NCBI RefSeq assembly: GCF_054482525.1
Contig: NZ_CM137006.1
Length of the DNA stretch: 64,000 nucleotides
Strand: one strand, 5' to 3'
The notes beneath the pieces were generated by a model. The model was given only the letters and a program-made list of their open reading frames with translations, ran no database searches and was not told the origin of the DNA. Within the stretch, counting starts at the first letter, position 1. Every line of letters begins with the position of its first letter. The position numbers were made by a program, and so were the translations under genes. Below, one piece after another: positions 1 through 64,000 of the stretch.

Positions 1-1100
1 ACCGTCTCGAAACGTTACCGCTGAAAAAATCCGCAACCATTGCGGTGGTTGGCCCGCTGGCAGACAGCAAGCGTGACGTGATGGGCAGCTGGTCGGCGGC
101 AGGGGTTGCCGATCAATCCGTGACCGTGCTGACCGGGATTAAAAATGCCGTCGGTGAAAACGGTAAAGTGCTGTATGCCAAAGGGGCGAACGTTACCAGT
201 GACAAAGGCATTATCGACTTCCTGAATCAGTATGAAGAAGCGGTAAAAGTCGATCCGCGCTCGCCGCAAGAGATGATTGATGAAGCGGTGCAAACCGCGA
301 AACAATCTGATGTGGTGGTGGCTGTGGTCGGTGAAGCTCAGGGGATGGCGCACGAGGCTTCCAGCCGTACCGATATTACTATTCCGCAAAGCCAACGTGA
401 CTTGATTGCGGCGTTGAAAGCCACTGGTAAACCGCTGGTTCTGGTGCTGATGAACGGGCGTCCGCTGGCGATGGTGAAAGAAGATCAGCAGGCTGATGCG
501 ATTCTGGAAACCTGGTTTGCGGGTACGGAAGGGGGGAATGCAATTGCCGATGTATTGTTTGGCGATTACAACCCGTCCGGCAAGCTGCCGATGTCCTTCC
601 CGCGTTCTGTCGGGCAGATCCCGGTGTACTACAGCCATCTGAACACCGGGCGTCCGTATAACGCCGATAAGCCGAACAAATACACGTCGCGTTATTTTGA
701 TGAAGCTAACGGGGCGCTTTATCCGTTCGGCTATGGTCTGAGCTACACCACTTTCACCGTCTCTGATGTGAAACTTTCCGCGCCGACCATGAAGCGTGAC
801 GGCAAAGTGACCGCCAGTGTGCAGGTGACGAACACCGGTAAGCGCGAAGGGGCGACGGTAGTCCAGATGTACCTGCAGGATGTGACGGCTTCTATGAGTC
901 GCCCGGTGAAACAACTGAAAGGTTTTGAGAAAATCACCCTGAAACCGGGCGAAACTCAGACCGTCAGCTTCCCGATTGATATCGAGGCGCTGAAGTTCTG
1001 GAATCAACAGATGAAATATGACGCCGAGCCTGGCAAGTTCAATGTCTTTATCGGCACTGATTCCGCACGCGTTAAGAAAGGCGAGTTTGAGTTGCTGTAA
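1..1100 (+). CDS. bglX: Periplasmic beta-glucosidase BglX (GH3), C-terminal part; 5' end lies upstream of the window
   Basis: ORF 45-1100 is open to the window edge; translation reads as a GH3 beta-glucosidase C-terminus; synteny with osmF downstream. Confidence 0.85.
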   Translation, partial: RLETLPLKKSATIAVVGPLADSKRDVMGSWSAAGVADQSVTVLTGIKNAVGENGKVLYAKGANVTSDKGIIDFLNQYEEAVKVDPRSPQEMIDEAVQTAKQSDVVVAVVGEAQGMAHEASSRTDITIPQSQRDLIAALKATGKPLVLVLMNGRPLAMVKEDQQADAILETWFAGTEGGNAIADVLFGDYNPSGKLPMSFPRSVGQIPVYYSHLNTGRPYNADKPNKYTSRYFDEANGALYPFGYGLSYTTFTVSDVKLSAPTMKRDGKVTASVQVTNTGKREGATVVQMYLQDVTASMSRPVKQLKGFEKITLKPGETQTVSFPIDIEALKFWNQQMKYDAEPGKFNVFIGTDSARVKKGEFELL

Positions 1101-1112
1101 TGCTTTAGTAAG

Positions 1113-1140
1113 GGCGCGACGTCTGCGCCATTTAAGTATT
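1113..1140 (+). terminator. Possible intrinsic terminator after bglX
   Basis: GC hairpin ggcgc-gacgtct-gcgcc followed by a T-rich tract; read by eye, no folding energy computed. Confidence 0.3.
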
Positions 1141-1248
1141 TATCTGATTCTGCAACTGAATCCGCCCAGACAGGCTAACCCTGTCATTATCAACTATGCT
1201 TTTCTCTTAATTCGCTGAAAACAACAGTAAAAGAATGAGGAAAGCATC

Positions 1249-2166
1249 ATGCCACTCTCAAAGCTCTGGGCAGGTTCACTGGTTATGTTGGCAGCCGTGA
1301 GCCTGCCGCTACAGGCGGCTTCCCCCGTTAAGGTCGGTTCAAAAATCGATACCGAAGGCGCGCTGCTCGGCAATATCATTTTGCAGGTGCTGGAAAGCCA
1401 CGGCGTTCCTACGGTAAATAAAGTGCAATTGGGAACGACTCCTGTGGTGCGCGGGGCGATTACTTCCGGTGAACTGGATATCTATCCGGAATATACCGGC
1501 AATGGCGCGTTTTTCTTTAAAGATGAAAACGATGCGGCGTGGAAAAATGCCGGGCAGGGCTACGAGAAAGTCAAAAAGCTCGATGCAGAGCAAAACAAGT
1601 TAATCTGGCTGACGCCCGCACCTGCGAATAACACTTGGACCATCGCCGTGCGTCAGGATGTGGCAGAGAAAAACAAACTCACTTCGCTTGCTGACCTGAG
1701 TCGTTATCTGAAAGACGGTGGCACCTTCAAACTGGCTGCCTCAGCAGAATTTATTGAACGCGCCGATGCGTTACCCGCGTTTGAAAAAGCCTATGGCTTT
1801 AAGCTCGGTCAGGATCAGTTGCTGTCACTGGCGGGCGGCGATACGGCAGTGACGATCAAAGCCGCTGCTCAGCAAACCTCTGGCGTTAATGCCGCAATGG
1901 CTTACGGTACCGACGGTCCGGTCGCGGCGCTGGGGCTGCAAACCTTAAGCGATCCGCAAGGCGTGCAACCTATCTACGCGCCTGCACCAGTGGTGCGTGA
2001 GTCGGTGTTGAAAGAGTATCCGCAAATGGCACAGTGGTTACAGCCAGTCTTCGCCAGCCTCGATGAAAAAACATTGCAGCAACTGAATGCCAGCATTGCT
2101 GTGGAAGGACTGGATGCCAAAAAAGTGGCTGCCGACTACCTGAAACAAAAAGGGTGGACGAAGTAA
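1249..2166 (+). CDS. osmF: Glycine betaine/osmoprotectant ABC transporter periplasmic binding protein
   Basis: 305 aa with N-terminal signal peptide; first gene of a four-gene ABC transporter block. Confidence 0.85.
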   Translation: MPLSKLWAGSLVMLAAVSLPLQAASPVKVGSKIDTEGALLGNIILQVLESHGVPTVNKVQLGTTPVVRGAITSGELDIYPEYTGNGAFFFKDENDAAWKNAGQGYEKVKKLDAEQNKLIWLTPAPANNTWTIAVRQDVAEKNKLTSLADLSRYLKDGGTFKLAASAEFIERADALPAFEKAYGFKLGQDQLLSLAGGDTAVTIKAAAQQTSGVNAAMAYGTDGPVAALGLQTLSDPQGVQPIYAPAPVVRESVLKEYPQMAQWLQPVFASLDEKTLQQLNASIAVEGLDAKKVAADYLKQKGWTK

Positions 2167-2172
2167 TTTCCC

Positions 2173-3330
2173 GTGACTTATTTCCGTATTAATCCTGTTC
2201 TGGCGCTGCTGCTGTTGCTGACGGCAATCGCAGCGGCGCTGCCGTTTATCAGTTACGCGCCTAATCGTTTAGTTTCGGGTGAGGGGCGTCATCTCTGGCA
2301 GCTGTGGCCGCAAACGATCTGGATGCTGGTGGGCGTTGGTTGCGCCTGGATGACAGCCTGTTTTATTCCCGCTAAAAAAGGCAGCATTTTTGCACTCATT
2401 CTGGCGCAATTCGTCTTCGTATTGCTGGTGTGGGGAGCAGGAAAGGCGGCGACACAACTGGCACAAAATGGCAGTGCGCTGGCGCGTACCAGCCTCGGCA
2501 GTGGTTTCTGGCTGGCTGCGGCGCTGGCATTGCTGGCCTGTAGCGATGCCATCCGCCGAATATCCACGCATCCGCTGTGGCGCTGGTTGTTGCATATGCA
2601 GATTGCCATTATTCCGCTGTGGTTGCTGTACGCCGGCACGCTTAACGATCTCTCGCTAATGAAAGAATACGCCAACCGTCAGGATGTGTTTGACGACGCG
2701 CTGGCACAACATCTGACGTTGCTGTTTGGTGCGGTGCTGCCTGCGTTAGTGATTGGTGTGCCGTTGGGCATCTGGTGCTACTTTTCCACTGCGCGGCAGG
2801 GGGCGATTTTTTCGCTACTCAATGTCATTCAGACCGTGCCTTCGGTAGCGCTCTTTGGCCTGTTGATTGCGCCGCTTGCCGCGCTGGTTACGGCCTTTCC
2901 GTGGCTGGGTAAGCTCGGCATAGCAGGAACAGGCATGACACCCGCACTGATTGCGCTGGTGCTCTATGCCTTGCTGCCGCTGGTGCGCGGCGTTGTAGTC
3001 GGCTTGAACCAGATCCCGCGCGATGTGCTGGAGAGCGCCAGAGCGATGGGCATGAGCGGGGCGCAGCGATTCCTGCATGTTCAGTTACCGCTGGCGTTAC
3101 CGGTATTTCTGCGTAGCCTGCGGGTGGTGATGGTGCAAACCGTCGGCATGGCGGTGATTGCGGCGTTAATCGGCGCAGGCGGTTTTGGTGCGCTGGTTTT
3201 CCAGGGGCTGCTAAGCAGTGCCATTGATTTAGTGTTGCTGGGGGTGATCCCGGTAATTGTTCTGGCGGTGCTGATCGATGCGCTGTTCGATTTGCTTATC
3301 GCACTGCTGAAGGTGAAACGTAATGATTGA
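2173..3330 (+). CDS. yehY: ABC transporter permease
   Basis: 385 aa, highly hydrophobic multi-pass translation; stop overlaps the next gene's start. Confidence 0.85.
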
Positions 3331-4249
3331 ATTTAGCCATGTCAGCAAACTGTTCGGCGCACAAAAAGCCGTTAACGATCTCAATCTCAATTTTCAGGAG
3401 GGGAGTTTTTCGGTGCTGATTGGTACATCAGGCTCCGGTAAATCCACCACTCTGAAAATGATTAACCGCCTGGTGGAGCATGACAGTGGCGTGATCCGCT
3501 TTGCCGGAGAAGAAATTCGCTCGCTGCCAGTGCTGGAGTTGCGCCGCCGGATGGGCTATGCCATTCAATCTATTGGCCTGTTTCCCCACTGGAGCGTGGC
3601 GCAAAACATCGCTACCGTGCCGCAATTACAAAAATGGTCACGGGCGCGGATCGACGATCGTATCGACGAATTAATGGCGCTACTGGGGCTGGAGCCAAAT
3701 TTGCGTGAGCGTTATCCGCATCAGCTTTCTGGCGGTCAGCAGCAACGTGTGGGAGTGGCGCGCGCACTGGCTGCCGATCCGCAAGTCTTACTGATGGATG
3801 AACCTTTTGGCGCACTGGACCCGGTAACGCGCGGCGCGTTGCAACAAGAGATGACGCGCATTCACCGTTTGCTGGGGCGCACTATTGTGCTGGTCACTCA
3901 TGATATTGATGAGGCGCTACGGCTGGCAGAACATCTGGTATTGATGGATCACGGTGAAGTGGTGCAGCAGGGCAATCCGCTGACGATGCTGACTCGTCCG
4001 GCGAATGATTTTGTCCGCCAGTTTTTTGGGCATAGTGAACTGGGTGTCCGCCTGCTTTCGTTACGTAGTGTGGCGGATTACGTGCGTCGCGAAGAACGGG
4101 CAGAAGGTGAGGCACTGGCAGAAGAGATGACGCTACGCGATGCGCTCTCCCTGTTTGTCGCGCGGGGATGCGAGGTGCTGCCGGTGGTGAACACGCAGGG
4201 CCAGCCTTGCGGCACGCTGCATTTTCAGGATCTGCTGGTGGAGGCGTAA
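3323..4249 (+). CDS. yehX: ABC transporter ATP-binding protein
   Basis: Walker [13 protein letters not shown] signature LSGGQQQR and Walker B LLMDEP are visible in the translation. Confidence 0.9.
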
Positions 4250-4253
4250 GCGT

Positions 4254-4985
4254 ATGAAGATGTTGCGCGATCCGCTGTTCTGGCTCATTGCTTTGTTTGT
4301 GGCACTGCTTTTCTGGCTGCCTTACAGCCAGCCGCTGTTTGCTGCCTTGTTCCCACAACTGCCACGACCCGTTTATCAGCAGGAAAGCTTTGCAGCTCTG
4401 GCACTGGCTCATTTCTGGCTGGTGGGAATTTCGAGTTTGTTTGCGGTGATCATTGGTACTGGTGCCGGAATTATTGTTACTCGCCCGTGGGGCGCGGAAT
4501 TTCGCCCACTGGTGGAAACTATTGCCGCCGTTGGGCAGACTTTTCCGCCCGTTGCGGTGCTGGCGATTGCCGTTCCGGTGATCGGCTTTGGTCTGCAACC
4601 CGCGATTATCGCCTTGATCCTTTACGGCGTGCTGCCCGTCCTGCAGGCGACACTTGCCGGGCTGGGAGCGATTGATGTCAGCGTGACAGAAGTTGCGAAA
4701 GGTATGGGAATGAGCCGTGGTCAGCGACTGCGTAAGGTCGAGCTACCGCTGGCGGCTCCGGTGATTCTGGCGGGCGTGCGAACTTCGGTGATTATCAACA
4801 TTGGTACGGCGACGATCGCCTCAACGGTAGGGGCCAGCACGCTGGGTACGCCCATCATCATCGGGCTTAGCGGATTTAATACCGCGTATGTGATCCAGGG
4901 GGCGTTACTGGTGGCACTGGCGGCGATCATTGCAGACCGCCTGTTTGAAAGGCTGGTGCAGGCGCTTAGCCAGCACGCAAAATAA
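4254..4985 (+). CDS. yehW: ABC transporter permease
   Basis: 243 aa hydrophobic permease; last gene of the osmF-yehYXW block. Confidence 0.85.
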
Positions 4986-5073
4986 AGGTATAACCTGCGA
5001 GCATGACGCCACCAATTCCGCCTAACGCCATAAACAGGAACAGGGCGATGACCCCAATTTTAGCTATGCGCAT
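4966..5073 (-). CDS. yohO: Small membrane protein, 35 aa ([35 protein letters not shown])
   Basis: Hand-translated from the minus strand (ATG at 5073, TAA at 4966); too short for the ORF track; single hydrophobic helix; matches my recollection of K-12 YohO between yehW and mlrA. Confidence 0.7.
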
Positions 5074-5132
5074 AATGCACTCCTTATGTTAACGAAAGGA
5101 TTGTACAGTAAAGCGCATTTGTTAACGAATGA

Positions 5133-5864
5133 TTAAATGCCGAGTGGGAAAATATCATGGCCTTGTTCCTGCCAACTGGTAAGTTGCTGCTGTTGGGCAG
5201 AGGTTCGATTTTCACCGCACCACACCAGCAATGTACGGCCTTCGAACAGTTCAGGGCGTAGTTGATTGAGCGAGTGGGCGAGGACATCAATGCGCCATCC
5301 TTGTTGACTGGCAATCCAGCCCTCCAGCCACAGACGGGTGGTATCGTGAATATTCCAGCCAACCACCAGCGCATCTTTACCCTGTTTTTTACGTGCCGAA
5401 GCCAGACAAATGGCGATGTAGTTGATCAGTACGCCGTCGAGGATCGCCAGCAGCGCCTGGAGAGTCGGTTGTTGGCACTGAAGTCGTCGGCGCAGAGGAA
5501 TAAACAGATGCGTGGTGAGTGTCTGGGCGGGGTAATCCTGACCGCGCTCTTTGATCCACGTTCGCAGGCTATGCAGATTGCCGCTTTGCAGGTAAGTCAG
5601 TAATGTTTCTTGCTGATCGCGCCAGCCGTTCTGCACATCAACATTTTCATTACTGAGCAGCATTTTAACTTTGCTGACCTGCACGCCGTTGTCGATCCAG
5701 CGTTTGATCTCGCGGATCCGGTCAATATCGGCATCGTTGAACAGCCGATGGCCGCCGTCTGTTCGTTGCGGTTTCAGCAATCCGTAACGCCTCTGCCACG
5801 CGCGTAACGTGACAGGGTTAATATCACAAAGCAACGCCACTTCACCAATTGTGTAAAGCGCCAT
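5133..5864 (-). CDS. mlrA: MerR-family transcriptional regulator MlrA
   Basis: 243 aa; N-terminal MerR-type HTH (YTIGEVALLCDINPVTLRAWQRRYGLLKP). Confidence 0.9.
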   Translation of the reverse strand: MALYTIGEVALLCDINPVTLRAWQRRYGLLKPQRTDGGHRLFNDADIDRIREIKRWIDNGVQVSKVKMLLSNENVDVQNGWRDQQETLLTYLQSGNLHSLRTWIKERGQDYPAQTLTTHLFIPLRRRLQCQQPTLQALLAILDGVLINYIAICLASARKKQGKDALVVGWNIHDTTRLWLEGWIASQQGWRIDVLAHSLNQLRPELFEGRTLLVWCGENRTSAQQQQLTSWQEQGHDIFPLGI

Positions 5865-6085
5865 CGTCTCACCCTTGCTCGCGAGGTCCCGGTTTAACTT
5901 TAGACGCAGTTTTGCGAACCAGGTAGTTTTGCCCGTTTTTTGTGCATCTATAGGGTGATTTTATTTTTGCCAGGCGATTTTGAGTGATCGTACTCACGAA
6001 TTCTCATTTTTCTGCAAGAGTTCAAAGAAAGTTAAACGCAGGCAATGTATGTTACGCGTTTTAAAGGGAAGTGTGGTTTGCGGGT

Positions 6086-7771
6086 ATGTACGATTTTAAT
6101 CTGGTGTTGCTGCTGCTTCAGCAGATGTGCGTTTTTTTAGTCATTGCGTGGTTAATGAGTAAAACGCCATTATTCATACCGTTAATGCAGGTCACGGTTC
6201 GTCTGCCGCATAAATTTCTCTGCTACATCGTCTTTTCCATCTTCTGCATCATGGGCACCTGGTTTGGGTTGCACATTGACGATTCTATTGCCAATACCCG
6301 TGCGATAGGCGCGGTAATGGGCGGCTTGCTCGGCGGTCCGGTCGTCGGTGGGCTGGTTGGTCTGACCGGCGGGTTACATCGATATTCGATGGGGGGCATG
6401 ACCGCGCTAAGTTGCATGATCTCGACCATCGTTGAAGGATTGCTCGGCGGCCTGGTACACAGCATCCTGATCCGTCGCGGGCGCACTGATAAAGTCTTTA
6501 ACCCCATTACCGCCGGTGCCGTCACGTTCGTCGCTGAAATGGTGCAAATGTTGATCATCCTGGCGATCGCCCGACCTTATGAAGATGCGGTGCGTCTGGT
6601 GAGTAATATTGCTGCGCCAATGATGGTTACCAATACCGTCGGCGCGGCGCTGTTTATGCGTATATTGCTCGATAAACGCGCGATGTTTGAAAAATACACT
6701 TCGGCTTTTTCTGCCACTGCGCTAAAAGTGGCTGCCTCGACGGAAGGCATTTTGCGCCAGGGGTTTAACGAAGTTAACAGCATGAAAGTGGCACAGGTGC
6801 TGTATCAGGAGCTGGATATTGGTGCAGTCGCGATTACCGATCGAGAGAAATTGCTGGCCTTTACCGGAATTGGTGACGATCACCATTTACCCGGCAAACC
6901 GATTTCTTCGACTTACACCTTAAAAGCGATTGAAACCGGTGAAGTGGTCTACGCTGATGGCAACGAAGTACCTTATCGTTGCTCTTTGCATCCGCAATGC
7001 AAACTGGGGTCGACGCTGGTAATTCCGTTGCGTGGTGAAAATCAGCGGGTGATGGGCACCATCAAATTGTATGAAGCCAAAAACCGTTTATTCAGTTCAA
7101 TCAACCGCACGCTGGGCGAGGGGATTGCGCAACTGCTTTCGGCGCAGATCCTCGCCGGGCAATATGAGCGGCAAAAAGCGATGCTCACCCAGTCAGAGAT
7201 CAAACTGCTTCACGCCCAGGTGAACCCCCATTTTTTGTTTAATGCGCTTAACACCATTAAAGCGGTGATCCGCCGCGACAGCGAACAGGCCAGCCAGCTG
7301 GTCCAGTATCTTTCCACTTTTTTCCGCAAAAACTTAAAGCGGCCTTCGGAGTTTGTTACTCTCGCAGACGAAATTGAACATGTGAACGCTTATCTGCAAA
7401 TTGAAAAGGCGCGCTTCCAGTCGCGGTTGCAGGTCAACATTGCTATTCCGCAAGAATTATCCCAGCAGCAATTGCCCGCGTTTACCCTGCAACCGATAGT
7501 GGAAAACGCCATTAAACATGGGACATCACAACTGCTCGATACAGGGCGAGTGGCAATCAGCGCCCGACGTGAGGGGCAACATTTGATGCTGGAGATCGAA
7601 GACAATGCCGGTTTGTATCAACCGGTAACCAATGCCAGTGGGCTGGGGATGAATCTGGTGGATAAGCGTTTACGTGAACGGTTTGGCGATGACTATGGGA
7701 TAAGCGTCGCCTGTGAGCCTGATAGTTACACCCGAATAACGTTACGACTACCATGGAGGGACGAGGCATGA
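6086..7771 (+). CDS. btsS: LytS-type sensor histidine kinase BtsS (YehU)
   Basis: Multi-pass membrane N-terminus plus GAF-like and His-kinase regions; start placed at [10 protein letters not shown] giving 561 aa. Confidence 0.88.
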
Positions 7772-8487
7772 TTAAAGTCTTAATTGTCGATGATGAACCG
7801 TTAGCACGGGAGAACCTGCGCGTATTTTTGCAGGAGCAGAGCGATATTGAAATTGTTGGAGAGTGTTCAAACGCCGTGGAAGGGATCGGCGCGGTGCATA
7901 AACTGCGCCCGGATGTGCTGTTTCTCGATATCCAGATGCCGCGCATCAGTGGTCTGGAAATGGTGGGGATGCTCGACCCGGAACATCGTCCGTATATTGT
8001 TTTTCTCACCGCGTTTGACGAATACGCTATTAAAGCCTTTGAAGAACATGCCTTTGATTATCTGCTGAAGCCAATTGATGAAGCGCGACTGGAGAAAACG
8101 CTGGCGCGATTGCGTCAGGAGCGCAGCAAGCAGGATGTTTCGCTGTTACCGGAAAATCAACAGGCGCTGAAATTTATCCCTTGTACGGGGCATAGTCGGA
8201 TTTATTTGCTGCAAATGAAAGATGTGGCATTTGTCAGCAGTCGGATGAGCGGTGTCTACGTTACGAGTCACGAAGGGAAAGAGGGCTTTACCGAACTGAC
8301 ATTACGTACCCTGGAGAGTCGTACACCACTACTACGCTGCCATCGTCAGTATCTGGTTAACCTCGCGCATTTACAGGAGATTCGTCTGGAAGATAACGGC
8401 CAGGCCGAGTTGATTTTGCGTAATGGCTTAACCGTGCCGGTCAGCCGTCGTTATCTGAAAAGCTTAAAAGAGGCGATTGGCCTGTAA
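7768..8487 (+). CDS. btsR: LytTR-family response regulator BtsR (YehT)
   Basis: Receiver domain ([16 protein letters not shown] ... LFLDIQMP) followed by a LytTR DNA-binding domain; overlaps the btsS stop. Confidence 0.88.
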
Positions 8488-8533
8488 AAGACTGCTAAAA
8501 TGGCTTTTTGCCTCATCAACACCTGAAGGCCTC

Positions 8534-9004
8534 ATGCTAAGTAACGATATTCTGCGCAGCGTGCGCTACATTTTGAAAGCCAATAATAATGACCTGGTGC
8601 GTATTCTGGCGCTGGGTAATGTCGAAGCCACCGCGGAACAGATCGCCGTCTGGCTACGTAAAGAAGACGAAGAGGGTTTTCAGCGTTGTCCGGACATTGT
8701 TTTGTCTTCCTTCCTCAATGGCCTGATTTATGAAAAACGCGGCAAGGATGAGTCTGCTCCGGCACTGGAGCCGGAACGTCGCATTAATAACAACATCGTG
8801 CTGAAAAAATTACGCATCGCGTTTTCGCTGAAAACCGATGACATTCTGGCGATCCTCACCGAACAGCAGTTCCGCGTTTCGATGCCGGAAATTACGGCGA
8901 TGATGCGTGCACCGGATCATAAAAACTTCCGCGAATGCGGCGATCAATTTTTACGTTATTTTCTGCGTGGACTGGCAGCGCGCCAGCATGTGAAGAAAAG
9001 CTAA
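8534..9004 (+). CDS. yehS: DUF1456-family protein YehS
   Basis: Start placed at MLSNDILRSV giving 156 aa; synteny. Confidence 0.8.
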   Translation: MLSNDILRSVRYILKANNNDLVRILALGNVEATAEQIAVWLRKEDEEGFQRCPDIVLSSFLNGLIYEKRGKDESAPALEPERRINNNIVLKKLRIAFSLKTDDILAILTEQQFRVSMPEITAMMRAPDHKNFRECGDQFLRYFLRGLAARQHVKKS

Positions 9005-9013
9005 GACGGGTAT

Positions 9014-9038
9014 GGCGGCCATGCGAAACATGGCCGCC
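9014..9038. terminator. Bidirectional intrinsic terminator between convergent yehS and yehR
   Basis: Perfect 10-bp stem ggcggccatg / catggccgcc with a cgaaa loop. Confidence 0.6.
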
Positions 9039-9044
9039 GACAGA

Positions 9045-9506
9045 TTATTTCACTTCTTTAAAACCAGCGGCTTTCATCACCAGTTCCATTTGCGCCATAG
9101 TGATACCTTTTTTGGCATCTTCAGCAGAAACGTTGATTCCTGAAATACCCTGCAGGGCTTTAAAATCCACTTTTTCCATATCGATAGTCACGTTTTCCTG
9201 CGCGTAGGTATCGGTATAGGTTAATTTTTCTTCAACACCCGCGATATTTTTGTATTTGGCGCTTAACGGCTCAAGTGTCTTGGCAGCGTCTTCTTTGGTG
9301 GTTGCACCAATGGAGGCAAATTGAATTTTGGTTTCAGAAGATTGCTTAAGCACCTTGTCACCTTTGTAGACATAGGTAATGGCAATTTCAGTACCGTTCA
9401 GATTGGCGCTGAATTTTTTCGATTCTTCTTTGTCACCGCAGCCAGCAAGAGAGAAAACCAGAACAGATGCAACAACGAGGGAAAACAGCTTATTGAAAGC
9501 CTTCAT
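9045..9506 (-). CDS. yehR: Lipoprotein YehR (DUF1307)
   Basis: Signal peptide with lipobox (LVVASVLVFSLAGC); start placed at MKAFNKLFSL. Confidence 0.8.
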   Translation of the reverse strand: MKAFNKLFSLVVASVLVFSLAGCGDKEESKKFSANLNGTEIAITYVYKGDKVLKQSSETKIQFASIGATTKEDAAKTLEPLSAKYKNIAGVEEKLTYTDTYAQENVTIDMEKVDFKALQGISGINVSAEDAKKGITMAQMELVMKAAGFKEVK

Positions 9507-9630
9507 GTAAAACTCCATTTTATTTAATCAAGAAACTGGTGACTCTCACCAGGGGCTATATAGGATATGCCTAATACCGTGGCGTGAGCAGTCCGGAACT
9601 GGAGTAGAACTCTTAGTAAAAAGCACTATT

Positions 9631-11631
9631 TCATCCTTGTTGCTGAAGCATGTGGAATAATTGTTCGCAAAGCAAAACACCGTTATTCATTGCTTCTACC
9701 CGTGCCTCGCTTTCTGTATTACAAAATTGTGCCAACACATGTGCCAGCCGATAAAAACCGACCGCGGTGAGGTCATTCGCCAGCAACTCTGCCTGACCAA
9801 TAGCACTCTGTTCCTGATAGCGCCAGCCGTTATGGAGCAGTTGAATAAGTAACGCCTGGCAGCGCATCAGCAACTGATGAGCGGTAGACGGCACAGGCAG
9901 AACGCTGGCAGAAGGTAGCGGTGCCACAGGCGCAGTTTCTGCGTCCAGCGCCCAGGCGCGGGTTTTGGTCATCATTACCCGTGGTTCCAGTGTCAATTGC
10001 CCCTCAACAAAACTGACAAAGCCAGAAACCAGACTCACGGGGTCGTCTGTGTGTTGCAAAAGTGCCGCCATGCGTTCAACGGCAAAAGGCGCGCTGGCTG
10101 AGGCTGGCAGTGATAAAGTCAGCAGATTATCTTCACCTTCGCCGCTGATTACCTGCGCATCCAGCGTCTGGCGGCTGCTATCCCAACCGAGTGAAATACA
10201 CTCAGCGACTGGCAGAATAAATAAGTTATCCACCTGATTAAGAGGCCGTATGCAGGCGGGGGGACGCTGGCGTAAATATTCCCGCAAAGCCACAATGCCC
10301 GACTGGCGCAATGGCGCGCTCAACATTTGCCAGGCGTCTGGCGACAGCGGCACAACGCTGCTTAAGCGGTTGCGGGTAGCTAACAACAGCTCGCCATCGG
10401 CACTGCGTTTTGCTGCTTGTGAAACAATTTGCCCACCTGCCAGTGCGCCAGCCAGAAAACTAAACAGCCGACGCGTCGCTGCCGGTGAGTTTTCCTGTTC
10501 GCTTCTCGGCCAACTACGCGAAAGATGCAAAATACTGCCAGTGTCGGGATCGGTAAACCAGATGCGTAAACCATAATGCTCAATATCCTGCCAGCAACGC
10601 ATACCTAAAGACACCAGCCGCAGATGATCAAGCTTTGCTTCTCCGGCAATGCCAGAGCCAACGACCGTGCGCCACGGCACAGGAGGAACTTCACCAACAC
10701 TGTCGCGCCGGGCCATCTCTTGTGCGCAATTTAATCGACTGTTTAATGCCGCAAGCTGACGTAAGCATTCTCCGACATGATAGTGGCTGGCGCGGGCGTG
10801 GAAGGCATCAACGCTGGCGCGCAGTTGCCGTAGCGATTCACTCACCCAGCGCCAGTTGCAGCGTTCCGCCGCTTGCTGCGCGCGGCTGAAAGCAGCCTTG
10901 TAATGAATAAGCGGCTGGCTGATGCCGCCAAGCCATAACGCCTGGCTTAATTGCTGAACATATTGACGACACGCGTCGCCCTCATCGTTGGCAAACGGAT
11001 CGTCAGATGATGTGACGTGTTCGCTGCGCATCTGCCAGATTAAATGAGTAAATTCCGCTTGCTGCGCTTTGGCCTGGACAAAGGCCTGTACTGCCAGTAC
11101 GACATGTTCGCAAAGTGTGCCGTCAATACAATCACAGCGTGCGAAACGAATGCTGCTGCGGGAATAAAAACGTACATCGCTCATCGGTAAGCGGGCAGAG
11201 GGAATTTCGCCCGGCGTACAGAACAACTCAATGGTGATGCCTTTAGCGACCAGTGTCTGTGCGCGTTTGCGGGTGGCATCGGGCAGGGTAGCCAGTTCTT
11301 CCAGCCAGATTGCCGGATCCCACTCTTCTTCTTTTTCCGTAGGCTGGGTGGTGGCGCAAAGTCGCTGATAACTTAAAACCAGCATCACGCGATGGCGGCA
11401 CATGCCGCTGGCCCCGCAGCTGCATTGAGCCTCTTTCAGTGCCTGACCGTTCGCCAGCTGGGTGCGGACACCGTCACTGAAGGTGGCGATTAAAGCGCCG
11501 TTCTCATGGCTGATTTCCGGGACGTTGCCATTTTCCAGTTCTTTAAGGCTGCGCTTAACAAAACCGGCATTGCTTAACGCCGTCAAAGCTTGTGGTGTCA
11601 GTTCTAATAATTCCGGCCGTAGTGAATTCAT
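9631..11631 (-). CDS. yehQ: SWIM zinc-finger protein YehQ
   Basis: Two CxC...CxH SWIM-like motifs (CSCGASGMCRHRV, CDCIDGTLCEHVV); its ATG overlaps the yehP stop (ATGA); exact start uncertain. Confidence 0.75.
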   Translation of the reverse strand: MNSLRPELLELTPQALTALSNAGFVKRSLKELENGNVPEISHENGALIATFSDGVRTQLANGQALKEAQCSCGASGMCRHRVMLVLSYQRLCATTQPTEKEEEWDPAIWLEELATLPDATRKRAQTLVAKGITIELFCTPGEIPSARLPMSDVRFYSRSSIRFARCDCIDGTLCEHVVLAVQAFVQAKAQQAEFTHLIWQMRSEHVTSSDDPFANDEGDACRQYVQQLSQALWLGGISQPLIHYKAAFSRAQQAAERCNWRWVSESLRQLRASVDAFHARASHYHVGECLRQLAALNSRLNCAQEMARRDSVGEVPPVPWRTVVGSGIAGEAKLDHLRLVSLGMRCWQDIEHYGLRIWFTDPDTGSILHLSRSWPRSEQENSPAATRRLFSFLAGALAGGQIVSQAAKRSADGELLLATRNRLSSVVPLSPDAWQMLSAPLRQSGIVALREYLRQRPPACIRPLNQVDNLFILPVAECISLGWDSSRQTLDAQVISGEGEDNLLTLSLPASASAPFAVERMAALLQHTDDPVSLVSGFVSFVEGQLTLEPRVMMTKTRAWALDAETAPVAPLPSASVLPVPSTAHQLLMRCQALLIQLLHNGWRYQEQSAIGQAELLANDLTAVGFYRLAHVLAQFCNTESEARVEAMNNGVLLCEQLFHMLQQQG

Positions 11632-12764
11632 GACTGAAGATTCTCCGCAAGCCAGGTCGCCAGTTCGCCCGGCGTCATGGCGGCTATTTGTGCGCCGACA
11701 TTAACCAGCGCCTGGGCCGTATCGTGGTCATAGCAAGGTGTTGCGGTGCTATCGAGCGCCGCCAGTCCCAGTACTTTGATGCCGCTCTGGACACACTTTT
11801 TCACCTGATGCGTCAGTAATGATGATGAACCCCCTTCGTAAAAATCGCTCACGAGGATAATGACGCTTTTCGCTGGTTGTTCAATAAGTTGCCGACCATA
11901 TTCCATGGCACTGGCGATATTGGTTCCGCCGCCTAATTGCACTTTCATTAATAACTCTACCGGATCGGCAACGTCTGCCGTGAGATCAACCACGCTGGTG
12001 TCAAACGCCACCAGATGGGTACGAATACCGGGTAACTGCCATAAACAGGTCGCCATCACCGCTGAGTGGATCACCGAGTCCACCATTGATCCGCTTTGAT
12101 CAACCAGTAAGACCAGTTGCCATTGTTCACTGTGGCGCTTAATGCGGCTGTTAAAGCGGGGGGATTCGATATACAACTTGCCGTGTTGCGGATGCCAGTG
12201 TTGCAGGTTGGCGCGCAGCGTACTTTTGAAATCAAAGTTTCGCGCCAGTGGAATAAATGAGCGGCGACGGCGATCGCGGACACCAGAAAAAGCCTGACGA
12301 ACTTCCTTTGCCAGTCGCGCCATAATCTCTTCAACAACCTGGTGCACTATCCGGCGGGCGGCAGCCAGCACTTCGGGATTCATCAGATGTTTAGTGTGCA
12401 AAACGGCGCGTAGCAGGCTTTCAGAAGGCTGCATACGTTCCAGCACGTCGAGATTCGTCACCACATCTTCAATGCCGTAGCGCAGTACGGCATCGCTTTC
12501 CAGCCGCTCGATCACCTGTTGCGGAAACAGCGTGTGAATACTGTTGATCCACTTAGGGGTGGTGAGATTTGAGTCACCTAATCCACCGGAGCGTTCACCA
12601 CGCTGGAGCCGTTCAGGATCGCGCCCATACAGCCACTCCAGCGCGTGGTCTATCTGCCGGGCATTGTCATCCAGCCCACAAAGGGTCGTTTCTGCCGCTT
12701 CGCCAAGAATTAATCGCCAGCGATGTAGCTCACGGGTGGTCAGAAGATCGTTCAGTTCAGACAT
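11628..12764 (-). CDS. yehP: von Willebrand factor A (VWA) domain protein YehP
   Basis: MIDAS-like DQSGSM motif; start placed at MSELNDLL giving 378 aa. Confidence 0.85.
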   Translation of the reverse strand: MSELNDLLTTRELHRWRLILGEAAETTLCGLDDNARQIDHALEWLYGRDPERLQRGERSGGLGDSNLTTPKWINSIHTLFPQQVIERLESDAVLRYGIEDVVTNLDVLERMQPSESLLRAVLHTKHLMNPEVLAAARRIVHQVVEEIMARLAKEVRQAFSGVRDRRRRSFIPLARNFDFKSTLRANLQHWHPQHGKLYIESPRFNSRIKRHSEQWQLVLLVDQSGSMVDSVIHSAVMATCLWQLPGIRTHLVAFDTSVVDLTADVADPVELLMKVQLGGGTNIASAMEYGRQLIEQPAKSVIILVSDFYEGGSSSLLTHQVKKCVQSGIKVLGLAALDSTATPCYDHDTAQALVNVGAQIAAMTPGELATWLAENLQS

Positions 12765-15036
12765 GGAAAACTCCCCAGTGTTGCAGCGATGCCAGTGCCT
12801 GCTGTTCGAGTTGTTGATGATGTGCAATGGCTTGCGGTGGACAATGCAACGGCATTTGCAGCGCTGAAACGGGAAGCTGTGCGAGCTGGTAATGCTCAAG
12901 CACCTGATGCGCCAGCGTCCCGCGTTCTCGTGGTGGTAGCCAGGCCATCGCCGCACGCAAATCGGGCAGGGCGTTAATAAAATCGTCGTCACTCAGTTGA
13001 TTTAAATGACTACTGAAACCGGCGATAAATGCCGGCTGACAGGCCAGTTGATGGCGGGCCAGCGCCAGCAAACCGTGCAGTGCCTCGCCGGATTGTGCCG
13101 GGGATAATTGCGCCAGCATCGTCAGCGCCGCTTCGGCACTGGCGTTGGGATGTTCCAGACGCATCAGTGCGCCAAGAGCCGCGCCGCGATCCAGCGCCGA
13201 GGCATGAATCGCCTGACTGCGGCGCTCAAGTAAGGCTACCGCCGCAGAAAGCGAAACGCCGGGTAAATTAACGCCGCTATGTAGATCGCGCAGGATATGG
13301 CAAAGCGCCTGCCAGCTATGCAGGTGAGCGTGAAACTCCTTTTCCTCCGGTCTGCCGTTGGATTCACACAGCCAGAGTGTGCGATCGATAGCCGCGCATA
13401 ACGTCGTCTGTAATATCTGCGCGCCTTGCATACCGCTAATTTCATCCAGCCGCCATAAGGCGTATAGCACTTCCAGCGCCTGGCCCATTTCGGCAAACTG
13501 ATTTTCCTGGGCGATTAATAATGTAAGTTGCTCCAGTAATTGTTGACTGAAGGACGCCAGACCCGCTAACGCCGCCTGGCTAAGACATGTGGTGATACTG
13601 CCGATTCCACCCGCGTCCAGCATATCGGCTTCTAATTTATTGCGTGCGGCTTCCTGGAGTGTGGCACCAAAGCAGGCGGCCTCAATTAATGCCGCATGTT
13701 GGCTAAGCGGGCGGGTTAATTTCCAGCGTTCTTCACCGTTGCCTGCAAGTGTCAGTGTACTTCCCTGCTGGCGCACAACCCCTGGGATCTCCAGTATTGC
13801 CAGCCGATGTAACACCTGACTTTGCGCTAGTCCATTGGGGTTAAAGCGATTTAAGGTAAGCTCCGCCGGAAGAGAGATTGCGGTACGTTCCAGTTCGCAG
13901 GTGACATCTTTTGGCAGAGGCGGTTGTGGCGTAGAAGGGGCAAGTTTACCGAATCCGTCACCCGCTAATGTGTCTATCAACGTTAGCAGAATCGGATCGG
14001 TATCGGGATGAATAACGCCGCGATAGCTCCACGGCAACGGCGCATTCAGGGCTTCTTTAATCAGCGAGCCTGCTATGGCATCCAGCCAGTCAGTGCGTAA
14101 CGGTAGTGTATGACCGCGCAACTGTGCCAGTGCCATCGCATGCAGATGAGCGGCAGCCATATCCGCTGTTGAAGCAGGCAAGTGGTGCTGGCGCAAACGG
14201 GTAAGAACCGTTTTCAGCAGTTGTTCACCTGCCTGCTGCAAGCCCCACCGCCAGCACCAGTTTTGCCAGACCGGGGCAGGCATACCGGAAAGGTATCCTG
14301 CCAGCACATCAAGGCGCTTTTCACTGTAGGGTGTGAGATAACAACCTGTAACGGCATCATCCAGTAAGAGCAATTCTGGCGTGTTAATTACCTGCGGACA
14401 TTCGCGCCACATTTTTGCCAGTGCCGGAGCGTGCCAGCCACCGCAGACAACTAACACGTCGCCATTATTTTGCTGCATCGCCCATCCAATCCAGCGGGCC
14501 ATAAAGGCTTCGCGCTGACGATTGAGAGCATCTCCGGGGGAGTCGCCCCGCAGTTGGGCAAAATAGTGCGCAAGTGCAGAGGGTAATGCAGTTTGCTGCC
14601 TTTCATCTTCGAACAAGTGATCCCACAGGGTGTCGCTGTTATCCATGCGGGTGGCACGCAGCAGCAAGGTCTGGCTTTCCTCTTGCGTATCAGGCGAATC
14701 GTCCTCTTCTTCACTCTGCGCCCAGCAAGGCAAATCGATGAAGTAAGTTTGTGCCTGAATACGACGAGCGGCTTGTAGCGCCTGCCACTCCGGCGAAAAT
14801 TCAGCAAATGGCGTCCAGGCACCACGCCCGGGGGCCGCACCGTCCTGATACTGGCAATAACTGTAAATAGCTACCGGAAGCTGGTGGGCTAACAACAGTT
14901 CGTCTACCCGGTCATTAAAATCAGCCGGGCCTTCAATCAACACATATCGTGGCCGCTGGCTTTCGATTAACGATTTCACCAGCCGGGCGCAGGCCGGACT
15001 ATGATGCCGGATGCCGACAATTAACGGCTCGCTCAT
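12757..15036 (-). CDS. yehM: Uncharacterised protein YehM
   Basis: Start placed at MSEPLIVGIRHH giving 759 aa; overlaps yehP start and yehL stop. Confidence 0.8.
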   Translation of the reverse strand: MSEPLIVGIRHHSPACARLVKSLIESQRPRYVLIEGPADFNDRVDELLLAHQLPVAIYSYCQYQDGAAPGRGAWTPFAEFSPEWQALQAARRIQAQTYFIDLPCWAQSEEEDDSPDTQEESQTLLLRATRMDNSDTLWDHLFEDERQQTALPSALAHYFAQLRGDSPGDALNRQREAFMARWIGWAMQQNNGDVLVVCGGWHAPALAKMWRECPQVINTPELLLLDDAVTGCYLTPYSEKRLDVLAGYLSGMPAPVWQNWCWRWGLQQAGEQLLKTVLTRLRQHHLPASTADMAAAHLHAMALAQLRGHTLPLRTDWLDAIAGSLIKEALNAPLPWSYRGVIHPDTDPILLTLIDTLAGDGFGKLAPSTPQPPLPKDVTCELERTAISLPAELTLNRFNPNGLAQSQVLHRLAILEIPGVVRQQGSTLTLAGNGEERWKLTRPLSQHAALIEAACFGATLQEAARNKLEADMLDAGGIGSITTCLSQAALAGLASFSQQLLEQLTLLIAQENQFAEMGQALEVLYALWRLDEISGMQGAQILQTTLCAAIDRTLWLCESNGRPEEKEFHAHLHSWQALCHILRDLHSGVNLPGVSLSAAVALLERRSQAIHASALDRGAALGALMRLEHPNASAEAALTMLAQLSPAQSGEALHGLLALARHQLACQPAFIAGFSSHLNQLSDDDFINALPDLRAAMAWLPPRERGTLAHQVLEHYQLAQLPVSALQMPLHCPPQAIAHHQQLEQQALASLQHWGVFHV

Positions 15037-15046
15037 GCATCTTTCC

Positions 15047-16135
15047 TCACGGCAGGCGGTGGCGAGCTTGATAATAAGCCTGCCAGTGAGCTTCTTTATG
15101 TGTGGCGACGCGCTGTTCGAAGTAACGGCGCAGACGCGCGCGATCTTCTTCGTTATCTTTGACGATGGTTCCGGCAATACAGTCCACCAGGTCGGCAGGC
15201 TCCCCCGCGCGATTCGCTAAAAACCAGGCGCGGACACCCACAGCATGGGCCACGTTAACGGCTTCAGCGGTGGACATAATCGCTGTCAGTGTATCCATTG
15301 ACGTTTTCTTTTCGCCGTTGGCACGCAGATCGCGGAACGTGCGCACCAGTAATTCCAGTACCGTGTCAGGCACTTTATGCGGAATACCGCTATGGGCCAG
15401 CAAACGCGCCGAAGCACTGGCGACCAGTTCCAGCTCCTGGGCGAAATCCATAATCGGAAAGACAGTTTCAAAATCGAAGCGACGCTTTAGCGCAGCACTC
15501 ATTTCATTGACGCCGCGATCGCGGGTATTGGCAGTGGCAATAATATTAAAGCCTTCTCGCGCATAGAGCTGACTGGCTTCACCAGTGAGTTCCGGCACCG
15601 TCATTACCCTGTCAGAAAGCATACCTAACAGACAGTCTTGTACTTCCAGCGGTGTACGCGTTATCTCTTCAAAACGGACAATTTTGCCGTCGCGCATTCC
15701 CTGGTAAAGCGGGGCTGGGACCAGCGCTTCCGTTGACGGACCATGGTTGATAAGCAGGGCGTAGTTCCAGCCGTACTTGATTTGATCTTCAGTGGTAGAT
15801 GCGCCGCCCTGGATGGTTAACCCGGCATCGCCGCTAATAGCGGTTGCCAGTAATTCAGACAGGAGAGATTTTGCGGTGCCAGGTTCCCCCACCAACATCA
15901 AACCGCGCCCGGTTGCGAGAGTGACTAACATGCGTTCGACAGCGGAGGGGCTAATCACGACTTTACGGCTAATATTTTGTGCTTCGTCGCCAAGGATAAA
16001 AGCGCGGGCCGCAGGCAAACTTAACTGCCAACCTGGCGGGCAAGGTGCGTTATCATTTTGTTTTAATTTTGCCAGTTCATCGGCGTATAACACAGCGGCA
16101 GGCGGACGCTGCAGATGATTATTCTGCGGTGACAT
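15047..16135 (-). CDS. yehL: MoxR-like AAA+ ATPase YehL
   Basis: Walker A GEPGTAKS and AAA core; start placed at MSPQNNHLQ giving 362 aa. Confidence 0.85.
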   Translation of the reverse strand: MSPQNNHLQRPPAAVLYADELAKLKQNDNAPCPPGWQLSLPAARAFILGDEAQNISRKVVISPSAVERMLVTLATGRGLMLVGEPGTAKSLLSELLATAISGDAGLTIQGGASTTEDQIKYGWNYALLINHGPSTEALVPAPLYQGMRDGKIVRFEEITRTPLEVQDCLLGMLSDRVMTVPELTGEASQLYAREGFNIIATANTRDRGVNEMSAALKRRFDFETVFPIMDFAQELELVASASARLLAHSGIPHKVPDTVLELLVRTFRDLRANGEKKTSMDTLTAIMSTAEAVNVAHAVGVRAWFLANRAGEPADLVDCIAGTIVKDNEEDRARLRRYFEQRVATHKEAHWQAYYQARHRLP

Positions 16136-16567
16136 ATATTCATCCCTGAAATGTATTAATGAAATAAACGATATTTTACGCGCAATAAATGTTTGGCGCA
16201 TTAGTTGTTTGAGCGAAAAATATCTGGAAAGCAGATCACAGTAAATAAAAAAACCTGCTGGTGAGGCAGGTTCTTTGATTTACTACTTTCAGGCCTAACA
16301 CCACGGCCTGTGCAACATCGTGTTCCAACGAACGAATTATAACCATCGGTGGACCCCGTTGCAATTAAGATAATGAGATTTATAATCCTGACTGTTGGGA
16401 CGTTGCGCCGGATCGAACCCATTTCAAGTCCTGGCTACCGGACGGGTGGTGCCGCAGGTAGTGCCCTGATCCGGAGTGCAACATCGTGGTCCAACATACG
16501 TAAACCAGTATCGACAGGCAGTGTAAGGGTAAGGTGCTGGTGTTGCGCTCCTTAATAAGGAGAGCGA

Positions 16568-16657
16568 ATGGACACGCTGACACAAAAGTTAACCGTGCTC
16601 ATTGCTGTACTGGAGCTATTAGTGGCTCTGTTACGGTTGATTGATTTGTTGAAGTAA
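16568..16657 (+). CDS. zorO: Type I toxin ZorO, 29 aa (MDTLTQKLTVLIAVLELLVALLRLIDLLK)
   Basis: Hand-translated; SD aaggagag upstream; hydrophobic helical peptide matching my recollection of ZorO from E. coli O157. Confidence 0.75.
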   Translation: MDTLTQKLTVLIAVLELLVALLRLIDLLK

Positions 16658-16680
16658 TGGGCAAATTGAAACGCAACTAA

Positions 16681-16703
16681 GGGGGAAAACCGCTTCCCCC
16701 TTT
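16681..16703 (+). terminator. Intrinsic terminator of zorO copy 1
   Basis: gggggaa-aaccgc-ttccccc hairpin followed by ttt. Confidence 0.7.
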
Positions 16704-17176
16704 AATAAAATGATTACATCTTCCATTAATTCACCCGATAACTTTTTTCATATTTATAAATTCATCGATTTTATAATCAACGTACTATTTGGCCGGGATG
16801 TGAATAATCATGGTGGGCTATTGGCGAAAAATATCTGGAAAGTAGATCGTAGAAAATAAAAGAACCTGCTGGTGAGGCAGGTTCTTTTATTTACTACTTT
16901 GATGTTAAGTTACTGATAGTGCAACATGGCATCTCAACGAACGAATTATAACCACCGCTGGACCGTGTTGCAATTAAGATAATGAGATTTATAATCCTGA
17001 CTGTTGGGAAGTTGCGCCGGATCGAACCCATTTCAAGTCCTGGCTACCGGACGGGTGGTGCCGCAGGTAGTGCTCTGATCCGGAGTGCAACATGGCGACT
17101 CAACATACGTAAACCAGTATCGACAGGCAGTGTAAGGGTAAGGTGCTGGTGTTGCGCTCCTTAATAAGGAGAGCGG

Positions 17177-17266
17177 ATGGACACGCTGACACAAAAGTTA
17201 ACCGTGCTCATTGCCGTACTGGAGCTATTAGTGGCTCTGTTACGGTTGATTGATTTGTTGAAGTAA
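17177..17266 (+). CDS. zorO: Type I toxin ZorO (second copy), 29 aa, identical peptide
   Basis: Same ORF, SD and terminator context as copy 1. Confidence 0.75.
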   Translation: MDTLTQKLTVLIAVLELLVALLRLIDLLK

Positions 17267-17289
17267 TGGGCAAATTGAAACGCAACTAA

Positions 17290-17312
17290 GGGGGAAAACC
17301 GCTTCCCCCTTT
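17290..17312 (+). terminator. Intrinsic terminator of zorO copy 2
   Basis: Same hairpin as 16681-16703. Confidence 0.7.
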
Positions 17313-17387
17313 AATAAAGTAATATTCTATTAGTTGGTTGAATATATTCTGTAGTTTACGATTAAAAATTGCTATTACAGTTTCAGG

Positions 17388-17639
17388 TTATTCACCTCGT
17401 AATTTCCGCTCATCAATACACTCATCTCTTATATAAATCAACGCATCATTTATTAGCGGGTCAACATCCTCTCGATCACGTTGATGAAATGTTGGACGTA
17501 GCCGGAACCGTTCCAGTCGGTAAACGGAACCTGTAAATAATTCAGAGCATTTATGGATCTCAAGTCTGAAGGAAAACGGATCTTCAGGTACAGGGACCTC
17601 ATAATTGTAAATAGCGACCAGCTCTTTTTGCACGCTCAT
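17388..17639 (-). CDS. Small hypothetical protein, 83 aa (position matches K-12 yehK, not confirmed)
   Basis: ORF only; no motif recognised. Confidence 0.35.
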   Translation of the reverse strand: MSVQKELVAIYNYEVPVPEDPFSFRLEIHKCSELFTGSVYRLERFRLRPTFHQRDREDVDPLINDALIYIRDECIDERKLRGE

Positions 17640-17699
17640 CGCTTTTCCCGATGGTAAGTCGTGTTGATAACGGGCAGTCGCATCACTGCCCGTTGTGTT

Positions 17700-20600
17700 T
17701 TAATGGAAAATGACGTCGGGTGCGCTTAACGCCTCACTCAAATCAAACACATCAAGTTCGGCAAAAGTGACAGATTTATTGTCACGGTATACATGAAGAG
17801 AACGGAAGCTCATTAGCGCTTTGCTATCAACATTGTAGTGGTTAAAACCGGATGAAAACTTAAGGACCAGCCGGTACTCGCCCAGGTCATAGACAAATGC
17901 GTTCTCATAGCCTGACTCCCAGCCTTTGTATCGCATTCCCATAAGTTGCCCAACGGTAGCAGATTTACCTTCCCAGCGATTCAAACTATTACTGGCTGAC
18001 TCGTCAGGCGTGAGCAGTACTGTGCGCCGTGCCAATTGGCGAAAAGGCGGCATAATTTCGTAATCGGCAAAAAGCTGTGCAAACTCACTGCGCATTTCTG
18101 CTGCCATTTCTAACGGGTGGGCAATGCCAATCAGAGCATCGGCAGGCAGGTCAATTGGCTCATCTTGCTCATTGCAGAACTCCCCCTCAGCGGCCACACG
18201 AAAGGCGTTGAGTAAACGACGCGGTTCATTTGCCGGATAAACACCCCATATTAATCGCTGAGTAACCAGACGGGTAAAGGGATGATTAACAAACAGAGAA
18301 TGAAAATCTGCCAGCGACCAGCGTCGGGTGGTGCGCAGGGCAGTTTCAAGACGCGGGAGCAGGTTTTTGCTCACCTGAGTGGCATCTTTTTTTAGCCCTT
18401 TTAGTCGGGCCAGTGCCTCGGGTGCTTTCAGTTGATCGTCATCGGCGCGCAACCGGGGAACGCTTTTCTGGCGAACGTTTTGCTGATCAAAGATAACCGG
18501 GTTAAGGTTTTCATCGAAGCGAACGGTAAATTGCCGTGGACCAAAATCAAAAATCAACGCCTGCGGATCATCAAGACCCAGTGTTGGGACTAATCTGTCC
18601 GCTAACTGTTCCTGGCTTAGCCCTCGATTTTCTGCGACCACCTGAAGAAATTCCGCCGCGTTATCACGTAAGGGGCGGGATTTCGCCCGTTGCGATATAT
18701 GATGCAGCTGTATCAGTGCCATATCATTATTCATCTGAGTAAGGATGTTCAGGCCGCTGACGGCACGGGCAGATTTGCCTTCCTGTGGCCAGGCAAGGAT
18801 CTGTGTTGTTAGATCCCGTGCCGTGCTTTCGTCGCCAAAGAGACTTAACGCCAGAAATGCCCAGTTGTCTTTTGCGGGAGCACCAGCTTGTTGCCACGCG
18901 GTGAAAAGATCCCAGGCAAAGGCTGCCAGCGTTTGCGGCTGGCAAAACGTTTTCAGCTGTTCCAGTCCGCTATAAAAACGTCCGCCCTGGGTAAAGCGCA
19001 GCATTTCGCCGATAATTTCCAGAGCGTCATCAGTAACAGGTTGATTATTCGTGATAAGGCGCGGCCTGGACCACATTGCCGGCTGCCAGAAATCAGGGGC
19101 TTTTGGAATGCGTGTCGGGTAAATCTCTATTGGACTCTGTTTAAGTAATTGCTCCAGGGCAGGCCATACATCTTTACGCTGCCAGCGGTTTGCCACGGTT
19201 TGCAGTAACTCGCCATGTCCCTGTTCGTAAAGTAAACGCAGGGCAAGTAATGCAGCTTCGCTATTATCGCTGGATTTGGTGAAGACAAGAGGGATAAGTG
19301 CAGTAGCTGTATGTTCCGGCCATTGTAAAATCCACTGGCGGGCCAGATCTCGCTGCGCCGCGAAACGTCGCCAGACGCGGGCAACGGGCAGGGCCAGTTC
19401 GGTTGCGCCGAAATTTAAAATTAACGGAAATGTTTCTTTTGGACGATGTGAAAAAGCCAACAGCAGACCTGGTAGAGCATCCAATCCGAAGATACTGAGA
19501 AAATAGTCCTCACCCGCAGACAGATGCTTTTTCTCATTGATACGTAGCCAGAAAGTCAAAGCCATCTCACGCGGCAACTGCGCCAATAAATACAGGTTCC
19601 AGATACTCTTTTCCCGACGATAGCGTGAGTAGCTGTCATTTTCCCATATGTTAATTAACACTTCTACGTGACCGCTGTGAAGCGCCTGTTCTGCTAATTG
19701 AGCTTCCGGGGAGCTCCAGCCATTCATGATCTCTTCAACCCGCCCTGGGTAGTAATGCCACTGAACAATGAGTGAATTGCGTGCAGCATCCAGTTTTCCG
19801 GGGAGTATATAATTCAAAAACAGCCATACATCATCTCCAAAACCCAGCTCCTGTAGTACAACTCGTCCACTTTTTTGTTCCATGCGTTCCGCAAGAGATT
19901 CCGTGCTGAAATAACGGGCAGACGCAGTGGCGGCAAGCCTCTCTCGTTCGCCTGGTTGCCAGTAAACTTGCGGCGTTAATTCGAACGGTGCCAAATCAAG
20001 ACGTGGAACTGTCATTTTTTTCTTACTACGCCACGGTGGTGAAACGAGGATTTCAGGCATTTGGCTGTTATCGGTGCTATCAATAACCGTTTTGGACGGT
20101 GCCGATAAATAACTATTCAGCATTGCCCGGGCTTGAGTACTTAACCACGGCATCACCTCTTCTGCCAGTTGTGGCTGCGATGCCATCAGCGTTTGTAACA
20201 GCGTACGCCAGTATTCATCGCGTGCTTTTTGCTGTGCAGGCAGCTTTTTGTCTTCAATGATTGGATAACCAGGGCGCGCAGGTGGTTCTTTTAACGCCAG
20301 CAGTTCTGCTAATGCGGCGAGCGTCGCATGGGGGAAGTTTTTACTGTATTTAGCCACACGTTGCAGGCTGGGTTTGTTTTTATCAGCAACTAACAGCAAG
20401 GTGCGGATGACTTGCGGATGGTTAATTTGTACCAGCAGACTGCCGCAATCTTCTTTATGGGCATACATCGCGAGGCGCGGAACGGCTGCCAGTCCTTGTT
20501 CGCGCAAAAGGGCGGCGCAGGCCGCGTAGCCGAAGCGGTTTTCTTGTGACATGTAGCTGGCTTCGCGATCGCTAAATACGTCCAGGCCCCAGTATCGTTC

Positions 20601-21332
20601 GAGTTTTTTTACCGCCGTATTATCAGTAGCAACGACCTTTAACCACTCCTTTGAATGGAGACTTGACCGGGAGCTTTCAAAACTGGCGAGTTCATTGGCT
20701 ATTTCAGGTTTTTCCGGGAGGATCAGCGCAATAAAAGGACGGCGAATTTTGGGTATTCCTGGCAGTGCGGCAATGAGTTTATCGGCACAACGCTGCCAGC
20801 AACTTTCCTCTGCCAGCGACAGATGCTTACGCAAACGGAGATCGAAATCGTTATAGGTCGCGGAGCCATAACCGTAGCTATAGTCCTCGTCCTGATACTG
20901 CAAAGTGACGACCAGTGAGTCACTCTCATAACGCCGCGCAATGCACTGACGCGATATCACTACATCCGTCGCATATTCCAGCCCCTCTTGTTGCACGATT
21001 TCATCAAGTAACTGCTGGCTGTCATTTTGCGCGATACAGATCAGAGCCGCCATGGTAAGGGCTGGGATTGACGGTTTATGCTCGCCAGTCAAATTGATTG
21101 CCTGCTGGATGGCGGACTGCCACTCCAGTGAGCATTTATCATAATTCCAGGTGATATTTTCCTTCTGGCCTGCTTGTTGTAGTAATTCATCTCCCAATGT
21201 CTGGATGAGACTTCCAGTGATAACGGACACTGGTTCGCCCGGCCAGCGACGATGACTGAGCGGCGTTTTGCCTTTTTTATATTTCAGTTCCAGTTGGGCG
21301 TTATCCGCCAGCCACGGTAATTCCTTGTCCAT
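17700..21332 (-). CDS. yehI: Large DUF4132-family protein YehI (1210 aa)
   Basis: Length and synteny; clear paralogy to the adjacent molR ORF across most of its length. Confidence 0.85.
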   Translation of the reverse strand: MDKELPWLADNAQLELKYKKGKTPLSHRRWPGEPVSVITGSLIQTLGDELLQQAGQKENITWNYDKCSLEWQSAIQQAINLTGEHKPSIPALTMAALICIAQNDSQQLLDEIVQQEGLEYATDVVISRQCIARRYESDSLVVTLQYQDEDYSYGYGSATYNDFDLRLRKHLSLAEESCWQRCADKLIAALPGIPKIRRPFIALILPEKPEIANELASFESSRSSLHSKEWLKVVATDNTAVKKLERYWGLDVFSDREASYMSQENRFGYAACAALLREQGLAAVPRLAMYAHKEDCGSLLVQINHPQVIRTLLLVADKNKPSLQRVAKYSKNFPHATLAALAELLALKEPPARPGYPIIEDKKLPAQQKARDEYWRTLLQTLMASQPQLAEEVMPWLSTQARAMLNSYLSAPSKTVIDSTDNSQMPEILVSPPWRSKKKMTVPRLDLAPFELTPQVYWQPGERERLAATASARYFSTESLAERMEQKSGRVVLQELGFGDDVWLFLNYILPGKLDAARNSLIVQWHYYPGRVEEIMNGWSSPEAQLAEQALHSGHVEVLINIWENDSYSRYRREKSIWNLYLLAQLPREMALTFWLRINEKKHLSAGEDYFLSIFGLDALPGLLLAFSHRPKETFPLILNFGATELALPVARVWRRFAAQRDLARQWILQWPEHTATALIPLVFTKSSDNSEAALLALRLLYEQGHGELLQTVANRWQRKDVWPALEQLLKQSPIEIYPTRIPKAPDFWQPAMWSRPRLITNNQPVTDDALEIIGEMLRFTQGGRFYSGLEQLKTFCQPQTLAAFAWDLFTAWQQAGAPAKDNWAFLALSLFGDESTARDLTTQILAWPQEGKSARAVSGLNILTQMNNDMALIQLHHISQRAKSRPLRDNAAEFLQVVAENRGLSQEQLADRLVPTLGLDDPQALIFDFGPRQFTVRFDENLNPVIFDQQNVRQKSVPRLRADDDQLKAPEALARLKGLKKDATQVSKNLLPRLETALRTTRRWSLADFHSLFVNHPFTRLVTQRLIWGVYPANEPRRLLNAFRVAAEGEFCNEQDEPIDLPADALIGIAHPLEMAAEMRSEFAQLFADYEIMPPFRQLARRTVLLTPDESASNSLNRWEGKSATVGQLMGMRYKGWESGYENAFVYDLGEYRLVLKFSSGFNHYNVDSKALMSFRSLHVYRDNKSVTFAELDVFDLSEALSAPDVIFH

Positions 21333-21341
21333 GCTCTTTCC

Positions 21342-24300
21342 TTATTCAAACAGGGCTTCAATATCGTTAATTAGCTCGCTGGCGGTGATGGCATCGAGTA
21401 CGGAGAGCTGCGCTTCCTGTGTTGAATTACTCCTCCAGCCATAGCTTTCTGCTTTGCCTTCCCATAGCCACAGCTTGCTTAAGATTTGCTCGGCACTCAG
21501 TTCGGCTGGTGACATACCCACCGCAAAACCTTCATCGATTTCCATGATTAACGACCAGCGGCCCAGAGGTTTGATCATCCAGCCGATCCAGCCTGCATCC
21601 AGCGGGGTGCCCTTTATCCAACCTTTATTCGCCAGTCCCATGACCCGACCGCTCGGGCATTTTCTGCCTGCCCAGCGGATCAATTCGCTGGCATTGCGCT
21701 CGGTTTCTGTCAGGGCGTAACTGTTACGGTCGAGCTGGCGAAACGGCGGTAGCAGTTCGTAGTCGGCAAAAAGCTGACCAAAGGCGGCAGCATCCGTGGG
21801 TGATATTTCCAGAACGTGAGGAATACCAACAGAGATATCGCCTTCCGGCGGGGTGAAAAGATCATCGTCAGCGGTGCTGTAGCTGTTATCTTCCGCCACG
21901 CGAAAGCAAGCCAGTAGCTCGTTTTCGGCGCTATAAACGCCCCAAATCAGACGGCGGGTTAAGTGACGAACCAGCGGATGCTCAACCAGGAAGAGCTGAA
22001 AGTTTTCCGGCGACCAGCGGCGGCGCAGGCACATGGCGGATTCCAGCCTTGCTACCTGCTGGGCGGCGACGGTACGCGCATCTTTTTTCAGCAATTTGTA
22101 GCGGTTAACAGCATCGTTCGCCTGTGATTCATCATCGCTTTTATTGGGTTTAGGTAAGTCTTTCAGGCGGCTGCCGGAAACATCGCGCACAAACGGTTTT
22201 AAGGTTTCATCAAAGCTGACGGTGAACTGCCGTGGGCCAAAATCCAGCAGCAGCGAACCGTTATCATCCAGACCGAGATCCGGTGCTAACCGGTCTTCAA
22301 GTTCCGCCACCGTGAGTTCGCGGCTCTCGGCAATGTCGGCAATTTTTTCTTTCGCCCGCTCCTGTAAGGCTTTGAATTTCAGTTTCTGGGCGATGCCGTT
22401 AAGCTGCATCAGGGCGATATCGCTGCCGATAGCAGCGAGAATATCCAACCCAACGGTGGCACGTTTATGCTGAGATTCGCCAGGCCAGGCGCGGATTAAT
22501 GGCGTCAGTTTGCGGGCGGCGTCATCGTTACCGAGAACGCCTAACGCAGTGAACGCCCAACTCTCTTTCGACGGCGCGCCAGCGGTCTGCCAGGCGGTAA
22601 ACAGATCCCAGGCAAATTCAGCCAGTGAGTCGGCGGTACAGGCATCTTTCACCTGCAATAATCCCGGATACAGCGCCTCCTCCTGATGGAAGCGGAGCAT
22701 TTCACCGAGGTGCTGGAGTGCGCTATCGGGCAGTGATTGGGCGCTTGCTTTTAATACCGGGCGGTTCCAGAGCGATGGCTGATAAAAGGCCGGAAGAGTG
22801 GGGATTTTTGTCGGGTGATTATCTAAGGGATCGAGCGCAAGCAGAGCGTTCACCGCGTCTGTTACTTCCGGCTGGTTATAACGCCGGGCGATTTCTTGCA
22901 GTAATGGCTGATGACCGTTTTCGGTAAGCATACGCAAGGCAGCGCGGGCGTTATCCTGTGCTTCACCGGATTTGCCGAGCGCCGAAGGTAGCAGGCCGGT
23001 AATGGCGTGTTCCGGGTATTTCAGCAGCCAGGTGCGGGCGTCTTGTCGTAGGGTTTTGAGTTTGTTGAAGGCGCGGGCGATCAGTGGCGCTAATTCGATA
23101 GCCGCAAAATATTGTGCTACAGGCAGAGCTTCTTGTGGATAGCGTGAAAAGGAGTGAATAAAACCCTGTAACCCAGTGAGTTGCAGGTGCGTCATGACAA
23201 ACTCGACACCGACGTGTGGCTCTTTACTGAGGACATTCCACGCCTGCGCTGTCTTTTCGATAGGCAGGGTGGCTAACATGTAAAGCTGCCATTCCCGTTG
23301 ATAGGAGTGCCAGAAGGTTTTAAATTCGCTGATCAGCGCGGAATAATGTCCCCTTTGCCAGAGATCTATAGCAGCATCAGGCGCTTTCATATACTGGCCA
23401 TTATTCCAGCGATTGAAACCCAGACGTGCCAGGTAGTTCTGAATATCCTCTTTTTGGCCGATGTCTATTTGATGTGCGTGCCAGCGATGCCTTGCATGAA
23501 TCTCTTTTTCTGCCGTCTCGGTCAATGTGCAGCATGACTCCAACGATAATGGCGTTAAATCCAATACCGGTATAACAGATTTTTTCTTTTTCGAAAGCCA
23601 GGGCGGTGAGACTAATACGGCAGGCAGTAGATCGGCGCAGGCATGGTTTGAGGGCTGTGTCAGTTGTTGCAGGCATGCTTTCAGCACTGCAACTGCGGGT
23701 GTTGAGAGCCAGGGAGTGACCTGTTCTGCTAGTGCCGGTTGCGAGATAAGCATCGTCATTAGCATAATGCGCCAACTATTCTCTTCTTTTTGCGCAAGAA
23801 GTTCCGCCAGTGCCGCCAGTGCCGTGTGTGGGAACGCAGCGCAAGCCTTAGTCATTCGTTCATGGCAGCGTTTAGTTTTGCCAGACACACGTATAAGTAG
23901 CATTAATGCTTGTGGGTGATTGATCTCTGCGAGAATACTTCCGCAAAGATCAGCATAAGCATAGGGGGCGAAGCGAGCGATTCCGGCAATCCCTTGCTCC
24001 TGCAAAACGGTGACATTCCAGATGCAACCATGGTAATAGTCATTAAAAAGGTCGTACGCGCAATAAGATTCCAGTGCTTTGAGCAAGGAAGATTCTTGTA
24101 CAACAAGTTTCAGCCATTCAACAGTTTGGATATTTTTCTGCTCCAGTAACCGTCGTGCGATTTCTTCTGCAATCTCCGGGCGTTCCGGTAGCATTAGCGC
24201 TACCATCGGTTGTTGAACGGGAGGAATATCAGGCAAAGCTGTAATGAATTTATCTACACAGCGTTGCCACAAAGTTTCTTCTGCTAGAGCCAAATGTTTA

Positions 24301-25091
24301 CGCAGTCGAACGTCAAAGGGGGTAACACAATGTGCATGGTTTAATAATGGCTGAAAAGTAATGTGTATGCTTATTCTGTGATAAGTGCAATCGAACGAGA
24401 TATATTGCATGGCAATAAACATATCCACGGCAAATTCTAGTCCGTAGACATAGACAATTTCATCCATGAGTTCAGGGCATTCGTCCCAGAATTTACGTGA
24501 AACCAGAACAACCTGTACAGCCAACGCAGCAGGAGAAAGTGGACCATTAGCGAGAGCTTCATTGATATTCTGCTGCCAGTTAGCAGAACATGCACTGAAA
24601 TCGTATGTTGTTATTTTTCCTGATAGATTATGAATATCCTGACCTAAATTCATAAGGAGGCTGTCTTGTGGTTCGCTTACAGCATCCCCAGGAAAACGTC
24701 GGGAAGGTAAGGCCTCCTGAGACTTTTTCTCCGATAGATGGATAGTGGAATCATCTGTCAGCCACGGGCATGGTGTCTCAGCAGGTTCAGCAACCATACT
24801 TTGGTCAAATACGACTGTGGTTTCTGCCACGCCAGTTGTATCTACTTCGATCGTTTCTATTTTGATTGCGGGTTGGGATGGCGAAGATAATTCTTCCACA
24901 TACCCCTTCTTCACCTTCTCCGCAATCAGCTTCAGTCCCGCTTTTTCCGCCGCTGCTGCATCCGCAAAGCTTTTTACCTGGTTTTGCCCTTTGGTGCCAA
25001 CTTTTCCCCAACAGATATGCAACTCGTTTCCCTGTTGCTCCACCGCCCAGAATTTATGTGATTTTTCGTCCTGAAAGATAAAGTGCCTCAT
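21342..25091 (-). CDS. molR: Intact MolR: N-terminal WGR domain plus DUF4132 region (1249 aa)
   Basis: N-terminal FWAVEQQGNELHICWGKVGTKGQ is WGR-like; remainder is paralogous to YehI; uninterrupted here. Confidence 0.8.
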   Translation of the reverse strand: MRHFIFQDEKSHKFWAVEQQGNELHICWGKVGTKGQNQVKSFADAAAAEKAGLKLIAEKVKKGYVEELSSPSQPAIKIETIEVDTTGVAETTVVFDQSMVAEPAETPCPWLTDDSTIHLSEKKSQEALPSRRFPGDAVSEPQDSLLMNLGQDIHNLSGKITTYDFSACSANWQQNINEALANGPLSPAALAVQVVLVSRKFWDECPELMDEIVYVYGLEFAVDMFIAMQYISFDCTYHRISIHITFQPLLNHAHCVTPFDVRLRKHLALAEETLWQRCVDKFITALPDIPPVQQPMVALMLPERPEIAEEIARRLLEQKNIQTVEWLKLVVQESSLLKALESYCAYDLFNDYYHGCIWNVTVLQEQGIAGIARFAPYAYADLCGSILAEINHPQALMLLIRVSGKTKRCHERMTKACAAFPHTALAALAELLAQKEENSWRIMLMTMLISQPALAEQVTPWLSTPAVAVLKACLQQLTQPSNHACADLLPAVLVSPPWLSKKKKSVIPVLDLTPLSLESCCTLTETAEKEIHARHRWHAHQIDIGQKEDIQNYLARLGFNRWNNGQYMKAPDAAIDLWQRGHYSALISEFKTFWHSYQREWQLYMLATLPIEKTAQAWNVLSKEPHVGVEFVMTHLQLTGLQGFIHSFSRYPQEALPVAQYFAAIELAPLIARAFNKLKTLRQDARTWLLKYPEHAITGLLPSALGKSGEAQDNARAALRMLTENGHQPLLQEIARRYNQPEVTDAVNALLALDPLDNHPTKIPTLPAFYQPSLWNRPVLKASAQSLPDSALQHLGEMLRFHQEEALYPGLLQVKDACTADSLAEFAWDLFTAWQTAGAPSKESWAFTALGVLGNDDAARKLTPLIRAWPGESQHKRATVGLDILAAIGSDIALMQLNGIAQKLKFKALQERAKEKIADIAESRELTVAELEDRLAPDLGLDDNGSLLLDFGPRQFTVSFDETLKPFVRDVSGSRLKDLPKPNKSDDESQANDAVNRYKLLKKDARTVAAQQVARLESAMCLRRRWSPENFQLFLVEHPLVRHLTRRLIWGVYSAENELLACFRVAEDNSYSTADDDLFTPPEGDISVGIPHVLEISPTDAAAFGQLFADYELLPPFRQLDRNSYALTETERNASELIRWAGRKCPSGRVMGLANKGWIKGTPLDAGWIGWMIKPLGRWSLIMEIDEGFAVGMSPAELSAEQILSKLWLWEGKAESYGWRSNSTQEAQLSVLDAITASELINDIEALFE

Positions 25092-25189
25092 TCTGCATCC
25101 CTGTAATTTTATCCAGTTGAATGCTGATGCTACCAGTATTTATGCGGGTTAGAGAGAGACAAAATCGCAAGAAAACAACTTTAGGAATT

Positions 25190-25220
25190 TATAAAGAAAA
25201 GGCGCTGTCGATACAGCGCC
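25190..25220 (-). terminator. Intrinsic terminator of metG
   Basis: Minus-strand hairpin ggcgctgt-atcga-cagcgcc followed by a T-tract. Confidence 0.6.
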
Positions 25221-25231
25221 TTGAAAGGAGA

Positions 25232-27265
25232 TTATTTCACCTGATGACCCGGTTTAGCACCGGCATCCGGGCTTAGCAGGAAAATATCTTTCCCGCCAGG
25301 ACCGGCAGCCATCACCATGCCTTCGGAGATACCGAAGCGCATTTTACGTGGTGCCAGGTTAGCCACCATAATGGTGTGACGACCAATCAGTGCCTGCGGA
25401 TCCGGGTAAGCAGAACGAATGCCGGAGAAGACATTGCGTTTTTCACCGCCGAGATCCAGCGTCAGGCGCAGCAGTTTGTCAGAACCTTCAACAAACTCTG
25501 CGTTTTCAATCAGTGCCACGCGCAGGTCAACTTTGGCGAAGTCATCAAAGGTGATAGTTTCCTGGATTGGATCGTCAGCCAGCGGGCCAGTTACCGGCGC
25601 GGCAGCGGCTTTTACTTCTTCTTTAGATGCTTCCACCAGTGCTTCAACCTGCTTCATATCGATGCGGTTATACAGCGCCTTGAACGGATTCACTTTATGG
25701 CCCAACAGCGGTTGCTGGATACCATGCCAGGTCAGTTCTGTATTGAGGAATGCTTCTGCACGCTCGGTCAGTTTCGGCAGTACCGGCTTCAGGTAAGTCA
25801 TCAGCACGCGGAACAGGTTGATGCCCATCGAGCAAATTGCCTGCAGGTCGGCATCGCGGTCTTCCTGTTTCGCCACCACCCACGGAGCCTGTTCATCGAC
25901 ATAGCGGTTAGCCAGATCAGCCAGCGCCATAATTTCGCGTACTGCTTTACCAAATTCGCGGCTTTCCCACGCTTCACCAATCACTTCAGCGGCATCAGTG
26001 AAGGTTTTGTACAGTTGCGGGTCAGCCAGTTCGCTTGCCAGCACACCGTCAAAACGCTTGTTGATAAAGCCAGCGTTACGGGAGGCCAGGTTAACCACTT
26101 TATTCACGATATCGGCATTCACGCGCTGAACGAAATCTTCCAGGTTGAGATCGATATCATCAATGCGCGAAGAGAGTTTCGCAGTGTAGTAGTAACGCAG
26201 GCTGTCAGCGTCAAAATGATTCAGCCAGGTGCTGGCTTTAATAAAGGTGCCGCGAGACTTGGACATCTTCGCGCCGTTCACCGTCACATAGCCATGAACA
26301 AACAGGTTAGTCGGCTTGCGGAAGTTGCTGCCTTCCAGCATGGCAGGCCAGAACAGGCTGTGGAAGTAAACGATATCTTTACCGATGAAGTGGTACAGCT
26401 CGGCGGTGGAATCTTTCTTCCAGTATTCATCGAAGCTGGTGGTGTCGCCGCGTTTGTCGCACAGATTCTTGAAGGAACCCATGTAGCCAATCGGCGCGTC
26501 CAGCCAGACGTAGAAATATTTGCCCGGTGCGTTCGGAATTTCAAAACCGAAGTACGGCGCATCGCGGGAGATATCCCACTGTTGCAGGCCAGATTCAAAC
26601 CACTCCTGCATTTTGTTTGCCACCTGCTCCTGCAACGCACCGCTGCGGGTCCATGCCTGCAACATTTCGCTGAAAGAGGGCAGATCAAAGAAGAAGTGTT
26701 CAGAATCACGCATTACCGGCGTAGCACCAGAAACCACCGATTTCGGCTCGATCAATTCAGTCGGGCTGTAGGTCGCGCCGCAGACTTCGCAGTTATCGCC
26801 GTATTGATCCGGGGATTTACATTTCGGGCAGGTGCCTTTCACAAAACGGTCCGGTAGGAACATGCCTTTTTCCGGATCGTACAGCTGAGAAATAGTGCGG
26901 TTTTTAATAAAACCGTTTTCTTTCAGGCGAGAGTAGATAAGTTCTGACAACTGGCGGTTCTCTTCGCTGTGCGTCGAGTGATAGTTGTCATAGCTGATGT
27001 TAAAGCCTGCGAAATCAGTCTGATGCTCCTGACTCATTTCGCCAATCATCTGCTCCGGGGTGATACCGAGCTGCTGAGCTTTCAGCATGATCGGTGTACC
27101 GTGGGCATCGTCGGCGCAGATGAAGTTGACCTCGTGGCCGCGCATTCGCTGGTAACGGACCCAGACATCAGCCTGGATGTGCTCCAGCATATGGCCGAGG
27201 TGGATTGAGCCGTTAGCGTACGGCAGTGCGCACGTCACCAGAATTTTCTTCGCGACTTGAGTCAT
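25232..27265 (-). CDS. metG: Methionyl-tRNA synthetase
   Basis: Class I HIGH (ANGSIHLGH) and KMSKS motifs; start placed at [10 protein letters not shown] giving 677 aa. Confidence 0.95.
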
Positions 27266-27396
27266 AGTAGGCATTACTTCTTAATAGTGAAAAGGGGTTA
27301 GATAGTACCAAATGGGAAAATGTTAAGTAAGTACTTCTCTATATTCTTCAGGTAAACTATCAGCTGATGGTTTATCTATACAAAAAAGGAGTCGGG

Positions 27397-28506
27397 ATGA
27401 ACGAACAATCCCAGGCCAAATCACCAGAAGCCTTGCGCGCAATGGTCGCCGGGACACTGGCCAATTTTCAGCACCCAACCCTGAAGCATAACCTCACCAC
27501 GCTGAAAGCGTTGCACCATGTCGCCTGGATGGACGACACGTTGCATGTGGAACTGGTTATGCCATTCGTCTGGCATAGCGCGTTCGAAGAGTTAAAAGAG
27601 CAATGTAGCGCCGAACTGCTGCGCATCACCGGGGCGAAAGCTATCGACTGGAAACTGTCGCACAATATCGCCACCTTAAAACGCGTGAAGAATCAGCCGG
27701 GAATTAACGGCGTGAAGAACATCATTGCGGTCAGCTCCGGTAAAGGCGGCGTGGGTAAATCCTCCACGGCGGTAAACCTGGCGCTGGCACTGGCGGCGGA
27801 AGGGGCGAAAGTCGGCATTCTGGACGCCGATATCTACGGCCCATCAATCCCCACCATGCTGGGCGCAGAAAATCAGCGTCCAACTTCGCCGGACGGTACC
27901 CATATGGCACCGATTATGTCTCATGGACTGGCAACCAATTCAATTGGTTATCTGGTCACTGACGACAATGCGATGGTGTGGCGTGGTCCGATGGCGAGCA
28001 AGGCGTTAATGCAGATGTTGCAGGAAACCTTGTGGCCGGATCTCGACTATCTGGTGCTTGATATGCCGCCAGGCACCGGTGACATTCAATTGACACTGGC
28101 ACAAAACATTCCAGTAACTGGCGCGGTAGTGGTCACCACCCCGCAGGACATTGCGTTGATCGATGCGAAAAAAGGCATTGTGATGTTCGAGAAAGTCGAG
28201 GTTCCGGTGCTCGGTATTGTCGAGAACATGAGTGTGCATATTTGCAGTAACTGTGGTCACCATGAACCGATTTTCGGTACCGGTGGTGCAGAGAAACTGG
28301 CCGAGAAATACCACACGCAGTTGCTGGGGCAGATGCCGTTACACATCTCCTTACGTGAAGATCTCGATAAAGGCACGCCAACGGTTATCAGCCGTCCGGA
28401 GAGCGAATTTACCGCTATCTACCGCCAGCTGGCTGACCGCGTTGCAGCCCAGCTTTATTGGCAGGGAGAAGTCATTCCTGGCGAGATTTCCTTCCGCGCG
28501 GTCTGA
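27397..28506 (+). CDS. mrp: Fe-S cluster carrier ATPase Mrp/ApbC
   Basis: P-loop GKGGVGKS; start placed at MNEQSQAKSP giving 369 aa; divergent from metG. Confidence 0.9.
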   Translation: MNEQSQAKSPEALRAMVAGTLANFQHPTLKHNLTTLKALHHVAWMDDTLHVELVMPFVWHSAFEELKEQCSAELLRITGAKAIDWKLSHNIATLKRVKNQPGINGVKNIIAVSSGKGGVGKSSTAVNLALALAAEGAKVGILDADIYGPSIPTMLGAENQRPTSPDGTHMAPIMSHGLATNSIGYLVTDDNAMVWRGPMASKALMQMLQETLWPDLDYLVLDMPPGTGDIQLTLAQNIPVTGAVVVTTPQDIALIDAKKGIVMFEKVEVPVLGIVENMSVHICSNCGHHEPIFGTGGAEKLAEKYHTQLLGQMPLHISLREDLDKGTPTVISRPESEFTAIYRQLADRVAAQLYWQGEVIPGEISFRAV

Positions 28507-28768
28507 CGCGCATTAACCTTTTTGGTTGTTTTTCATACACCGCAGAGATGTTACATTGATGCGGTGTATTTGTTTTTGCCGCATTAATGAACACTTATTT
28601 AATGCTGTGAATATTCTGCGGACCTTCGTCCGAAACTCTATAAAGTCGATTGATCGTACAGGCAATGCTTCATTATCATCCTTCGTGGCTGTGTAGTGGA
28701 TGTACAGCTATAGTTTGTTATGCACTCATTCTATCCAGGCATAACCTTTACTACAGGGATAACGTTCA

Positions 28769-29050
28769 ATGAATAAGTACTGGCTGTCAGGAATTATTTT
28801 TCTTGCCTATGGAATGGCTTCTCCCGCGTTCTCTTCACAGACTGCCACATTAACGATTAATGGCAGGATCAGTCCCCCAACATGCAGTATGGTTATGGTT
28901 AATGGTCAACCTCAACAGCATTGTGGTCAGTTAACGTATGATGTTGATACCCGTCATCAGGTTTCTTCGCCAGTCAAAGGTGTAACGACAGAAGTGGTTG
29001 TTGCAGGTAGCGATAGCAAACGTCGAATCGTGTTAAATCGCTACGATTAA
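28769..29050 (+). CDS. yehE: Small secreted protein YehE
   Basis: 93 aa with signal peptide; sits upstream of the yeh fimbrial operon. Confidence 0.7.
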   Translation: MNKYWLSGIIFLAYGMASPAFSSQTATLTINGRISPPTCSMVMVNGQPQQHCGQLTYDVDTRHQVSSPVKGVTTEVVVAGSDSKRRIVLNRYD

Positions 29051-29345
29051 TTTGCCACCCTGGTTTTTTAATCGGATTTAGAAAGCTGAAATCATTCGTG
29101 TGAATGATTTCAGCTTTTTTATTGATATCAATAATACCATTTACAAAAATCTGCATTAATTAATAGATGTGATAAATATTTAATATGCTTAAGTATTTGT
29201 TGTATTTATATTGCAATAGTTAATTTGTTTTAAATCAATAAAACAATATGTTTACATTGCGGCAACTTTTTTGATGTGAGAAATTTGTTTCCAAGAGATA
29301 CAGACTCTTAACAACCAAAAAATAAATTTTATTAAGGAACATATT

Positions 29346-29888
29346 ATGAAACGTTCAATTATTGCTGCCGCTGTCTTTTCTTCTTTTTTTATGAGCGCTG
29401 GGGTATTTGCCGCAGACGTTGATACCGGAACATTAACCATTAAAGGGAATATTGCAGAATCTCCGTGTAAATTCGAAGCGGGTGGCGACTCAGTAAGTAT
29501 TAATATGCCAACTGTACCAACCACTGTCTTTGAAGGTAAAGCTAAATACTCGACCTATGATGATGCAGTCGGTGTAACCAGCAGCATGTTAAAAATTAGC
29601 TGTCCGAAAGAAGTTGCTGGTGTAAAACTCTCGTTGATTACCAACGATAAAATAACCGGAAACGATAAGGCGATAGCCAGTAGCAACGATACCGTGGGGT
29701 ACTATCTCTATTTAGGTGATAACAGCGATGTCCTGGATGTTTCTGCACCTTTTAACATTGAGAGTTATAAAACAGCGGAAGGTCAATATGCTATTCCGTT
29801 TAAAGCAAAATACCTGAAGCTGACAGATAATTCAGTGCAATCAGGTGATGTGTTATCTTCTCTGGTTATGCGTGTGGCGCAGGATTAA
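29346..29888 (+). CDS. yehD: Fimbrial major subunit (chaperone-usher pathway)
   Basis: Signal peptide, fimbrial-subunit size; followed by chaperone and usher genes. Confidence 0.85.
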   Translation: MKRSIIAAAVFSSFFMSAGVFAADVDTGTLTIKGNIAESPCKFEAGGDSVSINMPTVPTTVFEGKAKYSTYDDAVGVTSSMLKISCPKEVAGVKLSLITNDKITGNDKAIASSNDTVGYYLYLGDNSDVLDVSAPFNIESYKTAEGQYAIPFKAKYLKLTDNSVQSGDVLSSLVMRVAQD

Positions 29889-29924
29889 TAAATAAAATTT
29901 CAAGTTTCTCCAGGTAATAAACAT

Positions 29925-29950
29925 GGCCGCTATCCCCATGGCGGCCTTTT
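29925..29950 (+). terminator. Stem-loop after the major subunit gene (possible attenuator)
   Basis: ggccgc ... gcggcc stem followed by tttt. Confidence 0.45.
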
Positions 29951-29968
29951 AATTTAAGAGGCATTAAG

Positions 29969-30643
29969 ATGAAAGGATTATTAGCTTTACTCATTTCTTC
30001 TATGGTCCTTCCTGCACATGCCGGTATTGTTATCTACGGGACGCGTATTATTTACCCGGCAGAAAATAAAGAAGTGATGGTGCAGTTGATGAATCAGGGA
30101 AACCGTTCTTCGCTGCTGCAGGCGTGGATTGATGATGGTGATACGTCGTTACCACCAGAAAAAATTCAGGTTCCTTTCATGTTAACGCCACCAGTGGCAA
30201 AAATAGGGGCAAATTCCGGGCAGCAAGTAAAAATCAAAATTATGCCGAATAAACTGCCCACTAATAAAGAGAGCATTTTTTATCTGAATGTTCTGGATAT
30301 TCCACCAAATAGTCCAGAGCAAGAGGGCAAGAATGCACTGAAATTTGCAATGCAAAACAGAATAAAATTGTTTTACCGGCCTGCGGGTATTGCACCGGTA
30401 AATAAAGCGACATTTAAAAAGTTACTGGTAAATCGCAGTGGCAATGGATTGGTGATAAAAAATGACGCAGCAAATTGGGTGACGATTTCGGATGTCAAAG
30501 CTAATAATGTCAAAGTCAATTATGAAACTATTATGATTGCCCCCTTAGAAAGTCAGAGTATTAATGTCAAAAGTAATAATGCGAATAACTGGTATCTGAC
30601 CATTATCGATGACCATGGCAACTATATTAGTGACAAAATTTAA
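29969..30643 (+). CDS. yehC: Periplasmic fimbrial chaperone
   Basis: PapD-like chaperone translation; RBS aagagg upstream. Confidence 0.85.
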   Translation: MKGLLALLISSMVLPAHAGIVIYGTRIIYPAENKEVMVQLMNQGNRSSLLQAWIDDGDTSLPPEKIQVPFMLTPPVAKIGANSGQQVKIKIMPNKLPTNKESIFYLNVLDIPPNSPEQEGKNALKFAMQNRIKLFYRPAGIAPVNKATFKKLLVNRSGNGLVIKNDAANWVTISDVKANNVKVNYETIMIAPLESQSINVKSNNANNWYLTIIDDHGNYISDKI

Positions 30644-33139
30644 TTGCAGGAGCTGCCTATGTTGAGAATGACCCCACTTGCATCAGCAATCGTAGCGTTA
30701 TTGCTCGGCATTGAAGCTTATGCAGCTGAAGAAACCTTTGATACCCATTTTATGATAGGTGCAGTGAAAGATCAGCAGGTTGCAAATATTCGTCTTGATG
30801 ATAATCAACCCTTGCCGGGGCAGTATGACATCGATATTTATGTCAATAAGCAATGGCGCGGGAAATATGAGATTATTGTTAAAGACAACCCGCAAGAAAC
30901 ATGTTTATCAAGGGAAATTATCAAGCGGTTAGGCATTAATACCGATAACTTTGCCAGCGGTAAGCAATGTTTAACATTTGAGCAACTTGTTCAGGGTGGG
31001 AGCTATACCTGGGATATCGGAGTTTTTCGTCTCGATTTCAGTGTCCCGCAGGCGTGGGTGGAAGAACTGGAAAGTGGCTATGTTCCACCGGAAAACTGGG
31101 AGCGGGGTATTAATGCGTTTTATACCTCTTATTATGTGAGTCAGTATTACAGCGACTATAAAGCGTCGGGTAATAGTAAGAGTACATATGTACGTTTTAA
31201 CAGCGGGTTAAACTTACTGGGGTGGCAACTGCATTCTGATGCCAGTTTCAGTAAAACAAATAGCAATCCAGGGGTGTGGAAAAGCAATACCCTGTATCTG
31301 GAACGTGGATTTGCCCAACTTCTCGGCACGCTTCGCGTGGGTGATATGTACACATCAAGCGATATTTTTGATTCTGTTCGCTTCAGCGGTGTGCGGTTGT
31401 TTCGTGATATGCAGATGTTGCCTAACTCGAAACAAAATTTTACTCCACGGGTGCAGGGGATTGCTCAGAGTAACGCGCTGGTAACTATTGAACAGAATGG
31501 TTTTGTGGTTTATCAGAAAGAGGTTCCTCCTGGCCCGTTTGCGATTACAGATTTGCAGTTGGCCGGGGGTGGAGCGGATCTTGATGTCAGCGTGAAAGAG
31601 GCGGACGGTTCGGTAACCACCTATCTGGTGCCTTATGCAGCGGTGCCGAATATGCTGCAACCTGGCGTGTCGAAATATGATTTTGCGGCGGGTCGTAGCC
31701 ATATTGAAGGGGCGAGCAAACAAAGTGATTTTGTCCAGGCGGGTTATCAGTATGGTTTTAATAACTTATTGACGCTGTATGGTGGATCGATGGTCGCGAA
31801 TAATTATTACGCGTTCACTTTGGGGACTGGCTGGAATACACGCATTGGTGCCATTTCCGTCGATGCCACGAAGTCGCATAGTAAACAAGACAACGGCGAT
31901 GTGTTTGACGGGCAAAGTTATCAAATTGCCTACAACAAATTTGTGAGCCAAACGTCGACGCGTTTTGGTCTGGCGGCCTGGCGTTATTCGTCGCGTGATT
32001 ACCGGACATTTAACGATCACGTTTGGGCAAACAATAAAGATAATTATCGCCGTGATGAAAACGATATCTATGACATTGCCGATTATTACCAGAACGATTT
32101 TGGCCGTAAAAATAGCTTTTCTGCCAATATGAGCCAGTCATTGCCAGAAGGCTGGGGTTCTGTGTCCTTAAGTACGTTATGGCGAGATTACTGGGGGCGT
32201 AGCGGCAGCAGTAAGGATTATCAGTTGAGTTATTCCTACAACCTGCGACAGATAAGCTATACCCTCGCGGCAAGCCAGGCTTATGACGAGAATCATCATG
32301 AAGAGAAACGTTTTAATATTTTTATATCGATTCCCTTTGATTGGGGTGATGACGTTACGACGCCTCGTCGGCAAATATATATGTCTAACTCAACGACGTT
32401 TGATGATCAGGGTTTTGCCTCAAATAATACGGGATTATCAGGAACCGTTGGAAGCCGGTATCAATTTAACTATGGGGTCAACCTGAGTCATCAGCATCAG
32501 GGAAATGAAACGACAGCTGGAGCGAATTTAACCTGGAACGCGCCGGTGGCAACGGTGAATGGCAGTTATAGTCAGTCGAGTACTTATCGACAGGCTGGAG
32601 CCAGTGTTTCAGGGGGCATTGTCGCCTGGTCGGGTGGCGTTAATCTGGCGAACCGTCTTTCCGAAACGTTTGCTGTGATGAATGCGCCAGGAATTAAAGA
32701 TGCTTATGTCAATGGGCAAAAATATCGCACAACAAACCGTAATGGAGTGGTGGTATACGACGGAATGACACCTTATCGGGAAAATCACCTGATGCTGGAT
32801 GTGTCGCAAAGCGATAGCGAAGCAGAATTACGTGGCAACCGGAAAATTGCCGCCCCTTTTCGCGGCGCGGTTGTACTGGTTAATTTTGATACCGATCAGC
32901 GCAAGCCCTGGTTTATAAAAGCGTTAAGAACGGATGGGCAACCATTAACGTTTGGTTATGAAGTCAATGATATCCATGGTCATAATATTGGCGTTGTCGG
33001 CCAGGGAAGCCAGTTATTTATTCGCACCAATGAAGTACCGCCATCGGTTAATGTAGCAATTGATAAGCAACAAGGACTTTCATGCACAATCACCTTCGGT
33101 AAAGAGATTGATGAAAGTAGAAATTATATTTGCCAGTAA
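30644..33139 (+). CDS. yehB: Outer-membrane fimbrial usher
   Basis: 831 aa usher-like beta-barrel protein; synteny. Confidence 0.9.
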   Translation: MQELPMLRMTPLASAIVALLLGIEAYAAEETFDTHFMIGAVKDQQVANIRLDDNQPLPGQYDIDIYVNKQWRGKYEIIVKDNPQETCLSREIIKRLGINTDNFASGKQCLTFEQLVQGGSYTWDIGVFRLDFSVPQAWVEELESGYVPPENWERGINAFYTSYYVSQYYSDYKASGNSKSTYVRFNSGLNLLGWQLHSDASFSKTNSNPGVWKSNTLYLERGFAQLLGTLRVGDMYTSSDIFDSVRFSGVRLFRDMQMLPNSKQNFTPRVQGIAQSNALVTIEQNGFVVYQKEVPPGPFAITDLQLAGGGADLDVSVKEADGSVTTYLVPYAAVPNMLQPGVSKYDFAAGRSHIEGASKQSDFVQAGYQYGFNNLLTLYGGSMVANNYYAFTLGTGWNTRIGAISVDATKSHSKQDNGDVFDGQSYQIAYNKFVSQTSTRFGLAAWRYSSRDYRTFNDHVWANNKDNYRRDENDIYDIADYYQNDFGRKNSFSANMSQSLPEGWGSVSLSTLWRDYWGRSGSSKDYQLSYSYNLRQISYTLAASQAYDENHHEEKRFNIFISIPFDWGDDVTTPRRQIYMSNSTTFDDQGFASNNTGLSGTVGSRYQFNYGVNLSHQHQGNETTAGANLTWNAPVATVNGSYSQSSTYRQAGASVSGGIVAWSGGVNLANRLSETFAVMNAPGIKDAYVNGQKYRTTNRNGVVVYDGMTPYRENHLMLDVSQSDSEAELRGNRKIAAPFRGAVVLVNFDTDQRKPWFIKALRTDGQPLTFGYEVNDIHGHNIGVVGQGSQLFIRTNEVPPSVNVAIDKQQGLSCTITFGKEIDESRNYICQ

Positions 33140-33154
33140 TAGTCAGGTGGTTCT

Positions 33155-34189
33155 ATGAAAATTCGCATAATGCTATTTATATTAATGATGATAGTTATGC
33201 CTGTGAGCTATGCGGCATGTTATAGTGAGTTATCTGTTCAGCACAATTTGGTTGTTCAGGGGGATTTTGCACTTAGTCAAACACAAATAGCGACATATGA
33301 GCATAATTTTAATGATTCGTCATGCGTGAGTACAAATACTATCACCCCTATGAGCCCATCGGATATTATTGTTGGACTTTATAACGATACCATTAAATTA
33401 AATTTACATTTTGAATGGACCAATAAAAACAACATCACGTTGTCAAATAATCAGACCAGTTTCACCAGTGGTTATTCGGTAACGGTGACACCTGCGGCCA
33501 GTAATGCAAAAGTGAATGTTTCTGCGGGGGGCGGCGGTTCAGTGATGATTAATGGTGTTGCGACATTATCCAGTGCTTCATCATCGACACGCGGGAGTGC
33601 TGCAGTACAATTTTTACTGTGTTTATTAGGTGGCAAGTCATGGGATGCATGTGTAAATAGCTACAGAAATGCATTGGCACAAAATGCAGGTGTCTATTCC
33701 TTTAATCTGGCATTGTCATATAACCCGATAACCACAACCTGCAAACCGGACGATTTATTAATTACTTTAGAGAGTATTCCCGTTTCACAATTACCAGTCA
33801 CAGGTAACAAAGCAACAATAAATAGTAACAAAGGGGATATTGTTCTGCGTTGTAAAAACTTATTAGGTCAACAAAATCAAACATCACGGAAAATGCAGGT
33901 GTATTTATCAAGTTCTGACTTGTTAAACAACAGCAACACGATACTTAAAGGTGCAAAAGATAATGGCGTAGAATTTGTTCTTGAAAGTAATGGTTCGCCA
34001 GTCACACTTTTAAATATCACTGACAGCAGTAAAGGATACACAAATTTAAAAGAAATTGCGGCGAAGTCAAAACTTACAGATACAACGGTTTCAATTCCGA
34101 TAACAGCCAGTTACTACGTCTACGATACAAACAAAGTTAAATCCGGCGCACTGGAGACAACCGCATTAATCAACGTGAAATACGACTAA
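33155..34189 (+). CDS. yehA: Fimbrial adhesin-like protein
   Basis: 344 aa with signal peptide; terminal gene of the operon. Confidence 0.8.
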   Translation: MKIRIMLFILMMIVMPVSYAACYSELSVQHNLVVQGDFALSQTQIATYEHNFNDSSCVSTNTITPMSPSDIIVGLYNDTIKLNLHFEWTNKNNITLSNNQTSFTSGYSVTVTPAASNAKVNVSAGGGGSVMINGVATLSSASSSTRGSAAVQFLLCLLGGKSWDACVNSYRNALAQNAGVYSFNLALSYNPITTTCKPDDLLITLESIPVSQLPVTGNKATINSNKGDIVLRCKNLLGQQNQTSRKMQVYLSSSDLLNNSNTILKGAKDNGVEFVLESNGSPVTLLNITDSSKGYTNLKEIAAKSKLTDTTVSIPITASYYVYDTNKVKSGALETTALINVKYD

Positions 34190-34245
34190 TAACAAGCAAG
34201 ACGAGCAAGTGGTTAATAATAAAAAATAATAAGGTGTCTGCATTT

Positions 34246-34272
34246 CCCCCTCATGATGAGGGGGCTTTTTTT
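34246..34272 (+). terminator. Intrinsic terminator after yehA
   Basis: ccccctcatgatgaggggg hairpin followed by cttttttt. Confidence 0.7.
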
Positions 34273-34609
34273 AGCGATGATAAAAAATCTCACCGTCGTA
34301 GGCTTTAACGATTTTACCGTCGGTGTCGCTGATCAACACATATGCGCCACCCATATAGGTCCAGTGCGTCCCGGCATCAGGCGCGGGCAGGTTACGTAAC
34401 TGCCACTGCTTAATGTTGTACTCATCGGTGCGGTACATCTCTGGGACGGTATCGCCTGGTTTGAAATGCTTAAAGTCAGCAATGAAACTACTTAACTCAT
34501 ACTTAGAAATTCCCGAGGTATTGGTCGAACCCGCGGTGGCTGGTGCGGCCCAGGCGGCACTGGTAACCAGCAAAAGCGCACCCAGCAACATCTTATTTTT
34601 AATGGTCAT
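34271..34609 (-). CDS. rcnB: Periplasmic Ni/Co homeostasis protein RcnB (YohN)
   Basis: Start placed at MTIKNKMLLGALLL giving 112 aa with signal peptide. Confidence 0.85.
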   Translation of the reverse strand: MTIKNKMLLGALLLVTSAAWAAPATAGSTNTSGISKYELSSFIADFKHFKPGDTVPEMYRTDEYNIKQWQLRNLPAPDAGTHWTYMGGAYVLISDTDGKIVKAYDGEIFYHR

Positions 34610-34827
34610 AAACTCTCCACTTTGGGGATCTGTAATATCAGTCGCATATCTTTCCTGCCATACAATATAACTGACAAGCGATATTTTGTTAGTGATCCCA
34701 TGATTTCGTAAAAAGTGTAAATGAAAGGATGCCCTAAAAGCATCCTTAGCGAGCAGAGAGTCAGCGGAAATAGCTGATTTAAGAATCATCCTGGGCTGAA
34801 GATAACATGCAAGCCTAAAGGATAGAG

Positions 34828-35661
34828 TTATCGCATTATGCCCATAAAGCCATGCACACCCATATACACACCAACTAAGCCAATCAACAGACTGGAAAAA
34901 TAGGGGGCGCGTTTAGCGAGAGTGTTAAATCCGCTCCAGCGTTTTGCGACCTGCTGAACGCTGATTGCTGCGCCAACGCCTACGGTGACCAGCGTTAACG
35001 CCAGGCCGATGCTGAAACTGACGACCAGTGTTGCGCCCAGTGTCAGGGCTTTCAACTGAATGCAAATCAACAGCACGGTAATTGCTGCCGGGCAGGGGAT
35101 AAGGCCACCGGTTAAGCCAAATAACAAAATTTGCCAGTTGGTGACCTCTCTACCATCAAAGCGTCGTTTAATGTCATTGGCATGGGCTCGTGCATGAGCA
35201 TCCTGATACTCCCCATGTTCGTGATGGTGATGATGTCCATGGTCGTGGTGATCTTCGTGATCGTGATGATGATGGTGATGATGCTCATGATCATGCCCGT
35301 GCATATTCTCCAGCCAGTTGCGTTCGCCGCGCCAGGTACGCCAGAACATCCAGAACGCGGTGCCAATAATGATCACCGCGGAAATCAACTGGAGCCACGG
35401 TTCTGCTGATTGAGCAGTAAAGCGCTTACTGATCACCATCCCGCCAAAGGCAATCAACCAGACCACCGCGGTATGCGAAATGGTTGCTGCCAGTCCGAGC
35501 ATCACCGCCTGTTTAATGGTGCCTTTGATGGCGATGATAAACGCCGCCATCATCGTTTTTGAGTGCCCTGGTTCCAGGCCATGAAGCGCACCAAGTAAGA
35601 TGGCGCTGGGGATGAAGAACCAGGCGTTTCCTTGCTGAAGAAGAGTGGTAAATTCGGTCAT
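34828..35661 (-). CDS. rcnA: Nickel/cobalt efflux protein RcnA
   Basis: Membrane protein with a long His-rich loop (HGHDHEHHHHHHHDHEDHHDHGHHHHHEH). Confidence 0.9.
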   Translation of the reverse strand: MTEFTTLLQQGNAWFFIPSAILLGALHGLEPGHSKTMMAAFIIAIKGTIKQAVMLGLAATISHTAVVWLIAFGGMVISKRFTAQSAEPWLQLISAVIIIGTAFWMFWRTWRGERNWLENMHGHDHEHHHHHHHDHEDHHDHGHHHHHEHGEYQDAHARAHANDIKRRFDGREVTNWQILLFGLTGGLIPCPAAITVLLICIQLKALTLGATLVVSFSIGLALTLVTVGVGAAISVQQVAKRWSGFNTLAKRAPYFSSLLIGLVGVYMGVHGFMGIMR

Positions 35662-35697
35662 GATAATAATTCTTAGTATTAATTCGGCAATCCGATT

Positions 35698-35731
35698 CTA
35701 CTCCCCCCCAGTACCTGATACTACCCCCCAG
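35698..35731. promoter_or_regulatory. RcnR operator sites in the rcnA-rcnR intergenic region
   Basis: Two TACT-(C/G)6-AGTA inverted-repeat sites (35698-35711 and 35717-35731), matching the known RcnR operator pattern. Confidence 0.65.
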
Positions 35732-35781
35732 TAGATTAATAGTGCTATGATTTTTCATGTTCTTGTTAACCAGGTGTTGCC

Positions 35782-36054
35782 ATGTCTCATACCATCCGTG
35801 ATAAACAGAAACTGAAAGCGCGTGCCAGTAAGATTCAGGGCCAGGTCGTGGCGCTCAAGAAAATGCTCGACGAGCCGCACGAATGCGCTGCAGTTTTACA
35901 ACAGATTGCTGCTATCCGTGGCGCGGTAAACGGTCTGATGCGGGAAGTGATTAAAGGTCATCTGACGGAACACATCGTTCACCAGGGGGATGAGCTAAAA
36001 CGTGAAGAAGATCTGGATGTCGTTCTGAAGGTGCTGGATTCTTATATCAAATAA
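35782..36054 (+). CDS. rcnR: Ni/Co-responsive repressor RcnR (CsoR/RcnR family)
   Basis: 90 aa; divergent from rcnA. Confidence 0.9.
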
Positions 36055-36142
36055 TTTATTAACGCTATTGTAAAACTGCCGTTTTTCCTCGTTTACAACG
36101 GGTGCGCTGGACATTACCATCCTCCTCTGCGATTTATCATCG

Positions 36143-36224
36143 CAACCAAACGACTCGGGGTGCCCTTCTGCGTGAAGGCTGAGAAATACCCGTATCACCT
36201 GATCTGGATAATGCCAGCGTAGGG
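36143..36224 (+). repeat. attL-like direct repeat: orphan copy of the 5' 82 nt of the thiM TPP-riboswitch leader
   Basis: 82/82 identity with 44023-44104, checked by eye. Confidence 0.85.
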
Positions 36225-36307
36225 GGCCAAAATAGTCTTGAAAATTATGTGGTTGTATCTCTTTTTGACCATAAATCATGCTGTTAAGGTACAAAAAGGG
36301 GTCGTTT

Positions 36308-37615
36308 ATGAGGTCAAGAACTCTCCCATACACATTTCAGCGAAACGGTAATTACTATCTACAAATCCGGCTTTCGGATGGTCGGATATACAAAAAATCA
36401 CTTTTTACTGACAGTTATCGCGAAGCATCGGCGTTGATGATTGGCCTTACTCCGCACATTCCTTTCGTTAAATCACTCGCTACTCCGTTGCCGCAATTTA
36501 ATAAGTTTGTTTCAAACTTGATCGCTTCGTCACGTAACGTAATGATTCCGTTGCCACTCCCTCAGCAATTGAACAATATTTCTAAAGAAGTTTTGCAGCT
36601 TCAACCACCAGCCAAACCGGAAAAGGTACTAACACTTGCTGATGCGTGGGCTATGTACAAGGAGGAAAGAGGTCGAAATTGGACAAAATCGATCTCAATA
36701 GCAAATGAGCGTTATATGGAGGTATTGCTTGTTGTCTTGGGAAAAGAAACAGACGTAACGGCAATCACCAAACAAGATATTAAGCGAGTAATGGAAACTG
36801 TCGAAAACTTACCAAAGCGTGTAGTGCAACCGTATAGGTCAATGACTATTCAGCAACTAATCGAATGTGATGATGTGCTGCCAGAGGATTTAGTTGGTGC
36901 TGAGGCTGTACATAAGCACCTTAAAATCTACAAATCGTTATTCAAAACATTTCTGACTGAAAACAAAGATATTCTATCTAAGTCTCCGACTGATGGAATA
37001 GTAGCGGCACCATCCAAAGCTAGGTTTGGTGCATACAGTGCAGCAGAAATGAAAAAATTTGTAGGATGGGCACTAAAGCAGCCTGATGGATGGCAGAAGT
37101 GGATCACTTTGTTGTTGGCGTACACAGGAGCCAGAAGAGGTGAGATTGCTAAACTGGAGAAGTCGCAGATCAAATTTGATGAAGATAGCCAGCGGCACTA
37201 TCTTCTGATCGCGGAAAGAAGGCTGGGTAAAACTGAGAATGCTACAAGACAGGTAGTGATTCATCCCAAACTGATTGAGTGGGGGTTTCTGGATTTTGTT
37301 AACCGCCAATGGAAAGAGAAAATCTTTTCGGAAGTCTCAGGTCGAAATATGTCAAAGATAGGTAAAGTTCTTTCAGATGTTCGTGATCAGCTTGATATTC
37401 CTTATCTTGATGATTATGGGCAGCGGCGCTTGGTGCATAGTTTCCGGCATACTATGATTTCTACTTGTTTAGCTGGTTGGGTGAGTAATTTGGCGCATCT
37501 GCAACAGGTGGTAGGTCATGAAAAGAGTGGAGTAGGGATTACCCAGCGTTATCTGCACACATTCCCACTTTCCACCGTTTGTTATGTGATCGATGGTCTT
37601 TGTTGGGAGACTTAG
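36308..37615 (+). CDS. Tyrosine recombinase/integrase
   Basis: Catalytic residues in TGARRGE, HSFRHT and ITQRYLH; start may be 36278 or 36308. Confidence 0.85.
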   Translation: MRSRTLPYTFQRNGNYYLQIRLSDGRIYKKSLFTDSYREASALMIGLTPHIPFVKSLATPLPQFNKFVSNLIASSRNVMIPLPLPQQLNNISKEVLQLQPPAKPEKVLTLADAWAMYKEERGRNWTKSISIANERYMEVLLVVLGKETDVTAITKQDIKRVMETVENLPKRVVQPYRSMTIQQLIECDDVLPEDLVGAEAVHKHLKIYKSLFKTFLTENKDILSKSPTDGIVAAPSKARFGAYSAAEMKKFVGWALKQPDGWQKWITLLLAYTGARRGEIAKLEKSQIKFDEDSQRHYLLIAERRLGKTENATRQVVIHPKLIEWGFLDFVNRQWKEKIFSEVSGRNMSKIGKVLSDVRDQLDIPYLDDYGQRRLVHSFRHTMISTCLAGWVSNLAHLQQVVGHEKSGVGITQRYLHTFPLSTVCYVIDGLCWET

Positions 37616-37743
37616 TTATTCGTGTATCCTTCTTAGTGTATAACCAGCTAATAATTTGTAGATTTTTATTGTCTGAGATCAAAAATTTTCACAACTAATT
37701 TACAATAATAACTTAAGATGAATTTAGGCTTAGTGAGTCTTCT

Positions 37744-38469
37744 ATGGTTAAAAATTTAGGCAAAAAATACAAGTATGGCGATCAACCGATAAGAGCTATT
37801 ACCATACAGATAATTGCTAATCAGTTTGGTGGGGCTGCAACGGCTAAGCAGGTAGATGATTATCTTAGAAAGCTATTTCCATCTTATAAAGATAATACTT
37901 GGCTCAATTTAATTGCTAATACAGTTAATTGTAAGCGGAGCTACTGGAGTTTCAACAAAACTGCCCGACGAACTGATGATGTAACTCATCGGCATCATAA
38001 GTATGACCGATTGTTCAAGCGTGGAAATATTTTTGAAATCTATCAACCATCTGTGCACGGTATTTGGGAATTATACCAGGATTTAGAAGGGATGTGGCGT
38101 TATCGTCAAGTAAAATCGGTTTTCGAAGAAGCTGTTGAGACGGCTGCAAAATTATCTTCAGTGGAACGAAAGCAAATTTTAGCGACAGAAAGTAAAATCC
38201 CGGAACTAATCGAAGTAACAACACGAGTTTATAAACGAAGCCCATATGTAGTTGCTGAAGTTCTTTTGAGAGCAAATGGAAAATGTCAATATTGTAAGCG
38301 AGATGCTCCTTTTCTAAAGGAAGATGGTACTCCATTTCTAGAAGTTCATCATATTGAGTGGCTTTCAAAGGGGGGGGAGGACTCTGTGGAAAATGCTATT
38401 GCATTATGTCCTAATTGCCATAGACAAGCCCATTATGGCGATCTGACATTACTACCTGTTAATAAATAG
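37744..38469 (+). CDS. HNH nuclease with McrA-like C-terminal domain and unrecognised N-terminal domain (candidate type IV restriction enzyme)
   Basis: C-terminus CQYCKRDAPFLKEDGTPFLEVHHIEWLSKGGEDSVENAIALCPNCHRQAHYG closely parallels the McrA HNH motif as I recall it. Confidence 0.7.
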   Translation: MVKNLGKKYKYGDQPIRAITIQIIANQFGGAATAKQVDDYLRKLFPSYKDNTWLNLIANTVNCKRSYWSFNKTARRTDDVTHRHHKYDRLFKRGNIFEIYQPSVHGIWELYQDLEGMWRYRQVKSVFEEAVETAAKLSSVERKQILATESKIPELIEVTTRVYKRSPYVVAEVLLRANGKCQYCKRDAPFLKEDGTPFLEVHHIEWLSKGGEDSVENAIALCPNCHRQAHYGDLTLLPVNK

Positions 38470-38546
38470 GCTTGATGAAAGTTCTATTTCTATATTTTTC
38501 AATATACAAATTTCCCCAAAAACGGCGTGAATATCACGCCGATCAA

Positions 38547-38894
38547 TCATACTTCAGAACACATACTCAATGTGTAAACAGCCATCTCCCCATCGGGATT
38601 AGAAGGGCGTAATACAAATATCGGTATACTGCCATTGTCAATGTATGTGGCTGCAACCCCTCCGTCAGGTGTAGCATACATCTTTGCGATGCTTTTTTGA
38701 CCTACAAAATCAAGTCTCCAAGTTTTACCGCCAAGATTTATGGTCATTTTTTTATCTTGTATATCAAAAGTTGAATCTACAGAAACTTTCTGACTTCCCG
38801 AGTCAATATGACCTTCCTGTATTGCTTTACAGGAAAAGGTTGTGGCGTGGCCCATCACTGGAATTAACAAAGCGGCAAATACTAGTTTTTTCAT
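38547..38894 (-). CDS. Small secreted protein, possibly lipoprotein (about 115 aa)
   Basis: Signal peptide MKKLVFAALLIPVMGHA; no recognisable domain. Confidence 0.5.
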   Translation of the reverse strand: MKKLVFAALLIPVMGHATTFSCKAIQEGHIDSGSQKVSVDSTFDIQDKKMTINLGGKTWRLDFVGQKSIAKMYATPDGGVAATYIDNGSIPIFVLRPSNPDGEMAVYTLSMCSEV

Positions 38895-39004
38895 TTGTCT
38901 CCCTTGGTGTGTCAAATGGATGGTGATGCTAATAATACATGATTGATTCAAAATGTCACGATTAGTGCGTGGTTAATTGGTGCGTCAAATTGCATCTTTG
39001 TGCC

Positions 39005-39469
39005 ATGCGAAAGAATCTGAGATACCTTTTTGGACAACGAGTAAAAGAGTTCCGTATAGCTATTGGCTTAAGCCAAGAGGCCTTTGCAGATCGGTGTGGT
39101 TTTGCACGTAGTTATATGAGTCGAATTGAGCGTGGTTGCTCTAATGCATCTCTTGATGCAATTGAGGTTCTGGCTGACGCTTTGCGTATTGAGCCTTGGC
39201 AGTTACTGGCTTCTGATTCAAGGAAACCTGATGATCAGGAGGTACTTGTTCCTTATGCTGCAGATGGGTCGTGTTTTCATCCAGGATTGGCAAGTACTCG
39301 CGATGGTTCGTTTAGAGTAGGGGAAAAATCAGCCCAGAAACGTTTCAGTTCGTTCAATGAAGCTCTCGAATACCTTCGTGGAATGGAAACCGCGAAGTGG
39401 CGTAGGCCTAATGCTAGTGGTAATTGGGGAATTGTATCTGCGGTTAAATGGGATCGACTGAATCAATAA
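39005..39469 (+). CDS. XRE-family HTH protein with about 80-aa C-terminal domain of unknown function
   Basis: N-terminal HTH (LSQEAFADRCGFARSYMSRIERG); start placed at MRKNLRYL. Confidence 0.65.
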   Translation: MRKNLRYLFGQRVKEFRIAIGLSQEAFADRCGFARSYMSRIERGCSNASLDAIEVLADALRIEPWQLLASDSRKPDDQEVLVPYAADGSCFHPGLASTRDGSFRVGEKSAQKRFSSFNEALEYLRGMETAKWRRPNASGNWGIVSAVKWDRLNQ

Positions 39470-39635
39470 GATATCAGTAATTTTCGGGCCACTCCACAAG
39501 GCAATAAGTGGCTTAGTGGTGATTATCGAAGGGGAATACAAGCGAGCACCTAGGCACCATTGCAAGAACCGCTCAACGCTGAGATCAGCAAGCCCCGATT
39601 TTTGCCGACCGTCCCTGTCAAATATCAAGGAGGCA

Positions 39636-40187
39636 TTACGCCACCTGCTCTTTCTTGATACGTTGCACCGTCTGCGTGCTGACACTGAAATCTTTTGCTA
39701 CGCTCCGAATTGAGCCACCATTCGCGAGAGCGGCAGCAATTCCCGCTCGATCAATTGCTTTTCCATTACCACGTTTTGCTATACGTCCAGCGGCCTTGGC
39801 TGCGGCGATCCCTTCACGTTGACGCTCAAGCATCATTTCACGTTCCATTTGTGCCACTGCTGCAAGAACTGTGAGCATCATATTCCCTGCGGGAGAGTTC
39901 TTTCCTGTCTTAAAGTCTTCTTTATGGAAATGCACAGACACGCCGCGCTTTGTTAATTGCTCTACAGTTGCCAGAAGGTCGGCTGTATTACGACAAAGGC
40001 GATCAATACTATGGACGTGTAACACGTCACCCTCCCGCACATAGTTCATCATTGCCTCAAACTGTGGGCGCTGAGTGTTCTTGCCTGACGCTTTATCTTC
40101 AAAGACTTTATCAAGAGTTACTCCTGCTAATTGACGGTCTGTGTTTTGTTGCACAGTCGATACCCTAATGTATCCAATATTAGCCAT
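39636..40187 (-). CDS. Serine recombinase (resolvase/invertase family)
   Basis: N-terminal IGYIRVSTVQQNTDRQ with catalytic Ser; C-terminal HTH. Confidence 0.85.
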   Translation of the reverse strand: MANIGYIRVSTVQQNTDRQLAGVTLDKVFEDKASGKNTQRPQFEAMMNYVREGDVLHVHSIDRLCRNTADLLATVEQLTKRGVSVHFHKEDFKTGKNSPAGNMMLTVLAAVAQMEREMMLERQREGIAAAKAAGRIAKRGNGKAIDRAGIAAALANGGSIRSVAKDFSVSTQTVQRIKKEQVA

Positions 40188-40674
40188 CTTCTTTTTTCTT
40201 CTGTATTGATTTGTGTGTAGTGATTATTGAACGTGTTGATTAGGTGTGTAAAGTACTTTTTTCACTACGAAATTCGAAGTTTTTTAGTGTGGTGATTTAG
40301 CCTGCCTTATCACTACACTTCTTGCATGAGAATCATGTAGTTACATTTTGGTAAAATTAGCAAGCTATTAAATTGTGTGTTTATTTTGAAAAAATAATTT
40401 TTGTTGCATTAAAGAAAACTTGTTCGACAAATAATAGGTTGATTTTTGATCAATAATTTCTGATAGTGCTCTGTAAGCCGCATTACACAAGGCGCAGCGA
40501 AAGTGATGTAAAAGTGAAGAAAGCTAACATTGCACTTTTAAACTACTTTTCATTGAATTTTTTAGTATGGAATTACACAGGAATAAGTTAGGGATATTCT
40601 ATGATTTACACAGGGAATATAGGGGGATTATGGTATTACACAGAGTGAGTGCTATGTGATGATTGGTAGTAACG

Positions 40675-40782
40675 GTAGGTCACTGTGAACTAGGGGGGTA
40701 GGTCACTGTGAACTAGGGGGGTAGGTCACTGTGAGCTAGGGGGTAGGTCACTGTGAACTAGGGGGTAGGTCACTGTGAACTA
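40675..40782. repeat. Iteron array: five tandem 22-23 bp repeats (gtaggtcactgtgaactaggggg) next to an AT-rich tract
   Basis: Contiguous direct repeats with no spacers, followed by ataagactataataagactattaataaaacta. Confidence 0.8.
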
Positions 40783-41883
40783 CAATAAGACTATAATAAG
40801 ACTATTAATAAAACTATATTAGATTATTAATTAGATCATAATAATAATATTCTTTATATCTATATATATATGATCTTTTGCCTTCCGGCGTTAGCTTCAC
40901 TCTCTGGCAAGCAGCCTTACTCCGCTACCTTTCGGGCTACGTTGGCTGGCCCGTTCCGCTCACACCGAAAGCAAAGCGTTACTTTCTTCGTGTAACTTCG
41001 TTGGCGGTAACGCCCACGAAGGAATACTATTGCGCTGTGCGCAGTAAGAGTAATCACCTAACCAATCATCTGATTGCTTACGTGTTAACTCTCTCTAACT
41101 CTTAATTACCCTCCTACATTTAATAACTCTCGTTATTCTCTGTAGTTGTGTAATTACTCGAAGAGAGAGCGGCTAAAGCTCAATTACACTCTGCTTTCCT
41201 CGTGTAATTTCACTAAGCCTCAATACAATTTCACTTCCTACATTCTGTAGTCGTGTAATTGTTTTCGGTGGAAAAGCCAGAGGCGACACCGAAAGAGAAT
41301 TCTGATCTTATTAATCTTATCTATCTTAGTTATCTTACTTACTTTATCTACTTTATTATTAATAATAGCTTTATAAGCTCTCTGTGTAGCTCTCTGACGC
41401 AAGAAACAGAGTTCAGGAAGGGAATCACCTTAGAAAAGTGTTCTTTGCGTCATAATGTGTTTTATGAAGGATTCAGAGGTGTTTCATAACAGAGATGTAT
41501 AGAGGATACTTTAGGTAATTAAAAATAAGGGGTCTAAATGCTTCTCTAACAGCATTAAGCAGGGTAGAGAATGGAAACCGCTTTGCCTACATATATAAAC
41601 TCACTACAGGGCTTTACAGAGCGTTTTATAAAGTGACTCTCTGTTTTATATCTACCATCACCTTTTCATATACCTAACAAATACAAAATAAGCCCCTTAA
41701 ATAAGCCTCTGGCGAGCTAAACAGCCATTACATAAGAGAATGTATTGCTTTTATCAAAACCTCGTTAGAACGCGTTTTAGAGCGTTTTAGCGGATAATGA
41801 AGAATAGCACTACACAGGAGAGCACGAATTGCTAAGAAAAAATGTAACTACATGAAAAAGATCAGATTTTTTGTGAAAAGGTA

Positions 41884-41912
41884 TTGACAAACGTCTCTTT
41901 CTGTGCAATAAT
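41884..41912 (+). promoter_or_regulatory. Candidate sigma70 promoter for the downstream operon
   Basis: TTGACA, 17-bp spacer, then TGcAATAAT extended -10. Confidence 0.45.
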
Positions 41913-42038
41913 AGGTATTAGAGGGACAGGAATAGATTCTTATCCTCTAAATAATTAAACCAATGCACCGCACTTTGAAGCCCAAGGCTTGTAAGGTGTG
42001 TTTTTTCTTTTAACCAAATAGAATAAGGAGGCTAATTA

Positions 42039-42227
42039 ATGAAATATTTTACTCCACAGGATGTAGTAGAAGCCTGGAAACGTGGTGAGATCAACCGCTT
42101 TAAAGTAAGGATGTATAGAAACACCGCTCGCCGTTGTGGTTATCCAGAGCGTGAAAAATGTTTTGACGATGCACTAAAAATTATTGATGAACTGCGTAAA
42201 GCTGAGAAAGAAGCAGAGAAAAAATAA
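42039..42227 (+). CDS. Small hypothetical protein (62 aa)
   Basis: Strong SD aggagg; first gene of a tightly packed operon. Confidence 0.55.
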   Translation: MKYFTPQDVVEAWKRGEINRFKVRMYRNTARRCGYPEREKCFDDALKIIDELRKAEKEAEKK

Positions 42228-42249
42228 TAGACAAGAGAAGGAGAAAACT

Positions 42250-42417
42250 ATGAGCGAAACTAAGAAACCAATTCCGCGCACTTACCTACACGTTGACCCT
42301 GAAATCTTCAAGGTTTTATTTGCTGAAGCCAAGAAAAGGCAAATTATGGTCAGTGATTTGATGTTAGAAATCATTACTGAAGCAGCAGAGAACATCAAAC
42401 AAAAAAAGGGTAAGTGA
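42250..42417 (+). CDS. Putative ribbon-helix-helix DNA-binding protein (55 aa)
   Basis: SD aaggag; beta-strand RTYLHVDPEIF followed by two helices, typical of CopG/Arc-type RHH. Confidence 0.55.
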   Translation: MSETKKPIPRTYLHVDPEIFKVLFAEAKKRQIMVSDLMLEIITEAAENIKQKKGK

Positions 42418-42468
42418 TCCTCATTCACTTTAGTAGCGCATTAAGCGTGATTTATAAGGAGATTTTTA

Positions 42469-43158
42469 ATGATTAATCAACTAACTTTTACAAAACACTA
42501 TGACACGTTTGATAATGTATCAAAGATTTATTCTGATAAATTCCCTCAAGGAAAAGATTTAGATCTATTACATATTGTGCTTTATTTTCGATTCCTTAGT
42601 TATCAGGAAAACAACCTTAATTGTTATGAAAGTCACGAAACATTAGCTAAGATTTTTAAGTCTTCAGCGTCAACAATTAAACGTAAGATAAACGATCTTA
42701 AAGAGATGGGATTATTAGAAACATCCCCACATCCTGATCCGTATATTTCATCTTTGATTTACAATGCTCTCCCTCTCACAGATGCACATATTACTCCCCC
42801 AGGAGAATCATCACTCTCTGATCTTTCTGAGGCAGAAGAAGCACAGGAACAACCTAAAGGCCATAAACAGCCTTCTTTTGATGTTCTTGATGATTGGGAT
42901 ACGCCTTTACCCTGGGAGACGGAAGAAACACCTGTTTCATCAAGTGAAAAAGTAGCTAATGATAATGAGGAGGATGTGTTAGAGAATTTTGCCTCTCTTA
43001 TCATCCAGGAGAAACACACAAGAACAGGAGGAGCATCATTTATTGAGTTTGCAAATTCACTAGCTTGTAGATACGGGCTAAAACGACCAAATGGTATTGA
43101 GGCATATTTTTCTAAGAATTACCCAAATATATACGATGACTTTGATATTCCATTTTAA
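42469..43158 (+). CDS. HTH protein with acidic linker and SSB-like C-terminal tail (229 aa); possible replication or recruitment protein
   Basis: SD aaggag; HTH-like ETLAKIFKSSASTIKRKINDLKEMGLLE; acidic low-complexity middle; C-terminus YDDFDIPF resembles the E. coli SSB tip DFDDDIPF. Confidence 0.6.
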   Translation: MINQLTFTKHYDTFDNVSKIYSDKFPQGKDLDLLHIVLYFRFLSYQENNLNCYESHETLAKIFKSSASTIKRKINDLKEMGLLETSPHPDPYISSLIYNALPLTDAHITPPGESSLSDLSEAEEAQEQPKGHKQPSFDVLDDWDTPLPWETEETPVSSSEKVANDNEEDVLENFASLIIQEKHTRTGGASFIEFANSLACRYGLKRPNGIEAYFSKNYPNIYDDFDIPF

Positions 43159-43169
43159 TAAGGAGGGTT

Positions 43170-43415
43170 ATGATTCAATATTTAGTAAAAAATCAAGTAG
43201 ACAGAATTCAGTGTAATGACACAGGAAAACGCATCTACGAGACACTTGTTTACCTCTATAAAGGAAAGCCAACACCGCTAAAATATAGCGATGTGTTACA
43301 TCGAGCAGGTTGCTCTGAGTCAGGTTTAAAATTCTGGCTGAAACAGCTATCAAATTTCGGTGTTATTGAAATGAAAGAGCTGTCTTTTTCTACATTCAAC
43401 CTCAAGAAGTTATAG
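43170..43415 (+). CDS. Small winged-helix-like protein (81 aa)
   Basis: SD aaggagg; last gene of the operon. Confidence 0.5.
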   Translation: MIQYLVKNQVDRIQCNDTGKRIYETLVYLYKGKPTPLKYSDVLHRAGCSESGLKFWLKQLSNFGVIEMKELSFSTFNLKKL

Positions 43416-43580
43416 AAAATAGAATTCATCTATTCCACGCTCTAATTCTATTTCTCTGTTTAATATAAAAGGAAAACATTATTATGGTAATAGCTATGTG
43501 GTGGTTGTTGTTTTTTATGCTCGTAGAAACATATGCAAGTAAGTCTGGAAAACAAAAATAATATATTGATGATTTGTTTT

Positions 43581-43820
43581 TTATAACTTCGTGGTGTCAA
43601 GTCCAGCAGCTTTGAGTCGCTCGGTAAGATTTCTCATTTTGCTGAACTCTGTACCAAAGCTGGCTTTAAGTCCTACACCTTCACAAAACTCTTTTGCCGT
43701 AACCTTTTTCAGATGGTCAGCATATTTGATCATCTGGAGGTGCATTTCCATCGTTTGGCTATTTCGTGGTGCGCTGCTAATGGCTTGCTTAATGTTCTCG
43801 TAGATCTGGGTTTCTGTCAT
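43581..43820 (-). CDS. Small helical hypothetical protein (79 aa), convergent with the operon
   Basis: ORF only; low-GC context. Confidence 0.45.
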   Translation of the reverse strand: MTETQIYENIKQAISSAPRNSQTMEMHLQMIKYADHLKKVTAKEFCEGVGLKASFGTEFSKMRNLTERLKAAGLDTTKL

Positions 43821-44022
43821 TTTTTATCTCACCTATCAAATTTAGATAAATAATATAAATTAGCAAATTAAGATAATCAATAGTTTTTATCATCTGAATG
43901 ATAGATGTTAAATGTTTCTTTTTCATTTCTGATATGGGGTACAAAATGGGGTACACAGAGAAGAAGCAATTAATGGAGGCGAGCTTGCATCTGCAAGCCA
44001 CTTCCCCTAAGCTGGCACAAAA

Positions 44023-44166
44023 TATAGAGATTCAACCAAACGACTCGGGGTGCCCTTCTGCGTGAAGGCTGAGAAATACCCGTATCACCTGATCTGGATA
44101 ATGCCAGCGTAGGGAAGTCACGGACCACCAGGTCATTGCTTCTTCACGTTATGGCAGGAGCAAACT
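44023..44166 (+). promoter_or_regulatory. TPP riboswitch (thi-box) in the thiM leader
   Basis: Contains ctgagaaatacccgtatcacctgatctggataatgccagcgtagggaa immediately upstream of the thiM start codon. Confidence 0.9.
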
Positions 44167-44955
44167 ATGCAAGTCGACCTGCTGAGTTCCGCGCAATCTG
44201 CGCACGCGTTACACCTTTTTCACCAACATTCCCCTCTTGTGCACTGCATGACCAACGATGTGGTGCAAACCTTTACTGCCAATACCTTGCTGGCGCTCGG
44301 TGCATCGCCAGCGATGGTTATCGAAACCGAAGAGGCCAGTCAGTTTGCGGCTATCGCCAGTGCGTTGCTGATTAACGTTGGCACGCTGACGCAGCCACGC
44401 GCACAGGCGATGCGTGCCGCCGTTGAACAGGCAAAACGCTCTCAAACACCCTGGATGCTTGATCCAGTAGCGGTGGGTGCACTCGATTATCGCCGCCGTT
44501 TTTGTCTGGAACTTCTGTCTCATAAGCCAACCGCCATACGTGGTAATGCTTCGGAAATCATGGCATTAGCTGGCGTTGCTAATGGTGGACGGGGAGTGGA
44601 TACCACTGACGCCGCAGCTAACGCGATACCCGCTGCACAAACACTGGCACGGGAAACTGGCGCAATCGTCGTGGTCACTGGCGAGATGGATTATGTTACC
44701 GATGGACATCGTATCATTGGTATTCACGGTGGCGATCCGTTAATGACCAAAGTGGTAGGAACTGGCTGTGCATTATCGGCGGTTGTCGCTGCCTGTTGTG
44801 CGTTACCAGGCGATATGCTGGAAAATGTCGCATCTGCCTGTCACTGGATGAAACAAGCCGGAGAACGCGCAGTCGCCAGAAGCGAGGGGCCAGGCAGTTT
44901 TGTTCCACATTTCCTTGATGCGCTCTGGCAATTGACGCAGGAGGTGCAGGCATGA
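44167..44955 (+). CDS. thiM: Hydroxyethylthiazole kinase
   Basis: 262 aa; matches ThiM as I recall it. Confidence 0.92.
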
Positions 44956-45752
44956 AACGAATTAACGCTCTGACGATTGCCGGTACTGATCCGAGTGGTG
45001 GTGCGGGGATTCAGGCCGATCTTAAAACCTTCTCGGCACTTGGCGCTTATGGTTGCTCAGTGATTACTGCACTGGTGGCGCAAAATACCCGTGGCGTACA
45101 GTCGGTGTATCGCATTGAGCCTGATTTTGTCGCCGCCCAGCTCGATTCGGTGTTCAGCGATGTGCGAATCGACACCACTAAAATCGGTATGTTGGCGGAA
45201 ACCGATATTGTTGAAGCGGTGGCAGAACGGTTGCAACGTTATCAGATCCAAAACGTGGTACTCGACACCGTTATGCTGGCAAAAAGCGGCGACCCGCTGC
45301 TTTCACCTTCGGCGGTTGCTACGCTGCGCAGTCGATTATTGCCACAGGTTTCATTAATAACGCCAAACTTGCCCGAAGCTGCTGCCTTGCTCGACGCGCC
45401 ACACGCGCGCACCGAACAGGAAATGCTGGAACAAGGGCGATCGCTGTTGGCGATGGGCTGTGGCGCAGTGCTAATGAAAGGTGGTCATCTGGATGATGAA
45501 CAAAGCCCGGACTGGCTGTTTACCCGCGAGGGTGAACAACGGTTTACGGCACCGCGCATTATGACCAAAAACACCCACGGCACTGGTTGTACACTCTCTG
45601 CGGCGTTGGCTGCACTACGCCCGCGCCATACAAACTGGGCAGACACCGTCCAGGAGGCAAAAAGCTGGCTTTCATCGGCGTTAGCCCAGGCCGACACGCT
45701 GGAAGTTGGTCACGGTATTGGTCCGGTTCACCACTTCCACGCCTGGTGGTGA
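44952..45752 (+). CDS. thiD: Hydroxymethylpyrimidine/phosphomethylpyrimidine kinase
   Basis: 266 aa; overlaps thiM stop; PfkB-type kinase. Confidence 0.92.
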
Positions 45753-45807
45753 GCACCTTACTATAGCTGCTTTGGTTATTGTCAGCCTTTGGCGCTGACA
45801 TTCAGGG

Positions 45808-46635
45808 ATGAAACCAATGCAGCTGAAAATCACCAGTCGAAAAAAATTCACCGCTTTATTATGCTCTCTTGGGCTAATTTCCATCGTTGCAATTTATCCG
45901 CGTCAGACGGTGAATTTTTTCTATTCGACAGCAGTTCAGATTAAAGACTACATCCACTTCTACGGTTATCGCCCGGTTAAATCTTTCGCTATTCGCATTC
46001 CTGCCAGTTACACCATTCATGGTATTGATGTTTCACGCTGGCAGGAGCGAATCGACTGGCAGCGGGTGGCAAAAATGCGCGATAACGGTATTCGCTTGCA
46101 GTTTGCCTTTATCAAGGCGACGGAAGGCGAAAAGCTGGTGGACCCCTATTTTTCGCGTAACTGGCAACTAAGCCGCGAAAATGGCCTGCTGCGCGGGGCG
46201 TATCATTATTTTTCCCCGTCGGTATCCGCTTCAGTTCAGGCGAGATTATTTCTGCAAACGGTGGATTTCTCACAAGGCGATTTCCCTGCCGTGCTGGACG
46301 TAGAAGAACGGGGAAAATTATCGGCAAAAGAATTACGCAAGCGGGTAAGTCAGTGGCTAAAAATGGTCGAAAAAAGTACGGGGAAAAAGCCGATTATTTA
46401 CTCAGGAGCCGTTTTTTATCACACGAATCTGGCGGGCTATTTCAATGAATATCCGTGGTGGGTGGCTCACTACTATCAACGTCGTCCGGACAATGACGGA
46501 ATGGCCTGGCGCTTCTGGCAGCATTCCGACCGTGGACAGGTAGATGGCATCAATGGTCCGGTGGATTTTAATGTATTTAATGGCACGGTGGAGGAGTTGC
46601 AGGCATTCGTTGATGGGATTAAAGAAACGCCTTAA
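45808..46635 (+). CDS. yegX: GH25-family lysozyme-like protein YegX
   Basis: 275 aa; synteny. Confidence 0.8.
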   Translation: MKPMQLKITSRKKFTALLCSLGLISIVAIYPRQTVNFFYSTAVQIKDYIHFYGYRPVKSFAIRIPASYTIHGIDVSRWQERIDWQRVAKMRDNGIRLQFAFIKATEGEKLVDPYFSRNWQLSRENGLLRGAYHYFSPSVSASVQARLFLQTVDFSQGDFPAVLDVEERGKLSAKELRKRVSQWLKMVEKSTGKKPIIYSGAVFYHTNLAGYFNEYPWWVAHYYQRRPDNDGMAWRFWQHSDRGQVDGINGPVDFNVFNGTVEELQAFVDGIKETP

Positions 46636-46686
46636 ATAAGAAGCAGTGATATACTCCCACCAGACTCCCTGGCAGGAAAAAGACAA

Positions 46687-47433
46687 ATGGAACAAGCGCA
46701 TACCCAGCTGATTGCCCAACTGAACGAACGTATTTTAGCGGCGGATAACACGCCGCTTTATATTAAGTTTGCCGAAACGGTAAAAAATGCCGTGCGCAGC
46801 GGGGTGCTGGAGCATGGCAATATTTTGCCCGGTGAGCGTGATTTAAGTCAGTTAACCGGCGTTTCGCGCATTACGGTGCGCAAGGCGATGCAGGCGCTGG
46901 AAGAAGAGGGCGTGGTGACGCGTTCGCGTGGTTACGGTACGCAGATCAACAACATCTTCGAATACTCGTTGAAAGAAGCGCGAGGTTTTTCTCAGCAGGT
47001 GGTATTGCGCGGGAAAAAGCCCGATACACTATGGGTTAACAAGCGTGTCGTGAAATGTCCCGAAGAAGTCGCGCAGCAGCTAGCGGTCGAAGCAGGAAGT
47101 AATGTCTTTTTGCTTAAGCGTATTCGCTATGTCGATGAAGAAGCGGTATCAATTGAGGAATCGTGGGTTCCTGCGCATTTAATTCATGATGTTGATGCCA
47201 TCGGAATTTCTCTTTATGACTACTTCCGCAGCCAGCACATTTACCCACAACGTACGCGTTCCCGCGTTAGCGCCCGGATGCCGGATGCCGAGTTTCAGTC
47301 ACATATTCAGTTAGATAGCAAAATACCGGTGCTGGTGATCAAGCAAGTGGCGCTTGACCAACAGCAACGGCCTATTGAGTACAGCATCAGCCACTGTCGC
47401 AGCGATCTATACGTTTTTGTGTGCGAGGAGTAG
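46687..47433 (+). CDS. yegW: GntR-family transcriptional regulator
   Basis: N-terminal GntR-type HTH. Confidence 0.82.
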   Translation: MEQAHTQLIAQLNERILAADNTPLYIKFAETVKNAVRSGVLEHGNILPGERDLSQLTGVSRITVRKAMQALEEEGVVTRSRGYGTQINNIFEYSLKEARGFSQQVVLRGKKPDTLWVNKRVVKCPEEVAQQLAVEAGSNVFLLKRIRYVDEEAVSIEESWVPAHLIHDVDAIGISLYDYFRSQHIYPQRTRSRVSARMPDAEFQSHIQLDSKIPVLVIKQVALDQQQRPIEYSISHCRSDLYVFVCEE

Positions 47434-48372
47434 TTCCTCGCGCGTTGGCGCACAATCACCGCCCCGATGCCCGACAACCCACGACGCCACTGCATTGCCC
47501 AGTAATACGGCATCCGCCAGTGGCAGACCAGAGGCTAGCCCGGCAAGTACGCCACCTGCATGACTGTCGCCCGCCCCAATGGTGTCTACAACTTGCGTTG
47601 GAAATGCCGGAATGCAGCCAGAAGCGTCGTTGCTGAAATACCATGCGCCCTCTTTATCGAGACGAATGATCAACGGCGCGGCAAATTTCTCCTGCCATTG
47701 CTTGCCAAGTGTTGTTATCTCTGCGGATAAAGCAAAACGTTCGGCGGCAATCTCAGCCTCCTGACGATTGAGTGACACTAAAGGTCGACAGGTCATGATC
47801 CGCGCCAGCAATGCATCCGGGATATCGCCAATACGTGGGCCAAAATCGATAAACGGCGTCACGTCTTGCAGCTTTTCCAGCCATTCCACTAATAATTCGC
47901 CGCAGGGCGAGGCCAGTTGATAACCGGAAAAATAGAGCAGGCTGCCAGGCGCAACGGTTAATCGCGCCAGCCACTGGCGATTCCACTGATTTTCCACACC
48001 GCTGAATGACATAAAAGTGCGTTCGCCATCCGGCTCAACCAGCGCCAGACACCAGCCGTTATCACCTTCGGCGTTATCGATCAGGCTGATTAAGTCCTCT
48101 TTTGCCATCCGGTTGCGAATAATCTCCGCCCACACCCCCTGACCGAGCGGCAAGGCATTACCCGCTTCGATGCCGAGGCGCTTTAATGCCACGGCAATAT
48201 TCAGTGCACAGCCGCCAACGTTAACGCTCTGCTGTTTCAGTTCGATATCGCACCCACGCCAGGGGAGGGCATAAGCGTCGGCGATCACATCAATGACCGC
48301 CGCGCCGACGACCATCACCGGCTGACGCGTGGCTAATTCAGGCAGCAGCGTGTGTAATCGAGCGCCGCTCAT
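47407..48372 (-). CDS. yegV: PfkB-family sugar kinase
   Basis: 321 aa; GAGD motif near C-terminus. Confidence 0.82.
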   Translation of the reverse strand: MSGARLHTLLPELATRQPVMVVGAAVIDVIADAYALPWRGCDIELKQQSVNVGGCALNIAVALKRLGIEAGNALPLGQGVWAEIIRNRMAKEDLISLIDNAEGDNGWCLALVEPDGERTFMSFSGVENQWNRQWLARLTVAPGSLLYFSGYQLASPCGELLVEWLEKLQDVTPFIDFGPRIGDIPDALLARIMTCRPLVSLNRQEAEIAAERFALSAEITTLGKQWQEKFAAPLIIRLDKEGAWYFSNDASGCIPAFPTQVVDTIGAGDSHAGGVLAGLASGLPLADAVLLGNAVASWVVGHRGGDCAPTREELLLAHKNV

Positions 48373-49373
48373 ATCGCCTCCCGTTGTTGGCGATACTTCG
48401 CCAGCGCCGTGGCATAGCGGTTGAAATCAAGCTGATTTACTGCATCCAGTTCCGCCTTTAACGCAGGATCGATAGCGTTAACGCCATGCAACGCGCCACA
48501 AATTGCCGTCGCCATAGCACCGATGGTGTCTGTGTCGCCGCCAAGGTTAGCGCACAGGACGGCGCAACGGTTCGGGTCGGTTTGTGCCAGTTCAACCAGC
48601 GCAATGGCGCACGGAACGGACTCAATAGTGCTGGTACCTGCGCCAACGACCTGGTAAAGCTGTTCGCTGGCGGATTCGGTGCCGTCGGCATTGCGCACAA
48701 TTTTCAGCGCAATCTCCAGACGTGCTGCCAGTGAGGCGCTGAAGGTAGTGATGCGTTTTTGTTGAGCATGTCGCGCAATTGAAGGCAGTGAATCAACAAT
48801 TGCTGACCAGCTTTCTCCGTCAATGGCACGAGAAATCGCCCATGCGATGACTACCGCCCCCGCAACCGCCAGATCGGATTTATGTGTCGGGCTGGAGGCC
48901 AGCGCCACATCATCAATAAAGGAATCAACATCACGCGCCGGAAGCAAACAACCTAATGGCGAGACGCGCATCGCTGCGCCGTTGGTCACGCCGTTATTTT
49001 CCAGTTCAGCAACGGGTTTACCGTCGCGAATGGCGTTAAGCGCAATCTTCGAGGTCGGACCTAGTACGTTTTTGTTAAAGGCGTCGAAACGCAGCGCCCA
49101 GTCGAGAATATTACGCCCAATCAGATCCGGATCGATCTTGCCTTCACGTTCCAGTAACGCATCCGCCAGACACAGCGCCATCGAGGTATCGTCGGTGAAT
49201 TCGGCGCGGTTAAAATAACAGGCTGCGTTATTCTCCTTTGGCCCAGGCAGAAAACGGTCAATCCAGCCAAAGTGCGCTTTGACGCGACTGCGCGGCCAAA
49301 GCTCGGAGGGCATCCCCATCGCATCCCCTAACGCCTGCCCATAAAGAGCACCGAGAATACGTTCTGTTTTCAT
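48369..49373 (-). CDS. yegU: ADP-ribosylglycohydrolase-family protein
   Basis: 334 aa; overlaps yegV and yegT boundaries. Confidence 0.82.
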   Translation of the reverse strand: MKTERILGALYGQALGDAMGMPSELWPRSRVKAHFGWIDRFLPGPKENNAACYFNRAEFTDDTSMALCLADALLEREGKIDPDLIGRNILDWALRFDAFNKNVLGPTSKIALNAIRDGKPVAELENNGVTNGAAMRVSPLGCLLPARDVDSFIDDVALASSPTHKSDLAVAGAVVIAWAISRAIDGESWSAIVDSLPSIARHAQQKRITTFSASLAARLEIALKIVRNADGTESASEQLYQVVGAGTSTIESVPCAIALVELAQTDPNRCAVLCANLGGDTDTIGAMATAICGALHGVNAIDPALKAELDAVNQLDFNRYATALAKYRQQREAI

Positions 49374-50647
49374 TTAACTTCCCCTTGTGTCAACGCAATA
49401 TCGCGATCATCGACCTTGATAGCCGTAATTTCGTTGTCGGATTCGCGGAAAAAAATCATGAACAGCACGGCGATAATGGCAATCATCACCGCGCCAAAAG
49501 TCCACATCCCGGACCAGTTGAAAGTCAGTCCGTTTACCGGTTCCTGATAAGCGAACATCTTTTCCATCATCACACCGCCAAGACGATAGCCGAGCAAACT
49601 GCCGAAGCCCTGGCAGCAGAGCGTGATCAGCCCCTGCGCGGCGGTACGCATATGCACGGGGGCTTTTTTATCGACATAGATGTAAGCGGTAACGTAGTAA
49701 AAATCGTAACTTACGCCGTGAAGCAAAATGCCGAGGAACAGTAACGCGTAGGTGAAATATTCATCCGCACTACCGTAAATAAAGAAGCCATAGCGGATCG
49801 CAGCGGTGACCAGACCAAGTAATAATACCTTTTTGATACCAAAGCGTTTGGTAAAAAACGGCAATGCCAGCATAAAGAAGATTTCAGAGAACTGGCCGAG
49901 CGTCATCCAGCCAGTGGCGTTTTTCATGCCAACTTCGGTCAGATAACCGTTGGCAAAGATGTAATAGAACGCCAGTGGCATTGCAAACAGAAATGAACAG
50001 AAGAAAAAGACGAGGAAGTTTTTATCGCGCAGCAGGATCAGCGCATCCAGGCCGAGCATGACTTTAATGTCCATTTTGCCGGTGCTTTTTGGCGGCGTGT
50101 CGGGCAGGAAAAACGCAAACACACCGAGCAGAGCAGAACTTCCGGCGGTAATCAGCAGCGGGATGTTAGTCGGAGAGATATCGGCATAACCCAGCATTTG
50201 CGGCAAAAATCCACATGCCAGACCAGAGGCAATCCAGCCGATAGTGCCCATCACACGAATGCGTGGGAAATCACGCTCCACATCCGGCACGTTGGCAAAA
50301 GCGATACTGTTAGTCAGCGCAATGGTCGGCATATAGGTTAGCGAGTAGGCCAGCAGTAACGGGAAGAACCCGGCAAAAGTGGTCTGTTGCGCAGCGAAAT
50401 ACATCAGTACCGCGCCAGCGAACATCAATACCGCCAGCACTTTCTGCGCCGAGAAAAAGCGGTCAGTGATGGAGCCAACCAGAATTGGCGACAGGATCGC
50501 CGCAATGGCGGTACAGGCATACGACCAGCCAATTTCTCCGGCACTAAAACCACTTTTACTTAACCACAGCCACAATGGCACAAACCACGCGCCCCAGATA
50601 AACCATTCAACAAACATCATGAACGACAGCTTTGCTGTTGTTTTCAT
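49370..50647 (-). CDS. yegT: MFS-type nucleoside transporter
   Basis: 425 aa polytopic membrane protein. Confidence 0.82.
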   Translation of the reverse strand: MKTTAKLSFMMFVEWFIWGAWFVPLWLWLSKSGFSAGEIGWSYACTAIAAILSPILVGSITDRFFSAQKVLAVLMFAGAVLMYFAAQQTTFAGFFPLLLAYSLTYMPTIALTNSIAFANVPDVERDFPRIRVMGTIGWIASGLACGFLPQMLGYADISPTNIPLLITAGSSALLGVFAFFLPDTPPKSTGKMDIKVMLGLDALILLRDKNFLVFFFCSFLFAMPLAFYYIFANGYLTEVGMKNATGWMTLGQFSEIFFMLALPFFTKRFGIKKVLLLGLVTAAIRYGFFIYGSADEYFTYALLFLGILLHGVSYDFYYVTAYIYVDKKAPVHMRTAAQGLITLCCQGFGSLLGYRLGGVMMEKMFAYQEPVNGLTFNWSGMWTFGAVMIAIIAVLFMIFFRESDNEITAIKVDDRDIALTQGEVK

Positions 50648-50903
50648 CTTTTAATTCCTTCATGACAGGTAATGTAAGGTACGCGATGACAATACCATTT
50701 AATAATACCTTTTAAATACCTTTGCGGTGAAAACTTGACCGCGCTAACATTTTTTCTGATGAATCGAGCCAACAGAAAACGCTGAAAAAACATCCAAAAG
50801 ATGGAAAAACTCGCCTGTAACGACCAGGATTATGATTGCCCGCAAAAGGTGGGCCAGGACAATCCATAGCCGATATCCAATCGGAATTTACGGGAGCATA
50901 GTA

Positions 50904-51956
50904 ATGACAGATATTGCGCAGTTGCTTGGCAAAGACGCCGACAACCTTTTACAGCACCGTTGTATGACTATTCCTTCTGACCAGCTTTATCTCCCCGGAC
51001 ATGACTACGTAGACCGCGTGATGATTGACAATAATCGCCCGCCAGCGGTGTTACGTAATATGCAGACGTTGTACAACACCGGGCGTCTGGCTGGCACAGG
51101 ATATCTTTCTATTCTGCCGGTTGACCAGGGCGTTGAGCACTCTGCCGGAGCTTCATTTGCCGCTAACCCGCTCTACTTTGACCCGAAAAACATTGTTGAA
51201 CTGGCGATCGAAGCGGGCTGTAACTGTGTGGCGTCAACTTACGGCGTGCTGGCATCGGTATCGCGGCGTTACGCGCATCGCATTCCATTCCTCGTCAAAC
51301 TTAATCACAACGAGACGCTAAGTTACCCGAATACCTACGATCAAACGCTGTATGCCAGCGTGGAGCAGGCGTTCAACATGGGCGCGGTGGCGGTTGGTGC
51401 GACTATCTATTTTGGCTCGGAAGAGTCACGTCGCCAGATTGAAGAAATTTCTGCGGCTTTTGAACGTGCGCACGAGCTGGGCATGGTGACAGTGCTGTGG
51501 GCCTATTTGCGTAACTCCGCCTTTAAGAAAGATGGCGTTGATTACCATGTTTCCGCCGACCTGACTGGTCAGGCGAACCATCTGGCGGCAACCATAGGTG
51601 CAGATATCGTCAAACAAAAAATGGCGGAAAATAACGGCGGCTATAAAGCGATTAATTACGGTTATACCGACGATCGCGTGTACAGCAAGTTGACCAGCGA
51701 AAACCCGATTGATCTGGTGCGTTATCAGTTAGCTAACTGCTATATGGGCCGCGCAGGGTTGATAAACTCCGGCGGTGCTGCAGGCGGTGAAACTGACCTC
51801 AGCGATGCAGTGCGTACTGCGGTTATCAACAAACGCGCTGGCGGAATGGGGCTGATTCTTGGACGTAAGGCGTTCAAGAAATCGATGGCTGACGGCGTGA
51901 AACTGATTAACGCCGTGCAGGACGTTTATCTCGATAGCAAAATTACTATCGCCTGA
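50904..51956 (+). CDS. fbaB: Class I fructose-bisphosphate aldolase
   Basis: Start placed at [10 protein letters not shown] giving 350 aa. Confidence 0.9.
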
Positions 51957-52041
51957 TACGCCTTATACGAACAGCACTACCCCGTATGACGGAAAAGGCG
52001 TTTACGTCGCATCCGGCATAAAAACACGCGCACTTTGCTAC

Positions 52042-52069
52042 GGCTTCCCTATCGGGAGGCCGTTTTTTT
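52042..52069 (+). terminator. Intrinsic terminator after fbaB
   Basis: ggcttccc-tatc-gggaggcc hairpin followed by gttttttt; a REP-like palindrome lies just upstream. Confidence 0.55.
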
Positions 52070-52129
52070 GCCTGTCATTCTGATTAATTTTCGAATTGTC
52101 GTTTTTGTGATCGTTATCTCGACATTTAA

Positions 52130-53065
<936 letters not shown>

Positions 53066-53066
53066 T

Positions 53067-54329
<1,263 letters not shown>

Positions 54330-54338
54330 GGACGGTAT

Positions 54339-54791
54339 ATGACTAACCTGTTTGTTCGTAGCGGAATTTCTTTTGTCGATCGTAGCGAAGTTTTAACCCA
54401 TATCGGTAATGAGATGCTCGCGAAAGGTGTGGTTCATGATACCTGGCCACAGGCATTAATTGCCAGAGAAGCAGAATTCCCTACCGGGATAATGCTTGAG
54501 CAGCACGCCATTGCAATACCGCATTGTGAGGCGATTCATGCTAAGTCGTCAGCCATTTATCTGTTAAGGCCAACAAATAAAGTTCATTTTCAGCAAGCGG
54601 ATGATGATAACGACGTGGCGGTATCGTTGGTTATTGCGTTAATTGTGGAAAATCCGCAGCAGCAATTGAAACTTTTACGCTGTTTATTTGGCAAGTTACA
54701 ACAGCCCGATATCGTCGAGACACTAATCACTCTTCCTGAAACCCAGTTAAAGGAATACTTCACAAAGTATGTTTTAGATTCAGACGAATAA
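54339..54791 (+). CDS. gatA: Galactitol PTS EIIA component
   Basis: 150 aa. Confidence 0.9.
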   Translation: MTNLFVRSGISFVDRSEVLTHIGNEMLAKGVVHDTWPQALIAREAEFPTGIMLEQHAIAIPHCEAIHAKSSAIYLLRPTNKVHFQQADDDNDVAVSLVIALIVENPQQQLKLLRCLFGKLQQPDIVETLITLPETQLKEYFTKYVLDSDE

Positions 54792-54821
54792 ATCCCTCTG
54801 TAACAATAAAAAGGACTATTT

Positions 54822-55106
54822 ATGAAACGCAAGATTATTGTCGCTTGCGGAGGCGCGGTTGCGACCTCCACGATGGCGGCGGAAGAAATTAAAGAGTTGT
54901 GTCAGAGTCATAATATTCCTGTTGAATTAATCCAGTGTCGGGTTAATGAAATAGAGACCTATATGGATGGCGTGCATTTGATATGTACTACCGCCAAAGT
55001 TGACCGTAGTTTTGGCGATATTCCGTTAGTTCACGGCATGCCTTTTGTTTCTGGTGTCGGTATCGAAGCATTACAAAATAAAATTCTGACTATCTTACAG
55101 GGGTGA
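54822..55106 (+). CDS. gatB: Galactitol PTS EIIB component
   Basis: 94 aa; active-site Cys near N-terminus ([12 protein letters not shown]). Confidence 0.9.
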
Positions 55107-55109
55107 CCT

Positions 55110-56465
55110 ATGTTTTCAGAAGTCATGCGTTATATTCTCGACCTCGGCCCTACGGTGATGCTGCCGATTGTCATCATTATTTTTTCTAAAATATTAGGCA
55201 TGAAGGCAGGCGATTGCTTTAAAGCGGGTCTGCATATCGGGATTGGCTTTGTTGGCATTGGCCTTGTGATTGGCTTAATGCTGGATTCCATTGGTCCGGC
55301 GGCGAAAGCGATGGCGGAAAATTTCGACCTGAATCTGCATGTGGTCGATGTCGGTTGGCCGGGCTCTTCACCAATGACCTGGGCGTCGCAAATTGCGCTG
55401 GTGGCGATTCCGATTGCGATTCTGGTTAACGTGGCGATGCTACTGACCCGTATGACGCGGGTGGTAAATGTTGATATCTGGAATATCTGGCATATGACCT
55501 TCACCGGCGCATTGCTGCATCTGGCAACCGGTTCATGGATGATAGGGATGGCGGGTGTGGTAATTCACGCGGCGTTTGTTTATAAGCTCGGCGACTGGTT
55601 TGCCCGCGATACCCGAAATTTCTTTGAGCTGGAAGGCATTGCTATCCCGCACGGTACGTCGGCGTATCTGGGGCCGATTGCGGTGCTGGTGGATGCTATC
55701 ATCGAAAAAATCCCAGGCGTTAACCGTATTAAATTTAGCGCCGACGATATTCAGCGCAAATTTGGCCCATTTGGCGAACCTGTCACCGTGGGCTTTGTGA
55801 TGGGGCTGATTATCGGCATCCTCGCGGGTTACGATGTCAAAGGTGTATTGCAGCTGGCGGTAAAAACGGCGGCAGTTATGCTGCTGATGCCACGGGTGAT
55901 TAAACCCATCATGGATGGTTTAACGCCTATCGCTAAGCAGGCCCGTAGTCGTTTACAGGCGAAGTTCGGCGGTCAGGAGTTCCTGATTGGCCTTGATCCG
56001 GCGTTGCTGCTGGGGCATACGGCGGTGGTATCGGCAAGCCTGATTTTTATCCCGCTCACCATTTTTATTGCTGTTTGTGTGCCGGGTAATCAGGTGCTGC
56101 CGTTTGGCGATCTTGCCACCATCGGCTTCTTTGTGGCGATGGCAGTTGCCGTGCATCGAGGAAATCTGTTCCGCACCTTAATCTCGGGTGTCATCATTAT
56201 GAGCATCACCCTGTGGATCGCGACGCAAACTATTGGTTTGCACACCCAACTGGCGGCTAATGCTGGGGCGTTAAAAGCCGGAGGTATGGTGGCTTCAATG
56301 GATCAGGGCGGTTCTCCCATTACCTGGTTACTGATTCAGCTTTTCTCCCCGCAAAATATTCCCGGTTTCATTATTATCGGCGCAATTTATCTTACCGGTA
56401 TTTTCATGACCTGGCGTAGAGCGCGTGGTTTTATTAAACAAGAGAAAGCCGTTCTCGCAGAATAA
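55110..56465 (+). CDS. gatC: Galactitol PTS EIIC permease
   Basis: 451 aa polytopic membrane protein. Confidence 0.92.
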   Translation: MFSEVMRYILDLGPTVMLPIVIIIFSKILGMKAGDCFKAGLHIGIGFVGIGLVIGLMLDSIGPAAKAMAENFDLNLHVVDVGWPGSSPMTWASQIALVAIPIAILVNVAMLLTRMTRVVNVDIWNIWHMTFTGALLHLATGSWMIGMAGVVIHAAFVYKLGDWFARDTRNFFELEGIAIPHGTSAYLGPIAVLVDAIIEKIPGVNRIKFSADDIQRKFGPFGEPVTVGFVMGLIIGILAGYDVKGVLQLAVKTAAVMLLMPRVIKPIMDGLTPIAKQARSRLQAKFGGQEFLIGLDPALLLGHTAVVSASLIFIPLTIFIAVCVPGNQVLPFGDLATIGFFVAMAVAVHRGNLFRTLISGVIIMSITLWIATQTIGLHTQLAANAGALKAGGMVASMDQGGSPITWLLIQLFSPQNIPGFIIIGAIYLTGIFMTWRRARGFIKQEKAVLAE

Positions 56466-56512
56466 TTTTTACCTGAGGGGGAGTTTATCCCCCTTAACAA
56501 TCAGGAGTTTTT

Positions 56513-57553
56513 ATGAAATCAGTGGTGAATGATACTGATGGTATCGTGCGCATTGCAGAAAGCGTCATTCCTGAAATTAAACATCAGGATGAGGTACGGG
56601 TAAAAATTGCCAGCTCGGGCTTATGTGGTTCCGATTTACCCAGGATATTTAAAAATGGTGCACATTATTATCCAATAACGTTAGGCCATGAATTTAGCGG
56701 CTATATTGATGCGGTGGGATCCGGTGTTGATGATTTACACCCTGGCGATGCGGTTGCCTGTGTGCCGTTATTACCCTGTTTTACTTGTCCAGAGTGTTTG
56801 AAAGGGTTTTATTCCCAGTGCGCAAAATATGATTTTATTGGCTCGCGGCGTGATGGTGGATTTGCTGAATATATTGTCGTTAAGCGAAAAAATGTCTTTG
56901 CTCTACCCACGGATATGTCTATTGAGGATGGGGCTTTTATTGAGCCGATTACCGTTGGCCTGCATGCTTTTCATTTAGCGCAAGGTTGTGAGAATAAAAA
57001 CGTTATTATTATTGGTGCCGGAACCATTGGCCTGCTGGCTATTCAGTGCGCTGTCGCGCTGGGAGCAAAGAGTGTGACGGCTATCGACATTAGCTCAGAA
57101 AAACTGGCACTGGCAAAATCTTTCGGTGCGATGCAAACATTTAACAGCCTTGAAATGAGCGCGCCGCAAATGCAGGGCGTTTTACGCGAGCTGCGCTTTA
57201 ATCAGCTTATCCTCGAGACGGCTGGCGTCCCGCAAACCGTCGAACTGGCGGTAGAGATTGCCGGGCCTCATGCCCAGCTGGCGCTGGTGGGCACGTTGCA
57301 TCAGGATTTGCATTTAACATCGGCAACGTTTGGCAAAATATTACGTAAAGAGCTGACGGTTATCGGCAGTTGGATGAACTACTCCAGCCCTTGGCCGGGG
57401 CAGGAGTGGGAAACGGCGAGCCGGTTGCTGACAGAACGTAAGTTAAGCCTGGAGCCATTAATCGCTCACCGTGGAAGCTTTGAAAGCTTCGCCCAGGCGG
57501 TGCGTGACATCGCTCGTAATGCTATGCCGGGCAAAGTGTTGCTCATTCCCTGA
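56513..57553 (+). CDS. gatD: Galactitol-1-phosphate 5-dehydrogenase (Zn-dependent MDR family)
   Basis: 346 aa; Zn-ADH motifs and GAGTIG Rossmann motif. Confidence 0.92.
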   Translation: MKSVVNDTDGIVRIAESVIPEIKHQDEVRVKIASSGLCGSDLPRIFKNGAHYYPITLGHEFSGYIDAVGSGVDDLHPGDAVACVPLLPCFTCPECLKGFYSQCAKYDFIGSRRDGGFAEYIVVKRKNVFALPTDMSIEDGAFIEPITVGLHAFHLAQGCENKNVIIIGAGTIGLLAIQCAVALGAKSVTAIDISSEKLALAKSFGAMQTFNSLEMSAPQMQGVLRELRFNQLILETAGVPQTVELAVEIAGPHAQLALVGTLHQDLHLTSATFGKILRKELTVIGSWMNYSSPWPGQEWETASRLLTERKLSLEPLIAHRGSFESFAQAVRDIARNAMPGKVLLIP

Positions 57554-57652
57554 AACTGCGGGCCAGCGTGATGCTGGCCCGGTATTGTGCAAAACAGATC
57601 ATTCACCAATGGTCCCCCTTCGTTTACACTAGCCACAATTGAATATGGGTAA

Positions 57653-58432
57653 ATGACGATGAATTCATTCGAGCGAAGGAATAAGATCATCCAATTAGTG
57701 AATGAACAGGGAACCGTGCTTGTTCAGGATCTGGCGGGAGTATTTGCTGCCTCGGAAGCGACAATCCGTGCCGATTTGCGCTTTCTCGAACAAAAAGGCG
57801 TAGTTACGCGCTTTCATGGCGGTGCGGCGAAAATAATGTCCGGTAATAGTGAAACCGAGACCCAGGAAGTTGGGTTTAAAGAGCGATTTCAGCTCGCCAG
57901 TGCGCCAAAAAACAGAATAGCGCAGGCGGCAGTCAAAATGATCCACGAAGGGATGACCGTTATTCTCGACAGCGGAAGTACCACAATGCTTATCGCCGAA
58001 GGTTTAATGACCGCCAAAAATATCACGGTGATTACCAACAGTCTCCCGGCGGCGTTTGCCCTTTCCGAAAATAAAGACATTACTCTGGTCGTCTGTGGTG
58101 GCACCGTCCGCCATAAAACGCGCTCGATGCATGGTTCCATTGCCGAGCGTTCATTGCAGGATATTAATGCCGATTTAATGTTTGTCGGTGCTGATGGTAT
58201 TGATGCGGTTAATGGTATTACGACCTTTAATGAAGGTTATTCGATTAGCGGGGCGATGGTCACAGCCGCAAATAAAGTGATTGCCGTTCTCGATTCATCG
58301 AAATTTAATCGTCGCGGTTTTAATCAGGTACTGCCAATCGAAAAAATCGACATTATTATTACCGACGATGCTGTGTCAGAGGTGGATAAACTGGCATTGC
58401 AGAAGACACGGGTGAAATTAATTACGGTGTAG
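57653..58432 (+). CDS. gatR: DeoR-family repressor of the gat operon (uninterrupted here)
   Basis: N-terminal DeoR HTH; start may be 57653 or 57659. Confidence 0.85.
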   Translation: MTMNSFERRNKIIQLVNEQGTVLVQDLAGVFAASEATIRADLRFLEQKGVVTRFHGGAAKIMSGNSETETQEVGFKERFQLASAPKNRIAQAAVKMIHEGMTVILDSGSTTMLIAEGLMTAKNITVITNSLPAAFALSENKDITLVVCGGTVRHKTRSMHGSIAERSLQDINADLMFVGADGIDAVNGITTFNEGYSISGAMVTAANKVIAVLDSSKFNRRGFNQVLPIEKIDIIITDDAVSEVDKLALQKTRVKLITV

Positions 58433-58513
58433 TATTGCTCTGTATGCCGGATAAAGTTTTTACACCGCATCCGGCATTACGGATTCTCCCTGGTTCAAGA
58501 GAGAATAGTGTGA

Positions 58514-59413
58514 TTAACGCAACAATGGGCAATCTGGTGGTAATCGACAACGCAACGCCGCCGGAAGTATTTCAATATGAAAGTTTTGCCCACTCAACGG
58601 TTCGCCATCAAGATTAAAAGTGATTTCGTGTGGGGCTTGTATATCAAACCACGACGAAGCACCTTCGATAATATTCGGGTTATCTTCGTCAGATTTTAAG
58701 GTTGATACGAGAGCTGGAAGAATTTCATCGCCGGTAAAAATGCGCAGTTGCAGCAGGCCATCGTTAATTAACGCGTTCGGGCACAATTGCTGACCGCCAC
58801 CGGCCTGACGCCCGTTACCAATACCAATGACCAGGGCGTCACCTTGCCAGTGAAAGTTTTCACCGCGGATCTCACAACGGTCCGGTTGCAGAGTATCCAT
58901 GCGCATTAAGCCATGAATGATGTAAGAGACGCCACCCAGCGCGGCTTTTAATTTTTCCGGCGTTTCTGTGGTAATACGCGTCCCAAATCCGCCTGTCGCC
59001 ATATTAATAAAACAGGTTTGTTTATTGACCTGCGCCATATCTATCGCAATGGCGTTACCGGCAATTGCCAGTTTCAGCGCCTTATCCAGTGCCTCAGGAA
59101 TCCCTACACTGGTGGCAAAATCATTGGCGGTTCCTAATGGTAAAATTCCCAGCGCGGGTATGTCATCCCCCTCACACTGAATCAACGCCGTAGAAACTTC
59201 ATTAATGGTGCCATCGCCACCACCGGCAATCACCGTTGCGACGCCCAACTTCCGTGCCTCCTCTACATATCGTGCGGCATCGCCTTTCTCCCAGGTGACC
59301 CGCACATGGATCGTCATTCCTTCCTCACGCAACAGCATAATTGCTTCGCGCAAGGGTAGATTGTCAGTACTTTTGCCATTAAGAATCAGTAAGCTGGCGG
59401 GAAATTCTGCCAT
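58514..59413 (-). CDS. yegS: Lipid kinase YegS (DAGK-catalytic family)
   Basis: 299 aa; GGDGT motif. Confidence 0.9.
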
Positions 59414-59827
59414 GATCGTATGTGCCTTTATGATTGGTCTGTAGACAGTGTAGAGCAGAAAACAAAAGGTGGAGTCAGAACAGGATGAAAATCGGAGGAT
59501 AAAAAGTCAGTTCAAGTATGGAGGATTCAGTGGTTACCACCAGGAGCTTGCAATGGGAACATCGAATATTAACGGTAGCCACCAGTAAATTTCAAAAAAG
59601 AGCAAATACCTAATATTCAACTAAACAGTGGCATCTTCAATATCTTATTCTAAATATATTAAAGCCCTCATGGGGATACCTGGGCAGGGCTTCATGTTTG
59701 TAATTCCTACTTATGTAGGAAATGTTGTACAGAACATTTATTATAATCCTATTCAATTATAATAATCATGCCATTATTATATTTTAACACCAGAGCGTGT
59801 CGTTGGTATTTAATGGGGGAAGGTGAG

Positions 59828-60145
59828 ATGAAAAAGATAGCTGCTATATCATTAATTAGTGTTTTTCTTATGTCTGGGTGTGCTGTACATAATGATGAGA
59901 CAAGTATCGGTAAATTTGGTCTTGCATATAAAAGTAATATTCAGCGTAAACTCGATAACCAATACTACACCGAAGCCGAAGCTTCTTTAGCCAGGGGCAG
60001 AATTTCTGGTGCAGAAAATATAGTAAAAAATGATGCAGCTCATTTCTGTGTTACTCAGGGCAAAAAAATGCAGATAGTTGACCTGAAGACAGAAGGTGCA
60101 GGATTACATGGCGTCGCTCGTCTGACATTCAAATGTGGAGAGTGA
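59828..60145 (+). CDS. yegR: Small lipoprotein YegR
   Basis: Start placed at MKKIAAISLISVFLMSGC giving 105 aa with lipobox. Confidence 0.75.
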   Translation: MKKIAAISLISVFLMSGCAVHNDETSIGKFGLAYKSNIQRKLDNQYYTEAEASLARGRISGAENIVKNDAAHFCVTQGKKMQIVDLKTEGAGLHGVARLTFKCGE

Positions 60146-60315
60146 GAATATTTTTTGGTAAGCGTCAAACATCCGCGTTCTGGTTGTGCTTAGCCGGAAC
60201 CTGTGCGAGCACGATGCCGTTACGTGAAAGGCATCGTGCTATGAAGGGAGATTCTATCGATGTGGTCAATGGAAGACGGTCACCTGGGATCAATCCGTCT
60301 CTATGGTTTATGCAC

Positions 60316-60342
60316 AAAAAATAAGCCCGTGTAAGGGAGATT
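60316..60342. repeat. P2-type attachment core (27 bp), left junction of the prophage
   Basis: aaaaaataagcccgtgtaagggagatt matches the phage P2 att core as I recall it; the integrase gene follows. Confidence 0.7.
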
Positions 60343-60421
60343 TAGGGTGTCACCAGTAGGGGCTTTCAACGGTACAATGCGGGTTTGAGCGGCATAAATT
60401 ACCACTGAAAGCCCTTAAACG

Positions 60422-61435
60422 TTACTCTACTGTGGACACTGTGTGGACACTCTCGGCCTCAGTACCACCTCTTAGCGGATTAAGAGAAATGGCGTCCTGA
60501 AGGTACTCTGGCGCAAAATGAGCGTAAACCATAGTTTGTTCAATCCGCGTGTGACCTAGTATCCGTTGTAGCGTGATAATACTTCCTCCATTAATCATGA
60601 AATGAGTGGCAAAGCTGTGCCTTAGTGCATGTGTGGCTTGCCCCATTGGCAAATCCGGTTTTATTGCTTTCATTGTTCGTCTGAAGCGAGGGTAATCAGC
60701 ATCAGGGAATAAAAAACCTCGTTTGTTATCCGCGATCATTTTGGCAACAGCCTCTGAGATCGGGACGGTGCGTGGTTTGTTTGTTTTCGTTTTAACAAAC
60801 GTGACGCGGTTATGGATGATATTTTCTGCTTTCAAACGAGCTGCTTCTCCCCAACGTGCGCCTGTACTCAGGCAAAGAATCGCAATCTTTTTGTTGTCGC
60901 CGTCAAGTGCTGCAAGCAGTAAGGCAATTTCTTCCTGTGTGAGATAGCCTGTTTCTGGTTTTTCCTCCTTAAGCCTCTTTGTCCCTCTGATAGGGTGCTC
61001 ACCAAAGAATAACTCCGCTTCAATCAGGGCTGTAAACATGCCGCTAATACATGTTAAATCACGATTGATACTCGAAGGTTTAATACCCTGACTTCTTCGG
61101 GTGGCGCAGTACTGGCTGATAAGGGATTTCGTGATTTGAAATGCGCATGGGTCATTCGTTATTTTTGTGAAGATTTCAATTTTTCCAAGATTAGATTTCC
61201 CATGCTCTTCGTGTTTACCCTTTAAATCCCACCAGATCTGTGTCAGTTCCGACAGACGTCGTTTGTCTGTTGGTTTTGATAGCCATTCTTTATTGTGGTG
61301 GTTGTACAACGTGTATTTTTCGAAAGCGACAGCTTCGCTTTTCTTATCAAACTTCCTACGGATGCGTTTTCCGTTACGTCCAGTAGGGCGGATGTCCACT
61401 TCATATCGACCATCATCGAGTTTTTTGATTGCCAT
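60422..61435 (-). CDS. int: P2-type tyrosine integrase (337 aa)
   Basis: Catalytic motifs HALRHSFAT and MVYAHF; adjacent to the att core. Confidence 0.9.
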   Translation of the reverse strand: MAIKKLDDGRYEVDIRPTGRNGKRIRRKFDKKSEAVAFEKYTLYNHHNKEWLSKPTDKRRLSELTQIWWDLKGKHEEHGKSNLGKIEIFTKITNDPCAFQITKSLISQYCATRRSQGIKPSSINRDLTCISGMFTALIEAELFFGEHPIRGTKRLKEEKPETGYLTQEEIALLLAALDGDNKKIAILCLSTGARWGEAARLKAENIIHNRVTFVKTKTNKPRTVPISEAVAKMIADNKRGFLFPDADYPRFRRTMKAIKPDLPMGQATHALRHSFATHFMINGGSIITLQRILGHTRIEQTMVYAHFAPEYLQDAISLNPLRGGTEAESVHTVSTVE

Positions 61436-61550
61436 CAGAAAACCCTCCGAGTGGTACTTTTTTTTGCTACTACTAATCGCTTTTTTCGTGGTGGCTGAAA
61501 TTTAGCCACCAATAGTAGGCACTTGTGATGAATATATTCACGATAAATTG

Positions 61551-61850
61551 TTAACCAGTCTTTTGACCGGAGTGGGGCGACGTTGTTTCGTTTTGCCCAA
61601 AGTGTGCGAGAGCGGGCGCAATTTGCCCGGCTTCTGGAGCTACCTGATCAGTCATGAACCACAAAGTATATTTAGTAAATCTGGGATGTTGTAAGACCTT
61701 CATTATGGCTTCAACTCCAGCGTTTTTTGACCGGCTCTCATAGCTCGAAAGTGAGCTGTAGGCTACACCAGTTAATTCACTGAATTCTTTACGGTTTAAC
61801 CTTTCAGATTCACGGATTAGCTTCAACTTCTCCGAAACGTCTATTGACAT
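61551..61850 (-). CDS. P2 C-type immunity repressor (99 aa)
   Basis: Start placed at MSIDVSEKLK; HTH; divergent from cox. Confidence 0.75.
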   Translation of the reverse strand: MSIDVSEKLKLIRESERLNRKEFSELTGVAYSSLSSYESRSKNAGVEAIMKVLQHPRFTKYTLWFMTDQVAPEAGQIAPALAHFGQNETTSPHSGQKTG

Positions 61851-61971
61851 AATTACTCCGATTGCGTAATTTCTTGCTGATAGTGTGAAATATTGTGCTT
61901 CTGGAGTTATCCTTTTAGGCAATAATTAGCCATTAGGAGCCATTAGAAGCACTAAGGGAGAATCGTAGCAG

Positions 61972-62247
61972 ATGAATAGACAGCTTGTAAGCGTGACTGA
62001 TGCCGTGCCTTATCAGGAGTTTGCAAAACTCATTGGTAAAACTCCAAGAGCTGTAAGAGGCATGATTGAGAAAGGGAAATTACCAGTTATTGAGATTACT
62101 GACCCTCAGTCAGTATCGGGGCGTGCTGGTGAATATTGGGTATACCTTCCGGCATGGAATAACGGACTAAAACTGGCTTATGAAAGCCGTCCTAAAGAAA
62201 TTCGTGACGGCTGGTTGATGTGGTTAGGTCTCGGTGAACCACGTTAA
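61972..62247 (+). CDS. cox: P2 Cox-like excisionase/repressor (91 aa)
   Basis: Size and position; first gene of the early operon. Confidence 0.8.
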   Translation: MNRQLVSVTDAVPYQEFAKLIGKTPRAVRGMIEKGKLPVIEITDPQSVSGRAGEYWVYLPAWNNGLKLAYESRPKEIRDGWLMWLGLGEPR

Positions 62248-62257
62248 GGAGAACCGT

Positions 62258-62428
62258 ATGAATGAGCCTCGTTGTATTGCTCAGTTATTGCGTAACGAAA
62301 GCCCTAGGGCGATTGACTTCACCATCACCCACGGTAAGGGGCGTAAGGGAATCATTATCCGCACCAAAAAACAGAGTCCGTTAAAAAAGGCTCTGACCTT
62401 TCTGAAAAGCCGGAGGGTCTGGAAATGA
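62258..62428 (+). CDS. P2 orf78-like small protein
   Basis: SD aaggag then ATG at 62258; position in the early operon. Confidence 0.55.
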   Translation: MNEPRCIAQLLRNESPRAIDFTITHGKGRKGIIIRTKKQSPLKKALTFLKSRRVWK

Positions 62429-62925
62429 CAGTGATGACGCTCAATCTCGTTGAAAAACAGCCAGCAGCTATGCGCCGGATAATTGGTAAGCATCTGGCCG
62501 TCCCTCGCTGGCAGGAGACATGCGATTATTATAATCAGATGATGGAACGCGAACGGCTAACGGTTTGCTTCCATGCGCAGTTAAAACAGCGTCACGCAAC
62601 GATGCGTTTTGAAGAAATGAACGACGTCGAACGTGAACGGCTGGTTTGTGCAATTGATGAACTGCGTGGGGCATTCTCAAAACGCCGTCAGGTCGGTGCA
62701 AGTGAGTATGCATATATTAGCTTTTTAACTGTCAGTCAGCGCCGTACTTTATTTATGCATGCCGGATTGACTGAAAAAGAATTCAACCAGCCATACTGGC
62801 GAATTAATGAAGAATCATGTTACTGGCGTGATGCCTTATTCCGTGCATTACGTGAATTATTCAGCCTGTTTGAGTATGCACCGACAATTCTGACGTCGGT
62901 AAAACCAGAGCAATATCTGCATTAA
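62425..62925 (+). CDS. P2 B-like replication protein (166 aa)
   Basis: Size and position match P2 gene B. Confidence 0.75.
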   Translation: MTVMTLNLVEKQPAAMRRIIGKHLAVPRWQETCDYYNQMMERERLTVCFHAQLKQRHATMRFEEMNDVERERLVCAIDELRGAFSKRRQVGASEYAYISFLTVSQRRTLFMHAGLTEKEFNQPYWRINEESCYWRDALFRALRELFSLFEYAPTILTSVKPEQYLH

Positions 62926-62988
62926 GTAATTAACCAGAGTTTTTAACGCACTTAATTGTGCGGGGCTTCTTTTTGCCTGGAGAAAGTC

Positions 62989-63213
62989 ATGCATACAGTT
63001 TCTGAAAATCAGTGCGGTAAATACGCATTACTGCTGCAACAGGCCAGAACCGAAGCACAGGCCGACGCAGCGACGCGCTTTTCTTCTCATCTTGACGCCA
63101 TGATTCGCCACATCACAAAGGCGGAGTTATCCCGCGTAGAGATAGTCGAGCTGCTCAGTCAGGAGTCGGAAAAATTTCACAATATCGGATTGTCTCGCGG
63201 GGAGGTGCTTTGA
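62989..63213 (+). CDS. P2 orf80-like protein (74 aa)
   Basis: Position; start placed at MHTVSENQ. Confidence 0.55.
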
Positions 63214-63512
63214 TGTCCTGTTCTCATTCAGTTGTATTACTGAATAACGCCTTAAAAATCGCCGTTATGAAAAATGGCGATTTGTCTCTTATTCAACTTT
63301 GTCTTGATAAAGAAAAACGCGACATCACTGAATCTGTTATCGCGATTTATCAGAATGAATTAAACCTCCTGTCTGATGTGGTCAATTTACTTGTTAAACG
63401 CGCTGTATTCCACAAGCAAATTTCCTCAGTGGATGAACTGACAAAATTAACGACAGAACTTGCCAGTTATTGCGCTGATGTATCCAGGAAACTTAACGAT
63501 AAAAGGAGCTGA
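63210..63512 (+). CDS. P2 orf81-like protein (100 aa)
   Basis: Position; overlaps neighbouring stop/start. Confidence 0.55.
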
Positions 63513-63514
63513 TA

Positions 63515-63739
63515 ATGCCGGATAACGTAGATTTTATTCAGGAACAACAGGCTGAATTACTGGAGCGCCAGATTAACGCGGCAAGGGTAAAACATTGCGG
63601 TGCTTCTGCGCTGGTTTGCGAAGAGTGTGACGCGCCAATACCTGCTGCCCGTCGTGCGGCTTATCCGTCAGCCACGCGTTGTGTTTCCTGTCAGTCAGTC
63701 TTTGAAGCAAAAAACAAACATTACCGGAGAACGGCATGA
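63515..63739 (+). CDS. P2 orf82-like C4 zinc-finger protein (TraR/DksA-like), 74 aa
   Basis: CEECDAPIPAARRAAYPSATRCVSC zinc-finger motif. Confidence 0.6.
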   Translation: MPDNVDFIQEQQAELLERQINAARVKHCGASALVCEECDAPIPAARRAAYPSATRCVSCQSVFEAKNKHYRRTA

Positions 63740-64000
63740 GTATTCGTATTGAAATTGGCGAACGTTATGTCGTTACCAGTGACAGCTTTCAGTTTATTCT
63801 CCACGAGAAAAAGAGAGCGGAAAGCGGTAAAAACGCCGGTCAGGAATGGCTGTCGGTGGTTGGTTATTACCCGAAATTAAGCCAGCTCGTTTCCGGCCTG
63901 ATGCATCACGATATTCTGACCGGAAGCGCAAAGTCTTTTGCTGATTTAAACGTGCAGGTTGAGCAACTCAGCAAGCGTTGTTCAGAGGCTTTTGGCTCAT
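63736..64000 (+). CDS. P2 orf83-like protein, 3' end outside the window
   Basis: Hand-translated from ATG at 63736 (MSIRIEIGERYVV...); no stop before the window end. Confidence 0.5.
   Translation, partial: MSIRIEIGERYVVTSDSFQFILHEKKRAESGKNAGQEWLSVVGYYPKLSQLVSGLMHHDILTGSAKSFADLNVQVEQLSKRCSEAFGS

Follow-up and report, generated by a model that had tools for sequence, protein, structure and literature searches.

The small membrane protein gene yohO of Escherichia coli and its conserved tail-to-tail overlap with yehW

The window analysed in this work is a stretch of 64,000 nucleotides of NCBI RefSeq assembly GCF_054482525.1 (contig NZ_CM137006.1). It carries a short open reading frame on the minus strand that lies downstream of a regulatory gene on its own strand and runs, tail to tail, into a transporter gene on the other. 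The coding features of this locus are the following.

4966..5073, minus strand: yohO coding sequence, 35 amino acids plus a stop codon, ATG start (list of open reading frames, RefSeq, NF010225, pN/pS, AlphaFold2)
4254..4985, plus strand: yehW coding sequence, a permease of 243 amino acids (list of open reading frames, Pfam BPD_transp_1 with E = 1e-27, RefSeq)
5133..5864, minus strand: mlrA coding sequence, a MerR-type regulator, the upstream neighbour on the strand of yohO (list of open reading frames, NCBIfam MlrA equivalog with 551 bits)
4966..4985, both strands: dual-coding overlap of 20 bp, with both stop codons inside it (sequence)

The open reading frame at 4966..5073 is best explained, as a whole, as the already annotated E. 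coli gene yohO (b4542) of the UPF0387 family, a reading to which we give a probability of about 85%. The encoded peptide is identical to UniProt entry YOHO_ECOLI, and it scores 80.1 bits (cutoff: 57) on the NCBIfam equivalog NF010225, "protein YohO", over its full length (1-35/35). In the RefSeq annotation of E. coli K-12 MG1655, yohO (b4542; product YP_588460.1, "UPF0387 family protein YohO") is found at 2215657..2215764 and yehW at 2215745..2216476, i.e. with the same 20-bp overlap as in the window. The comparison with this E. coli gene gave no difference: sequence, length, orientation, and coordinates relative to mlrA and yehW are all identical. The relative RefSeq coordinates of yohO and yehW are also the same in E. 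coli PCN033, which is 100% identical to the window across 701 bp. A 701-bp query around yohO was found in 5423 of the 5426 complete E. coli genomes, at a median of one place per genome, and the features under the match are annotated as yehW, yohO, and mlrA. Precomputed family labels assign the YohO orthologs to PF27791 (UPF0387_membrane). The profile search against Pfam-A returned no match for YohO, the PF27791 model being absent from the copy searched. The initial annotation of the locus had called this gene yohO, an identification borne out by RefSeq, by the score on NF010225, and by the identity to YOHO_ECOLI.

The convergent partner, yehW, is the last gene of the osmF-yehYXW operon, which encodes a glycine betaine ABC transporter (RefSeq, Pfam, NCBIfam). 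The genes of this operon are closely packed. The yehX stop codon lies at 4249, 4 nt before the yehW ATG at 4254 (window 3323..4257), and the RefSeq coordinates of yehY and yehX share 8 bp; tight junctions of this kind typically go with translational coupling, here among the genes of osmF-yehYXW. A genomic SELEX study listed an intragenic (type D) peak of the RpoE holoenzyme inside yehW, between yohO and yehX, with an intensity of 4.0, which is the cutoff value itself (PMC5493296, Table 5). On the other side of yohO, the gap to mlrA is 59 nt in the window. Further along, the open reading frame of btsS (6071..7771, plus strand) opens at a GTG at 6071, and the RefSeq start is placed 15 nt downstream, at 6086.

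Open reading frames of the size of yohO are common in the window, with 295 of 30-45 amino acids. Of these, 91 start with ATG, and only 2 combine an ATG with an upstream AAGGAG, yohO being one of the two; in hydrophobicity, it ranks second among these short frames. To keep the comparative sample unbiased by yohO itself, we collected 80 species-level loci by means of the neighbour mlrA. A yohO homolog is present between mlrA and a convergent yehW in all 80 of these mlrA-anchored loci, and it is an intact frame of 34-37 amino acids starting with ATG in 79. The sole disrupted copy (L008, 3293..3400) is that of Citrobacter amalonaticus AUH_CA_2023_1, where a 1-nt frameshift falls within the first ~11 codons; the frameshift could be an error of the assembly, or the gene could be a true pseudogene.

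Selection was quantified on codons 2-29 only, i.e. outside the overlap with yehW, in the 79 orthologous loci (Nei-Gojobori pN/pS). The entropies of the three codon positions in the yohO frame are 0.58, 0.24, and 1.24, and pN/pS is 0.30 in this frame as opposed to 1.19 and 2.48 when the sense strand is read in its other two frames. Hence, yohO is under frame-specific purifying selection. At the level of the protein, M1, G19, G22, V23, M24, L25, G27, Y28, and I31 are invariant, with K5, M15, A16, and I20 close to invariance. An almost invariant core, MA-x-(G/S)-G-I-(G/S)-G-V-M-L-x-G-Y, includes a small-residue face of the GxxxG type. YohO is strongly hydrophobic (GRAVY of 1.58), with a hydrophobic core at residues 6-32, and AlphaFold2 (alignment of 28 sequences) predicts one helix spanning residues 3-34, with a break or kink at G19 and a mean pLDDT of 88. 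YohO is thus modelled as a single-pass membrane protein with one transmembrane helix. The length of 35 amino acids and the single helix given in the initial annotation agree with the list of open reading frames and with the AlphaFold2 model.

The translation of yohO is also documented in published work. A preprint, which cites Hemm 2008, shows in-frame Ribo-seq coverage of the gene, and YohO is among 19 small proteins detected by top-down mass spectrometry in a 2025 study (PMC12529367). The lack of a translation signal, named at the outset as the result that would speak against the gene, is therefore not what is observed, since both published approaches detect the protein.

The YohO family appears narrow in its distribution. 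When 1.84 billion representative proteins were searched exhaustively with HMMER, only 17 matched YohO, and the named members among them are all Enterobacteriaceae. The most divergent intact members are those of Mangrovibacter and Shimwellia. Many of the YohO-like cluster representatives (P0002-P0017) are artefacts, including frameshifted read-throughs. One of them, P0012, is a fusion of YohO with a translated sequencing-adapter tail (...LIHISEPTRPY), and the differences of P0009 from YohO look like pervasive C-to-T changes.

The overlap of yohO and yehW was exactly as first described, in antisense to the last 20 bp of yehW, with 4966..4985 shared by the two genes. It encodes ...SQHAK* of YehW on the plus strand and ...ILRAG* of YohO on the minus strand, in a register that places codon position 3 of yohO on position 2 of yehW and position 2 of yohO on position 3 of yehW. 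The two genes overlap in all 80 mlrA-anchored loci, by 26 bp in 41, 20 bp in 34, 23 bp in 4, and 17 bp in 1. The sizes of the two proteins change in concert. A YohO of 35 and a YehW of 243 amino acids occur with a 20-bp overlap at 32 loci, and proteins of 37 and 245 amino acids with a 26-bp overlap at 38 loci, with no mixed combinations. This is explained by a single 6-bp indel in the overlap, which resizes YohO and YehW together. The yohO-yehW junction is dual-coded and behaves as one unit. The best 120 matches listed for YehW are all at least 78% identical to it. The last ~10 residues of YehW vary widely (e.g. ..SRHRREQ). The constraint on the overlap seems to be dominated by the small gene, because the end of YohO hardly changes within a clade, in contrast to the variable end of YehW.

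We then consider how transcription ends at this junction. Folding of the 176 nt that follow the yohO stop codon and of the 186 nt that follow that of yehW gave no significant structure (z = -1.7 and -0.2, respectively). In line with this, a scan for a hairpin followed by a T-run within 200 nt of the stop codon found a site at none of the 80 loci for yohO and at 1 of 80 for yehW. As controls for the same scan, 13 of 50 long open reading frames of the window were followed by such a site, and 15 of 400 shuffled sequences contained one. One hairpin of the plus strand in E. coli (5066-5121, ATGCGC...GCGCAT followed by UUGUU) was considered as a yehW terminator and rejected: its z is -0.2, and one of its arms consists of yohO codons 1-3 (ATG CGC ATA), which are different in other genera. 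From the overlap of the coding sequences and the lack of intrinsic terminators in these scans, we infer that the mRNAs of yohO and yehW must each extend into the partner gene, in antisense to one another over at least 20 nt. Both 3' ends would probably be set by Rho-dependent termination or by processing.

Published transcriptomes point in the same direction. ExcludonFinder places yohO-yehW among 165 convergent excludons found in at least 50% of 58 RNA-seq samples of MG1655, in a study that reports no experiment on this pair itself (PMC12288877, Table 1). With overlapping coding sequences, transcription of both genes is nearly sufficient for a pair to be listed. Like other convergent excludons, yohO and yehW are opposite-strand neighbours in convergent orientation, with overlapping transcripts and no terminator between them. 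However, the coding sequences themselves overlap here, and not the UTRs alone. Furthermore, a functional excludon is defined by mutually exclusive expression and RNase III processing, and yohO-yehW is a candidate for this class.

The gene found upstream of yohO is less constant than the one it overlaps. In most genera the gap between mlrA and yohO is 51-79 nt. Longer spacers were observed at L016 (199 nt), L017 (109 nt), and L075 (128 nt). In Mangrovibacter and Shimwellia, mlrA is missing at this place, and metG, a gene for an HTH_5 regulator, or one for a TonB-dependent receptor is found 5' of yohO instead. Both genera nonetheless keep the full 20-bp overlap with the permease gene, which is followed by the remaining transporter operon and then by bglX. 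A further context without mlrA (P0004) has btsS directly 5' of yohO and an overlap of 26 bp. The invariant partner of yohO is yehW, and not mlrA, because the overlap persists where mlrA is replaced by other genes.

The short region upstream of yohO contains several conserved signals, all on the minus strand.

5080..5085, minus strand: Shine-Dalgarno sequence AAGGAG, 6 nt 5' of the yohO ATG (sequence, alignment of 22 sequences)
5087..5093, minus strand: proximal GTTAACA element, 3' of the -10 box and 5' of the Shine-Dalgarno sequence (T51, A52, A53, C54, and A55 nearly invariant)
5100..5105, minus strand: predicted yohO -10 hexamer, TACAAT in E. coli (conservation in 22 upstream regions)
5120..5126, minus strand: distal (G/A)TTAACA element, in the -35 region just past the mlrA stop codon (T18, A19, A20, and C21 nearly invariant)

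The Shine-Dalgarno sequence is strong and fully exposed. In the alignment of 22 upstream regions its G60 is invariant and the other positions of AGGAG are conserved at 90% or more; nearly all of the 80 loci have AAGGAG, CAGGAG, or a sequence close to these. Besides G60, the only invariant noncoding positions of these 22 regions, which come from different genera, are T37, A38, A40, and T42 (TAnAnT). They define the predicted -10 box, which reads TATAAT in most genera. As this conserved block is also kept in the three contexts without mlrA, yohO would have a promoter of its own, with the -10 box ~26 nt upstream of the ATG. Transcription would then start near 5093, giving a 5' UTR of ~20 nt, and the proximal GTTAACA would lie at or near the predicted start of the transcript.

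The two TTAACA elements are 33 nt apart and flank the -10 box. We rejected the distal one as a -35 element, since 14 nt separate it from the -10 box, too few for sigma-70. The pair may be an operator for some factor. The E. coli arrangement, GTTAACA-N12-TGTACAAT, shares its geometry with the MlrA site published for the csgD promoter, AAAGTTGTACA(12N)TGCACAATTTT. This resemblance was discarded as a sign of control by MlrA, as the match covers only ~13 of 22 positions and species that lack mlrA have kept the block.

Given this organization, does the overlap couple the expression of the two genes? The proposal made in the initial annotation, that it could, is plausible, and the idea has already been catalogued under the name of excludon (PMC12288877). 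The geometry of the locus suggests that any such coupling would be antagonistic rather than a form of co-expression, since convergent transcription units interfere with each other and RNase III acts on double-stranded RNA. The general model of excludons invokes the same two effects, interference and the action of RNase III on the double-stranded overlap (PMC12288877). It would, moreover, be asymmetric: transcription that runs on by ~130 nt from the 3.9-kb osmF-yehYXW operon would suffice to cover the whole of yohO and its promoter, whereas read-through from yohO would reach only the tail of the operon mRNA. The transporter operon is sigma-S-dependent. A search of the literature found no experiment showing an effect of yohO on yehW or the reverse, nor did we find paired expression data for the two genes. 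The only expression datum found for yohO comes from Shigella flexneri, where its mRNA has a log2 fold change of -2.96 in anaerobic relative to aerobic conditions (~8-fold lower), with no significant effect of FNR listed. A physiologically meaningful effect of the overlap, through antisense RNA or interference, is possible, but we would not bet on it.

It is about as likely as not that the overlap is a neutral by-product, in which the weakly constrained cytoplasmic C-terminal tail of YehW simply runs on to the first stop codon available inside the 3' end of yohO. On this view, the overlap regulates neither gene, and YohO and the transporter are functionally unrelated. The contrast between the highly variable tail of YehW and the conserved tail of YohO fits a passive run-on of yehW, and the length of the overlap drifts between 17, 20, 23, and 26 bp. 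The overlap would by itself account for the fact that the two genes never separate. Since splitting an overlap damages a gene, the conserved linkage is trivially expected. None of the experiments that we found shows a coupling. However, the overlap was never lost, neither in the 80 loci nor in the three further contexts without mlrA. Terminators are missing after both genes across species (0/80 for yohO, 1/80 for yehW), which makes antisense transcription a built-in property of the junction, and overlapping transcripts are observed in most RNA-seq samples (PMC12288877). These observations sit less easily with pure neutrality. The opposite extreme, a conserved module of Enterobacteriaceae in which YohO would act as an accessory helix of OsmF-YehYXW, or the two genes would exclude each other through antisense transcription, or both, and in which the overlap would be kept by selection and not by inertia, is quite doubtful.

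Several small membrane proteins of E. coli bind larger ones, as in the pairs AcrZ-AcrB, KdpF-KdpABC, MgtS-MgtA, MgrB-PhoQ, and CydX-CydAB. YohO resembles AcrZ, KdpF, MgtS, MgrB, and CydX in having fewer than 50 amino acids, one transmembrane helix, a conserved small-residue face, and a gene adjoining that of a transporter. By analogy, YohO would most likely pack the glycine-rich face of its helix against another membrane protein; helix-helix packing is suggested by the invariant (G/S)GI(G/S)G...G face. The linkage suggests the permease YehW/YehY as a candidate partner, though one with rather low odds. The specific proposal of YohO as a subunit dedicated to OsmF-YehYXW, with an accessory or regulatory role and with its GxxxG face bound to YehW/YehY, is likewise doubtful. 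It can draw on the constant adjacency of yohO to yehW in all of the genomes examined, including those where mlrA and the other upstream genes differ, and on the single transmembrane helix with its invariant small-residue motif. Yet kdpF and cydX are co-transcribed with their partners, whereas yohO is on the strand opposite to the transporter operon and has a predicted promoter of its own, which implies that it is not co-transcribed with the operon. The linkage, in turn, is forced by the overlap. YohO is in no solved structure, as we found no chain in the PDB matching its profile (the closest solved relative of YehW is OpuA, 7AHC), and no interaction data were found for it.

Could yohO belong instead with mlrA? 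It would then be the distal gene of an mlrA-yohO operon, part of the regulatory module of MlrA and curli. The two genes are on the same strand, with yohO 51-79 nt downstream of mlrA in most genera and no terminator evident between them, and the yohO promoter region of E. coli has the geometry of an MlrA box. Against this, Mangrovibacter, Shimwellia, and the P0004 lineage keep yohO, the -10 box, and the TTAACA block at loci without mlrA, and the match to the MlrA box extends to only ~13 of 22 positions. We give this possibility little credit: an mlrA-yohO module is unlikely because of the conserved predicted promoter and of the genomes without mlrA.

Type I toxins are recognized by a cognate antisense sRNA, repressed translation, and often several copies per genome. 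That yohO encodes a hydrophobic peptide akin to these toxins, held down by an antisense RNA provided by the 3' end of the yehW transcript, is highly improbable. The small hydrophobic peptide with its single helix and its obligatory antisense transcript would be in line with such a system. However, yohO is a single-copy gene with a constant place in the chromosome, and purifying selection acts on it in many genera. Its Shine-Dalgarno sequence is strong and exposed, and its -10 box is near the consensus. Enough native YohO is made for top-down mass spectrometry to detect it (PMC12529367). We found no match to an antitoxin or an sRNA at yohO in Rfam, and the gene does not show the marks of a type I toxin.

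Finally, the idea that yohO is a chance open frame and not a gene, for which one might invoke the 295 frames of similar size in the window, is refuted by its frame-specific purifying selection, its conserved start codon and Shine-Dalgarno sequence, its curated family model, and the published detection of YohO by Ribo-seq and mass spectrometry.

The existence of yohO, its translation, and the listing of yohO-yehW as an excludon were already known. What this analysis adds are comparative facts: the conservation of the gene and the selection acting on it, the conserved -10 box, the overlap across species, the 6-bp indel that resizes both proteins, and the scan for terminators. The result confirms the existing annotation, and YohO is one of many small membrane proteins of E. 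coli that are established as real products. The hypotheses on its function are now narrower, as they have to account for yehW as the invariant partner, for what would be a conserved promoter proper to yohO, and for a dual-coded overlap devoid of terminators. If the overlap is regulatory, or if YohO binds the transporter, this locus would represent one more case of an excludon or of a small protein modulating a transporter, and not a new class of either.

What the first reader, a model, noticed from the sequence alone, without database searches (positions are those of the whole stretch)
9631..16135. yehLMPQ: translationally coupled MoxR AAA+ / VWA / SWIM zinc-finger module of unknown function
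All four genes overlap at their junctions (12 bp, 8 bp, 4 bp), implying stoichiometric co-expression. The module combines a MoxR-type AAA+ ATPase (YehL), a VWA protein with a MIDAS motif (YehP), a large unknown protein (YehM) and a SWIM zinc-finger protein (YehQ). Its substrate is not established, and it sits beside the TA locus and molR/yehI.
Basis: partly seen in the sequence, partly recalled or inferred. Interest (0 to 1): 0.4.

Follow-up and report, generated by a model that had tools for sequence, protein, structure and literature searches.

The report
Five-gene MoxR ATPase machine, function unknown
The E. coli yehLMPQ genes are real and tightly packed, but they are only four parts of a widely conserved five-part ATP-driven protein machine whose fifth part (MolR/YehI) is unusually variable between E. 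coli strains; nobody yet knows what the machine does.

Summary
The window is E. coli chromosome. The four genes lie on the minus strand at the stated coordinates: yehL (MoxR AAA+), yehM (DUF5682), yehP (VWA with a complete MIDAS motif) and yehQ. The yehM/yehP (8 bp) and yehP/yehQ (4 bp) overlaps are real. The claimed 12-bp yehL/yehM overlap is not: there is a 10-nt spacer holding a Shine-Dalgarno sequence.

New findings:
- In 80 genomes from four phyla the four genes sit next to a WGR-DUF4132 gene (the molR/yehI family), so the unit has five genes.
- The YehM N-terminus looks like a Tiki/TraB/ChaN-type hydrolase domain with invariant His/Glu/His. Natural YehM-YehP fusions exist.
- YehQ has two conserved SWIM zinc fingers, not one.
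- Within E. coli, the first ~700 residues of MolR are a deeply divergent allele. Only 153 of 5426 genomes share this window's class, while yehLMPQ and the flanking genes are ordinary.
- No PADLOC defence model matches, no solved structure matches YehM, YehP or YehQ (for MolR only its WGR domain does), and no paper assigns a function.

Best reading: a self-contained MoxR-VWA remodelling machine with a conserved engine and swappable nucleic-acid-binding partners, linked to DNA damage or conflict. Its substrate is unknown. It is a new variant of a known kind, of moderate interest.

The parts
15047..16135 (-). yehL: MoxR-class AAA+ ATPase (362 aa). Walker A GEPGTAKS is residues 83-90 (nt 15866-15889). 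Walker B-like VRFEEITR has E156/E157. Sensor-1 is N203; arginines are R218/R219.
   Evidence: Pfam AAA_5 119 bits. Motif residues are identical in 80 of 80 homologues. Translation checked. The closest solved relatives by sequence are midasin AAA domains, and weakly MoxR 2r44.
15037..15049 (-). yehL-yehM junction: the TGA stop (15049-15047), a GAGGA Shine-Dalgarno sequence overlapping it, and a 10-nt spacer before the yehM ATG (15036).
   Evidence: Read from the sequence. RefSeq annotation agrees.
12757..15036 (-). yehM: DUF5682 protein (759 aa). The N-terminal ~330 residues (nt ~14047-15036) form an alpha/beta domain of Tiki/TraB/ChaN type. R10, H11, E35, E83, D101, E143, R175, G199 and H202 are invariant. 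The C-terminal ~400 residues form helical HEAT/ARM-like repeats.
11628..12764 (-). yehP: VWA_CoxE-type von Willebrand A protein (378 aa). It has a complete MIDAS motif: DQSGS at residues 222-226 (nt 12087-12101), T281 and D307. It overlaps yehM by 8 bp.
   Evidence: Pfam VWA_CoxE 236 bits. MIDAS residues are identical in 77 of 77 homologues. Translation checked. Junction read.
9631..11631 (-). yehQ: double-SWIM zinc-finger protein (666 aa). SWIM-1 is C70xC72x5C78xH80 (nt 11392-11424). SWIM-2 is C166xC168x5C174xH176 (nt 11104-11136). Helical bundles and a beta-rich middle domain follow. It overlaps yehP by 4 bp.
17700..21332 (-). yehI: DUF4132 paralogue without a WGR domain (1210 aa). It belongs to the fifth component family of the conserved cassette.
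   Evidence: Pfam DUF4132 161 bits. DUF4132 genes sit next to yehLMPQ homologues in 77 of 83 loci.
21342..25091 (-). molR, intact here: a WGR-DUF4132 protein (1249 aa). WGR is residues 5-67 (nt 24891-25079) and the DUF4132 domain is residues 973-1158 (nt 21618-22175). Residues ~91-700 form a hypervariable 'head'; residues ~701-1249 form a conserved 'body'.
   Evidence: Pfam WGR 65 bits and DUF4132 170 bits. The WGR domain matches PDB 2ra8 at E 8e-18. Within E. coli, aa identity is 34-72% for residues 91-700 and 92-97% for 701-1249. Only 153 of 5426 genomes share this 5' allele class.
25101..25116 (-). LexA-box-like site CTGGATAAAATTACAG, 9 nt upstream of the molR ATG.
   Evidence: Found. molR is listed among LexA-regulated genes with a known SOS box (PMC6590174). 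A similar box lies upstream of the Klebsiella grimontii orthologue (L007). None was found in other taxa.

Best explanation
yehLMPQ is the four-gene core of a self-contained, cytoplasmic, five-component MoxR-VWA remodelling machine.

Shown here:
- YehL has every catalytic motif of a MoxR AAA+ ATPase.
- YehP has a complete metal-ion-dependent adhesion site (MIDAS).
- YehM has a Tiki/TraB/ChaN-like domain with invariant His/Glu/His, followed by helical repeats.
- YehQ has two SWIM zinc fingers.
- A WGR-DUF4132 protein (MolR, and its paralogue YehI) is inherited together with the other four across four phyla.

Inferred:
- YehL forms a hexameric ring.
- YehM and YehP together act as one large VWA adaptor. 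They are fused into a single polypeptide in some lineages, and resemble CbbO, NorD and CobT in layout.
- The MIDAS site grips an acidic residue of a partner protein, and ATP hydrolysis remodels that partner.
- The remodelled partners are the co-encoded SWIM protein and WGR-DUF4132 protein. These are the fast-evolving, predicted nucleic-acid-binding parts.
- Remodelling either switches the YehM hydrolase-like site or loads and unloads these proteins on DNA.

Favoured role (inference): a response to DNA damage or foreign DNA, with the variable MolR/YehI 'heads' giving specificity. In E. coli the system is normally silent. H-NS binds upstream of yehL, and molR is under LexA and BglJ-RcsB control. 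It is also crippled in K-12, where molR is a pseudogene.
For: Gene identity and motifs. All Walker, sensor, arginine and MIDAS residues are 100% conserved in 77-80 homologues.

Five-gene unit:
- The order DUF4132-YehL-YehM-YehP-YehQ recurs in Gamma-, Beta- and Deltaproteobacteria and in Actinobacteria, in unrelated surroundings.
- DUF4132 lies after YehQ in Burkholderia, and between DUF5682 and VWA in Agrobacterium.
- No other flanking gene family recurs in more than 12 of 75 loci.
- Pairwise identities of the five proteins correlate at r 0.80-0.98.

YehM-YehP as one unit: five separate 50%-identity clusters are DUF5682-VWA_CoxE fusions.

YehM enzyme-like site.

Engine versus variable partners:
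- Mean pairwise identity is YehL 0.79, YehP 0.74, YehM 0.57, DUF4132 0.49 and YehQ 0.46.
- There are 1-4 tandem DUF4132 paralogues per locus.
- The MolR head is an allele replaced within E. coli.

Nucleic-acid and DNA-damage link:
- WGR domain and two SWIM fingers.
- LexA box at molR (PMC6590174).
- WGR and DUF4132 genes belong to the Deinococcus DdrO radiation regulon (PMC8533742).

Silencing and regulation: PMC3686432 and PMC3950696.

Location: no transmembrane segments, so the proteins are cytoplasmic.
Against: - No interaction, ATPase activity, DNA binding or hydrolase activity has been measured for any component.
- Co-transcription is not shown.
- LexA-type boxes were found only in Escherichia and Klebsiella, not in Serratia, Erwinia, Beta- or Alphaproteobacteria, Xanthomonadales or Actinobacteria. 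The SOS link may therefore be a local acquisition.
- ChaN, one member of that superfamily, is a haem binder rather than an enzyme.
- Some lineages lack an adjacent DUF4132 gene (L084; Hymenobacter), and orphan DUF5682 genes exist.
- The machine's client could be an unlinked protein.
Confidence: 0.5

Rival explanations
1. It is an anti-phage or anti-mobile-element immune system. The variable MolR/YehI heads sense an invader's protein or DNA ends. The MoxR-VWA engine converts this into activation of the YehM hydrolase as the effector.
For: - Deeply divergent, recombining alleles of the MolR head occur within one species, while the flanking genes are ordinary.
- DUF4132 is expanded into tandem paralogues.
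- The phyletic distribution is patchy, with 59-79% YehL identity across phyla, and the cassette is present on megaplasmids.
- The flanking genes are never conserved.
- H-NS silences the operon (PMC3686432) and molR is SOS-inducible.
- MoxR-vWA pairs are known cores of predicted conflict systems (Pfam bpMoxR description).
Against: - None of the six proteins hits any of 5027 PADLOC models, which include candidate systems.
- yehLMPQ is close to core in E. coli (5202 of 5426 genomes) and sits between housekeeping genes (metG, apbC, btsSR), not in a defence island.
- Flanks in other genera are mostly metabolic.
- dN/dS in the variable head is 0.16-0.31, not above 1.
- There are essentially no phage-borne homologues or decoys.
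- The bpMoxR score of 18.4 is below the cut-off of 27.
Confidence: 0.22
2. It is a dedicated maturation or metal-cofactor-insertion chaperone for an enzyme, like CoxD/CoxE, NorQ/NorD, CbbQ/CbbO or the CobS/CobT/CobN and BchI/BchD/BchH chelatases. The large DUF4132 or YehM protein would play the substrate-holding role.
For: - Every characterised MoxR-VWA pair works this way (PMC3893208).
- YehP belongs to the VWA_CoxE Pfam family at 236 bits.
- YehM relatives hit the ChaN haem-binding family of the Tiki superfamily.
- A ~1250-aa partner recalls CobN/BchH in size.
- molR carries an old 'molybdate metabolism regulator' label (PMC3950696, PMC8533742).
Against: - No candidate client enzyme is conserved next to the cassette in 75 loci.
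- Scores against chelatase, GvpN and MadB models are far below their cut-offs: 18.5 vs 779, 33 vs 267, and 30 vs 475.
- A maturation factor gives no reason for WGR and SWIM domains, for SOS control, or for hypervariable alleles of one subunit.
- In Deinococcus, the molybdate link was not supported by expression data (PMC8533742).
Confidence: 0.13
3. One reading: yehLMPQ is an autonomous four-gene module, and molR/yehI are merely neighbours.
For: - In E. coli the two gene groups are separated by ~1.5 kb holding a type I toxin-antitoxin pair with its own promoters and terminators.
- They have different known regulators (PMC3686432, PMC3950696).
- Some lineages have AAA-DUF5682-VWA-SWIM with no adjacent DUF4132 gene.
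Against: - A DUF4132 gene is adjacent in 77 of 83 loci, and most of the six exceptions are cut by contig ends.
- It is embedded between yehM and yehP homologues in Agrobacterium.
- It overlaps the AAA gene by 4 bp in Streptomyces.
- It co-evolves with the other four at r 0.80-0.90.
- The E. coli spacer is a late insertion, 0.3 kb in MG1655 against 1.2 kb elsewhere (PMC2887945).
Confidence: 0.1
4. It is a cryptic, decaying remnant of horizontal transfer with no current function in E. coli.
For: - H-NS silences it (PMC3686432).
- molR is a pseudogene in K-12 (PMC3950696).
- A successful ST131 sublineage carries a transposon in the DUF4132 region (PMC9334617).
- The genes were deleted in the reduced-genome strain DGF-298 (PMC10652928).
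Against: - All six ORFs are intact here.
- dN/dS is 0.02-0.18 for yehLMPQ and 0.1-0.3 for molR/yehI.
- Catalytic residues are 100% conserved.
- The genes are retained in 96% of complete E. coli genomes.
Confidence: 0.05

Closest known systems
RavA-ViaA (E. coli MoxR AAA+ with its VWA cofactor)
   Same: Both are a MoxR-class AAA+ ATPase encoded next to a VWA/MIDAS protein in one compact operon, in the same organism. Both have low, stress-linked expression.
   Different: - They belong to different MoxR subfamilies (RavA vs YehL, PMC3893208).
- RavA-ViaA has two genes and no DUF5682, SWIM or WGR-DUF4132 partner.
- RavA has LARA and triple-helical domains that YehL lacks.
- RavA-ViaA has known interactors (LdcI, Nuo, Frd); YehL has none.
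CbbQ-CbbO, NorQ-NorD and CoxD-CoxE (CGN-type and related MoxR-VWA maturation pairs)
   Same: All combine an AAA_5 ring ATPase with a large adaptor carrying a C-terminal VWA/MIDAS domain that grips the client. YehP is in the same Pfam family as CoxE. YehM+YehP, fused in some lineages, resemble the ~600-800-aa CbbO and NorD adaptors in layout.
   Different: - Those systems are encoded beside their client enzyme (Rubisco, NO reductase, CO dehydrogenase). No client enzyme is conserved beside the yeh cassette.
- The adaptor's N-terminal part here is a Tiki-like domain.
- Two further predicted nucleic-acid-binding proteins are obligatory partners here.
Class I chelatases (BchI/BchD/BchH, CobS/CobT/CobN)
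   Same: Both have a three-tier layout: an AAA+ motor, a VWA/MIDAS subunit, and a very large (~1200-1300 aa) third subunit.
   Different: There is no sequence relationship beyond the AAA+ and VWA folds: the TIGR02442 score is 18.5 against a cut-off of 779. DUF4132 and DUF5682 are unrelated to CobN/BchH. No tetrapyrrole pathway genes lie nearby.
Midasin/Rea1 (eukaryotic ribosome-assembly AAA+ with a MIDAS domain)
   Same: Midasin AAA_5 modules are the best solved-structure sequence matches to YehL (E 7e-10). Both share the AAA_5 motor plus MIDAS logic, in which the MIDAS site pulls on a partner protein.
   Different: Midasin is one 4700-4900-aa polypeptide with six AAA modules in a single chain. 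The yeh system is split into separate subunits and has extra Tiki-like, SWIM and WGR parts.
MoxR-vWA-beta-propeller ternary conflict systems (Pfam bpMoxR)
   Same: Both have a MoxR plus vWA core joined to large variable partner proteins, and both are patchily distributed.
   Different: YehL scores 18.4 bits against a cut-off of 27 for bpMoxR. There is no beta-propeller or VMAP-type gene, and the partners are SWIM, DUF5682 and WGR-DUF4132 instead.
Tiki/TraB/PrgY/GumN/ChaN/erythromycin-esterase superfamily (for the YehM N-terminal domain)
   Same: - 13 of 64 relatives hit Pfam ChaN/Tiki, and single ones hit TraB_PrgY_gumN and Erythro_esteras.
- The G-x-R-H...E...G-G-x-H pattern is invariant. From memory, it matches the paired GxxH-plus-Glu signature of the superfamily.
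   Different: - All hits are below family thresholds.
- YehM adds ~430 residues of helical repeats and always works beside a MoxR-VWA pair.
- Known members act alone, as a secreted or membrane protease, an esterase or a haem binder.

Membership tests
MoxR AAA+ ATPases (Pfam AAA_5; YehL subfamily) | AAA_5 domain above the Pfam threshold | tested here: met
   119.3 bits against a cut-off of 22
MoxR AAA+ ATPases (Pfam AAA_5; YehL subfamily) | Intact Walker A, Walker B, sensor-1 and arginine residues | tested here: met
   GEPGTAKS 83-90, FEE 155-157 (Glu-Glu instead of the usual Asp-Glu), N203, R218/R219. All are 80 of 80 conserved.
MoxR AAA+ ATPases (Pfam AAA_5; YehL subfamily) | Genetic linkage to a VWA/MIDAS protein | tested here: met
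   yehP lies two genes downstream, and the linkage is kept in 78 of 83 loci, fewer only where contigs end. E. coli YehL is the named type of the subfamily (PMC3893208).
MoxR AAA+ ATPases (Pfam AAA_5; YehL subfamily) | Hexameric ring with ATPase activity stimulated by the VWA partner | not testable with these tools
   Needs biochemistry.
VWA domain with MIDAS (Pfam VWA_CoxE) | DxSxS...T...D metal-ion-dependent adhesion site | tested here: met
   D222, S224, S226, T281 and D307, all 77 of 77 conserved. VWA_CoxE 236 bits against a cut-off of 26.4.
SWIM zinc finger | CxCxnCxH signature above the Pfam threshold | tested here: met
   33 bits against a cut-off of 19.6. There are two copies, C70/C72/C78/H80 and C166/C168/C174/H176, each with n = 5, conserved in 71-73 of 73 homologues.
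Tiki/TraB/ChaN superfamily (YehM N-terminal domain) | Sequence match to a member family above threshold | tested here: not met
   E. coli YehM hits no member family. 13 of 64 relatives hit PF04187 (best E 2e-4), and one each hits PF01963 and PF05139 at E 0.01-0.1.
Tiki/TraB/ChaN superfamily (YehM N-terminal domain) | Shared fold | tested here: inconclusive
   [not shown]
Tiki/TraB/ChaN superfamily (YehM N-terminal domain) | Paired GxxH motifs plus a conserved Glu (signature recalled from memory) | tested here: met
   G8-I-R-H11, E35 and G199-G-W-H202 are invariant in 104 representatives.
Known or candidate anti-phage defence systems (PADLOC-DB v2) | Any component matches a defence-system model | tested here: not met
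   Zero hits for YehL, YehM, YehP, YehQ, YehI and MolR at E <= 0.01.
MoxR-vWA-beta-propeller ternary systems | bpMoxR-type ATPase and a beta-propeller/VMAP partner gene | tested here: not met
   bpMoxR 18.4 bits against a cut-off of 27. No such partner appears in any of 80 loci.
Class I chelatase / GvpN / MadB ATPase systems | Score above the NCBIfam equivalog cut-off | tested here: not met
   Cob-chelatase 18.5 vs 779, GvpN 33 vs 267, MadB 30 vs 475.
LexA (SOS) regulon | CTGT-N8-ACAG-type box in the promoter region | tested here: met
   For molR only: CTGGATAAAATTACAG at 25116-25101, with one mismatch. The literature lists molR as having a known SOS box (PMC6590174). No box was found upstream of yehL or yehI.
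LexA (SOS) regulon | Conservation of the box in orthologous loci of other taxa | tested here: not met
   Present in Klebsiella grimontii only. Absent from 75 other loci when scanned with phylum-appropriate motifs.
Translationally coupled operon | Overlapping or abutting stop and start codons at every junction | tested here: inconclusive
   Two of three junctions overlap. yehL/yehM has a 10-nt spacer whose Shine-Dalgarno sequence lies over the stop codon. No promoter-like site lies inside the operon. The transcript itself was not examined.

The most novel reading that the evidence does not exclude
The cassette is a previously unrecognised class of MoxR-VWA-driven sensor-effector system. Recombining, strain-specific WGR-DUF4132 'heads' recognise a DNA lesion, DNA end or invader component. 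The YehL ring, working through the YehM-YehP adaptor, then switches on a Tiki-like hydrolase. That would make it either a new immune system or a bacterial counterpart of AAA+-assisted, DNA-activated proteases that clear DNA-protein crosslinks.
Probability: 0.22. Interest if true: 0.8.

Novelty: new variant of a known kind. Interest (0 to 1): 0.48.

Why it matters
The YehL subfamily is an uncharacterised MoxR subfamily and one of only two MoxR systems in E. coli (PMC3893208). The DUF5682 family alone has about 3200 clusters at 50% identity.

Three results turn a vague 'y-gene operon' into something that can be tested:
- The unit has five parts, not four.
- One part carries an enzyme-like site.
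- One part is replaced allele by allele within a species.

They also offer a possible reason why K-12 genetics has been silent. K-12 lacks an intact molR, lacks the toxin-antitoxin insert, and keeps the operon under H-NS.

If the variable heads confer specificity, this would be a new design for a MoxR machine, with a conserved engine and exchangeable recognition subunits.

Tried and rejected
- PADLOC scan of all six proteins gave nothing.
- NCBIfam gave only far-sub-threshold GvpN, MadB and chelatase hits.
- PDB sequence and profile searches found nothing for YehM, YehP or YehQ. For MolR only the WGR domain matched.
- Foldseek of YehM against the PDB gave no hit at E <= 0.001. The top hit, ZSWIM8, had prob 0.33 and I disregarded it.
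- A search for a sixth conserved gene or a client enzyme in the flanks of 75 loci found none.
- LexA-type boxes in non-enteric loci were not found. I therefore did not claim SOS control as a property of the family.
- Phage-borne homologues: one unannotated faecal contig only.
- hhalign of the Hymenobacter SWIM-DUF5691 protein against the YehQ and DUF4132 profiles was not significant.
- All ten literature searches found no functional assignment. Many 'yehL' hits are the surname Yehl. The one YehQ hit in a crosslinking study was an entrapment decoy.
- I looked for an alternative yehM start that would give the 12-bp overlap. None exists in frame.

Full report
**1. What is in the window**

The stretch 9631-16135 is E. 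coli chromosome. It is 100% identical to strain 19KM1776, and 5202 of 5426 complete E. coli genomes carry at least 80% of it, mostly at 95-99% identity. All genes are on the minus strand:
- yehL 15047-16135
- yehM 12757-15036
- yehP 11628-12764
- yehQ 9631-11631

Upstream, in the direction of transcription, lie yehI (17700-21332) and an intact molR (21342-25091), then metG. Downstream lie yehR, yehS and btsSR.

**2. The junctions**

- yehP/yehQ share ATGA, a 4-bp overlap.
- yehM/yehP share ATGTCTGA, an 8-bp overlap.
- yehL/yehM do not overlap. TGA ends at 15047 and ATG begins at 15036, so 10 nt lie between them. GAGGA sits over the stop codon. No in-frame start codon exists upstream until a TTG 141 nt further up.

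Across 80 related loci (starts chosen by my own heuristic):
- the M/P junction overlaps or abuts in 63 of 78
- the P/Q junction overlaps or abuts in 59 of 72
- the L/M junction overlaps or abuts in 28 of 79 and has a 1-30-nt gap in 36 more

No promoter-like site lies inside the operon, and only weak terminator-like hairpins do. Co-transcription itself was not tested.

**3. The four proteins**

YehL
- It is an AAA_5/MoxR ATPase.
- Its motifs are Walker A GEPGTAKS, an unusual but invariant Glu-Glu Walker B (FEE 155-157), sensor-1 N203 and R218/R219. All are identical in 80 of 80 homologues.
- Its nearest solved relatives by sequence are midasin AAA modules.
- The literature knows it only as the type of the uncharacterised 'YehL subfamily' (PMC3893208).

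YehP
- It is a VWA_CoxE-family protein with a complete MIDAS motif (D222, S224, S226, T281, D307), identical in 77 of 77 homologues.

YehQ
- It has two SWIM fingers, not one: CSCGASGMCRH at residues 70-80 and CDCIDGTLCEH at 166-176. Both are conserved.
- A confident model (pLDDT 89.8) shows helical bundles and a beta-rich middle domain with no informative solved analogue.

YehM (DUF5682)
- It is not featureless. In 104 representatives at 28-46% identity, R10, H11, E35, E83, D101, E143, R175, G199, H202, R307 and R314 never change.
- The model shows an N-terminal alpha/beta domain and C-terminal HEAT/ARM-like repeats.
- 13 of 64 homologues give sub-threshold hits to Pfam 'ChaN, Tiki superfamily'. 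Single homologues hit TraB_PrgY_gumN and erythromycin esterase.
- I read this as a probable Tiki-superfamily domain with a hydrolase-like His/Glu/His site. The support is moderate, not proof.

None of the proteins has a membrane segment.

**4. The unit has five genes**

I scanned one genome for each of 100,044 species for YehM relatives. This gave 80 loci from Gamma-, Beta- and Deltaproteobacteria and Actinobacteria.
- tblastn with the six E. coli proteins shows the order DUF4132 (MolR-like) - YehL - YehM - YehP - YehQ in almost all of them.
- 77 of 83 loci have an adjacent DUF4132 gene, and most of the six without one are cut by contig ends.
- In Burkholderia the DUF4132 gene follows YehQ.
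- On an Agrobacterium vitis plasmid it sits between DUF5682 and VWA.
- On a Streptomyces plasmid it overlaps the AAA gene by 4 bp.
- In Serratia fonticola the five genes sit in surroundings completely different from those in E. coli.
- No other flanking family recurs in more than 12 of 75 loci. There is therefore no conserved client enzyme and no sixth part.
- Pairwise identities of the five proteins correlate at r 0.80-0.98.
- Five distinct 50%-identity clusters are natural DUF5682-VWA_CoxE fusions. This argues that YehM and YehP work as one adaptor.
- The DUF5682 family has about 3200 clusters at 50% identity.
- It occurs on some megaplasmids but essentially not in phages.

In E. coli the DUF4132 genes are split from yehL by a late insertion, the tandem zorO-orzO/zorP-orzP type I toxin-antitoxin pair. 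This insertion is absent from MG1655 (PMC2887945).

**5. Conserved engine, variable partners**

Mean pairwise identity falls from YehL 0.79 and YehP 0.74, to YehM 0.57, to DUF4132 0.49 and YehQ 0.46. DUF4132 genes occur as 1-4 tandem paralogues.

- metG is 99% identical in amino acids, apbC 100% and yehL 99%. yehM, yehP and yehQ are 95-98%.
- MolR is only 74% identical overall.
- MolR residues 91-700 are 34-72% identical with saturated synonymous divergence. Residues 701-1249 are 92-97% identical with ordinary dS of 0.16-0.27.
- dN/dS stays at 0.16-0.31, so both alleles are functional.
- YehI shows a milder mosaic in its first 300-600 residues.

Only 153 of 5426 genomes carry this window's class of the 5' 2.1 kb of molR. 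Coverage in the other genomes suggests several further classes.

MolR thus has a swappable 'head' (WGR plus a variable helical region) and a conserved 'body' (including DUF4132). The same split is seen between genera.

**6. Regulation (from papers, plus the sequence)**

- molR is listed among LexA-regulated genes with a known SOS box (PMC6590174).
- The window has CTGGATAAAATTACAG 9 nt before the molR ATG. The Klebsiella grimontii orthologue has a similar box. I found none in any other taxon.
- BglJ-RcsB activates the molR promoter, and molR is disrupted in K-12 (PMC3950696).
- yehL and yehM rise in hns/stpA mutants, with H-NS bound on the upstream intergenic region (PMC3686432). That region is AT-rich here.
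- In Deinococcus, WGR and DUF4132 genes belong to the DdrO radiation regulon (PMC8533742).

**7. Interpretation**

The safest statement is this: a cytoplasmic five-component MoxR-VWA remodelling machine of the YehL subfamily. YehL is the motor. YehM plus YehP form a composite MIDAS adaptor carrying an enzyme-like domain. YehQ and MolR/YehI are co-evolving, predicted nucleic-acid-binding partners and are probably the clients or specificity subunits.

I favour a role in responding to DNA damage or foreign DNA, for these reasons:
- the WGR and SWIM domains
- SOS and DdrO control of the genes
- the hypervariable heads
- the tandem paralogues
- the patchy distribution

I cannot separate a repair-type role from an immune one.
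- Against immunity: no PADLOC hit, near-core status in E. coli, housekeeping neighbours, and dN/dS below 1.
- Against the classical 'metal-cofactor maturation' role of MoxR-VWA pairs: no linked client enzyme, and features such a role would not need.

**8. Novelty**

The genes and the MoxR subfamily are long annotated, so the bare observation is not new. I did not find these four points in the literature I could search:
- the five-part architecture
- the Tiki-like site in YehM
- the double SWIM in YehQ
- the within-species allelic replacement of the MolR head

The system is a new variant of the MoxR-VWA kind rather than a new kind. Interest is moderate. It would rise sharply if the heads prove to be recognition modules.

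Noticed in passing
window 16213-17310 (OrzO-P RNAs 16247-16322 and 16858-16931, minus strand; toxin ORFs 16568-16657 and 17177-17266, plus strand): A tandem ~610-bp duplication carries two type I toxin-antitoxin pairs (zorO-orzO and zorP-orzP). Each toxin is the identical 29-aa peptide MDTLTQKLTVLIAVLELLVALLRLIDLLK. The pair is inserted between yehI and yehL and splits the ancestral five-gene cassette. Consensus promoters and terminators flank each copy (PMC2887945).
   Followed up: yes
window 22992-25091 (molR codons ~1-700), and more weakly 19500-21332 (yehI N-terminus): The molR 5' 2.1 kb is a rare, deeply divergent allele. It is 34-72% aa identical to the common E. coli allele, with saturated dS, and is shared by only 153 of 5426 genomes. 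The rest of the gene and all neighbouring genes are ordinary. Coverage patterns suggest several allele classes.
   Followed up: partly
window 11891-11903 (minus strand, yehP codons ~288-292): [quoted passage not shown] Here it reads ATG GAA TAT GGT CGG C, so the internal GGAG stimulator is lost. The frameshift would truncate YehP between MIDAS T281 and D307.
   Followed up: partly
[not shown]
   Followed up: no
L088 4183-12422 (Hymenobacter sp. HDW8 plasmid): This is a sister architecture in Bacteroidota: a 1009-aa protein with an N-terminal SWIM motif (CSCPSRVFPCKH) and a C-terminal DUF5691 domain, then AAA ATPase, a hydrophobic 203-aa protein, DUF5682 and VWA. No DUF4132 gene is present. This suggests the AAA/DUF5682/VWA/SWIM set is the older core, with exchangeable large partners.
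   Followed up: partly
L084 10001-13540; L085 3096-6764: Single-polypeptide DUF5682-VWA_CoxE fusions of ~1180-1220 aa occur in metagenomic contigs. In L084 the cassette has no adjacent DUF4132 gene but is followed by a Ser/Thr kinase gene.
   Followed up: partly
window ~14674-14721 (YehM residues 106-121): YehM has an acidic, predicted-disordered loop, SEEEDDSPDTQEESQ (pLDDT < 50). It could be an internal ligand for the YehP MIDAS site. This is pure speculation and was not tested.
   Followed up: no
L086 3611-4336 and L088 2796-3371: A NUDIX hydrolase gene lies a few kb upstream of the cassette in both the Agrobacterium and the Hymenobacter plasmids. The Agrobacterium locus also has an adenylosuccinate-synthetase-like gene immediately upstream and a T6SS VgrG gene nearby. 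This may be coincidence.
   Followed up: no
L089 6067-8457: An orphan DUF5682 gene (796 aa) has no MoxR, VWA or SWIM neighbour and sits among housekeeping genes. The Tiki-like protein can therefore exist outside the cassette.
   Followed up: no

Follow-up and report, generated by a model that had tools for sequence, protein, structure and literature searches.

A predicted two-unit zor-orz type I toxin-antitoxin locus of P and Q types in Escherichia coli PCN033

Introduction

The closest described system is the zorO-orzO/zorP-orzP locus of E. coli EDL933 (PMC2887945, PMC3919570, PMC5397157), a tandem pair of units in which each toxin gene is accompanied by a divergent small RNA (sRNA) gene. The chromosomal zor-orz site is the yehL-yehK/yehI interval, the sRNAs are ~85 nt long and lie 240-300 nt upstream of the zor ORFs, and the distribution of the family in E. 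coli, Shigella, and E. fergusonii has already been published (Fozo 2010, PMC2887945). The zorO mRNA of EDL933 has a 174-nt 5' UTR, with the ribosome binding site (RBS) at +164..+169 in a stem and the EAP region at +73..+102 (PMC5397157). Overproduction of the toxin arrests growth and the cognate sRNA rescues it, with repression being partly RNase III-dependent (PMC3919570, PMC5397157). Direct experimental support is much smaller for the P and Q pairs than for the O pair. The third type, zorQ/orzQ, belongs to a survey (mSystems 2024, PMC11264685) whose own criterion for it was a BLASTn bit score >650 to a reference query, and which gives TTGCAA as the -35 of both zor and orz genes.

More distant relatives in mode of action are tisB-istR1, shoB-ohsC, and dinQ-agrB, which also have a divergent non-overlapping sRNA, short pairing far upstream of the RBS, and an mRNA that is activated by 5' processing as in zor, with tisB using a standby-site mechanism (PMC5397157). 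These systems differ from zor-orz in their unrelated toxin sequences, in their location elsewhere, in having no tandem duplication with diverged recognition sequences and, for tisB-istR1, in the SOS control of tisB.

Here, we describe a locus in the window, a 64,000-nucleotide stretch of DNA from E. coli PCN033 (contig NZ_CM137006.1; all positions refer to this stretch), which is very probably the E. coli chromosomal zor-orz type I toxin-antitoxin locus in a two-unit form, with unit 1 of zorP/orzP and unit 2 of zorQ/orzQ type, acting as in EDL933 and with the two units insulated from each other. Transcription, processing, toxicity, and repression in PCN033 are carried over by analogy from EDL933 zorO-orzO. 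The PCN033 locus shares with that of EDL933 its site, its tandem two-unit layout, and its divergent gene order. The promoter hexamers and the 29-aa toxin also agree, as do the 174-nt length of the leader and the place of the RBS within it. Moreover, the 5' end of the unit 1 sRNA is that of OrzP, and both PCN033 peptides are ZorO. It differs in that unit 1 encodes the ZorO peptide and not ZorP (T3S), and in that the sRNA of the yehK-proximal unit starts GUUGAGAUGCC... where OrzO starts GUUGGUACGAA..., with the target changed to match. Compared with the zorQ/orzQ type, unit 2 carries Ala20 (the ZorO peptide) and not Ser20. The ZorO peptide, the Rfam OrzO-P matches above gathering score, and the position in the yehL-yehI interval (PMC2887945) together uphold the original prediction, made from the letters alone, of a type I toxin-antitoxin locus.

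Two tandem units between yehL and the yehK pseudogene

The locus is composed of two tandem units of ~493 bp each, unit 1 at 16213-16705 and unit 2 at 16824-17315, which share ~92% identity at an offset of 609-611 bp, as expected of the tandem duplicate that had been proposed. A repeat search returned direct repeats of 300 nt (16310-16609 / 16919-17218, 94%, spacing 609) and 77 nt (16213-16289 / 16824-16900, 92%, spacing 611), while pairwise alignment gave 38 differences within the units, among them a 2-nt indel at 16290-16291, and showed the homology of the units stopping at ~16709/17318. Each unit has the divergent sRNA gene and promoter region in its leftmost ~180 nt. The alignment boundaries leave an AT-rich spacer of 118 nt between the units (16706..16823); its reading as a duplicated remnant of the yehK 3' end was not supported, the best local alignment reaching 75% over 36 nt (E = 0.047). 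In the PCN033 annotation, the locus is flanked by yehL on the left and by a yehK pseudogene, then yehI, on the right, and the site between yehL and yehK agrees with the published position (PMC2887945). The interval from yehL to yehI given in the original prediction is correct, with the qualification that the yehK pseudogene, not yehI, is the immediate right neighbor.

Both units encode the ZorO peptide

The toxin ORFs of unit 1 (16568..16657, + strand) and unit 2 (17177..17266, + strand), both taken from the ORF list and 29 aa long, translate to MDTLTQKLTVLIAVLELLVALLRLIDLLK, with one synonymous base separating them. This peptide matches ZorO letter for letter, as given for synthesized ZorO (PMC6669753), and is neither the T3S variant of ZorP nor the A20S variant of ZorQ. 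The same hydrophobic 29-aa peptide encoded twice, and its identity as ZorO, had both been proposed, and the comparison with the published sequence is exact.

Setting the zor +1 at 16394 reproduces the published 174-nt 5' UTR and defines a unit 1 mRNA of ~312 nt (16394..16705, + strand) that consists of the leader (16394-16567), the ORF, and the terminator; the same geometry in unit 2, with +1 at 17003, gives an mRNA at 17003..17314 (+ strand), again with a 174-nt leader, ORF, and terminator. With these start sites, the RBS AAGGAG, found 5 nt 5' of each ORF (16557..16562 in unit 1 and 17166..17171 in unit 2, both on the + strand), falls exactly at +164..+169. Its predicted unpaired probability is 0.07-0.11 in unit 1 and 0.08-0.09 in unit 2, by which both AAGGAG sites are predicted to be sequestered in a hairpin. 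Hairpin and terminator scans placed a 10-bp terminator hairpin downstream of each ORF, at 16679..16702 in unit 1 and 17288..17311 in unit 2 (both + strand), the latter lying, on the minus strand, just downstream of the yehK pseudogene. The U-tracts of these terminators are weak, and in unit 1 the + strand fails the T-run rule of the terminator scan. A Shine-Dalgarno sequence and a terminator for each copy are thus in place as originally described, and so is a leader, which extends over 174 nt only, the left ~180 nt of the unit being non-leader. Two further + strand ORFs, at 16349-16555 (68 aa) and 16982-17164 (60 aa), begin upstream of the zor +1 and are therefore untranslatable from the zor mRNA, and the longer mechanical ORFs of the minus strand across the leaders were likewise rejected as coding candidates.

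Divergent sRNA genes and their promoters

The Rfam model RF02083 (OrzO-P, gathering score 60) matched the minus strand over its full length in both units, with 91.9 bits at 16247-16322 in unit 1 and 90.2 bits at 16858-16931 in unit 2. These matches mark a ~83-nt antitoxin sRNA gene of OrzP type in unit 1 (16247..16329, - strand; 5' end GUUGGAACACGAUGUUGCAC) and a ~81-nt gene of the third (OrzQ) type in unit 2 (16858..16938, - strand; 5' end GUUGAGAUGCCAUGUUGCAC). For the unit 1 sRNA, the -10 box and the published start of pairing at sRNA nt 1 (PMC3919570) point to a +1 at 16329, and the intrinsic terminator of this sRNA (16248..16276, - strand), an 11-bp stem followed by 7 U, is supported by the terminator scan and the Rfam structure line. 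The Orz genes are located upstream of the toxin gene, without overlapping it, at 64 nt from the zor +1 (16394 and 17003) and 239-321 nt from the ATG. Both genes are outside the 174-nt leaders, which contradicts the original placement of the antitoxin on the minus strand of the leader. Other candidate matches, namely ohsC_RNA to the orz gene of unit 2 (35.4 bits, where the gathering score is 50), STnc370, ncr1015, Trp leader, and a plus-strand OrzO-P match (28.6 bits), were below their gathering scores and were set aside as terminator-hairpin similarity.

In both units, the promoter scan found a palindromic TTGCAA, reported on both strands, that provides the -35 for zor (+) and orz (-). In unit 1, this hexamer (16359..16364) is flanked by the orz -10 box TATAAT at 16336..16341 (- strand; 10/12 matches, 17-nt spacer) and the zor -10 box TATAAT at 16381..16386 (+ strand; 16-nt spacer). 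In unit 2, the common -35 at 16968..16973 has its orz and zor -10 boxes, both TATAAT, at 16945..16950 (- strand) and 16990..16995 (+ strand), respectively. Each unit would be read from back-to-back sigma-70 promoters, with the ~81-83-nt Orz transcribed leftward and the ~312-nt zor mRNA rightward. GUUGG stands at the start of both the zor and the orz transcript, whose 5' ends pair with one and the same leader segment (+74/+83..+102). A speculative reading, to which we assign a low probability, is that the palindromic -35 prevents RNA polymerase from occupying both promoters at once and that Orz is a trans-acting copy of the 5' self-silencer of the mRNA that arose long ago by inverted duplication of sequence around the -35. 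If this were true, synthesis of toxin and antitoxin would be coupled at initiation besides post-transcriptionally.

Assignment of the units to locus types

The recognition sequences distinguish both units from the O type. The OrzO V1 triplet GAA at sRNA nt 9-11 is absent from unit 1, where V1 is ACG as in the OrzP sequence, and from unit 2, where GCC at the V1 position marks a third recognition sequence matching the zorQ/orzQ type. The first 20 sRNA nt of unit 1 and their target are identical to those of the yehL-proximal unit of O157:H7, and the whole-unit identity of unit 1 is 94.3-98.3% to P-type units, compared with ~91% for Q and ~87% for O. Units of other strains encoding ZorQ A20S, found with unit 2 edited to the A20S codon, served as the Q-type comparison set; unit 2 is 98.5-99.0% identical to these Q-type units over its whole length and has the same sRNA 5' end and the same 20-nt pairing site (+83..+102). 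Recognition sequence and whole-unit identity both assign unit 1 to the zorP/orzP sequence type, and unit 2 is assigned to the zorQ/orzQ sequence type by its recognition sequence and its identity to the ZorQ-A20S-encoding units. The orz allele of unit 2 was present in 855 of 5426 complete genomes. A zorO-orzO pair in the strict sense, that of the EDL933 z3289 unit and the one first suggested, is not what the locus contains, given the ACG and GCC recognition sequences in place of GAA and the whole-unit identity of only 86.6-88.3% between units 1 and 2 and the O-type units.

The K-12 orphan and a possible wider role of the sRNAs

E. coli K-12 MG1655 retains the orphan antitoxin OrzPmg (PMC11264685) in the same place beside yehL, with a unit 1-like sRNA 5' region and the same promoters, whereas the toxin ORF and the pairing site are absent and only a short leader stub is left. 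The claim that the locus is absent from K-12 therefore applies to the toxin, while an expressed orphan orzP persists (PMC11264685; K-12 sequence). This orphan raises the question of whether Orz sRNAs, and above all the OrzP-type sRNA of unit 1, have further targets in trans besides zor, toxin control being only one part of the function of the locus. Such a role would fit the conservation and expression of orzP without toxin in ~30% of E. coli genomes, K-12 included (PMC11264685), as well as the occurrence of P-type orz in 4683 of 5426 complete genomes when a zor ORF-containing sequence was present in only ~3397. However, the literature reports no trans target, and retention of the orphan may be neutral, since decay is safe only if the toxin is lost before the antitoxin (PMC11264685); overall, we consider the trans role unlikely.

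Proposed mode of action and leader folding

Work on EDL933 has established a course of events that is expected here by analogy. The full-length zor mRNA would be poorly translated, its RBS locked in a hairpin and its first ~22 nt paired with +74..+102. Removal of the first 28 nt would raise translation by exposing the EAP region, which is probably a ribosome standby site. Pairing of the Orz 5' end with +83..+102 would then block standby loading and trigger RNase III cleavage, so that the toxin would normally not be made. If produced, the toxin would be expected to insert into the inner membrane, leading to depolarization and the draining of ATP.

Thermodynamic folding was partly consistent with this scheme. 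Pairing of +1..+22 with +74..+102 was predicted for unit 1, for both O157 leaders, and for unit 2 when the leader was folded alone, in agreement with published probing data (PMC5397157). In the minimum-energy fold of full-length unit 2, the helix between the 5' end and the EAP region was not found, and the ensemble has an expectation of only 8.4 base pairs for it. Truncation by 28 nt gave no clear rise in predicted EAP accessibility, the unpaired probability changing from 0.31 to 0.37 in unit 1 and from 0.38 to 0.26 in unit 2. Listing base pairs directly was more informative on the EAP region than unpaired probabilities.

Pairing and unit specificity

The pairing segment of the unit 1 sRNA, nt 1-20 (16310..16329, - strand), pairs in register with leader +83..+102 (16476..16495, + strand), the 3' part of the EAP/standby region (EAP per PMC5397157), and the corresponding segments of unit 2 from the pairing calculation are 16919..16938 (- strand) for the sRNA and 17085..17104 (+ strand; +83..+102) for its target. 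The unit 1 cognate duplex has the form 6(1)13, i.e., 19 bp with one internal mismatch (-34.0 kcal/mol), and the unit 2 cognate duplex with +82..+102 has the form 6(1)14, i.e., 20 bp including one G-U, also with one internal mismatch (-34.4 kcal/mol). In both, sRNA nt 1 is opposite +102, and the mismatch is at sRNA position 7, facing +96. The non-cognate duplexes, by comparison, contain 4-5 in-register mismatches, with longest runs of 9-10 bp, and reach -21.3 and -22.6 kcal/mol. Judged against the published thresholds for repression, a minimum of 15 bp where pairing is continuous or of 17 bp where it is interrupted by one mismatch (PMC3919570, PMC11264685), both cognate pairs suffice and the non-cognate pairs fall short; the rule was derived with OrzO mutants, and the repression strength of the P and Q pairs is here assumed from it.

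The divergence between the units is concentrated where the sRNAs pair. The original observation that the copies differ in the leader corresponds to 8 substitutions, 5 of which fall within the 20 nt targeted by the sRNA (P = 5.5e-4, hypergeometric), and identity between units is 75% in the two pairing patches versus 97.6-100% in the remaining mRNA. Four compensatory double changes between the units preserve pairing, which implies selection on pairing. Given the energies of about -34 kcal/mol for cognate against -21 to -23 kcal/mol for non-cognate duplexes, the units are predicted to be insulated, with the same toxin, different pairing sequences, and each sRNA silencing its own mRNA only. This is in line with the earlier suggestion of a possible one-to-one specificity between antitoxins and toxins, and with the EDL933 experiments (PMC3919570).

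The possibility that either Orz represses both zor mRNAs, which would turn the duplication into redundancy or dosage and not two independent switches, was weighed against this prediction. The toxins of both units are identical, and the non-cognate duplexes still attain -21 to -23 kcal/mol because both units have in common the first 4 nt (GUUG) of the pairing segment and the 9-10 nt towards its 3' side (AUGUUGCAC); counting three G-U, the unit 2 sRNA pairs at 18 of 21 positions of the unit 1 target. Nevertheless, the non-cognate mismatches, three even if G-U is counted, and the short runs stay under the published thresholds, and OrzP of EDL933 did not repress zorO despite 15 nt of complementarity (PMC3919570). 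The four compensatory double changes would also be hard to account for without selection for unit-specific pairing. We regard cross-repression as quite unlikely, and insulated units remain the preferred reading.

Activity and significance of the locus

A separate concern is that the locus may be an inert relic in PCN033, with an intact sequence whose expression never reaches a relevant level. The adjoining yehK is already a pseudogene, a single chromosomal copy of zorO-orzO was without a kanamycin phenotype, and ZorO from its native promoter was undetectable (PMC9860968). On the other hand, all elements are intact in both units, conservation across 2439 loci is at least 99% for the promoters, the RBS, the length of the ORF, and the potential for pairing (PMC11264685), and the compensatory changes imply selection on pairing, which makes a relic improbable.

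Many type I systems, such as Sib/Ibs and Hok/Sok, use a cis-antisense sRNA. For zor-orz, a cis-antisense sRNA with long pairing opposite each leader, the model of the original prediction, can be dismissed as highly improbable, since nothing at the locus favors it, the only minus-strand promoter-like sites (16341-16336 and 16950-16945) are directed away from the leader, and the Rfam OrzO-P matches are upstream of the zor +1.

With a two-unit zor-orz toxin-antitoxin locus as the best account, the locus is real but ordinary, and its biology was already published between 2010 and 2024, including the tandem layout with its divergently transcribed sRNAs, a recognition region by which cross-talk is prevented, the division into three locus types, and the antitoxin that K-12 has kept without a toxin. 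Its main importance is one of annotation: RefSeq annotates 0 of the 4 genes in PCN033 and also leaves them unannotated in one O157:H7 strain and in K-12, such that a well-studied toxin-antitoxin locus is overlooked when the raw RefSeq annotation is used alone. Moreover, strain PCN033 presents a tidy natural case of one toxin with two RNA pairing sequences and four compensatory changes, and its units could serve studies of how sRNA-target specificity evolves.

A tandem zor-orz locus in E. coli PCN033

Over 16140-17400 the window is 100% identical to the chromosome of E. coli PCN033. This segment contains direct repeats of 300 nt (16310-16609 and 16919-17218, 94%, spacing 609) and 77 nt (16213-16289 and 16824-16900, 92%, spacing 611), which are parts of one duplicated unit. 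The alignment of 16213-16720 with 16824-17330 revealed 38 differences within the units, a 2-nt indel among them, and homology stopping at about 16709/17318. Each unit carries a 29-aa toxin ORF on the plus strand (16568-16657 in unit 1, 17177-17266 in unit 2) with AAGGAG on its 5′ side and a 10-bp hairpin on its 3′ side, and the two ORFs are a single synonymous base apart and encode the same peptide. Together, the repeats, alignment and ORFs confirm, far beyond chance, the tandem duplication described in the original prediction. Its placement between yehL and yehI held for yehL on the left and yehI on the right, but a yehK pseudogene intervenes and adjoins the units. This pseudogene (PGAP feature 17286-17639, minus strand) has a premature TGA at codon 84 (17388-17390), a Ser codon in K-12, and its feature reaches into the terminator hairpin of unit 2 zor (17288-17311). 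Read on the minus strand, this hairpin comes shortly after yehK and could terminate both unit 2 zor and yehK.

The identification of the peptide as the ZorO toxin was borne out, as MDTLTQKLTVLIAVLELLVALLRLIDLLK of both units agrees in every residue with the ZorO that Otsuka and colleagues synthesized (PMC6669753). In each unit, a minus-strand match (16247-16322, 91.9 bits; 16858-16931, 90.2 bits) spans the whole of the curated OrzO-P antitoxin model of Rfam (RF02083, gathering score 60), and the units occupy the chromosomal site at which Fozo et al. found z3289/z3290 of EDL933 in 2010 (PMC2887945). The family assignment is correct: PCN033 has a genuine zor-orz type I toxin-antitoxin locus that is intact and combines a P with a Q unit. 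The zor ORFs and orz sRNAs are without RefSeq/PGAP annotation in PCN033 (window 16247-17314), an O157:H7 strain (L002) and a K-12 strain (L003). The OhsC model (RF02495) also gave a sub-threshold match on unit 2 orz (16854-16938, minus strand; 35.4 bits against a gathering score of 50, E = 0.005), which may reflect a common terminator architecture or a distant kinship between the shoB-ohsC and zor-orz sRNAs.

Divergent promoters and the shared -35 hexamer

The promoter scan revealed a promoter-like pair on each strand of each unit, in which a palindromic TTGCAA (16359-16364 in unit 1, 16968-16973 in unit 2) serves as the -35 for both zor (plus) and orz (minus), with TATAAT spaced 16 nt rightward for zor and 17 nt leftward for orz. 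Setting the zor +1 at 16394/17003 yields the published leader of 174 nt and places AAGGAG exactly at +164..+169, in agreement with PMC5397157. The orz +1 was inferred from the -10 box (16329 in unit 1, 16938 in unit 2), and the predicted sRNAs of 83 nt (unit 1) and 81 nt (unit 2) end in a strong terminator. This placement is supported because O157:H7 OrzO, with its +1 placed likewise, has its first 18 nt paired without a break, counting one G-U pair, which is the length reported by Wen et al. (PMC3919570). Given the promoter layout and the orz +1, the sRNA gene is divergent and upstream of the zor leader rather than antisense to it as originally proposed, as with the ~85-nt sRNAs lying 240-300 nt upstream of the ORFs in Fozo et al. 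2010 (PMC2887945); looking for the absence of an antisense sRNA from the leaders as a refutation was therefore misplaced.

Since each biological point was published in 2010, 2013, 2016 or 2024, the biology of this locus is already known. The only loose thread is the shared palindromic -35, a feature on which the 2024 survey is silent in its main text (PMC11264685), along with the GUUGG with which both zor and orz transcripts begin in each unit and the single leader segment that both RNA 5′ ends target. One TTGCAA acting as -35 for both genes raises the possibility of promoter competition.

Unit types and pairing specificity

The naming of both units as zorO-orzO had left their types undistinguished, whereas the sRNA 5′ ends place them as P and Q. 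A set of 23 units, taken from the window plus 12 further strains, showed three sRNA 5′ ends: type P (GUUGGAACACGAUGUUGCAC, V1 at nt 9-11 ACG, orz allele in 4683 of 5426 complete genomes), type O (GUUGGUACGAAAUGUUGCAC, V1 GAA, 1262/5426) and a third type (GUUGAGAUGCCAUGUUGCAC, V1 GCC, 855/5426), ACG and GAA being the OrzP and OrzO sequences in the V1 naming of Wen et al. (PMC3919570). By sequence, unit 1 is of the P type (94.3-98.3% whole-unit identity with others of that type) and unit 2 of the third type (98.5-99.0% identity with third-type units of other strains). Because the third-type units of strains 120899, RM10042 and 2014C-3307 encode the A20S peptide, unit 2 was assigned to the zorQ/orzQ type, as judged through these units rather than the survey authors' reference query. 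Both window units nevertheless encode ZorO despite their P and Q types; ZorO is the dominant product in the 2024 survey, at 72.5% of zor ORFs (PMC11264685). Strain 2014C-3307 carries three tandem units, P, Q and Q (L014 1670-3350), both Q units encoding ZorQ (A20S), and copy numbers of up to four are reported in the survey (PMC11264685).

Differences between the window units are unevenly spread: identity is 75% in both the 20-nt sRNA 5′ pairing segment and its 20-nt leader target, 30% in the first sRNA stem-loop, 97.6-98.6% in the leader outside the target, 98.9% in the toxin ORF and 100% in the zor 3′ UTR and terminator, and the target holds 5 of the 8 leader differences (P = 5.5e-4, hypergeometric). 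At sRNA nt 5, 6, 9 and 11 both partners changed with Watson-Crick pairing kept, at nt 8 a pair turned into G-U, and nt 7 is an internal mismatch common to both units. Cognate duplexes comprise 19 bp at -34.0 kcal/mol (unit 1) and 20 bp at -34.4 kcal/mol (unit 2) with one mismatch each. The non-cognate duplexes between the two window units show 4-5 mismatches in register, run for 9-10 bp at the longest and reach -21.3 and -22.6 kcal/mol. The experimentally derived rule (PMC3919570, PMC11264685) asks for 15 bp in a row or for 17 bp around a single internal mismatch. Both cognate duplexes pass it and neither non-cognate one does, which lends computational support to the idea that each antitoxin is specific to its own toxin. 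This agrees with EDL933, in which zorO escapes repression by OrzP (PMC3919570), and recognition-region variability preventing cross-talk was already proposed in the 2024 survey (PMC11264685).

Leader folding and repression

In the EDL933 system, zorO overproduction is toxic and is rescued by OrzO, whose repression is Hfq-independent and partly RNase III-dependent (PMC3919570). The full-length zorO leader hinders translation, loss of 28 nt opens the EAP region (+73..+102), a likely standby site, and OrzO binds the 3′ part of this region and can block translation (PMC5397157); ZorO itself acts in the inner membrane through depolarisation and ATP depletion (PMC9860968, PMC6669753). Folding predicted the RBS to be paired in both window units (unpaired probability 0.07-0.11) and zor mRNA +1..+22 to pair with +74..+102, the segment also targeted by the Orz 5′ end, in unit 1 (16394-16415 with 16467-16495, plus strand), both O157 leaders and, in the same register, the leader-only fold of unit 2. 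Such pairing would explain EAP exposure after 28-nt processing, although the full-length minimum-energy fold of unit 2 departs from this pattern and a clean EAP opening after truncation was not seen in averaged accessibilities. By analogy, the EDL933 zorO-orzO mechanism would carry over to the PCN033 P and Q alleles.

The K-12 orphan and other observations

The locus had been described as absent from K-12. This is right in that no toxin ORF was found at the site in K-12 strain PG20180058, but an intact P-type orz, the promoters of both genes and a short stub of the zor leader are kept (L003 2085-2290); this orz is the published OrzPmg, a northern-confirmed orphan antitoxin in K-12 (PMC11264685). 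A 4.83-Mb record labelled 'DH5alpha' (NZ_CM135829.1) contains a complete two-unit P+Q locus, and as genuine K-12 derivatives have the orphan orz only, its label looks doubtful. Elsewhere in the window, two TPP riboswitch matches lie ~8 kb apart on the plus strand (36146-36241, 61.3 bits; 44036-44132, 71.2 bits), both exceeding the Rfam gathering score.

Follow-up and report, generated by a model that had tools for sequence, protein, structure and literature searches.

What do MolR and YehI, two very large paralogous proteins encoded in tandem beside a MoxR/VWA gene module, do in Escherichia coli? The question is raised by a stretch of 64,000 nucleotides of contig NZ_CM137006.1 (hereafter the window), for which a preliminary description had drawn attention to an intact molR lying next to a yehI devoid of a WGR domain. 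The five-component MoxR/VWA system to which both genes belong occurs in almost all E. coli and is also present in many other phyla, no function has been reported for it in the searchable literature and no experiments on any of its components were found there. In the window the locus comprises the following elements.

9631-11631, minus strand: yehQ, SWIM zinc finger (Pfam, 33 bits against a cutoff of 19.6), conserved position
11628-12764, minus strand: yehP, VWA_CoxE (Pfam, 236 bits), conserved position
12757-15036, minus strand: yehM, DUF5682 (Pfam, 326 bits), conserved position after yehL
15047-16135, minus strand: yehL, MoxR-type AAA+ ATPase (Pfam AAA_5, 119 bits)
16247-17266, unstranded: zor-orz type I toxin-antitoxin (TA) locus in two tandem copies, in the yehK-yehL spacer
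17388-17639, minus strand: broken yehK remnant, an ORF of 83 aa
17700-21332, minus strand: yehI, an ORF of 1210 aa with DUF4132 at aa 954-1138 (Pfam, 160.6 bits)
21342-25091, minus strand: molR, an ORF of 1249 aa composed of WGR, alpha-solenoid and DUF4132

The reading of molR as uninterrupted was borne out, as the ORF starts with ATG and runs over all 1249 codons, and its product is 100% identical to WP_001215558.1 of E. coli SCU-102. The protein can be divided as follows.

24891-25091, minus strand: WGR domain (aa 1-67), kept between alleles
24783-24884, minus strand: predicted disordered linker between WGR and solenoid (aa 70-103), pLDDT <50
23802-24911, minus strand: hypervariable cassette 1 (aa 61-430), with allele classes, low GC, folded
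23514-23801, minus strand: conserved middle segment (aa 431-526), single class, with a near-invariant LPxVLxxPPW motif
23172-23513, minus strand: hypervariable cassette 2 (aa 527-640), 3 classes
21345-23171, minus strand: conserved C-terminal half (aa 641-1249) including DUF4132
21618-22175, minus strand: DUF4132 (aa 973-1158; Pfam, 170.5 bits)

The WGR assignment also stands, given that Pfam PF05406 matches residues 5-67 with 65.3 bits (E 5.4e-18) for a gathering cutoff of 22, and that three other E. coli MolR alleles pass the same threshold with 66.9-68.9 bits. The fold of the domain is PARP-like, matching the DNA-break-sensing WGR of PARP1 and PARP3, and the eponymous motif reads W-G-K in MolR. 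The AlphaFold model of residues 1-1200 has a pLDDT of 89.6 and a pTM of 0.76; cassette 1 is predicted to be folded (pLDDT mostly 80-97) and aa 925-1249 were modelled at a pLDDT of 92.7. Indeed, the variable region is a confidently predicted alpha-solenoid with structural matches only of HEAT/ARM type, and alpha-solenoids are typical binding scaffolds. At the other end, DUF4132 (PF13569) is matched above its gathering threshold and over its full length (model positions 1-179 of 179), it contains invariant Arg, His, Asp, Gln and Trp residues such as R954, D986, R1024, H1092, Q1119 and R1122, and no catalytic or enzyme fold was found in it. Conservation across the family, with nearly all invariant residues, lies within MolR residues ~640-1200, the N-terminal half being the variable part both family-wide and within E. 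coli; in the middle segment, P490, L493, P496, P497 and W498 are invariant or almost invariant among 58-108 distant relatives.

YehI, whose gene is separated from molR by 9 nt, shares 38% identity with MolR over 1180 aligned columns (BLASTP), and the extended similarity noted previously is thus real, with both quoted motif pairs, VRLRKHLALAEE / LRLRKHLSLAEE and DYELLPPFRQL / DYEIMPPFRQL, falling within the alignment. Since this alignment begins at MolR residue 109 and YehI residue 6, the part missing from YehI is exactly the WGR domain plus linker. Accordingly, the Pfam scan found DUF4132 as the sole domain of YehI and no WGR.

In the case of K-12, the preliminary description was right that molR is decayed. 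The K-12 gene is 99.7% identical to the intact allele of strain VE-T9 but carries a stop after codon 274 and a 1-nt insertion at nt 2846, and annotation splits it into yehF ('PF05406 family protein', 274 aa) and a pseudogene, yehH. It is, however, one of several independently decayed cases. Presence is nearly universal, as 5406 of the 5426 complete genomes of E. coli contain molR DNA, which occupies a fixed core site between metG and yehK, and the ORF is intact in 8 of the 11 E. coli genomes inspected, hence intactness is not in itself noteworthy. Furthermore, the NCBI product name already reads 'WGR and DUF4132 domain-containing protein'. The facts put forward about an intact, WGR-bearing molR beside yehI were therefore correct and their emphasis was not, the arrangement being unremarkable and already present in public annotation. 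When the whole module was examined, every component was intact in only 3 of 9 strains, with independent lesions (nonsense codons at differing positions; deletions of 1, 2, 7 and 11 nt), and several E. coli strains have a broken yehM, yehL or yehQ together with intact molR and yehI. A second genome with the window's cassette has a molR stop at codon 237. What is unusual about MolR and YehI, and was missed, is their cassette polymorphism, their copy-number variation and a gene order kept across phyla.

The adjoining MoxR/VWA module was identified correctly, with a MoxR-type AAA_5 ATPase gene of the YehL subfamily and a VWA gene in the same operon. One of the seven MoxR subfamilies is named after YehL, its founding member (PMC3893208), and the best solved relatives of YehL by sequence are the AAA modules of midasin; no solved relative was found for YehM or for YehQ. 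The TA locus proved to be zor-orz, a type I system already known from Fozo et al. 2010 (PMC2887945), with Rfam OrzO-P matches at 16247-16322(-) and 16858-16931(-) of 91.9 and 90.2 bits and 29-aa zor toxin ORFs at 16568-16657(+) and 17177-17266(+). It is an unrelated insertion, outside the MolR/YehI-YehLMPQ system. The adjacent yehK is likewise annotated 'internal stop' in SCU-102 and is intact, with 105 aa, in other strains.

The gene order was surveyed at 72 loci out of 100,044 species genomes. An arrangement of one to seven MolR-like genes followed by YehL, YehM, YehP and YehQ, all in one orientation, was observed at 44 of the 72; 5 further loci are cut by a contig end, and only 10 are orphans, of which 9 come from Massilia genomes containing complete systems as well. 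Of the 59 informative loci, 44-49 have yehL immediately behind their DUF4132 gene or genes, and three metagenomic contigs show the identical component order (precomputed Pfam). This order extends over Gamma- and Betaproteobacteria, Myxococcota/Deltaproteobacteria and Actinobacteria, and the number of paralogues varies from 2-3 in E. coli and 3 in Klebsiella up to 7-8 in Massilia. With clustering at 50% identity, 8861 cluster representatives share the C-terminal half of MolR. Ordinary genes flank the locus in other taxa (LysR regulators, transporters, cytochrome c1, SspB, metabolism genes), integrases and transposases are absent from the 25 commonest flanking families (125 flanking ORFs at 44 loci), and these 125 ORFs gave only 8 PADLOC HMM hits. 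On one metagenomic contig, AbiEii was seen directly upstream.

Within E. coli, strains whose apbC is 100%, metG 99.3% and yehL 99% identical share only 73-79% identity in MolR, and this divergence is concentrated in two segments. Cassette 1 falls into at least 5 classes with 41-64% mutual identity (118 Escherichia alleles) and cassette 2 into its 3 classes with a minimum identity of 34%, so that the two together span 34-64% between E. coli alleles, whereas the WGR domain and the C-terminal half remain at 92-100% and the middle segment at 81-96%. The cassettes assort independently, as illustrated by P0033, which shares cassette 1 with the window (98%) and differs in cassette 2 (39.5%). YehI is 89-92% identical between strains at the amino acid level, with a yehI dS of 0.28-0.30 in the N-terminal half versus 0.05-0.07 in the C-terminal half. 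The GC content of cassette 1 is 0.45-0.46, compared to 0.52-0.56 for the 3' half of molR.

The window's cassette 1 class occurs in 153 of the 5426 genomes, and elsewhere among them blastn aligns at most 22% of cassette 1, at ~70% identity. Between genomes of this class, codons 106-430 (325 codons) exhibit 0 synonymous and 1-3 nonsynonymous differences while the flanks of cassette 1 in those same genomes have a dS of 0.10-0.45; the window's cassette has spread recently by recombination across diverged backgrounds. In E. fergusonii two cassette classes are present, each sharing ~95% identity with the corresponding E. coli class and only 46% with the other, and the molR allele classes are trans-species between E. 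coli and E. fergusonii. The dN/dS ranges from 0.1 to 0.35, with between-class values of 0.31-0.34 at a dS near saturation. Positive selection is not demonstrated by these figures because the within-class nonsynonymous excess amounts to 1-3 substitutions and the between-class dN/dS is below 1.

A cassette pattern such as that of MolR and YehI is typical of molecular recognition or immune-like systems. Reassorting, trans-species cassettes in a conserved frame, together with arrays that expand and contract, suggest that the DUF4132 proteins are recognition subunits. We tentatively propose, as a reading about as apt to be wrong as right and perhaps slightly more so, that MolR and YehI serve as polymorphic modular subunits, sensors or adaptors, in a conserved machine of five components with a surveillance or conflict role. 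This machine would consist of one or more DUF4132 proteins, YehL, YehM (DUF5682), YehP (VWA) and YehQ (SWIM). The conserved C-terminal half, with solenoid and alpha/beta DUF4132 domain, would dock onto the ATPase/VWA engine, and the N-terminal solenoid with its two exchangeable cassettes would form a recognition surface for diverse, changing ligands. In MolR-type copies the WGR domain on its flexible linker might add sensing of nucleic acids or DNA ends. Other MoxR-VWA pairs suggest by analogy that the binding of a ligand could be coupled to ATP-driven remodelling via the MIDAS site of the VWA protein. Given the population-genetic pattern, what is recognised may be mobile-element or other non-self molecules rather than housekeeping partners. 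That components have been inactivated repeatedly and independently agrees with a function that is costly or of use only intermittently. Broken engine genes beside intact molR and yehI are, however, unexpected if the DUF4132 proteins work only via the engine.

Several other explanations were weighed against this sensor/adaptor reading. In a housekeeping maturation machine, YehL-YehP would chaperone one cellular complex or metallocentre, with MolR and YehI as scaffold or substrate adaptors. This is in line with PMC3893208, where every MoxR-VWA pair studied by experiment is described as a maturation factor serving specific complexes, with the CoxE-type VWA family of YehP and with a chromosomal locus in core position that has ordinary flanks and no defence-model matches. 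However, no candidate client gene is conserved beside the five components in any taxon examined, a fixed client leaves the 34-64% allele identity, the reassorting cassettes, the trans-species classes and the arrays of 7-8 paralogues unexplained, and the frequent independent loss in E. coli disfavours an important housekeeping role; we therefore consider it unlikely, though a serious contender. Such losses would be expected of a decaying relic, that is, a cryptic operon under relaxed constraint which E. coli no longer needs and whose intact copies are not yet broken, and the small number of fully intact modules, the independence of the lesions in the others and the stop at codon 237 in a same-cassette genome all agree with it. 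Yet each allele class has been kept at full length (>1200 aa) with ~95% conservation from E. coli to E. fergusonii, dN/dS is 0.1-0.35 and not 1, structure prediction gives the variable region a well-defined fold, the window's cassette has spread recently over diverged backgrounds without synonymous change and the architecture is kept across phyla, all of which makes a relic improbable.

Polymorphic toxin and immunity loci typically have modular cassettes and tandem arrays, and MolR and YehI, which share these features, might themselves be effectors, toxic or inhibitory, that are restrained or activated by the MoxR/VWA engine and whose variable region sets the target. The invariant DUF4132 residues R954, D986, R1024, H1092, Q1119 and R1122 could form an active or binding site; we nevertheless hold this to be distinctly improbable. 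Finally, the historical name would make MolR a transcriptional regulator of molybdate metabolism, for which only the names in some database entries speak ('molybdate metabolism regulator', 'MolR family transcriptional regulator'). Domain scans found no helix-turn-helix or other regulator domain in this protein, which is predicted to be a 1249-aa solenoid; its linkage across phyla is to MoxR, VWA and SWIM genes and not to genes of molybdate transport or cofactor synthesis, and its neighbours in the window are metG, yehI and yehLMPQ. K-12 handles molybdate normally, and MolR is hypervariable and often broken, in K-12 as well. Contradicted by the anatomy of the protein and its gene neighbourhood, the molybdate reading is very remote.

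A bolder extension of the sensor/adaptor reading, which we put forward as a speculation more doubtful than the reading itself, is that DUF4132-YehLMPQ constitutes a widespread immune-like system missing from defence catalogues. Polymorphic arrays of WGR-solenoid receptors would load a MoxR/VWA/SWIM engine, and balancing selection with cassette exchange would keep the repertoire, up to 7-8 paralogues in some genera, as an analogue of NLRs or receptor arrays with another ATPase and without a known effector. Against a conflict role, in this extension as in the sensor/adaptor reading, none of the six proteins matched a PADLOC model (5027 defence models, PADLOC-DB v2.0.0, E <= 0.01), and no nuclease, protease, TIR or similar effector domain was recognised anywhere in the operon. 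The location is not that of a defence island or mobile element, with a core position in E. coli and ordinary flanks elsewhere; the system is absent among 50,697 phage records and occurs in 31 of 72,556 plasmid records, many of which are chromids or mislabelled chromosomes. If the conflict reading is true, a common chromosomal immune-like system has been overlooked by current defence catalogues. The cassette pattern offers a concrete starting point for tests of this orphan E. coli operon and of the MoxR subfamily that is understood least.

Compared to known systems, the combination of the yehL ATPase and the yehP VWA gene in one operon is that of the MoxR/VWA pairs RavA-ViaA, CbbQ-CbbO, NorQ-NorD and CoxD-CoxE, of which midasin is the eukaryotic fused version. 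The three further, obligatory partners in the YehL system (DUF5682, SWIM and DUF4132) have no counterpart in the studied pairs, no client enzyme lies nearby and the DUF4132 partner is hypervariable and multi-copy. The vWA-MoxR-VMAP 'ternary' NTP-dependent conflict systems of Kaur et al. 2020, in the accounts available from bioRxiv 10.1101/2023.09.22.558884 and PMC10910872, likewise comprise a MoxR ATPase, a vWA protein and extra system-specific proteins. As outlined there, these systems have been proposed to link a diversified sensor with an ATP-dependent switch, as we propose for the E. coli system, which also has a diversified component; its diversification proceeds via allelic cassettes and paralogue arrays and not via retroelements. 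By Pfam, no VMAP domain was detected (YehM has only DUF5682, YehQ only SWIM, MolR and YehI only WGR and DUF4132), YehL scores 18.3 bits with the bpMoxR model of the conflict clade, below its cutoff of 27, and the E. coli system has no peptidase, TIR, cyclase or effector-associated domain (EAD). In contrast to PARP1/2/3, MolR has no PARP catalytic or helical domain, and its WGR is tethered to the solenoid by a linker of ~35 residues predicted to be disordered. The subunit HsdS of type I restriction enzymes carries allelic specificity cassettes flanked by conserved segments. It has no sequence or fold relationship to MolR, and MolR and YehI are about three times larger. Nevertheless, the target-recognition domains of HsdS, like the cassettes of MolR, are two reassorting variable modules between conserved segments of one polypeptide, cross-species and spread by homologous recombination, in a polypeptide that serves a conserved multi-subunit enzyme.

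In the window, a stretch of E. coli DNA whose molR/yehI region is 100% identical to that of strain SCU-102, the locus lies in reverse orientation compared to K-12 and all six long genes (molR, yehI, yehL, yehM, yehP and yehQ) are intact. The features on this side of the locus are the following:

21342-25091, minus strand: molR, ORF of 1249 aa (Pfam: WGR at residues 5-67, DUF4132 at residues 973-1158)
17700-21332, minus strand: yehI, ORF of 1210 aa (DUF4132 at residues 954-1138, its sole domain in Pfam)
17388-17639: yehK remnant, an 83-aa ORF annotated 'internal stop' in SCU-102
17177-17266, plus strand: zor toxin ORF of 29 aa, MDTLTQKLTVLIAVLELLVALLRLIDLLK
16858-16931, minus strand: OrzO-P sRNA (Rfam)
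16568-16657, plus strand: zor toxin ORF of 29 aa, identical to the other
16247-16322, minus strand: OrzO-P sRNA (Rfam)

The preliminary description had read molR as uninterrupted and its product as carrying a WGR domain, and both readings hold, with a single ORF of full length and a WGR score of 65.3 bits against the Pfam cutoff of 22. The ORFs of molR and yehI are spaced by 9 nt and their products are 38% identical over ~1180 aligned columns, an alignment in which both motif pairs quoted at the outset are present; together with the Pfam result, this confirms YehI as a paralogue of MolR without WGR. Indeed, MolR residue 109 pairs with YehI residue 6, hence what is missing from YehI is precisely the WGR domain with its linker. 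At the gene level, the intactness of molR and the WGR assignment are already known and nothing new; the NCBI product names are 'DUF4132 domain-containing protein' or 'WGR and DUF4132 domain-containing protein'. The sole match of an NCBIfam scan was sub-threshold, in the WGR region, to a Leptospira family. A PDB sequence search with MolR gave matches through WGR only, and relaxed Pfam scans of its variable and C-terminal pieces gave none. In the AlphaFold model of residues 1-1200, obtained with a 58-sequence alignment (pLDDT 89.6, pTM 0.76), the WGR domain is joined by a disordered linker (residues 70-103) to a long alpha-solenoid, which has small beta insertions, and the C-terminal region is alpha/beta; the family-invariant residues are clustered at 688-1158.

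Downstream of yehI, the broken yehK and two zor-orz copies are followed by yehL (AAA_5/MoxR), yehM (DUF5682), yehP (VWA_CoxE) and yehQ (SWIM), as assigned by Pfam; with the Rfam matches, this bears out the MoxR/VWA module and toxin-antitoxin locus that had been noticed nearby. In PDB sequence searches the closest solved relatives of YehL are midasin AAA modules, and YehM and YehQ gave no match; a mention of YehQ in a cross-linking paper proved to be an entrapment-database decoy. Positions 16247-17266 comprise the zor-orz type I toxin-antitoxin system in two tandem units, a previously described locus that K-12 lacks (PMC2887945). It was ruled out as a part of the system, being a known insertion that neither K-12 nor other genera have. 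In other strains yehK is a 105-aa gene without Pfam match, frameshifted in several. Further along, at ~36300-39000 (28967-31750 of locus L001), both the window and SCU-102 have a tyrosine integrase, an HNH endonuclease and small genes for hypothetical proteins after a TPP riboswitch, the place occupied by thiM and thiD in other strains; this segment looks like an integrated element.

The comparison of the window with three other strains shows that molR is the most divergent of the genes compared.

Amino-acid identity of window proteins with those of three other strains
apbC: 100%
metG: 99.3%, dN/dS 0.02
yehL: 99%
yehP: 97%
yehM: 96-97%
yehQ: 95-97%
yehI: 89-92%
molR: 73-79%, dN 0.14-0.20, dS 0.46-0.59

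This divergence is localised rather than uniform. Between alleles, identity is 82-92% in the WGR part (residues 1-60), 30-55% over residues 61-430 (cassette 1), which is as low as between paralogues, 81-96% over residues 431-526, either ~90% or ~35-45%, according to which alleles are paired, over residues 527-640 (cassette 2), and 92-100% over residues 641-1249. A homologous-protein search, dominated by Escherichia alleles, served to define allele classes and not distant relatives. Among 118 Escherichia alleles, cassette 1 falls into at least five classes, mutually 41-64% identical, and cassette 2 into three, with a minimum of 34% identity, and the two assort independently; P0033, for instance, has the cassette 1 of the window (98%) with a different cassette 2 (39.5%). 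The window's cassette 1 occurs in 153 of 5426 complete E. coli genomes, while in the others no more than 22% of it can be aligned by blastn, at ~70% identity. E. fergusonii has two cassette classes, 46% identical to each other and each ~95% identical to an E. coli counterpart; hence the classes are old and common to both species. Codons 106-430 of the window's cassette differ from those of two other genomes that share it by no synonymous and 1-3 nonsynonymous changes, while dS is 0.31-0.45 in the WGR codons, 0.10-0.13 in the 3' half and 0.12-0.14 in metG. Hence recombination has recently carried the cassette into diverged backgrounds. Moreover, the GC content of the 5' variable part (23500-25000) is 0.45-0.46, compared to 0.52-0.56 in the 3' half and ~0.51 in metG, which fits a separate evolutionary origin of the cassette. 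In YehI the same pattern recurs in milder form (dS 0.28-0.30 in the N-terminal half, 0.05-0.07 in the C-terminal half). As for metG itself (25232-27274), the window's copy is only 96-97% identical at the DNA level to most E. coli, with a dS of 0.12-0.20, high for a housekeeping gene, and as a query it finds 219 matching places on records labelled plasmid.

When 1.84 billion cluster representatives were searched in full with HMMER, 8861 relatives passed E <= 1e-3 and 2570 passed E <= 1e-30; what they have in common is query residues ~630-1194. Long relatives (1400-1670 aa) gave no additional Pfam domains, and among long MolR-like ORFs 81 carry WGR and 31 do not. From 557 confirmed matches in a one-genome-per-species scan, 72 loci were fetched and relatives of YehL, YehM, YehP and YehQ were sought in them by phmmer. 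The full order, one to seven MolR-like genes followed by YehL-YehM-YehP-YehQ, is present in 44; five are cut by the sequence end, 13 are too short to judge, and ten are orphan MolR-like loci, nine of these from Massilia genomes that also have full systems. The full order is found in Gammaproteobacteria (Klebsiella, with three paralogues, Erwinia, Serratia, Thorsellia, Stenotrophomonas), Betaproteobacteria (Variovorax, Acidovorax, Massilia, Cupriavidus and, with its DUF4132 gene at the end of the order, Burkholderia), Deltaproteobacteria and Myxococcota (Trichlorobacter, Hyalangium) and Actinobacteria (Mycolicibacterium and a Propionibacteriaceae genome). Precomputed Pfam labels on three metagenomic contigs likewise give WGR+DUF4132, AAA_5, DUF5682, VWA_CoxE and SWIM in the same order. 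This linkage, conserved across phyla, makes the DUF4132 proteins part of the YehLMPQ unit. The Massilia arrays, with up to 7-8 tandem genes and several orphans elsewhere (loci L040, L057, L070, L038 and L023), represent an expansion of the family specific to this lineage. Phage records lack the system and plasmids rarely carry it; in other taxa it is flanked by ordinary genes with few defence-model matches. Two metagenomic contigs, each a single case, deserve mention. On L012 a 1776-aa protein (6883-12213) joins WGR and DUF4132 to a histidine kinase (HisKA, HATPase_c), with a response regulator upstream and MoxR and DUF5682 genes downstream, a possible link to two-component signalling. On L087 an AbiEii gene (abortive infection / type IV TA toxin; 866-1870) lies directly upstream of an operon of the order WGR+DUF4132-MoxR-DUF5682-VWA-SWIM-DUF4132.

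Within E. coli, both copy number and integrity vary. Some strains (R2, the ST131-like 28Eco12 and O157:H7) have a third paralogue, of the WGR+DUF4132 type and ~1266 aa long, between metG and molR (17775-21575 of locus L003, 15308-19105 of L009, 16999-20808 of L006), 47% identical to MolR overall, 90% in the WGR domain and 70-80% over residues 819-1117. O157:H7 has the same three slots as the other two, with both MolR-type genes broken. Every component is intact in only three of the nine strains in which the whole module was examined, inactivating lesions being found in yehM (four strains), yehL, yehQ, yehI and molR (loci L004, L006, L007, L008, L009 and L085). Those of yehM, yehL, yehQ and yehI all differ (nonsense at 510, 224 and 270; deletions of 7, 11, 1 and 2 nt), hence they represent independent events; the nonsense substitutions, the 7-nt and 11-nt deletions and the differing sites also rule out assembly errors as the source of the frequent 'pseudogene' flags. 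Furthermore, the blaCTX-M-15 transposon TnMB1860 lies in the 'metG/DUF4132/yeh region' of 184 ST131 isolates of sublineage L1a (PMC9334617), so that part of the locus has been lost from a successful clinical clone. The decay of molR in K-12, also put forward earlier, is real: there the annotation splits the gene into yehF ('PF05406 family protein') and the pseudogene yehH, and relative to the intact VE-T9 allele, to which it is 99.7% identical, it is interrupted by one stop after codon 274 and by a single insertion of 1 nt, at nt 2846. The DNA of molR occupies the same position in 5406 of the 5426 genomes, and the gene is intact in 8 of 11 inspected (broken in K-12, O157:H7 9234 and K_EC180), K-12 hence being one decayed case among several and not the reference state.

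MoxR ATPases and their VWA partners are chaperone-like remodellers of specific complexes (PMC3893208). A subunit that gives a conserved engine its specificity or recognition would be expected to look like this, with a conserved C-terminal half, N-terminal cassettes that are ancient, exchangeable and recombining, and a variable number of paralogues; the WGR and SWIM domains suggest an involvement of nucleic acids or nucleoprotein complexes. Together, these features lead us to favour, tentatively and at somewhat less than even probability, a surveillance or conflict function. The evidence against it is substantial: the locus context is core and not island, a PADLOC scan of the six module proteins gave no match, the module has no effector domain, the engine genes of E. 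coli are often broken beside intact molR and yehI, and pairwise dN/dS, saturated between classes and with too few changes within them, does not demonstrate positive selection. A housekeeping maturation machine, to which remodelling activity and a core position could equally belong, is unlikely given the cassette pattern. That the whole locus is a decaying relic, as the lesions in E. coli might suggest, is improbable. That the DUF4132 proteins are themselves the effectors, as their variability might be read, is slightly less probable than a relic, and a molybdate regulator, as the name molR would have it, comes close to negligible. Literature searches (DUF4132, the yeh genes, DUF5682, and WGR+MoxR+SWIM+vWA with anti-phage) returned no functional study, and the searchable literature yielded none on the function or polymorphism of DUF4132, YehI or MolR.

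The system is already catalogued, as the YehL subfamily, but uncharacterised. Under the surveillance or conflict reading it would work like the vWA-MoxR-VMAP ternary systems but is not a member of them, since the module proteins show neither VMAP nor bpMoxR nor the effectors that define that group; it is a MoxR-VWA system whose fifth component is polymorphic and multi-copy.

Follow-up and report, generated by a model that had tools for sequence, protein, structure and literature searches.

The window, i.e., the whole stretch of 64,000 nucleotides of contig NZ_CM137006.1 (assembly GCF_054482525.1) that was analyzed, contains a 7.9-kb island inserted within the thiM TPP riboswitch and bounded by the two copies of an 82-bp direct repeat. 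A repeat search of the window showed that the copies (36143-36224 and 44033-44114, spacing 7890 bp) are 100% identical, and such a pair is not attributable to chance. On the left lie the conserved chromosomal gene rcnR (35782-36054, + strand; ORF and RefSeq annotation) and, directly upstream of the first repeat copy, the native rcnR-thiM intergenic region. On the right lies the thiM-thiD operon (44167-45752, + strand; ORFs and RefSeq), of which thiD is required to make thiamine de novo. The first island gene encodes a tyrosine integrase of 435 aa (36308-37615, + strand; PF00589; phrog_1, 9e-27; RefSeq CDS). Its RefSeq start at 36308 is separated by 83 nt from the end of the repeat, which agrees with the value of about 85 nt, on the same strand, given beforehand in a reading made from the sequence alone (hereafter the sequence-only reading); an alternative in-frame ATG is found at 36278.

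The integrase is followed by a cargo gene for an HNH endonuclease resembling Type IV methyl-directed restriction enzymes (37744-38469, + strand; PADLOC mREase_IV, 1.3e-23), and the island is listed as RM_type_IV at "rcnR-thiM" (PMC10121019, supplement). Further on were found a serine recombinase of the invertase/resolvase type, which is kept in related islands (39636-40187, - strand; phrog_125, 2e-61), five iterons of 22-23 bp forming a putative replication origin (40671-40787; repeat family D1) and a protein resembling replication initiators (42469-43158, + strand; phrog_270, 1.9e-9). The island thus possibly carries a replication module. At its right end, a 79-aa HTH-like gene (43581-43820, - strand; ORF and RefSeq), homologous to ECD_02033 of E. 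coli B, is transcribed away from thiM.

Both repeat copies lie within TPP aptamers. The right-hand copy (attR, 44033-44114, + strand; Rfam and repeat search) belongs to the functional thiM aptamer: the segment 44036-44132 matches the Rfam TPP family (RF00059) with 71.2 bits and an intact P1. It runs into the native P1 3' strand and the thiM expression platform with its anti-SD and SD (44115-44166, + strand), the same as in K-12, where the mechanism has been described (PMC5499598). The left-hand copy (attL, 36143-36224, + strand) comprises the P1 5' strand and P2, P3, P4 and P5, as indicated by the repeat and by the Rfam and K-12 alignments. It matches RF00059 at 36146-36241 with 61.3 bits, against a gathering score of 54.3, and RefSeq also annotates it as a riboswitch.

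The alignment with K-12 showed that the rcnR-thiM spacer of that strain consists of the attL left flank, one core and the attR right flank. As this empty site matches exactly, the insertion was clean. The attL copy departs from the native leader immediately past GCGTAGGG (36224), the very point at which the sequence-only reading had placed the divergence. Its view that attL retains the native DNA upstream of thiM plus most of the aptamer is likewise borne out by the K-12 alignment and the Rfam match. The same junctions are present in 64 complete E. coli genomes, and PCN033, B7A and 789 are among the strains that bear an island. For example, E. coli SCU-102 is 100% identical across the queried 8.3-kb island region (36000-44300), and there the annotated order is rcnA (reverse), rcnR (forward), "TPP riboswitch", integrase, HNH endonuclease, further island genes, the opposite-strand HTH-like gene, a second "TPP riboswitch", thiM and thiD. 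A site-specific island is marked by a tyrosine recombinase gene close to one of its boundaries, flanking direct repeats and a matching empty site, and all three were found here.

Between the attL core and the integrase lies the P' arm of the island, which is also the integrase leader (36225-36307, + strand) and is conserved in 12 group-1 junctions (defined below). It contains two arm-type motifs in inverted orientation, CTCTTTTTGA (36259-36268) and GGTACAAAAAGGGG (36288-36301), which as RNA would pair and sequester the integrase Shine-Dalgarno sequence. Indeed, the consensus fold of 12 leaders gave a conserved hairpin covering both the SD and the AUG of the integrase. The GGTACAAAAAGGG arm-type motif makes up both arms of this hairpin, in inverted orientation, and is found on the P arm too, so the conservation of the hairpin is ambiguous and may act at the DNA level; for this reason we did not retain the hairpin as proof of RNA-level control. 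The P arm, at the other end of the island, presents two direct GGGGTACA putative arm-type motifs (43936-43956, + strand; motif comparison). Motifs of the GGTACA type are thus conserved on both arms and are putative binding sites. A single conserved hairpin would hide the integrase RBS and at the same time provide two arm-type binding sites.

Hundreds of relatives of this integrase (77-83% identity) occur in Cronobacter, Enterobacter, Citrobacter, Klebsiella, Kluyvera and Serratia. A family scan with one genome per species yielded 16 loci, in Lelliottia, Enterobacter, Erwinia, Citrobacter, Silvania, Cedecea, Pantoea, Mangrovibacter and Kosakonia. At 14 of the 16, the integrase starts about 83 nt past a thiM-type aptamer copy, with a constant distance of about 160 nt from the aptamer start to the ATG. 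Overall, in more than 10 enterobacterial genera, a thiM aptamer copy is followed at about 83 nt by an integrase of this family (64-83% identity). Two groups were distinguished: in group 1 (77-83% identity) the divergence from the thiM leader comes after GCGTAGGG, and in group 2 (64-71% identity) it comes after GCGTAG, followed by an imperfect inverted repeat of GGATAATGCCAG, which is plausibly a core-type site. Every attR copy in the family loci runs into a thiM-type expression platform. Many of these loci hold tandem islands, so that the DNA upstream of attL is there the right end of another island. Among 5426 complete E. coli genomes, 221 (4%) carry a family integrase and 563 (about 10%) carry the island right end. 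The backbone comprises a serine recombinase, iterons and a replication-initiator-like gene, and the cargo differs between islands, with HNH/Type IV restriction, TIR, NACHT and AIPR genes among it. We also considered an attP carried on a plasmid or a phage; this was rejected, as neither the plasmid nor the phage collection contained a close relative of the integrase.

Related islands in E. coli gave information on the position of the crossover. In strains EC96 and ETEC1734, islands at the same site present an attL made of the native promoter and a fully E. coli-type aptamer. Their attR joins the island end to an aptamer whose 5' strand, CATGACTC, and P3 loop are foreign and which is of the E. 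coli type from GCTGAGAAATACCCGTATCACC onward. The aptamer on the thiM side thus has a foreign 5' part, which places the crossover to the right of P3, and it follows that promoter, leader start and aptamer front all come from the island. The EC96-type hybrid aptamer is common to 36 genomes, and in BL21 the thiM aptamer combines a native P3 with a 5' strand of foreign type. The foreign P1 5' strand and P3 loop in EC96 and ETEC1734, and the foreign 5' strand in BL21, indicate that the element supplies part of the 5' sequence of thiM. In the window, the attP copy was already of the E. coli type, hence the identity over the full 82 bp; since the two aptamers are the same, the crossover position of this island is suggested by its relatives.

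The native thiM promoter remains at the left junction. A promoter scan identified a sigma-70 promoter, the same as in K-12, with TTTACA (36092-36097), a 17-bp spacer and TACCAT (36115-36120) on the + strand (36092-36120), and the TTTACA-17-TAYCMT layout was also found before native attL junctions in Citrobacter (L006) and Enterobacter (L008). Two sources agree on the transcription start. Bastet et al. numbered the thiM AUG as U152 (mutant U152A) and the RBS as G142 (mutant G142C), which puts +1 at 150 nt before the ATG (PMC5499598), and the RegulonDB distance from start to ATG, tabulated by Zehentner et al., is also 150 nt (PMC10469882, supplement). Mapped through the core onto attL, this distance places the native start at 36127 (+ strand), 7 nt past the -10 element and 16 nt outside the 82-bp repeat. 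The sequence-only reading had made its proposal depend on the thiM promoter not being enclosed in the repeat; promoter and start both lie wholly upstream of it, so the proposal withstood this point. A promoter within the core itself was also considered and rejected, since GATAAT (36207-36212) has no -35 element and no start has been mapped there in EDL933 or K-12.

From 36127 to the integrase ATG at 36308, a leader of 181 nt now stands in front of the integrase. The scan for promoters and terminators revealed no terminator-like site and no other promoter-like site on the + strand between 36121 and 36308. The native thiM promoter faces the integrase on the same strand, in agreement with what the sequence-only reading had proposed. 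From this anatomy, we infer that in the chromosome its transcripts would run on into the integrase, with a leader of 181 nt. This untranslated leader could be shortened by Rho.

We regard as rather unlikely, while taking it as the most serious alternative, that the thiM promoter plays no part in expressing the integrase. In that case, Rho or RNA decay would put an end to its transcripts within the untranslated hybrid leader, and the integrase would be expressed only from a weak regulated promoter in the P' arm or upon induction by island regulators. The leader is indeed long, untranslated and structured, the SD and AUG of the integrase are buried in the conserved hairpin, and Rho often targets riboswitch leaders in E. 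coli (PMC5499598). Also, many attL junctions in other genera follow the end of another island and not the native promoter, which is therefore not required. Against this alternative, no promoter-like site was found between the core and the integrase, and every arrangement (native, tandem and the circle that we infer) has a promoter-like element at a similar distance upstream of the aptamer copy.

On the thiM side, the native promoter (36092-36120) is cut off from thiM (44167), and the last island gene is on the opposite strand. The right end of the island presents an outward-facing promoter with TTGCAT (43985-43990), a 17-bp spacer and TAAGCT (44008-44013) on the + strand (43985-44013), with a start at 44019 that was predicted and agrees with start mapping in EDL933; the element was identified by the conservation of right ends. 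No variation in CTTGC or TA..CT was seen among 10 type-A right ends, which come from several genera, and the spacing is 17 bp in 9 of them; the right end of locus L017 has a 16-bp spacing with one deletion. Two other types of right end contain elements of the form TTG...-17/18-.A...T aimed at the aptamer. The outward promoter matches the sigma-70 consensus poorly (6/12), and its conserved block could also be an arm-type site or the binding site of an accessory factor. A sigma-54 reading of the CTGGCA motif was discarded because it lacks the GC element at -12.

Strains that have lost the rest of the island are informative in this respect. The O157:H7 strains TW14359 and EDL933 keep only a 2.2-kb island remnant, with neither integrase, attL nor native promoter in the locus, and BL21 keeps the right end and has lost rcnRAB and the native promoter to an IS1 deletion. 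The stretch from the outward promoter to the core differs by 1 SNP between EDL933 and the window. In EDL933, Cappable-seq placed thiM starts at 137, 148 and 201 nt before the ATG, reported as distances without read counts (PMC10469882, supplement). As the core begins at -134, the starts at -137, -148 and -201 all lie in island DNA, and none of the EDL933 Cappable-seq sites for thiM falls inside the core. The start at -148, mapped from EDL933 and not from the strain of the window, corresponds to position 44019, 6 nt past TAAGCT. The sequence-only reading had stated that thiMD has lost its native upstream region and depends on island DNA, and the EDL933 starts, all upstream of the core, directly support this. 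In O157:H7, in E. coli B/BL21 and in about 10% of the complete E. coli genomes, thiM is transcribed from island DNA and not from the promoter used in K-12.

Taking these data together, we consider it probable that a small integrative island has its attL junction at 36100-36310 and its att site in the DNA encoding the thiM TPP aptamer, and that integration swaps promoters reciprocally between island and host. The comparisons indicate that attP carries its own aptamer copy, which begins slightly upstream of P1 and extends as far as P4 does, and that strand exchange takes place in the right-hand part of this copy, about 53 bp long, a position suggested by the relatives. After integration, attL keeps, before the integrase, the native promoter, 16 nt from the start of the leader, and a native aptamer lacking the P1 3' strand and the platform. 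The right end of the island, with its outward promoter, is joined to an aptamer copy followed by the native P1 3' strand and platform before thiMD, so that the TPP control of thiMD is rebuilt. The exchange would be reciprocal: after excision, transcription from the outward promoter of the circle would pass through the aptamer copy and reach the integrase with a leader of about 179 nt, and in the chromosome the thiM promoter would take its place, with the leader of 181 nt.

What remains of the aptamer at attL was examined by folding. P2-P5 and the conserved junction nucleotides are intact, and since the 82 nt are identical to the native sequence, the copy retains every ligand-contacting segment. 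The mean pair probabilities of P4 (0.46) and P5 (0.62) are above those of the native leader. The P1 3' strand has been replaced by island sequence, which leaves 2 of the 5 P1 pairs non-standard in the Rfam alignment, and the probability of the canonical P1 is 0.00. Nor is P1 restored in the relatives, as the consensus fold of 12 of their leaders (RNAalifold) contained none. The anti-SD and SD are also missing from attL, the native platform having remained at attR. On the question raised in the sequence-only reading, whether an aptamer can still form at attL, the folds show P2-P5 forming at least as well as in the native leader, and a canonical P1 that is no longer possible. Mutants of the P1 stem misfold in the related tbpA switch, whose TPP sensing is abolished by anti-P1 (PMC8609307). 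Compared with the known E. coli thiM riboswitch (RF00059), which combines translational control with Rho termination, the attR copy is a complete switch of the native type, whereas the attL copy keeps P2-P5 and has neither the 3' strand of P1 nor the anti-SD nor the SD platform.

It is improbable, in our opinion, that attL is a working, repurposed TPP riboswitch in which the P1 5' strand AAACGACUC (36148-36156) pairs with GGGUCGUUU (36297-36305) at the integrase RBS, TPP stabilizing this long-range P1 and shutting off integrase translation, which would tie integration or excision to the thiamine status. The minimum free energy fold of 36127-36330 does contain P2-P5 together with this 9-bp helix, a helix of this length arose in only 24 of 2000 shuffles of the downstream segment, P4 and P5 are more probable than in the native leader, and an aptamer copy would precede the integrase in the integrated and excised states alike. 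However, a complement of the GGGUCGUUU type is missing from all 16 other attL junctions, 3 of which are E. coli junctions with an identical 5' strand and a longest helix of 4 bp. With 17 junctions tested, a single hit at p ~0.01 is unremarkable. RNAalifold gave no P1 and no covariation tying the aptamer to the integrase start, the fold z-scores were not significant, and an insert of 80 nt would turn the three-way junction into a five-way one. The long-range pairing, nominally rare, was rejected on the grounds of its absence from the 16 related junctions and the lack of covariation. Also, 3 of 18 attL copies are changed at positions that are invariant in 14 attR copies; as the tolerance was defined from the attR copies themselves, this relaxed constraint is a hint only.

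The riboswitch control of the integrase that was implied in the sequence-only reading is thus not upheld: attL has lost both the P1 3' strand and the platform, and the sole candidate pairing is limited to one lineage, its 9-bp match being absent from the 16 related junctions, which makes a working integrase riboswitch unlikely. The attL aptamer appears to be a by-product of the att duplication and not a regulator. We would give little credit to the more restricted proposal that, in the E. coli-adapted lineage of this island, this aptamer might act through the long-range P1 as a functional TPP sensor gating integrase translation by thiamine status, both integrated and excised. If true, this would be a case of a host riboswitch taken over by a mobile element for the control of its recombinase. 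Finally, the idea that no integration took place and that the repeat reflects a local duplication or a misassembly, in favor of which there is nothing except the repeat itself, is refuted by the identical junctions in 64 complete genomes, the exact empty site of K-12 and the targeting of one site by one integrase family across many genera.

The integrative island proposed here resembles the islands of tRNA and tmRNA genes (P4-type, with related tyrosine integrases) in several respects. The target is a highly conserved sequence encoding a structured RNA, attP bears a partial copy of the target from which the gene is restored once the element has integrated, the opposite junction retains an incomplete orphan copy, and the integrase gene adjoins the att site. 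Tandem arrays and decayed remnants also pile up at the thiM site. It differs from them in that the target is the cis-regulatory riboswitch aptamer of an mRNA leader and not a stable RNA gene, and in that the 5' part is replaced and not the 3' part, so that the island must bring a promoter too.

Another parallel is provided by the integrative conjugative elements SXT/R391, which reportedly insert at the 5' end of prfC, displacing the native promoter and 5' end of a needed host gene and supplying substitutes. The thiM island likewise displaces the native promoter and 5' end and donates replacements. However, the piece replaced at thiM is a ligand-sensing RNA domain, so that host metabolite control is preserved, the elements are non-conjugative islands of about 3-13 kb, and the displaced promoter ends up facing the integrase. 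Recombination also rewires the cis signals beside the integrase between the integrated and excised states in the Pcirc promoter of ICEclc, the junction promoters of IS elements and the sib retroregulation of lambda. Integration at thiM similarly changes the cis signals adjoining the integrase, but the swap is here reciprocal with a host operon, and the outward promoter would serve the integrase in the circle.

In full-text literature searches, no publication was found in which a riboswitch serves as an att site. The only related entries were a "variable island adjacent to thiM" reported for E. coli B (PMC5487053) and an RM_type_IV region listed without classification at "rcnR-thiM" (PMC10121019), in both cases without mention of an integrase, an att site or a riboswitch. 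Our data suggest that a riboswitch aptamer, among the most conserved non-coding sequences of bacteria, can be a cross-genus landing pad for defence islands in the same way as tRNA genes, the host gene surviving thanks to the promoter and the aptamer front that the island supplies. The thiM site also constitutes a natural system for the study of hybrid aptamers and promoter replacement.

Two practical points arise for the use of existing data. Annotation pipelines label the attL fragment before the integrase as "TPP riboswitch", which could seed false regulon calls. Also, a published comparison of start sites between K-12 and EDL933 scored thiM as having the same site, with a difference of -2 nt, although the two promoters are unrelated.

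The thiM start site was rated conserved between K-12, which has the empty site, and EDL933, at 150 vs. 148 with a difference of -2 (PMC10469882). The sequences of the two thiM promoters are unrelated, that of K-12 (cf. window 36092-36127) being native and that of EDL933 (L025 3276-3301) derived from the island. In E. coli B (BL21-AI; L023 4994-9522), the integrase has been lost to an IS1-caused deletion together with rcnRAB, yehA-D and the promoter native to thiM, and an island remnant including the EcoBLMcrX region lies immediately 5' of thiM. In the island of the window, the outward promoter, which faces thiM from the right end, has its -35 element overlapped by the palindrome GCTTGCATCTGCAAGC (window 43981-43996). 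This palindrome is kept across type-A right ends (the class sharing CTTGC and TA..CT), and an island regulator could use it as its operator.

At the thiM aptamer site of L004, L005, L009, L010, L015 and L016, at least two unrelated islands are arrayed in tandem, with an aptamer copy between neighbouring islands of each array. Right ends of at least three unrelated types occur among these loci, and L009 shows a mixed pairing of integrase type with right-end type.

At attL, the left island junction, the P1-less aptamer fragment immediately 5' of the integrase (L001 1647-1742; window 36146-36241) carries the RefSeq/PGAP label "TPP riboswitch", a label likely to lead to false riboswitch-regulon assignments. 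The integrase itself has two candidate starts (window 36278-36310), the annotated ATG and a conserved in-frame ATG 10 codons upstream. The upstream ATG is kept in frame among relatives (ATGCACTTGAGG...), one 445-aa protein cluster starts there, and in EC96 the downstream start codon is TTG.

Five tandem iterons of 22-23 bp (GGGGGTAGGTCACTGTGAACTAG; window 40671-40787) lie inside a stretch of about 1.8 kb without any RefSeq-annotated gene, upstream of a replication-initiator-like ORF (42469-43158). The island may replicate following excision. The iterons and an AT-rich region are enclosed by the arms of a perfect 17-nt inverted repeat (TCATGTAGTTACATTTT; 40333-40349 and 41839-41855, 1489 nt apart), which might be a substrate of the island serine invertase.

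Elsewhere in the window, two OrzO-P antitoxin RNA genes (RF02083) on the minus strand, at 16247-16322 (91.9 bits) and 16858-16931 (90.2 bits), point to a tandem zor-orz type I toxin-antitoxin pair.
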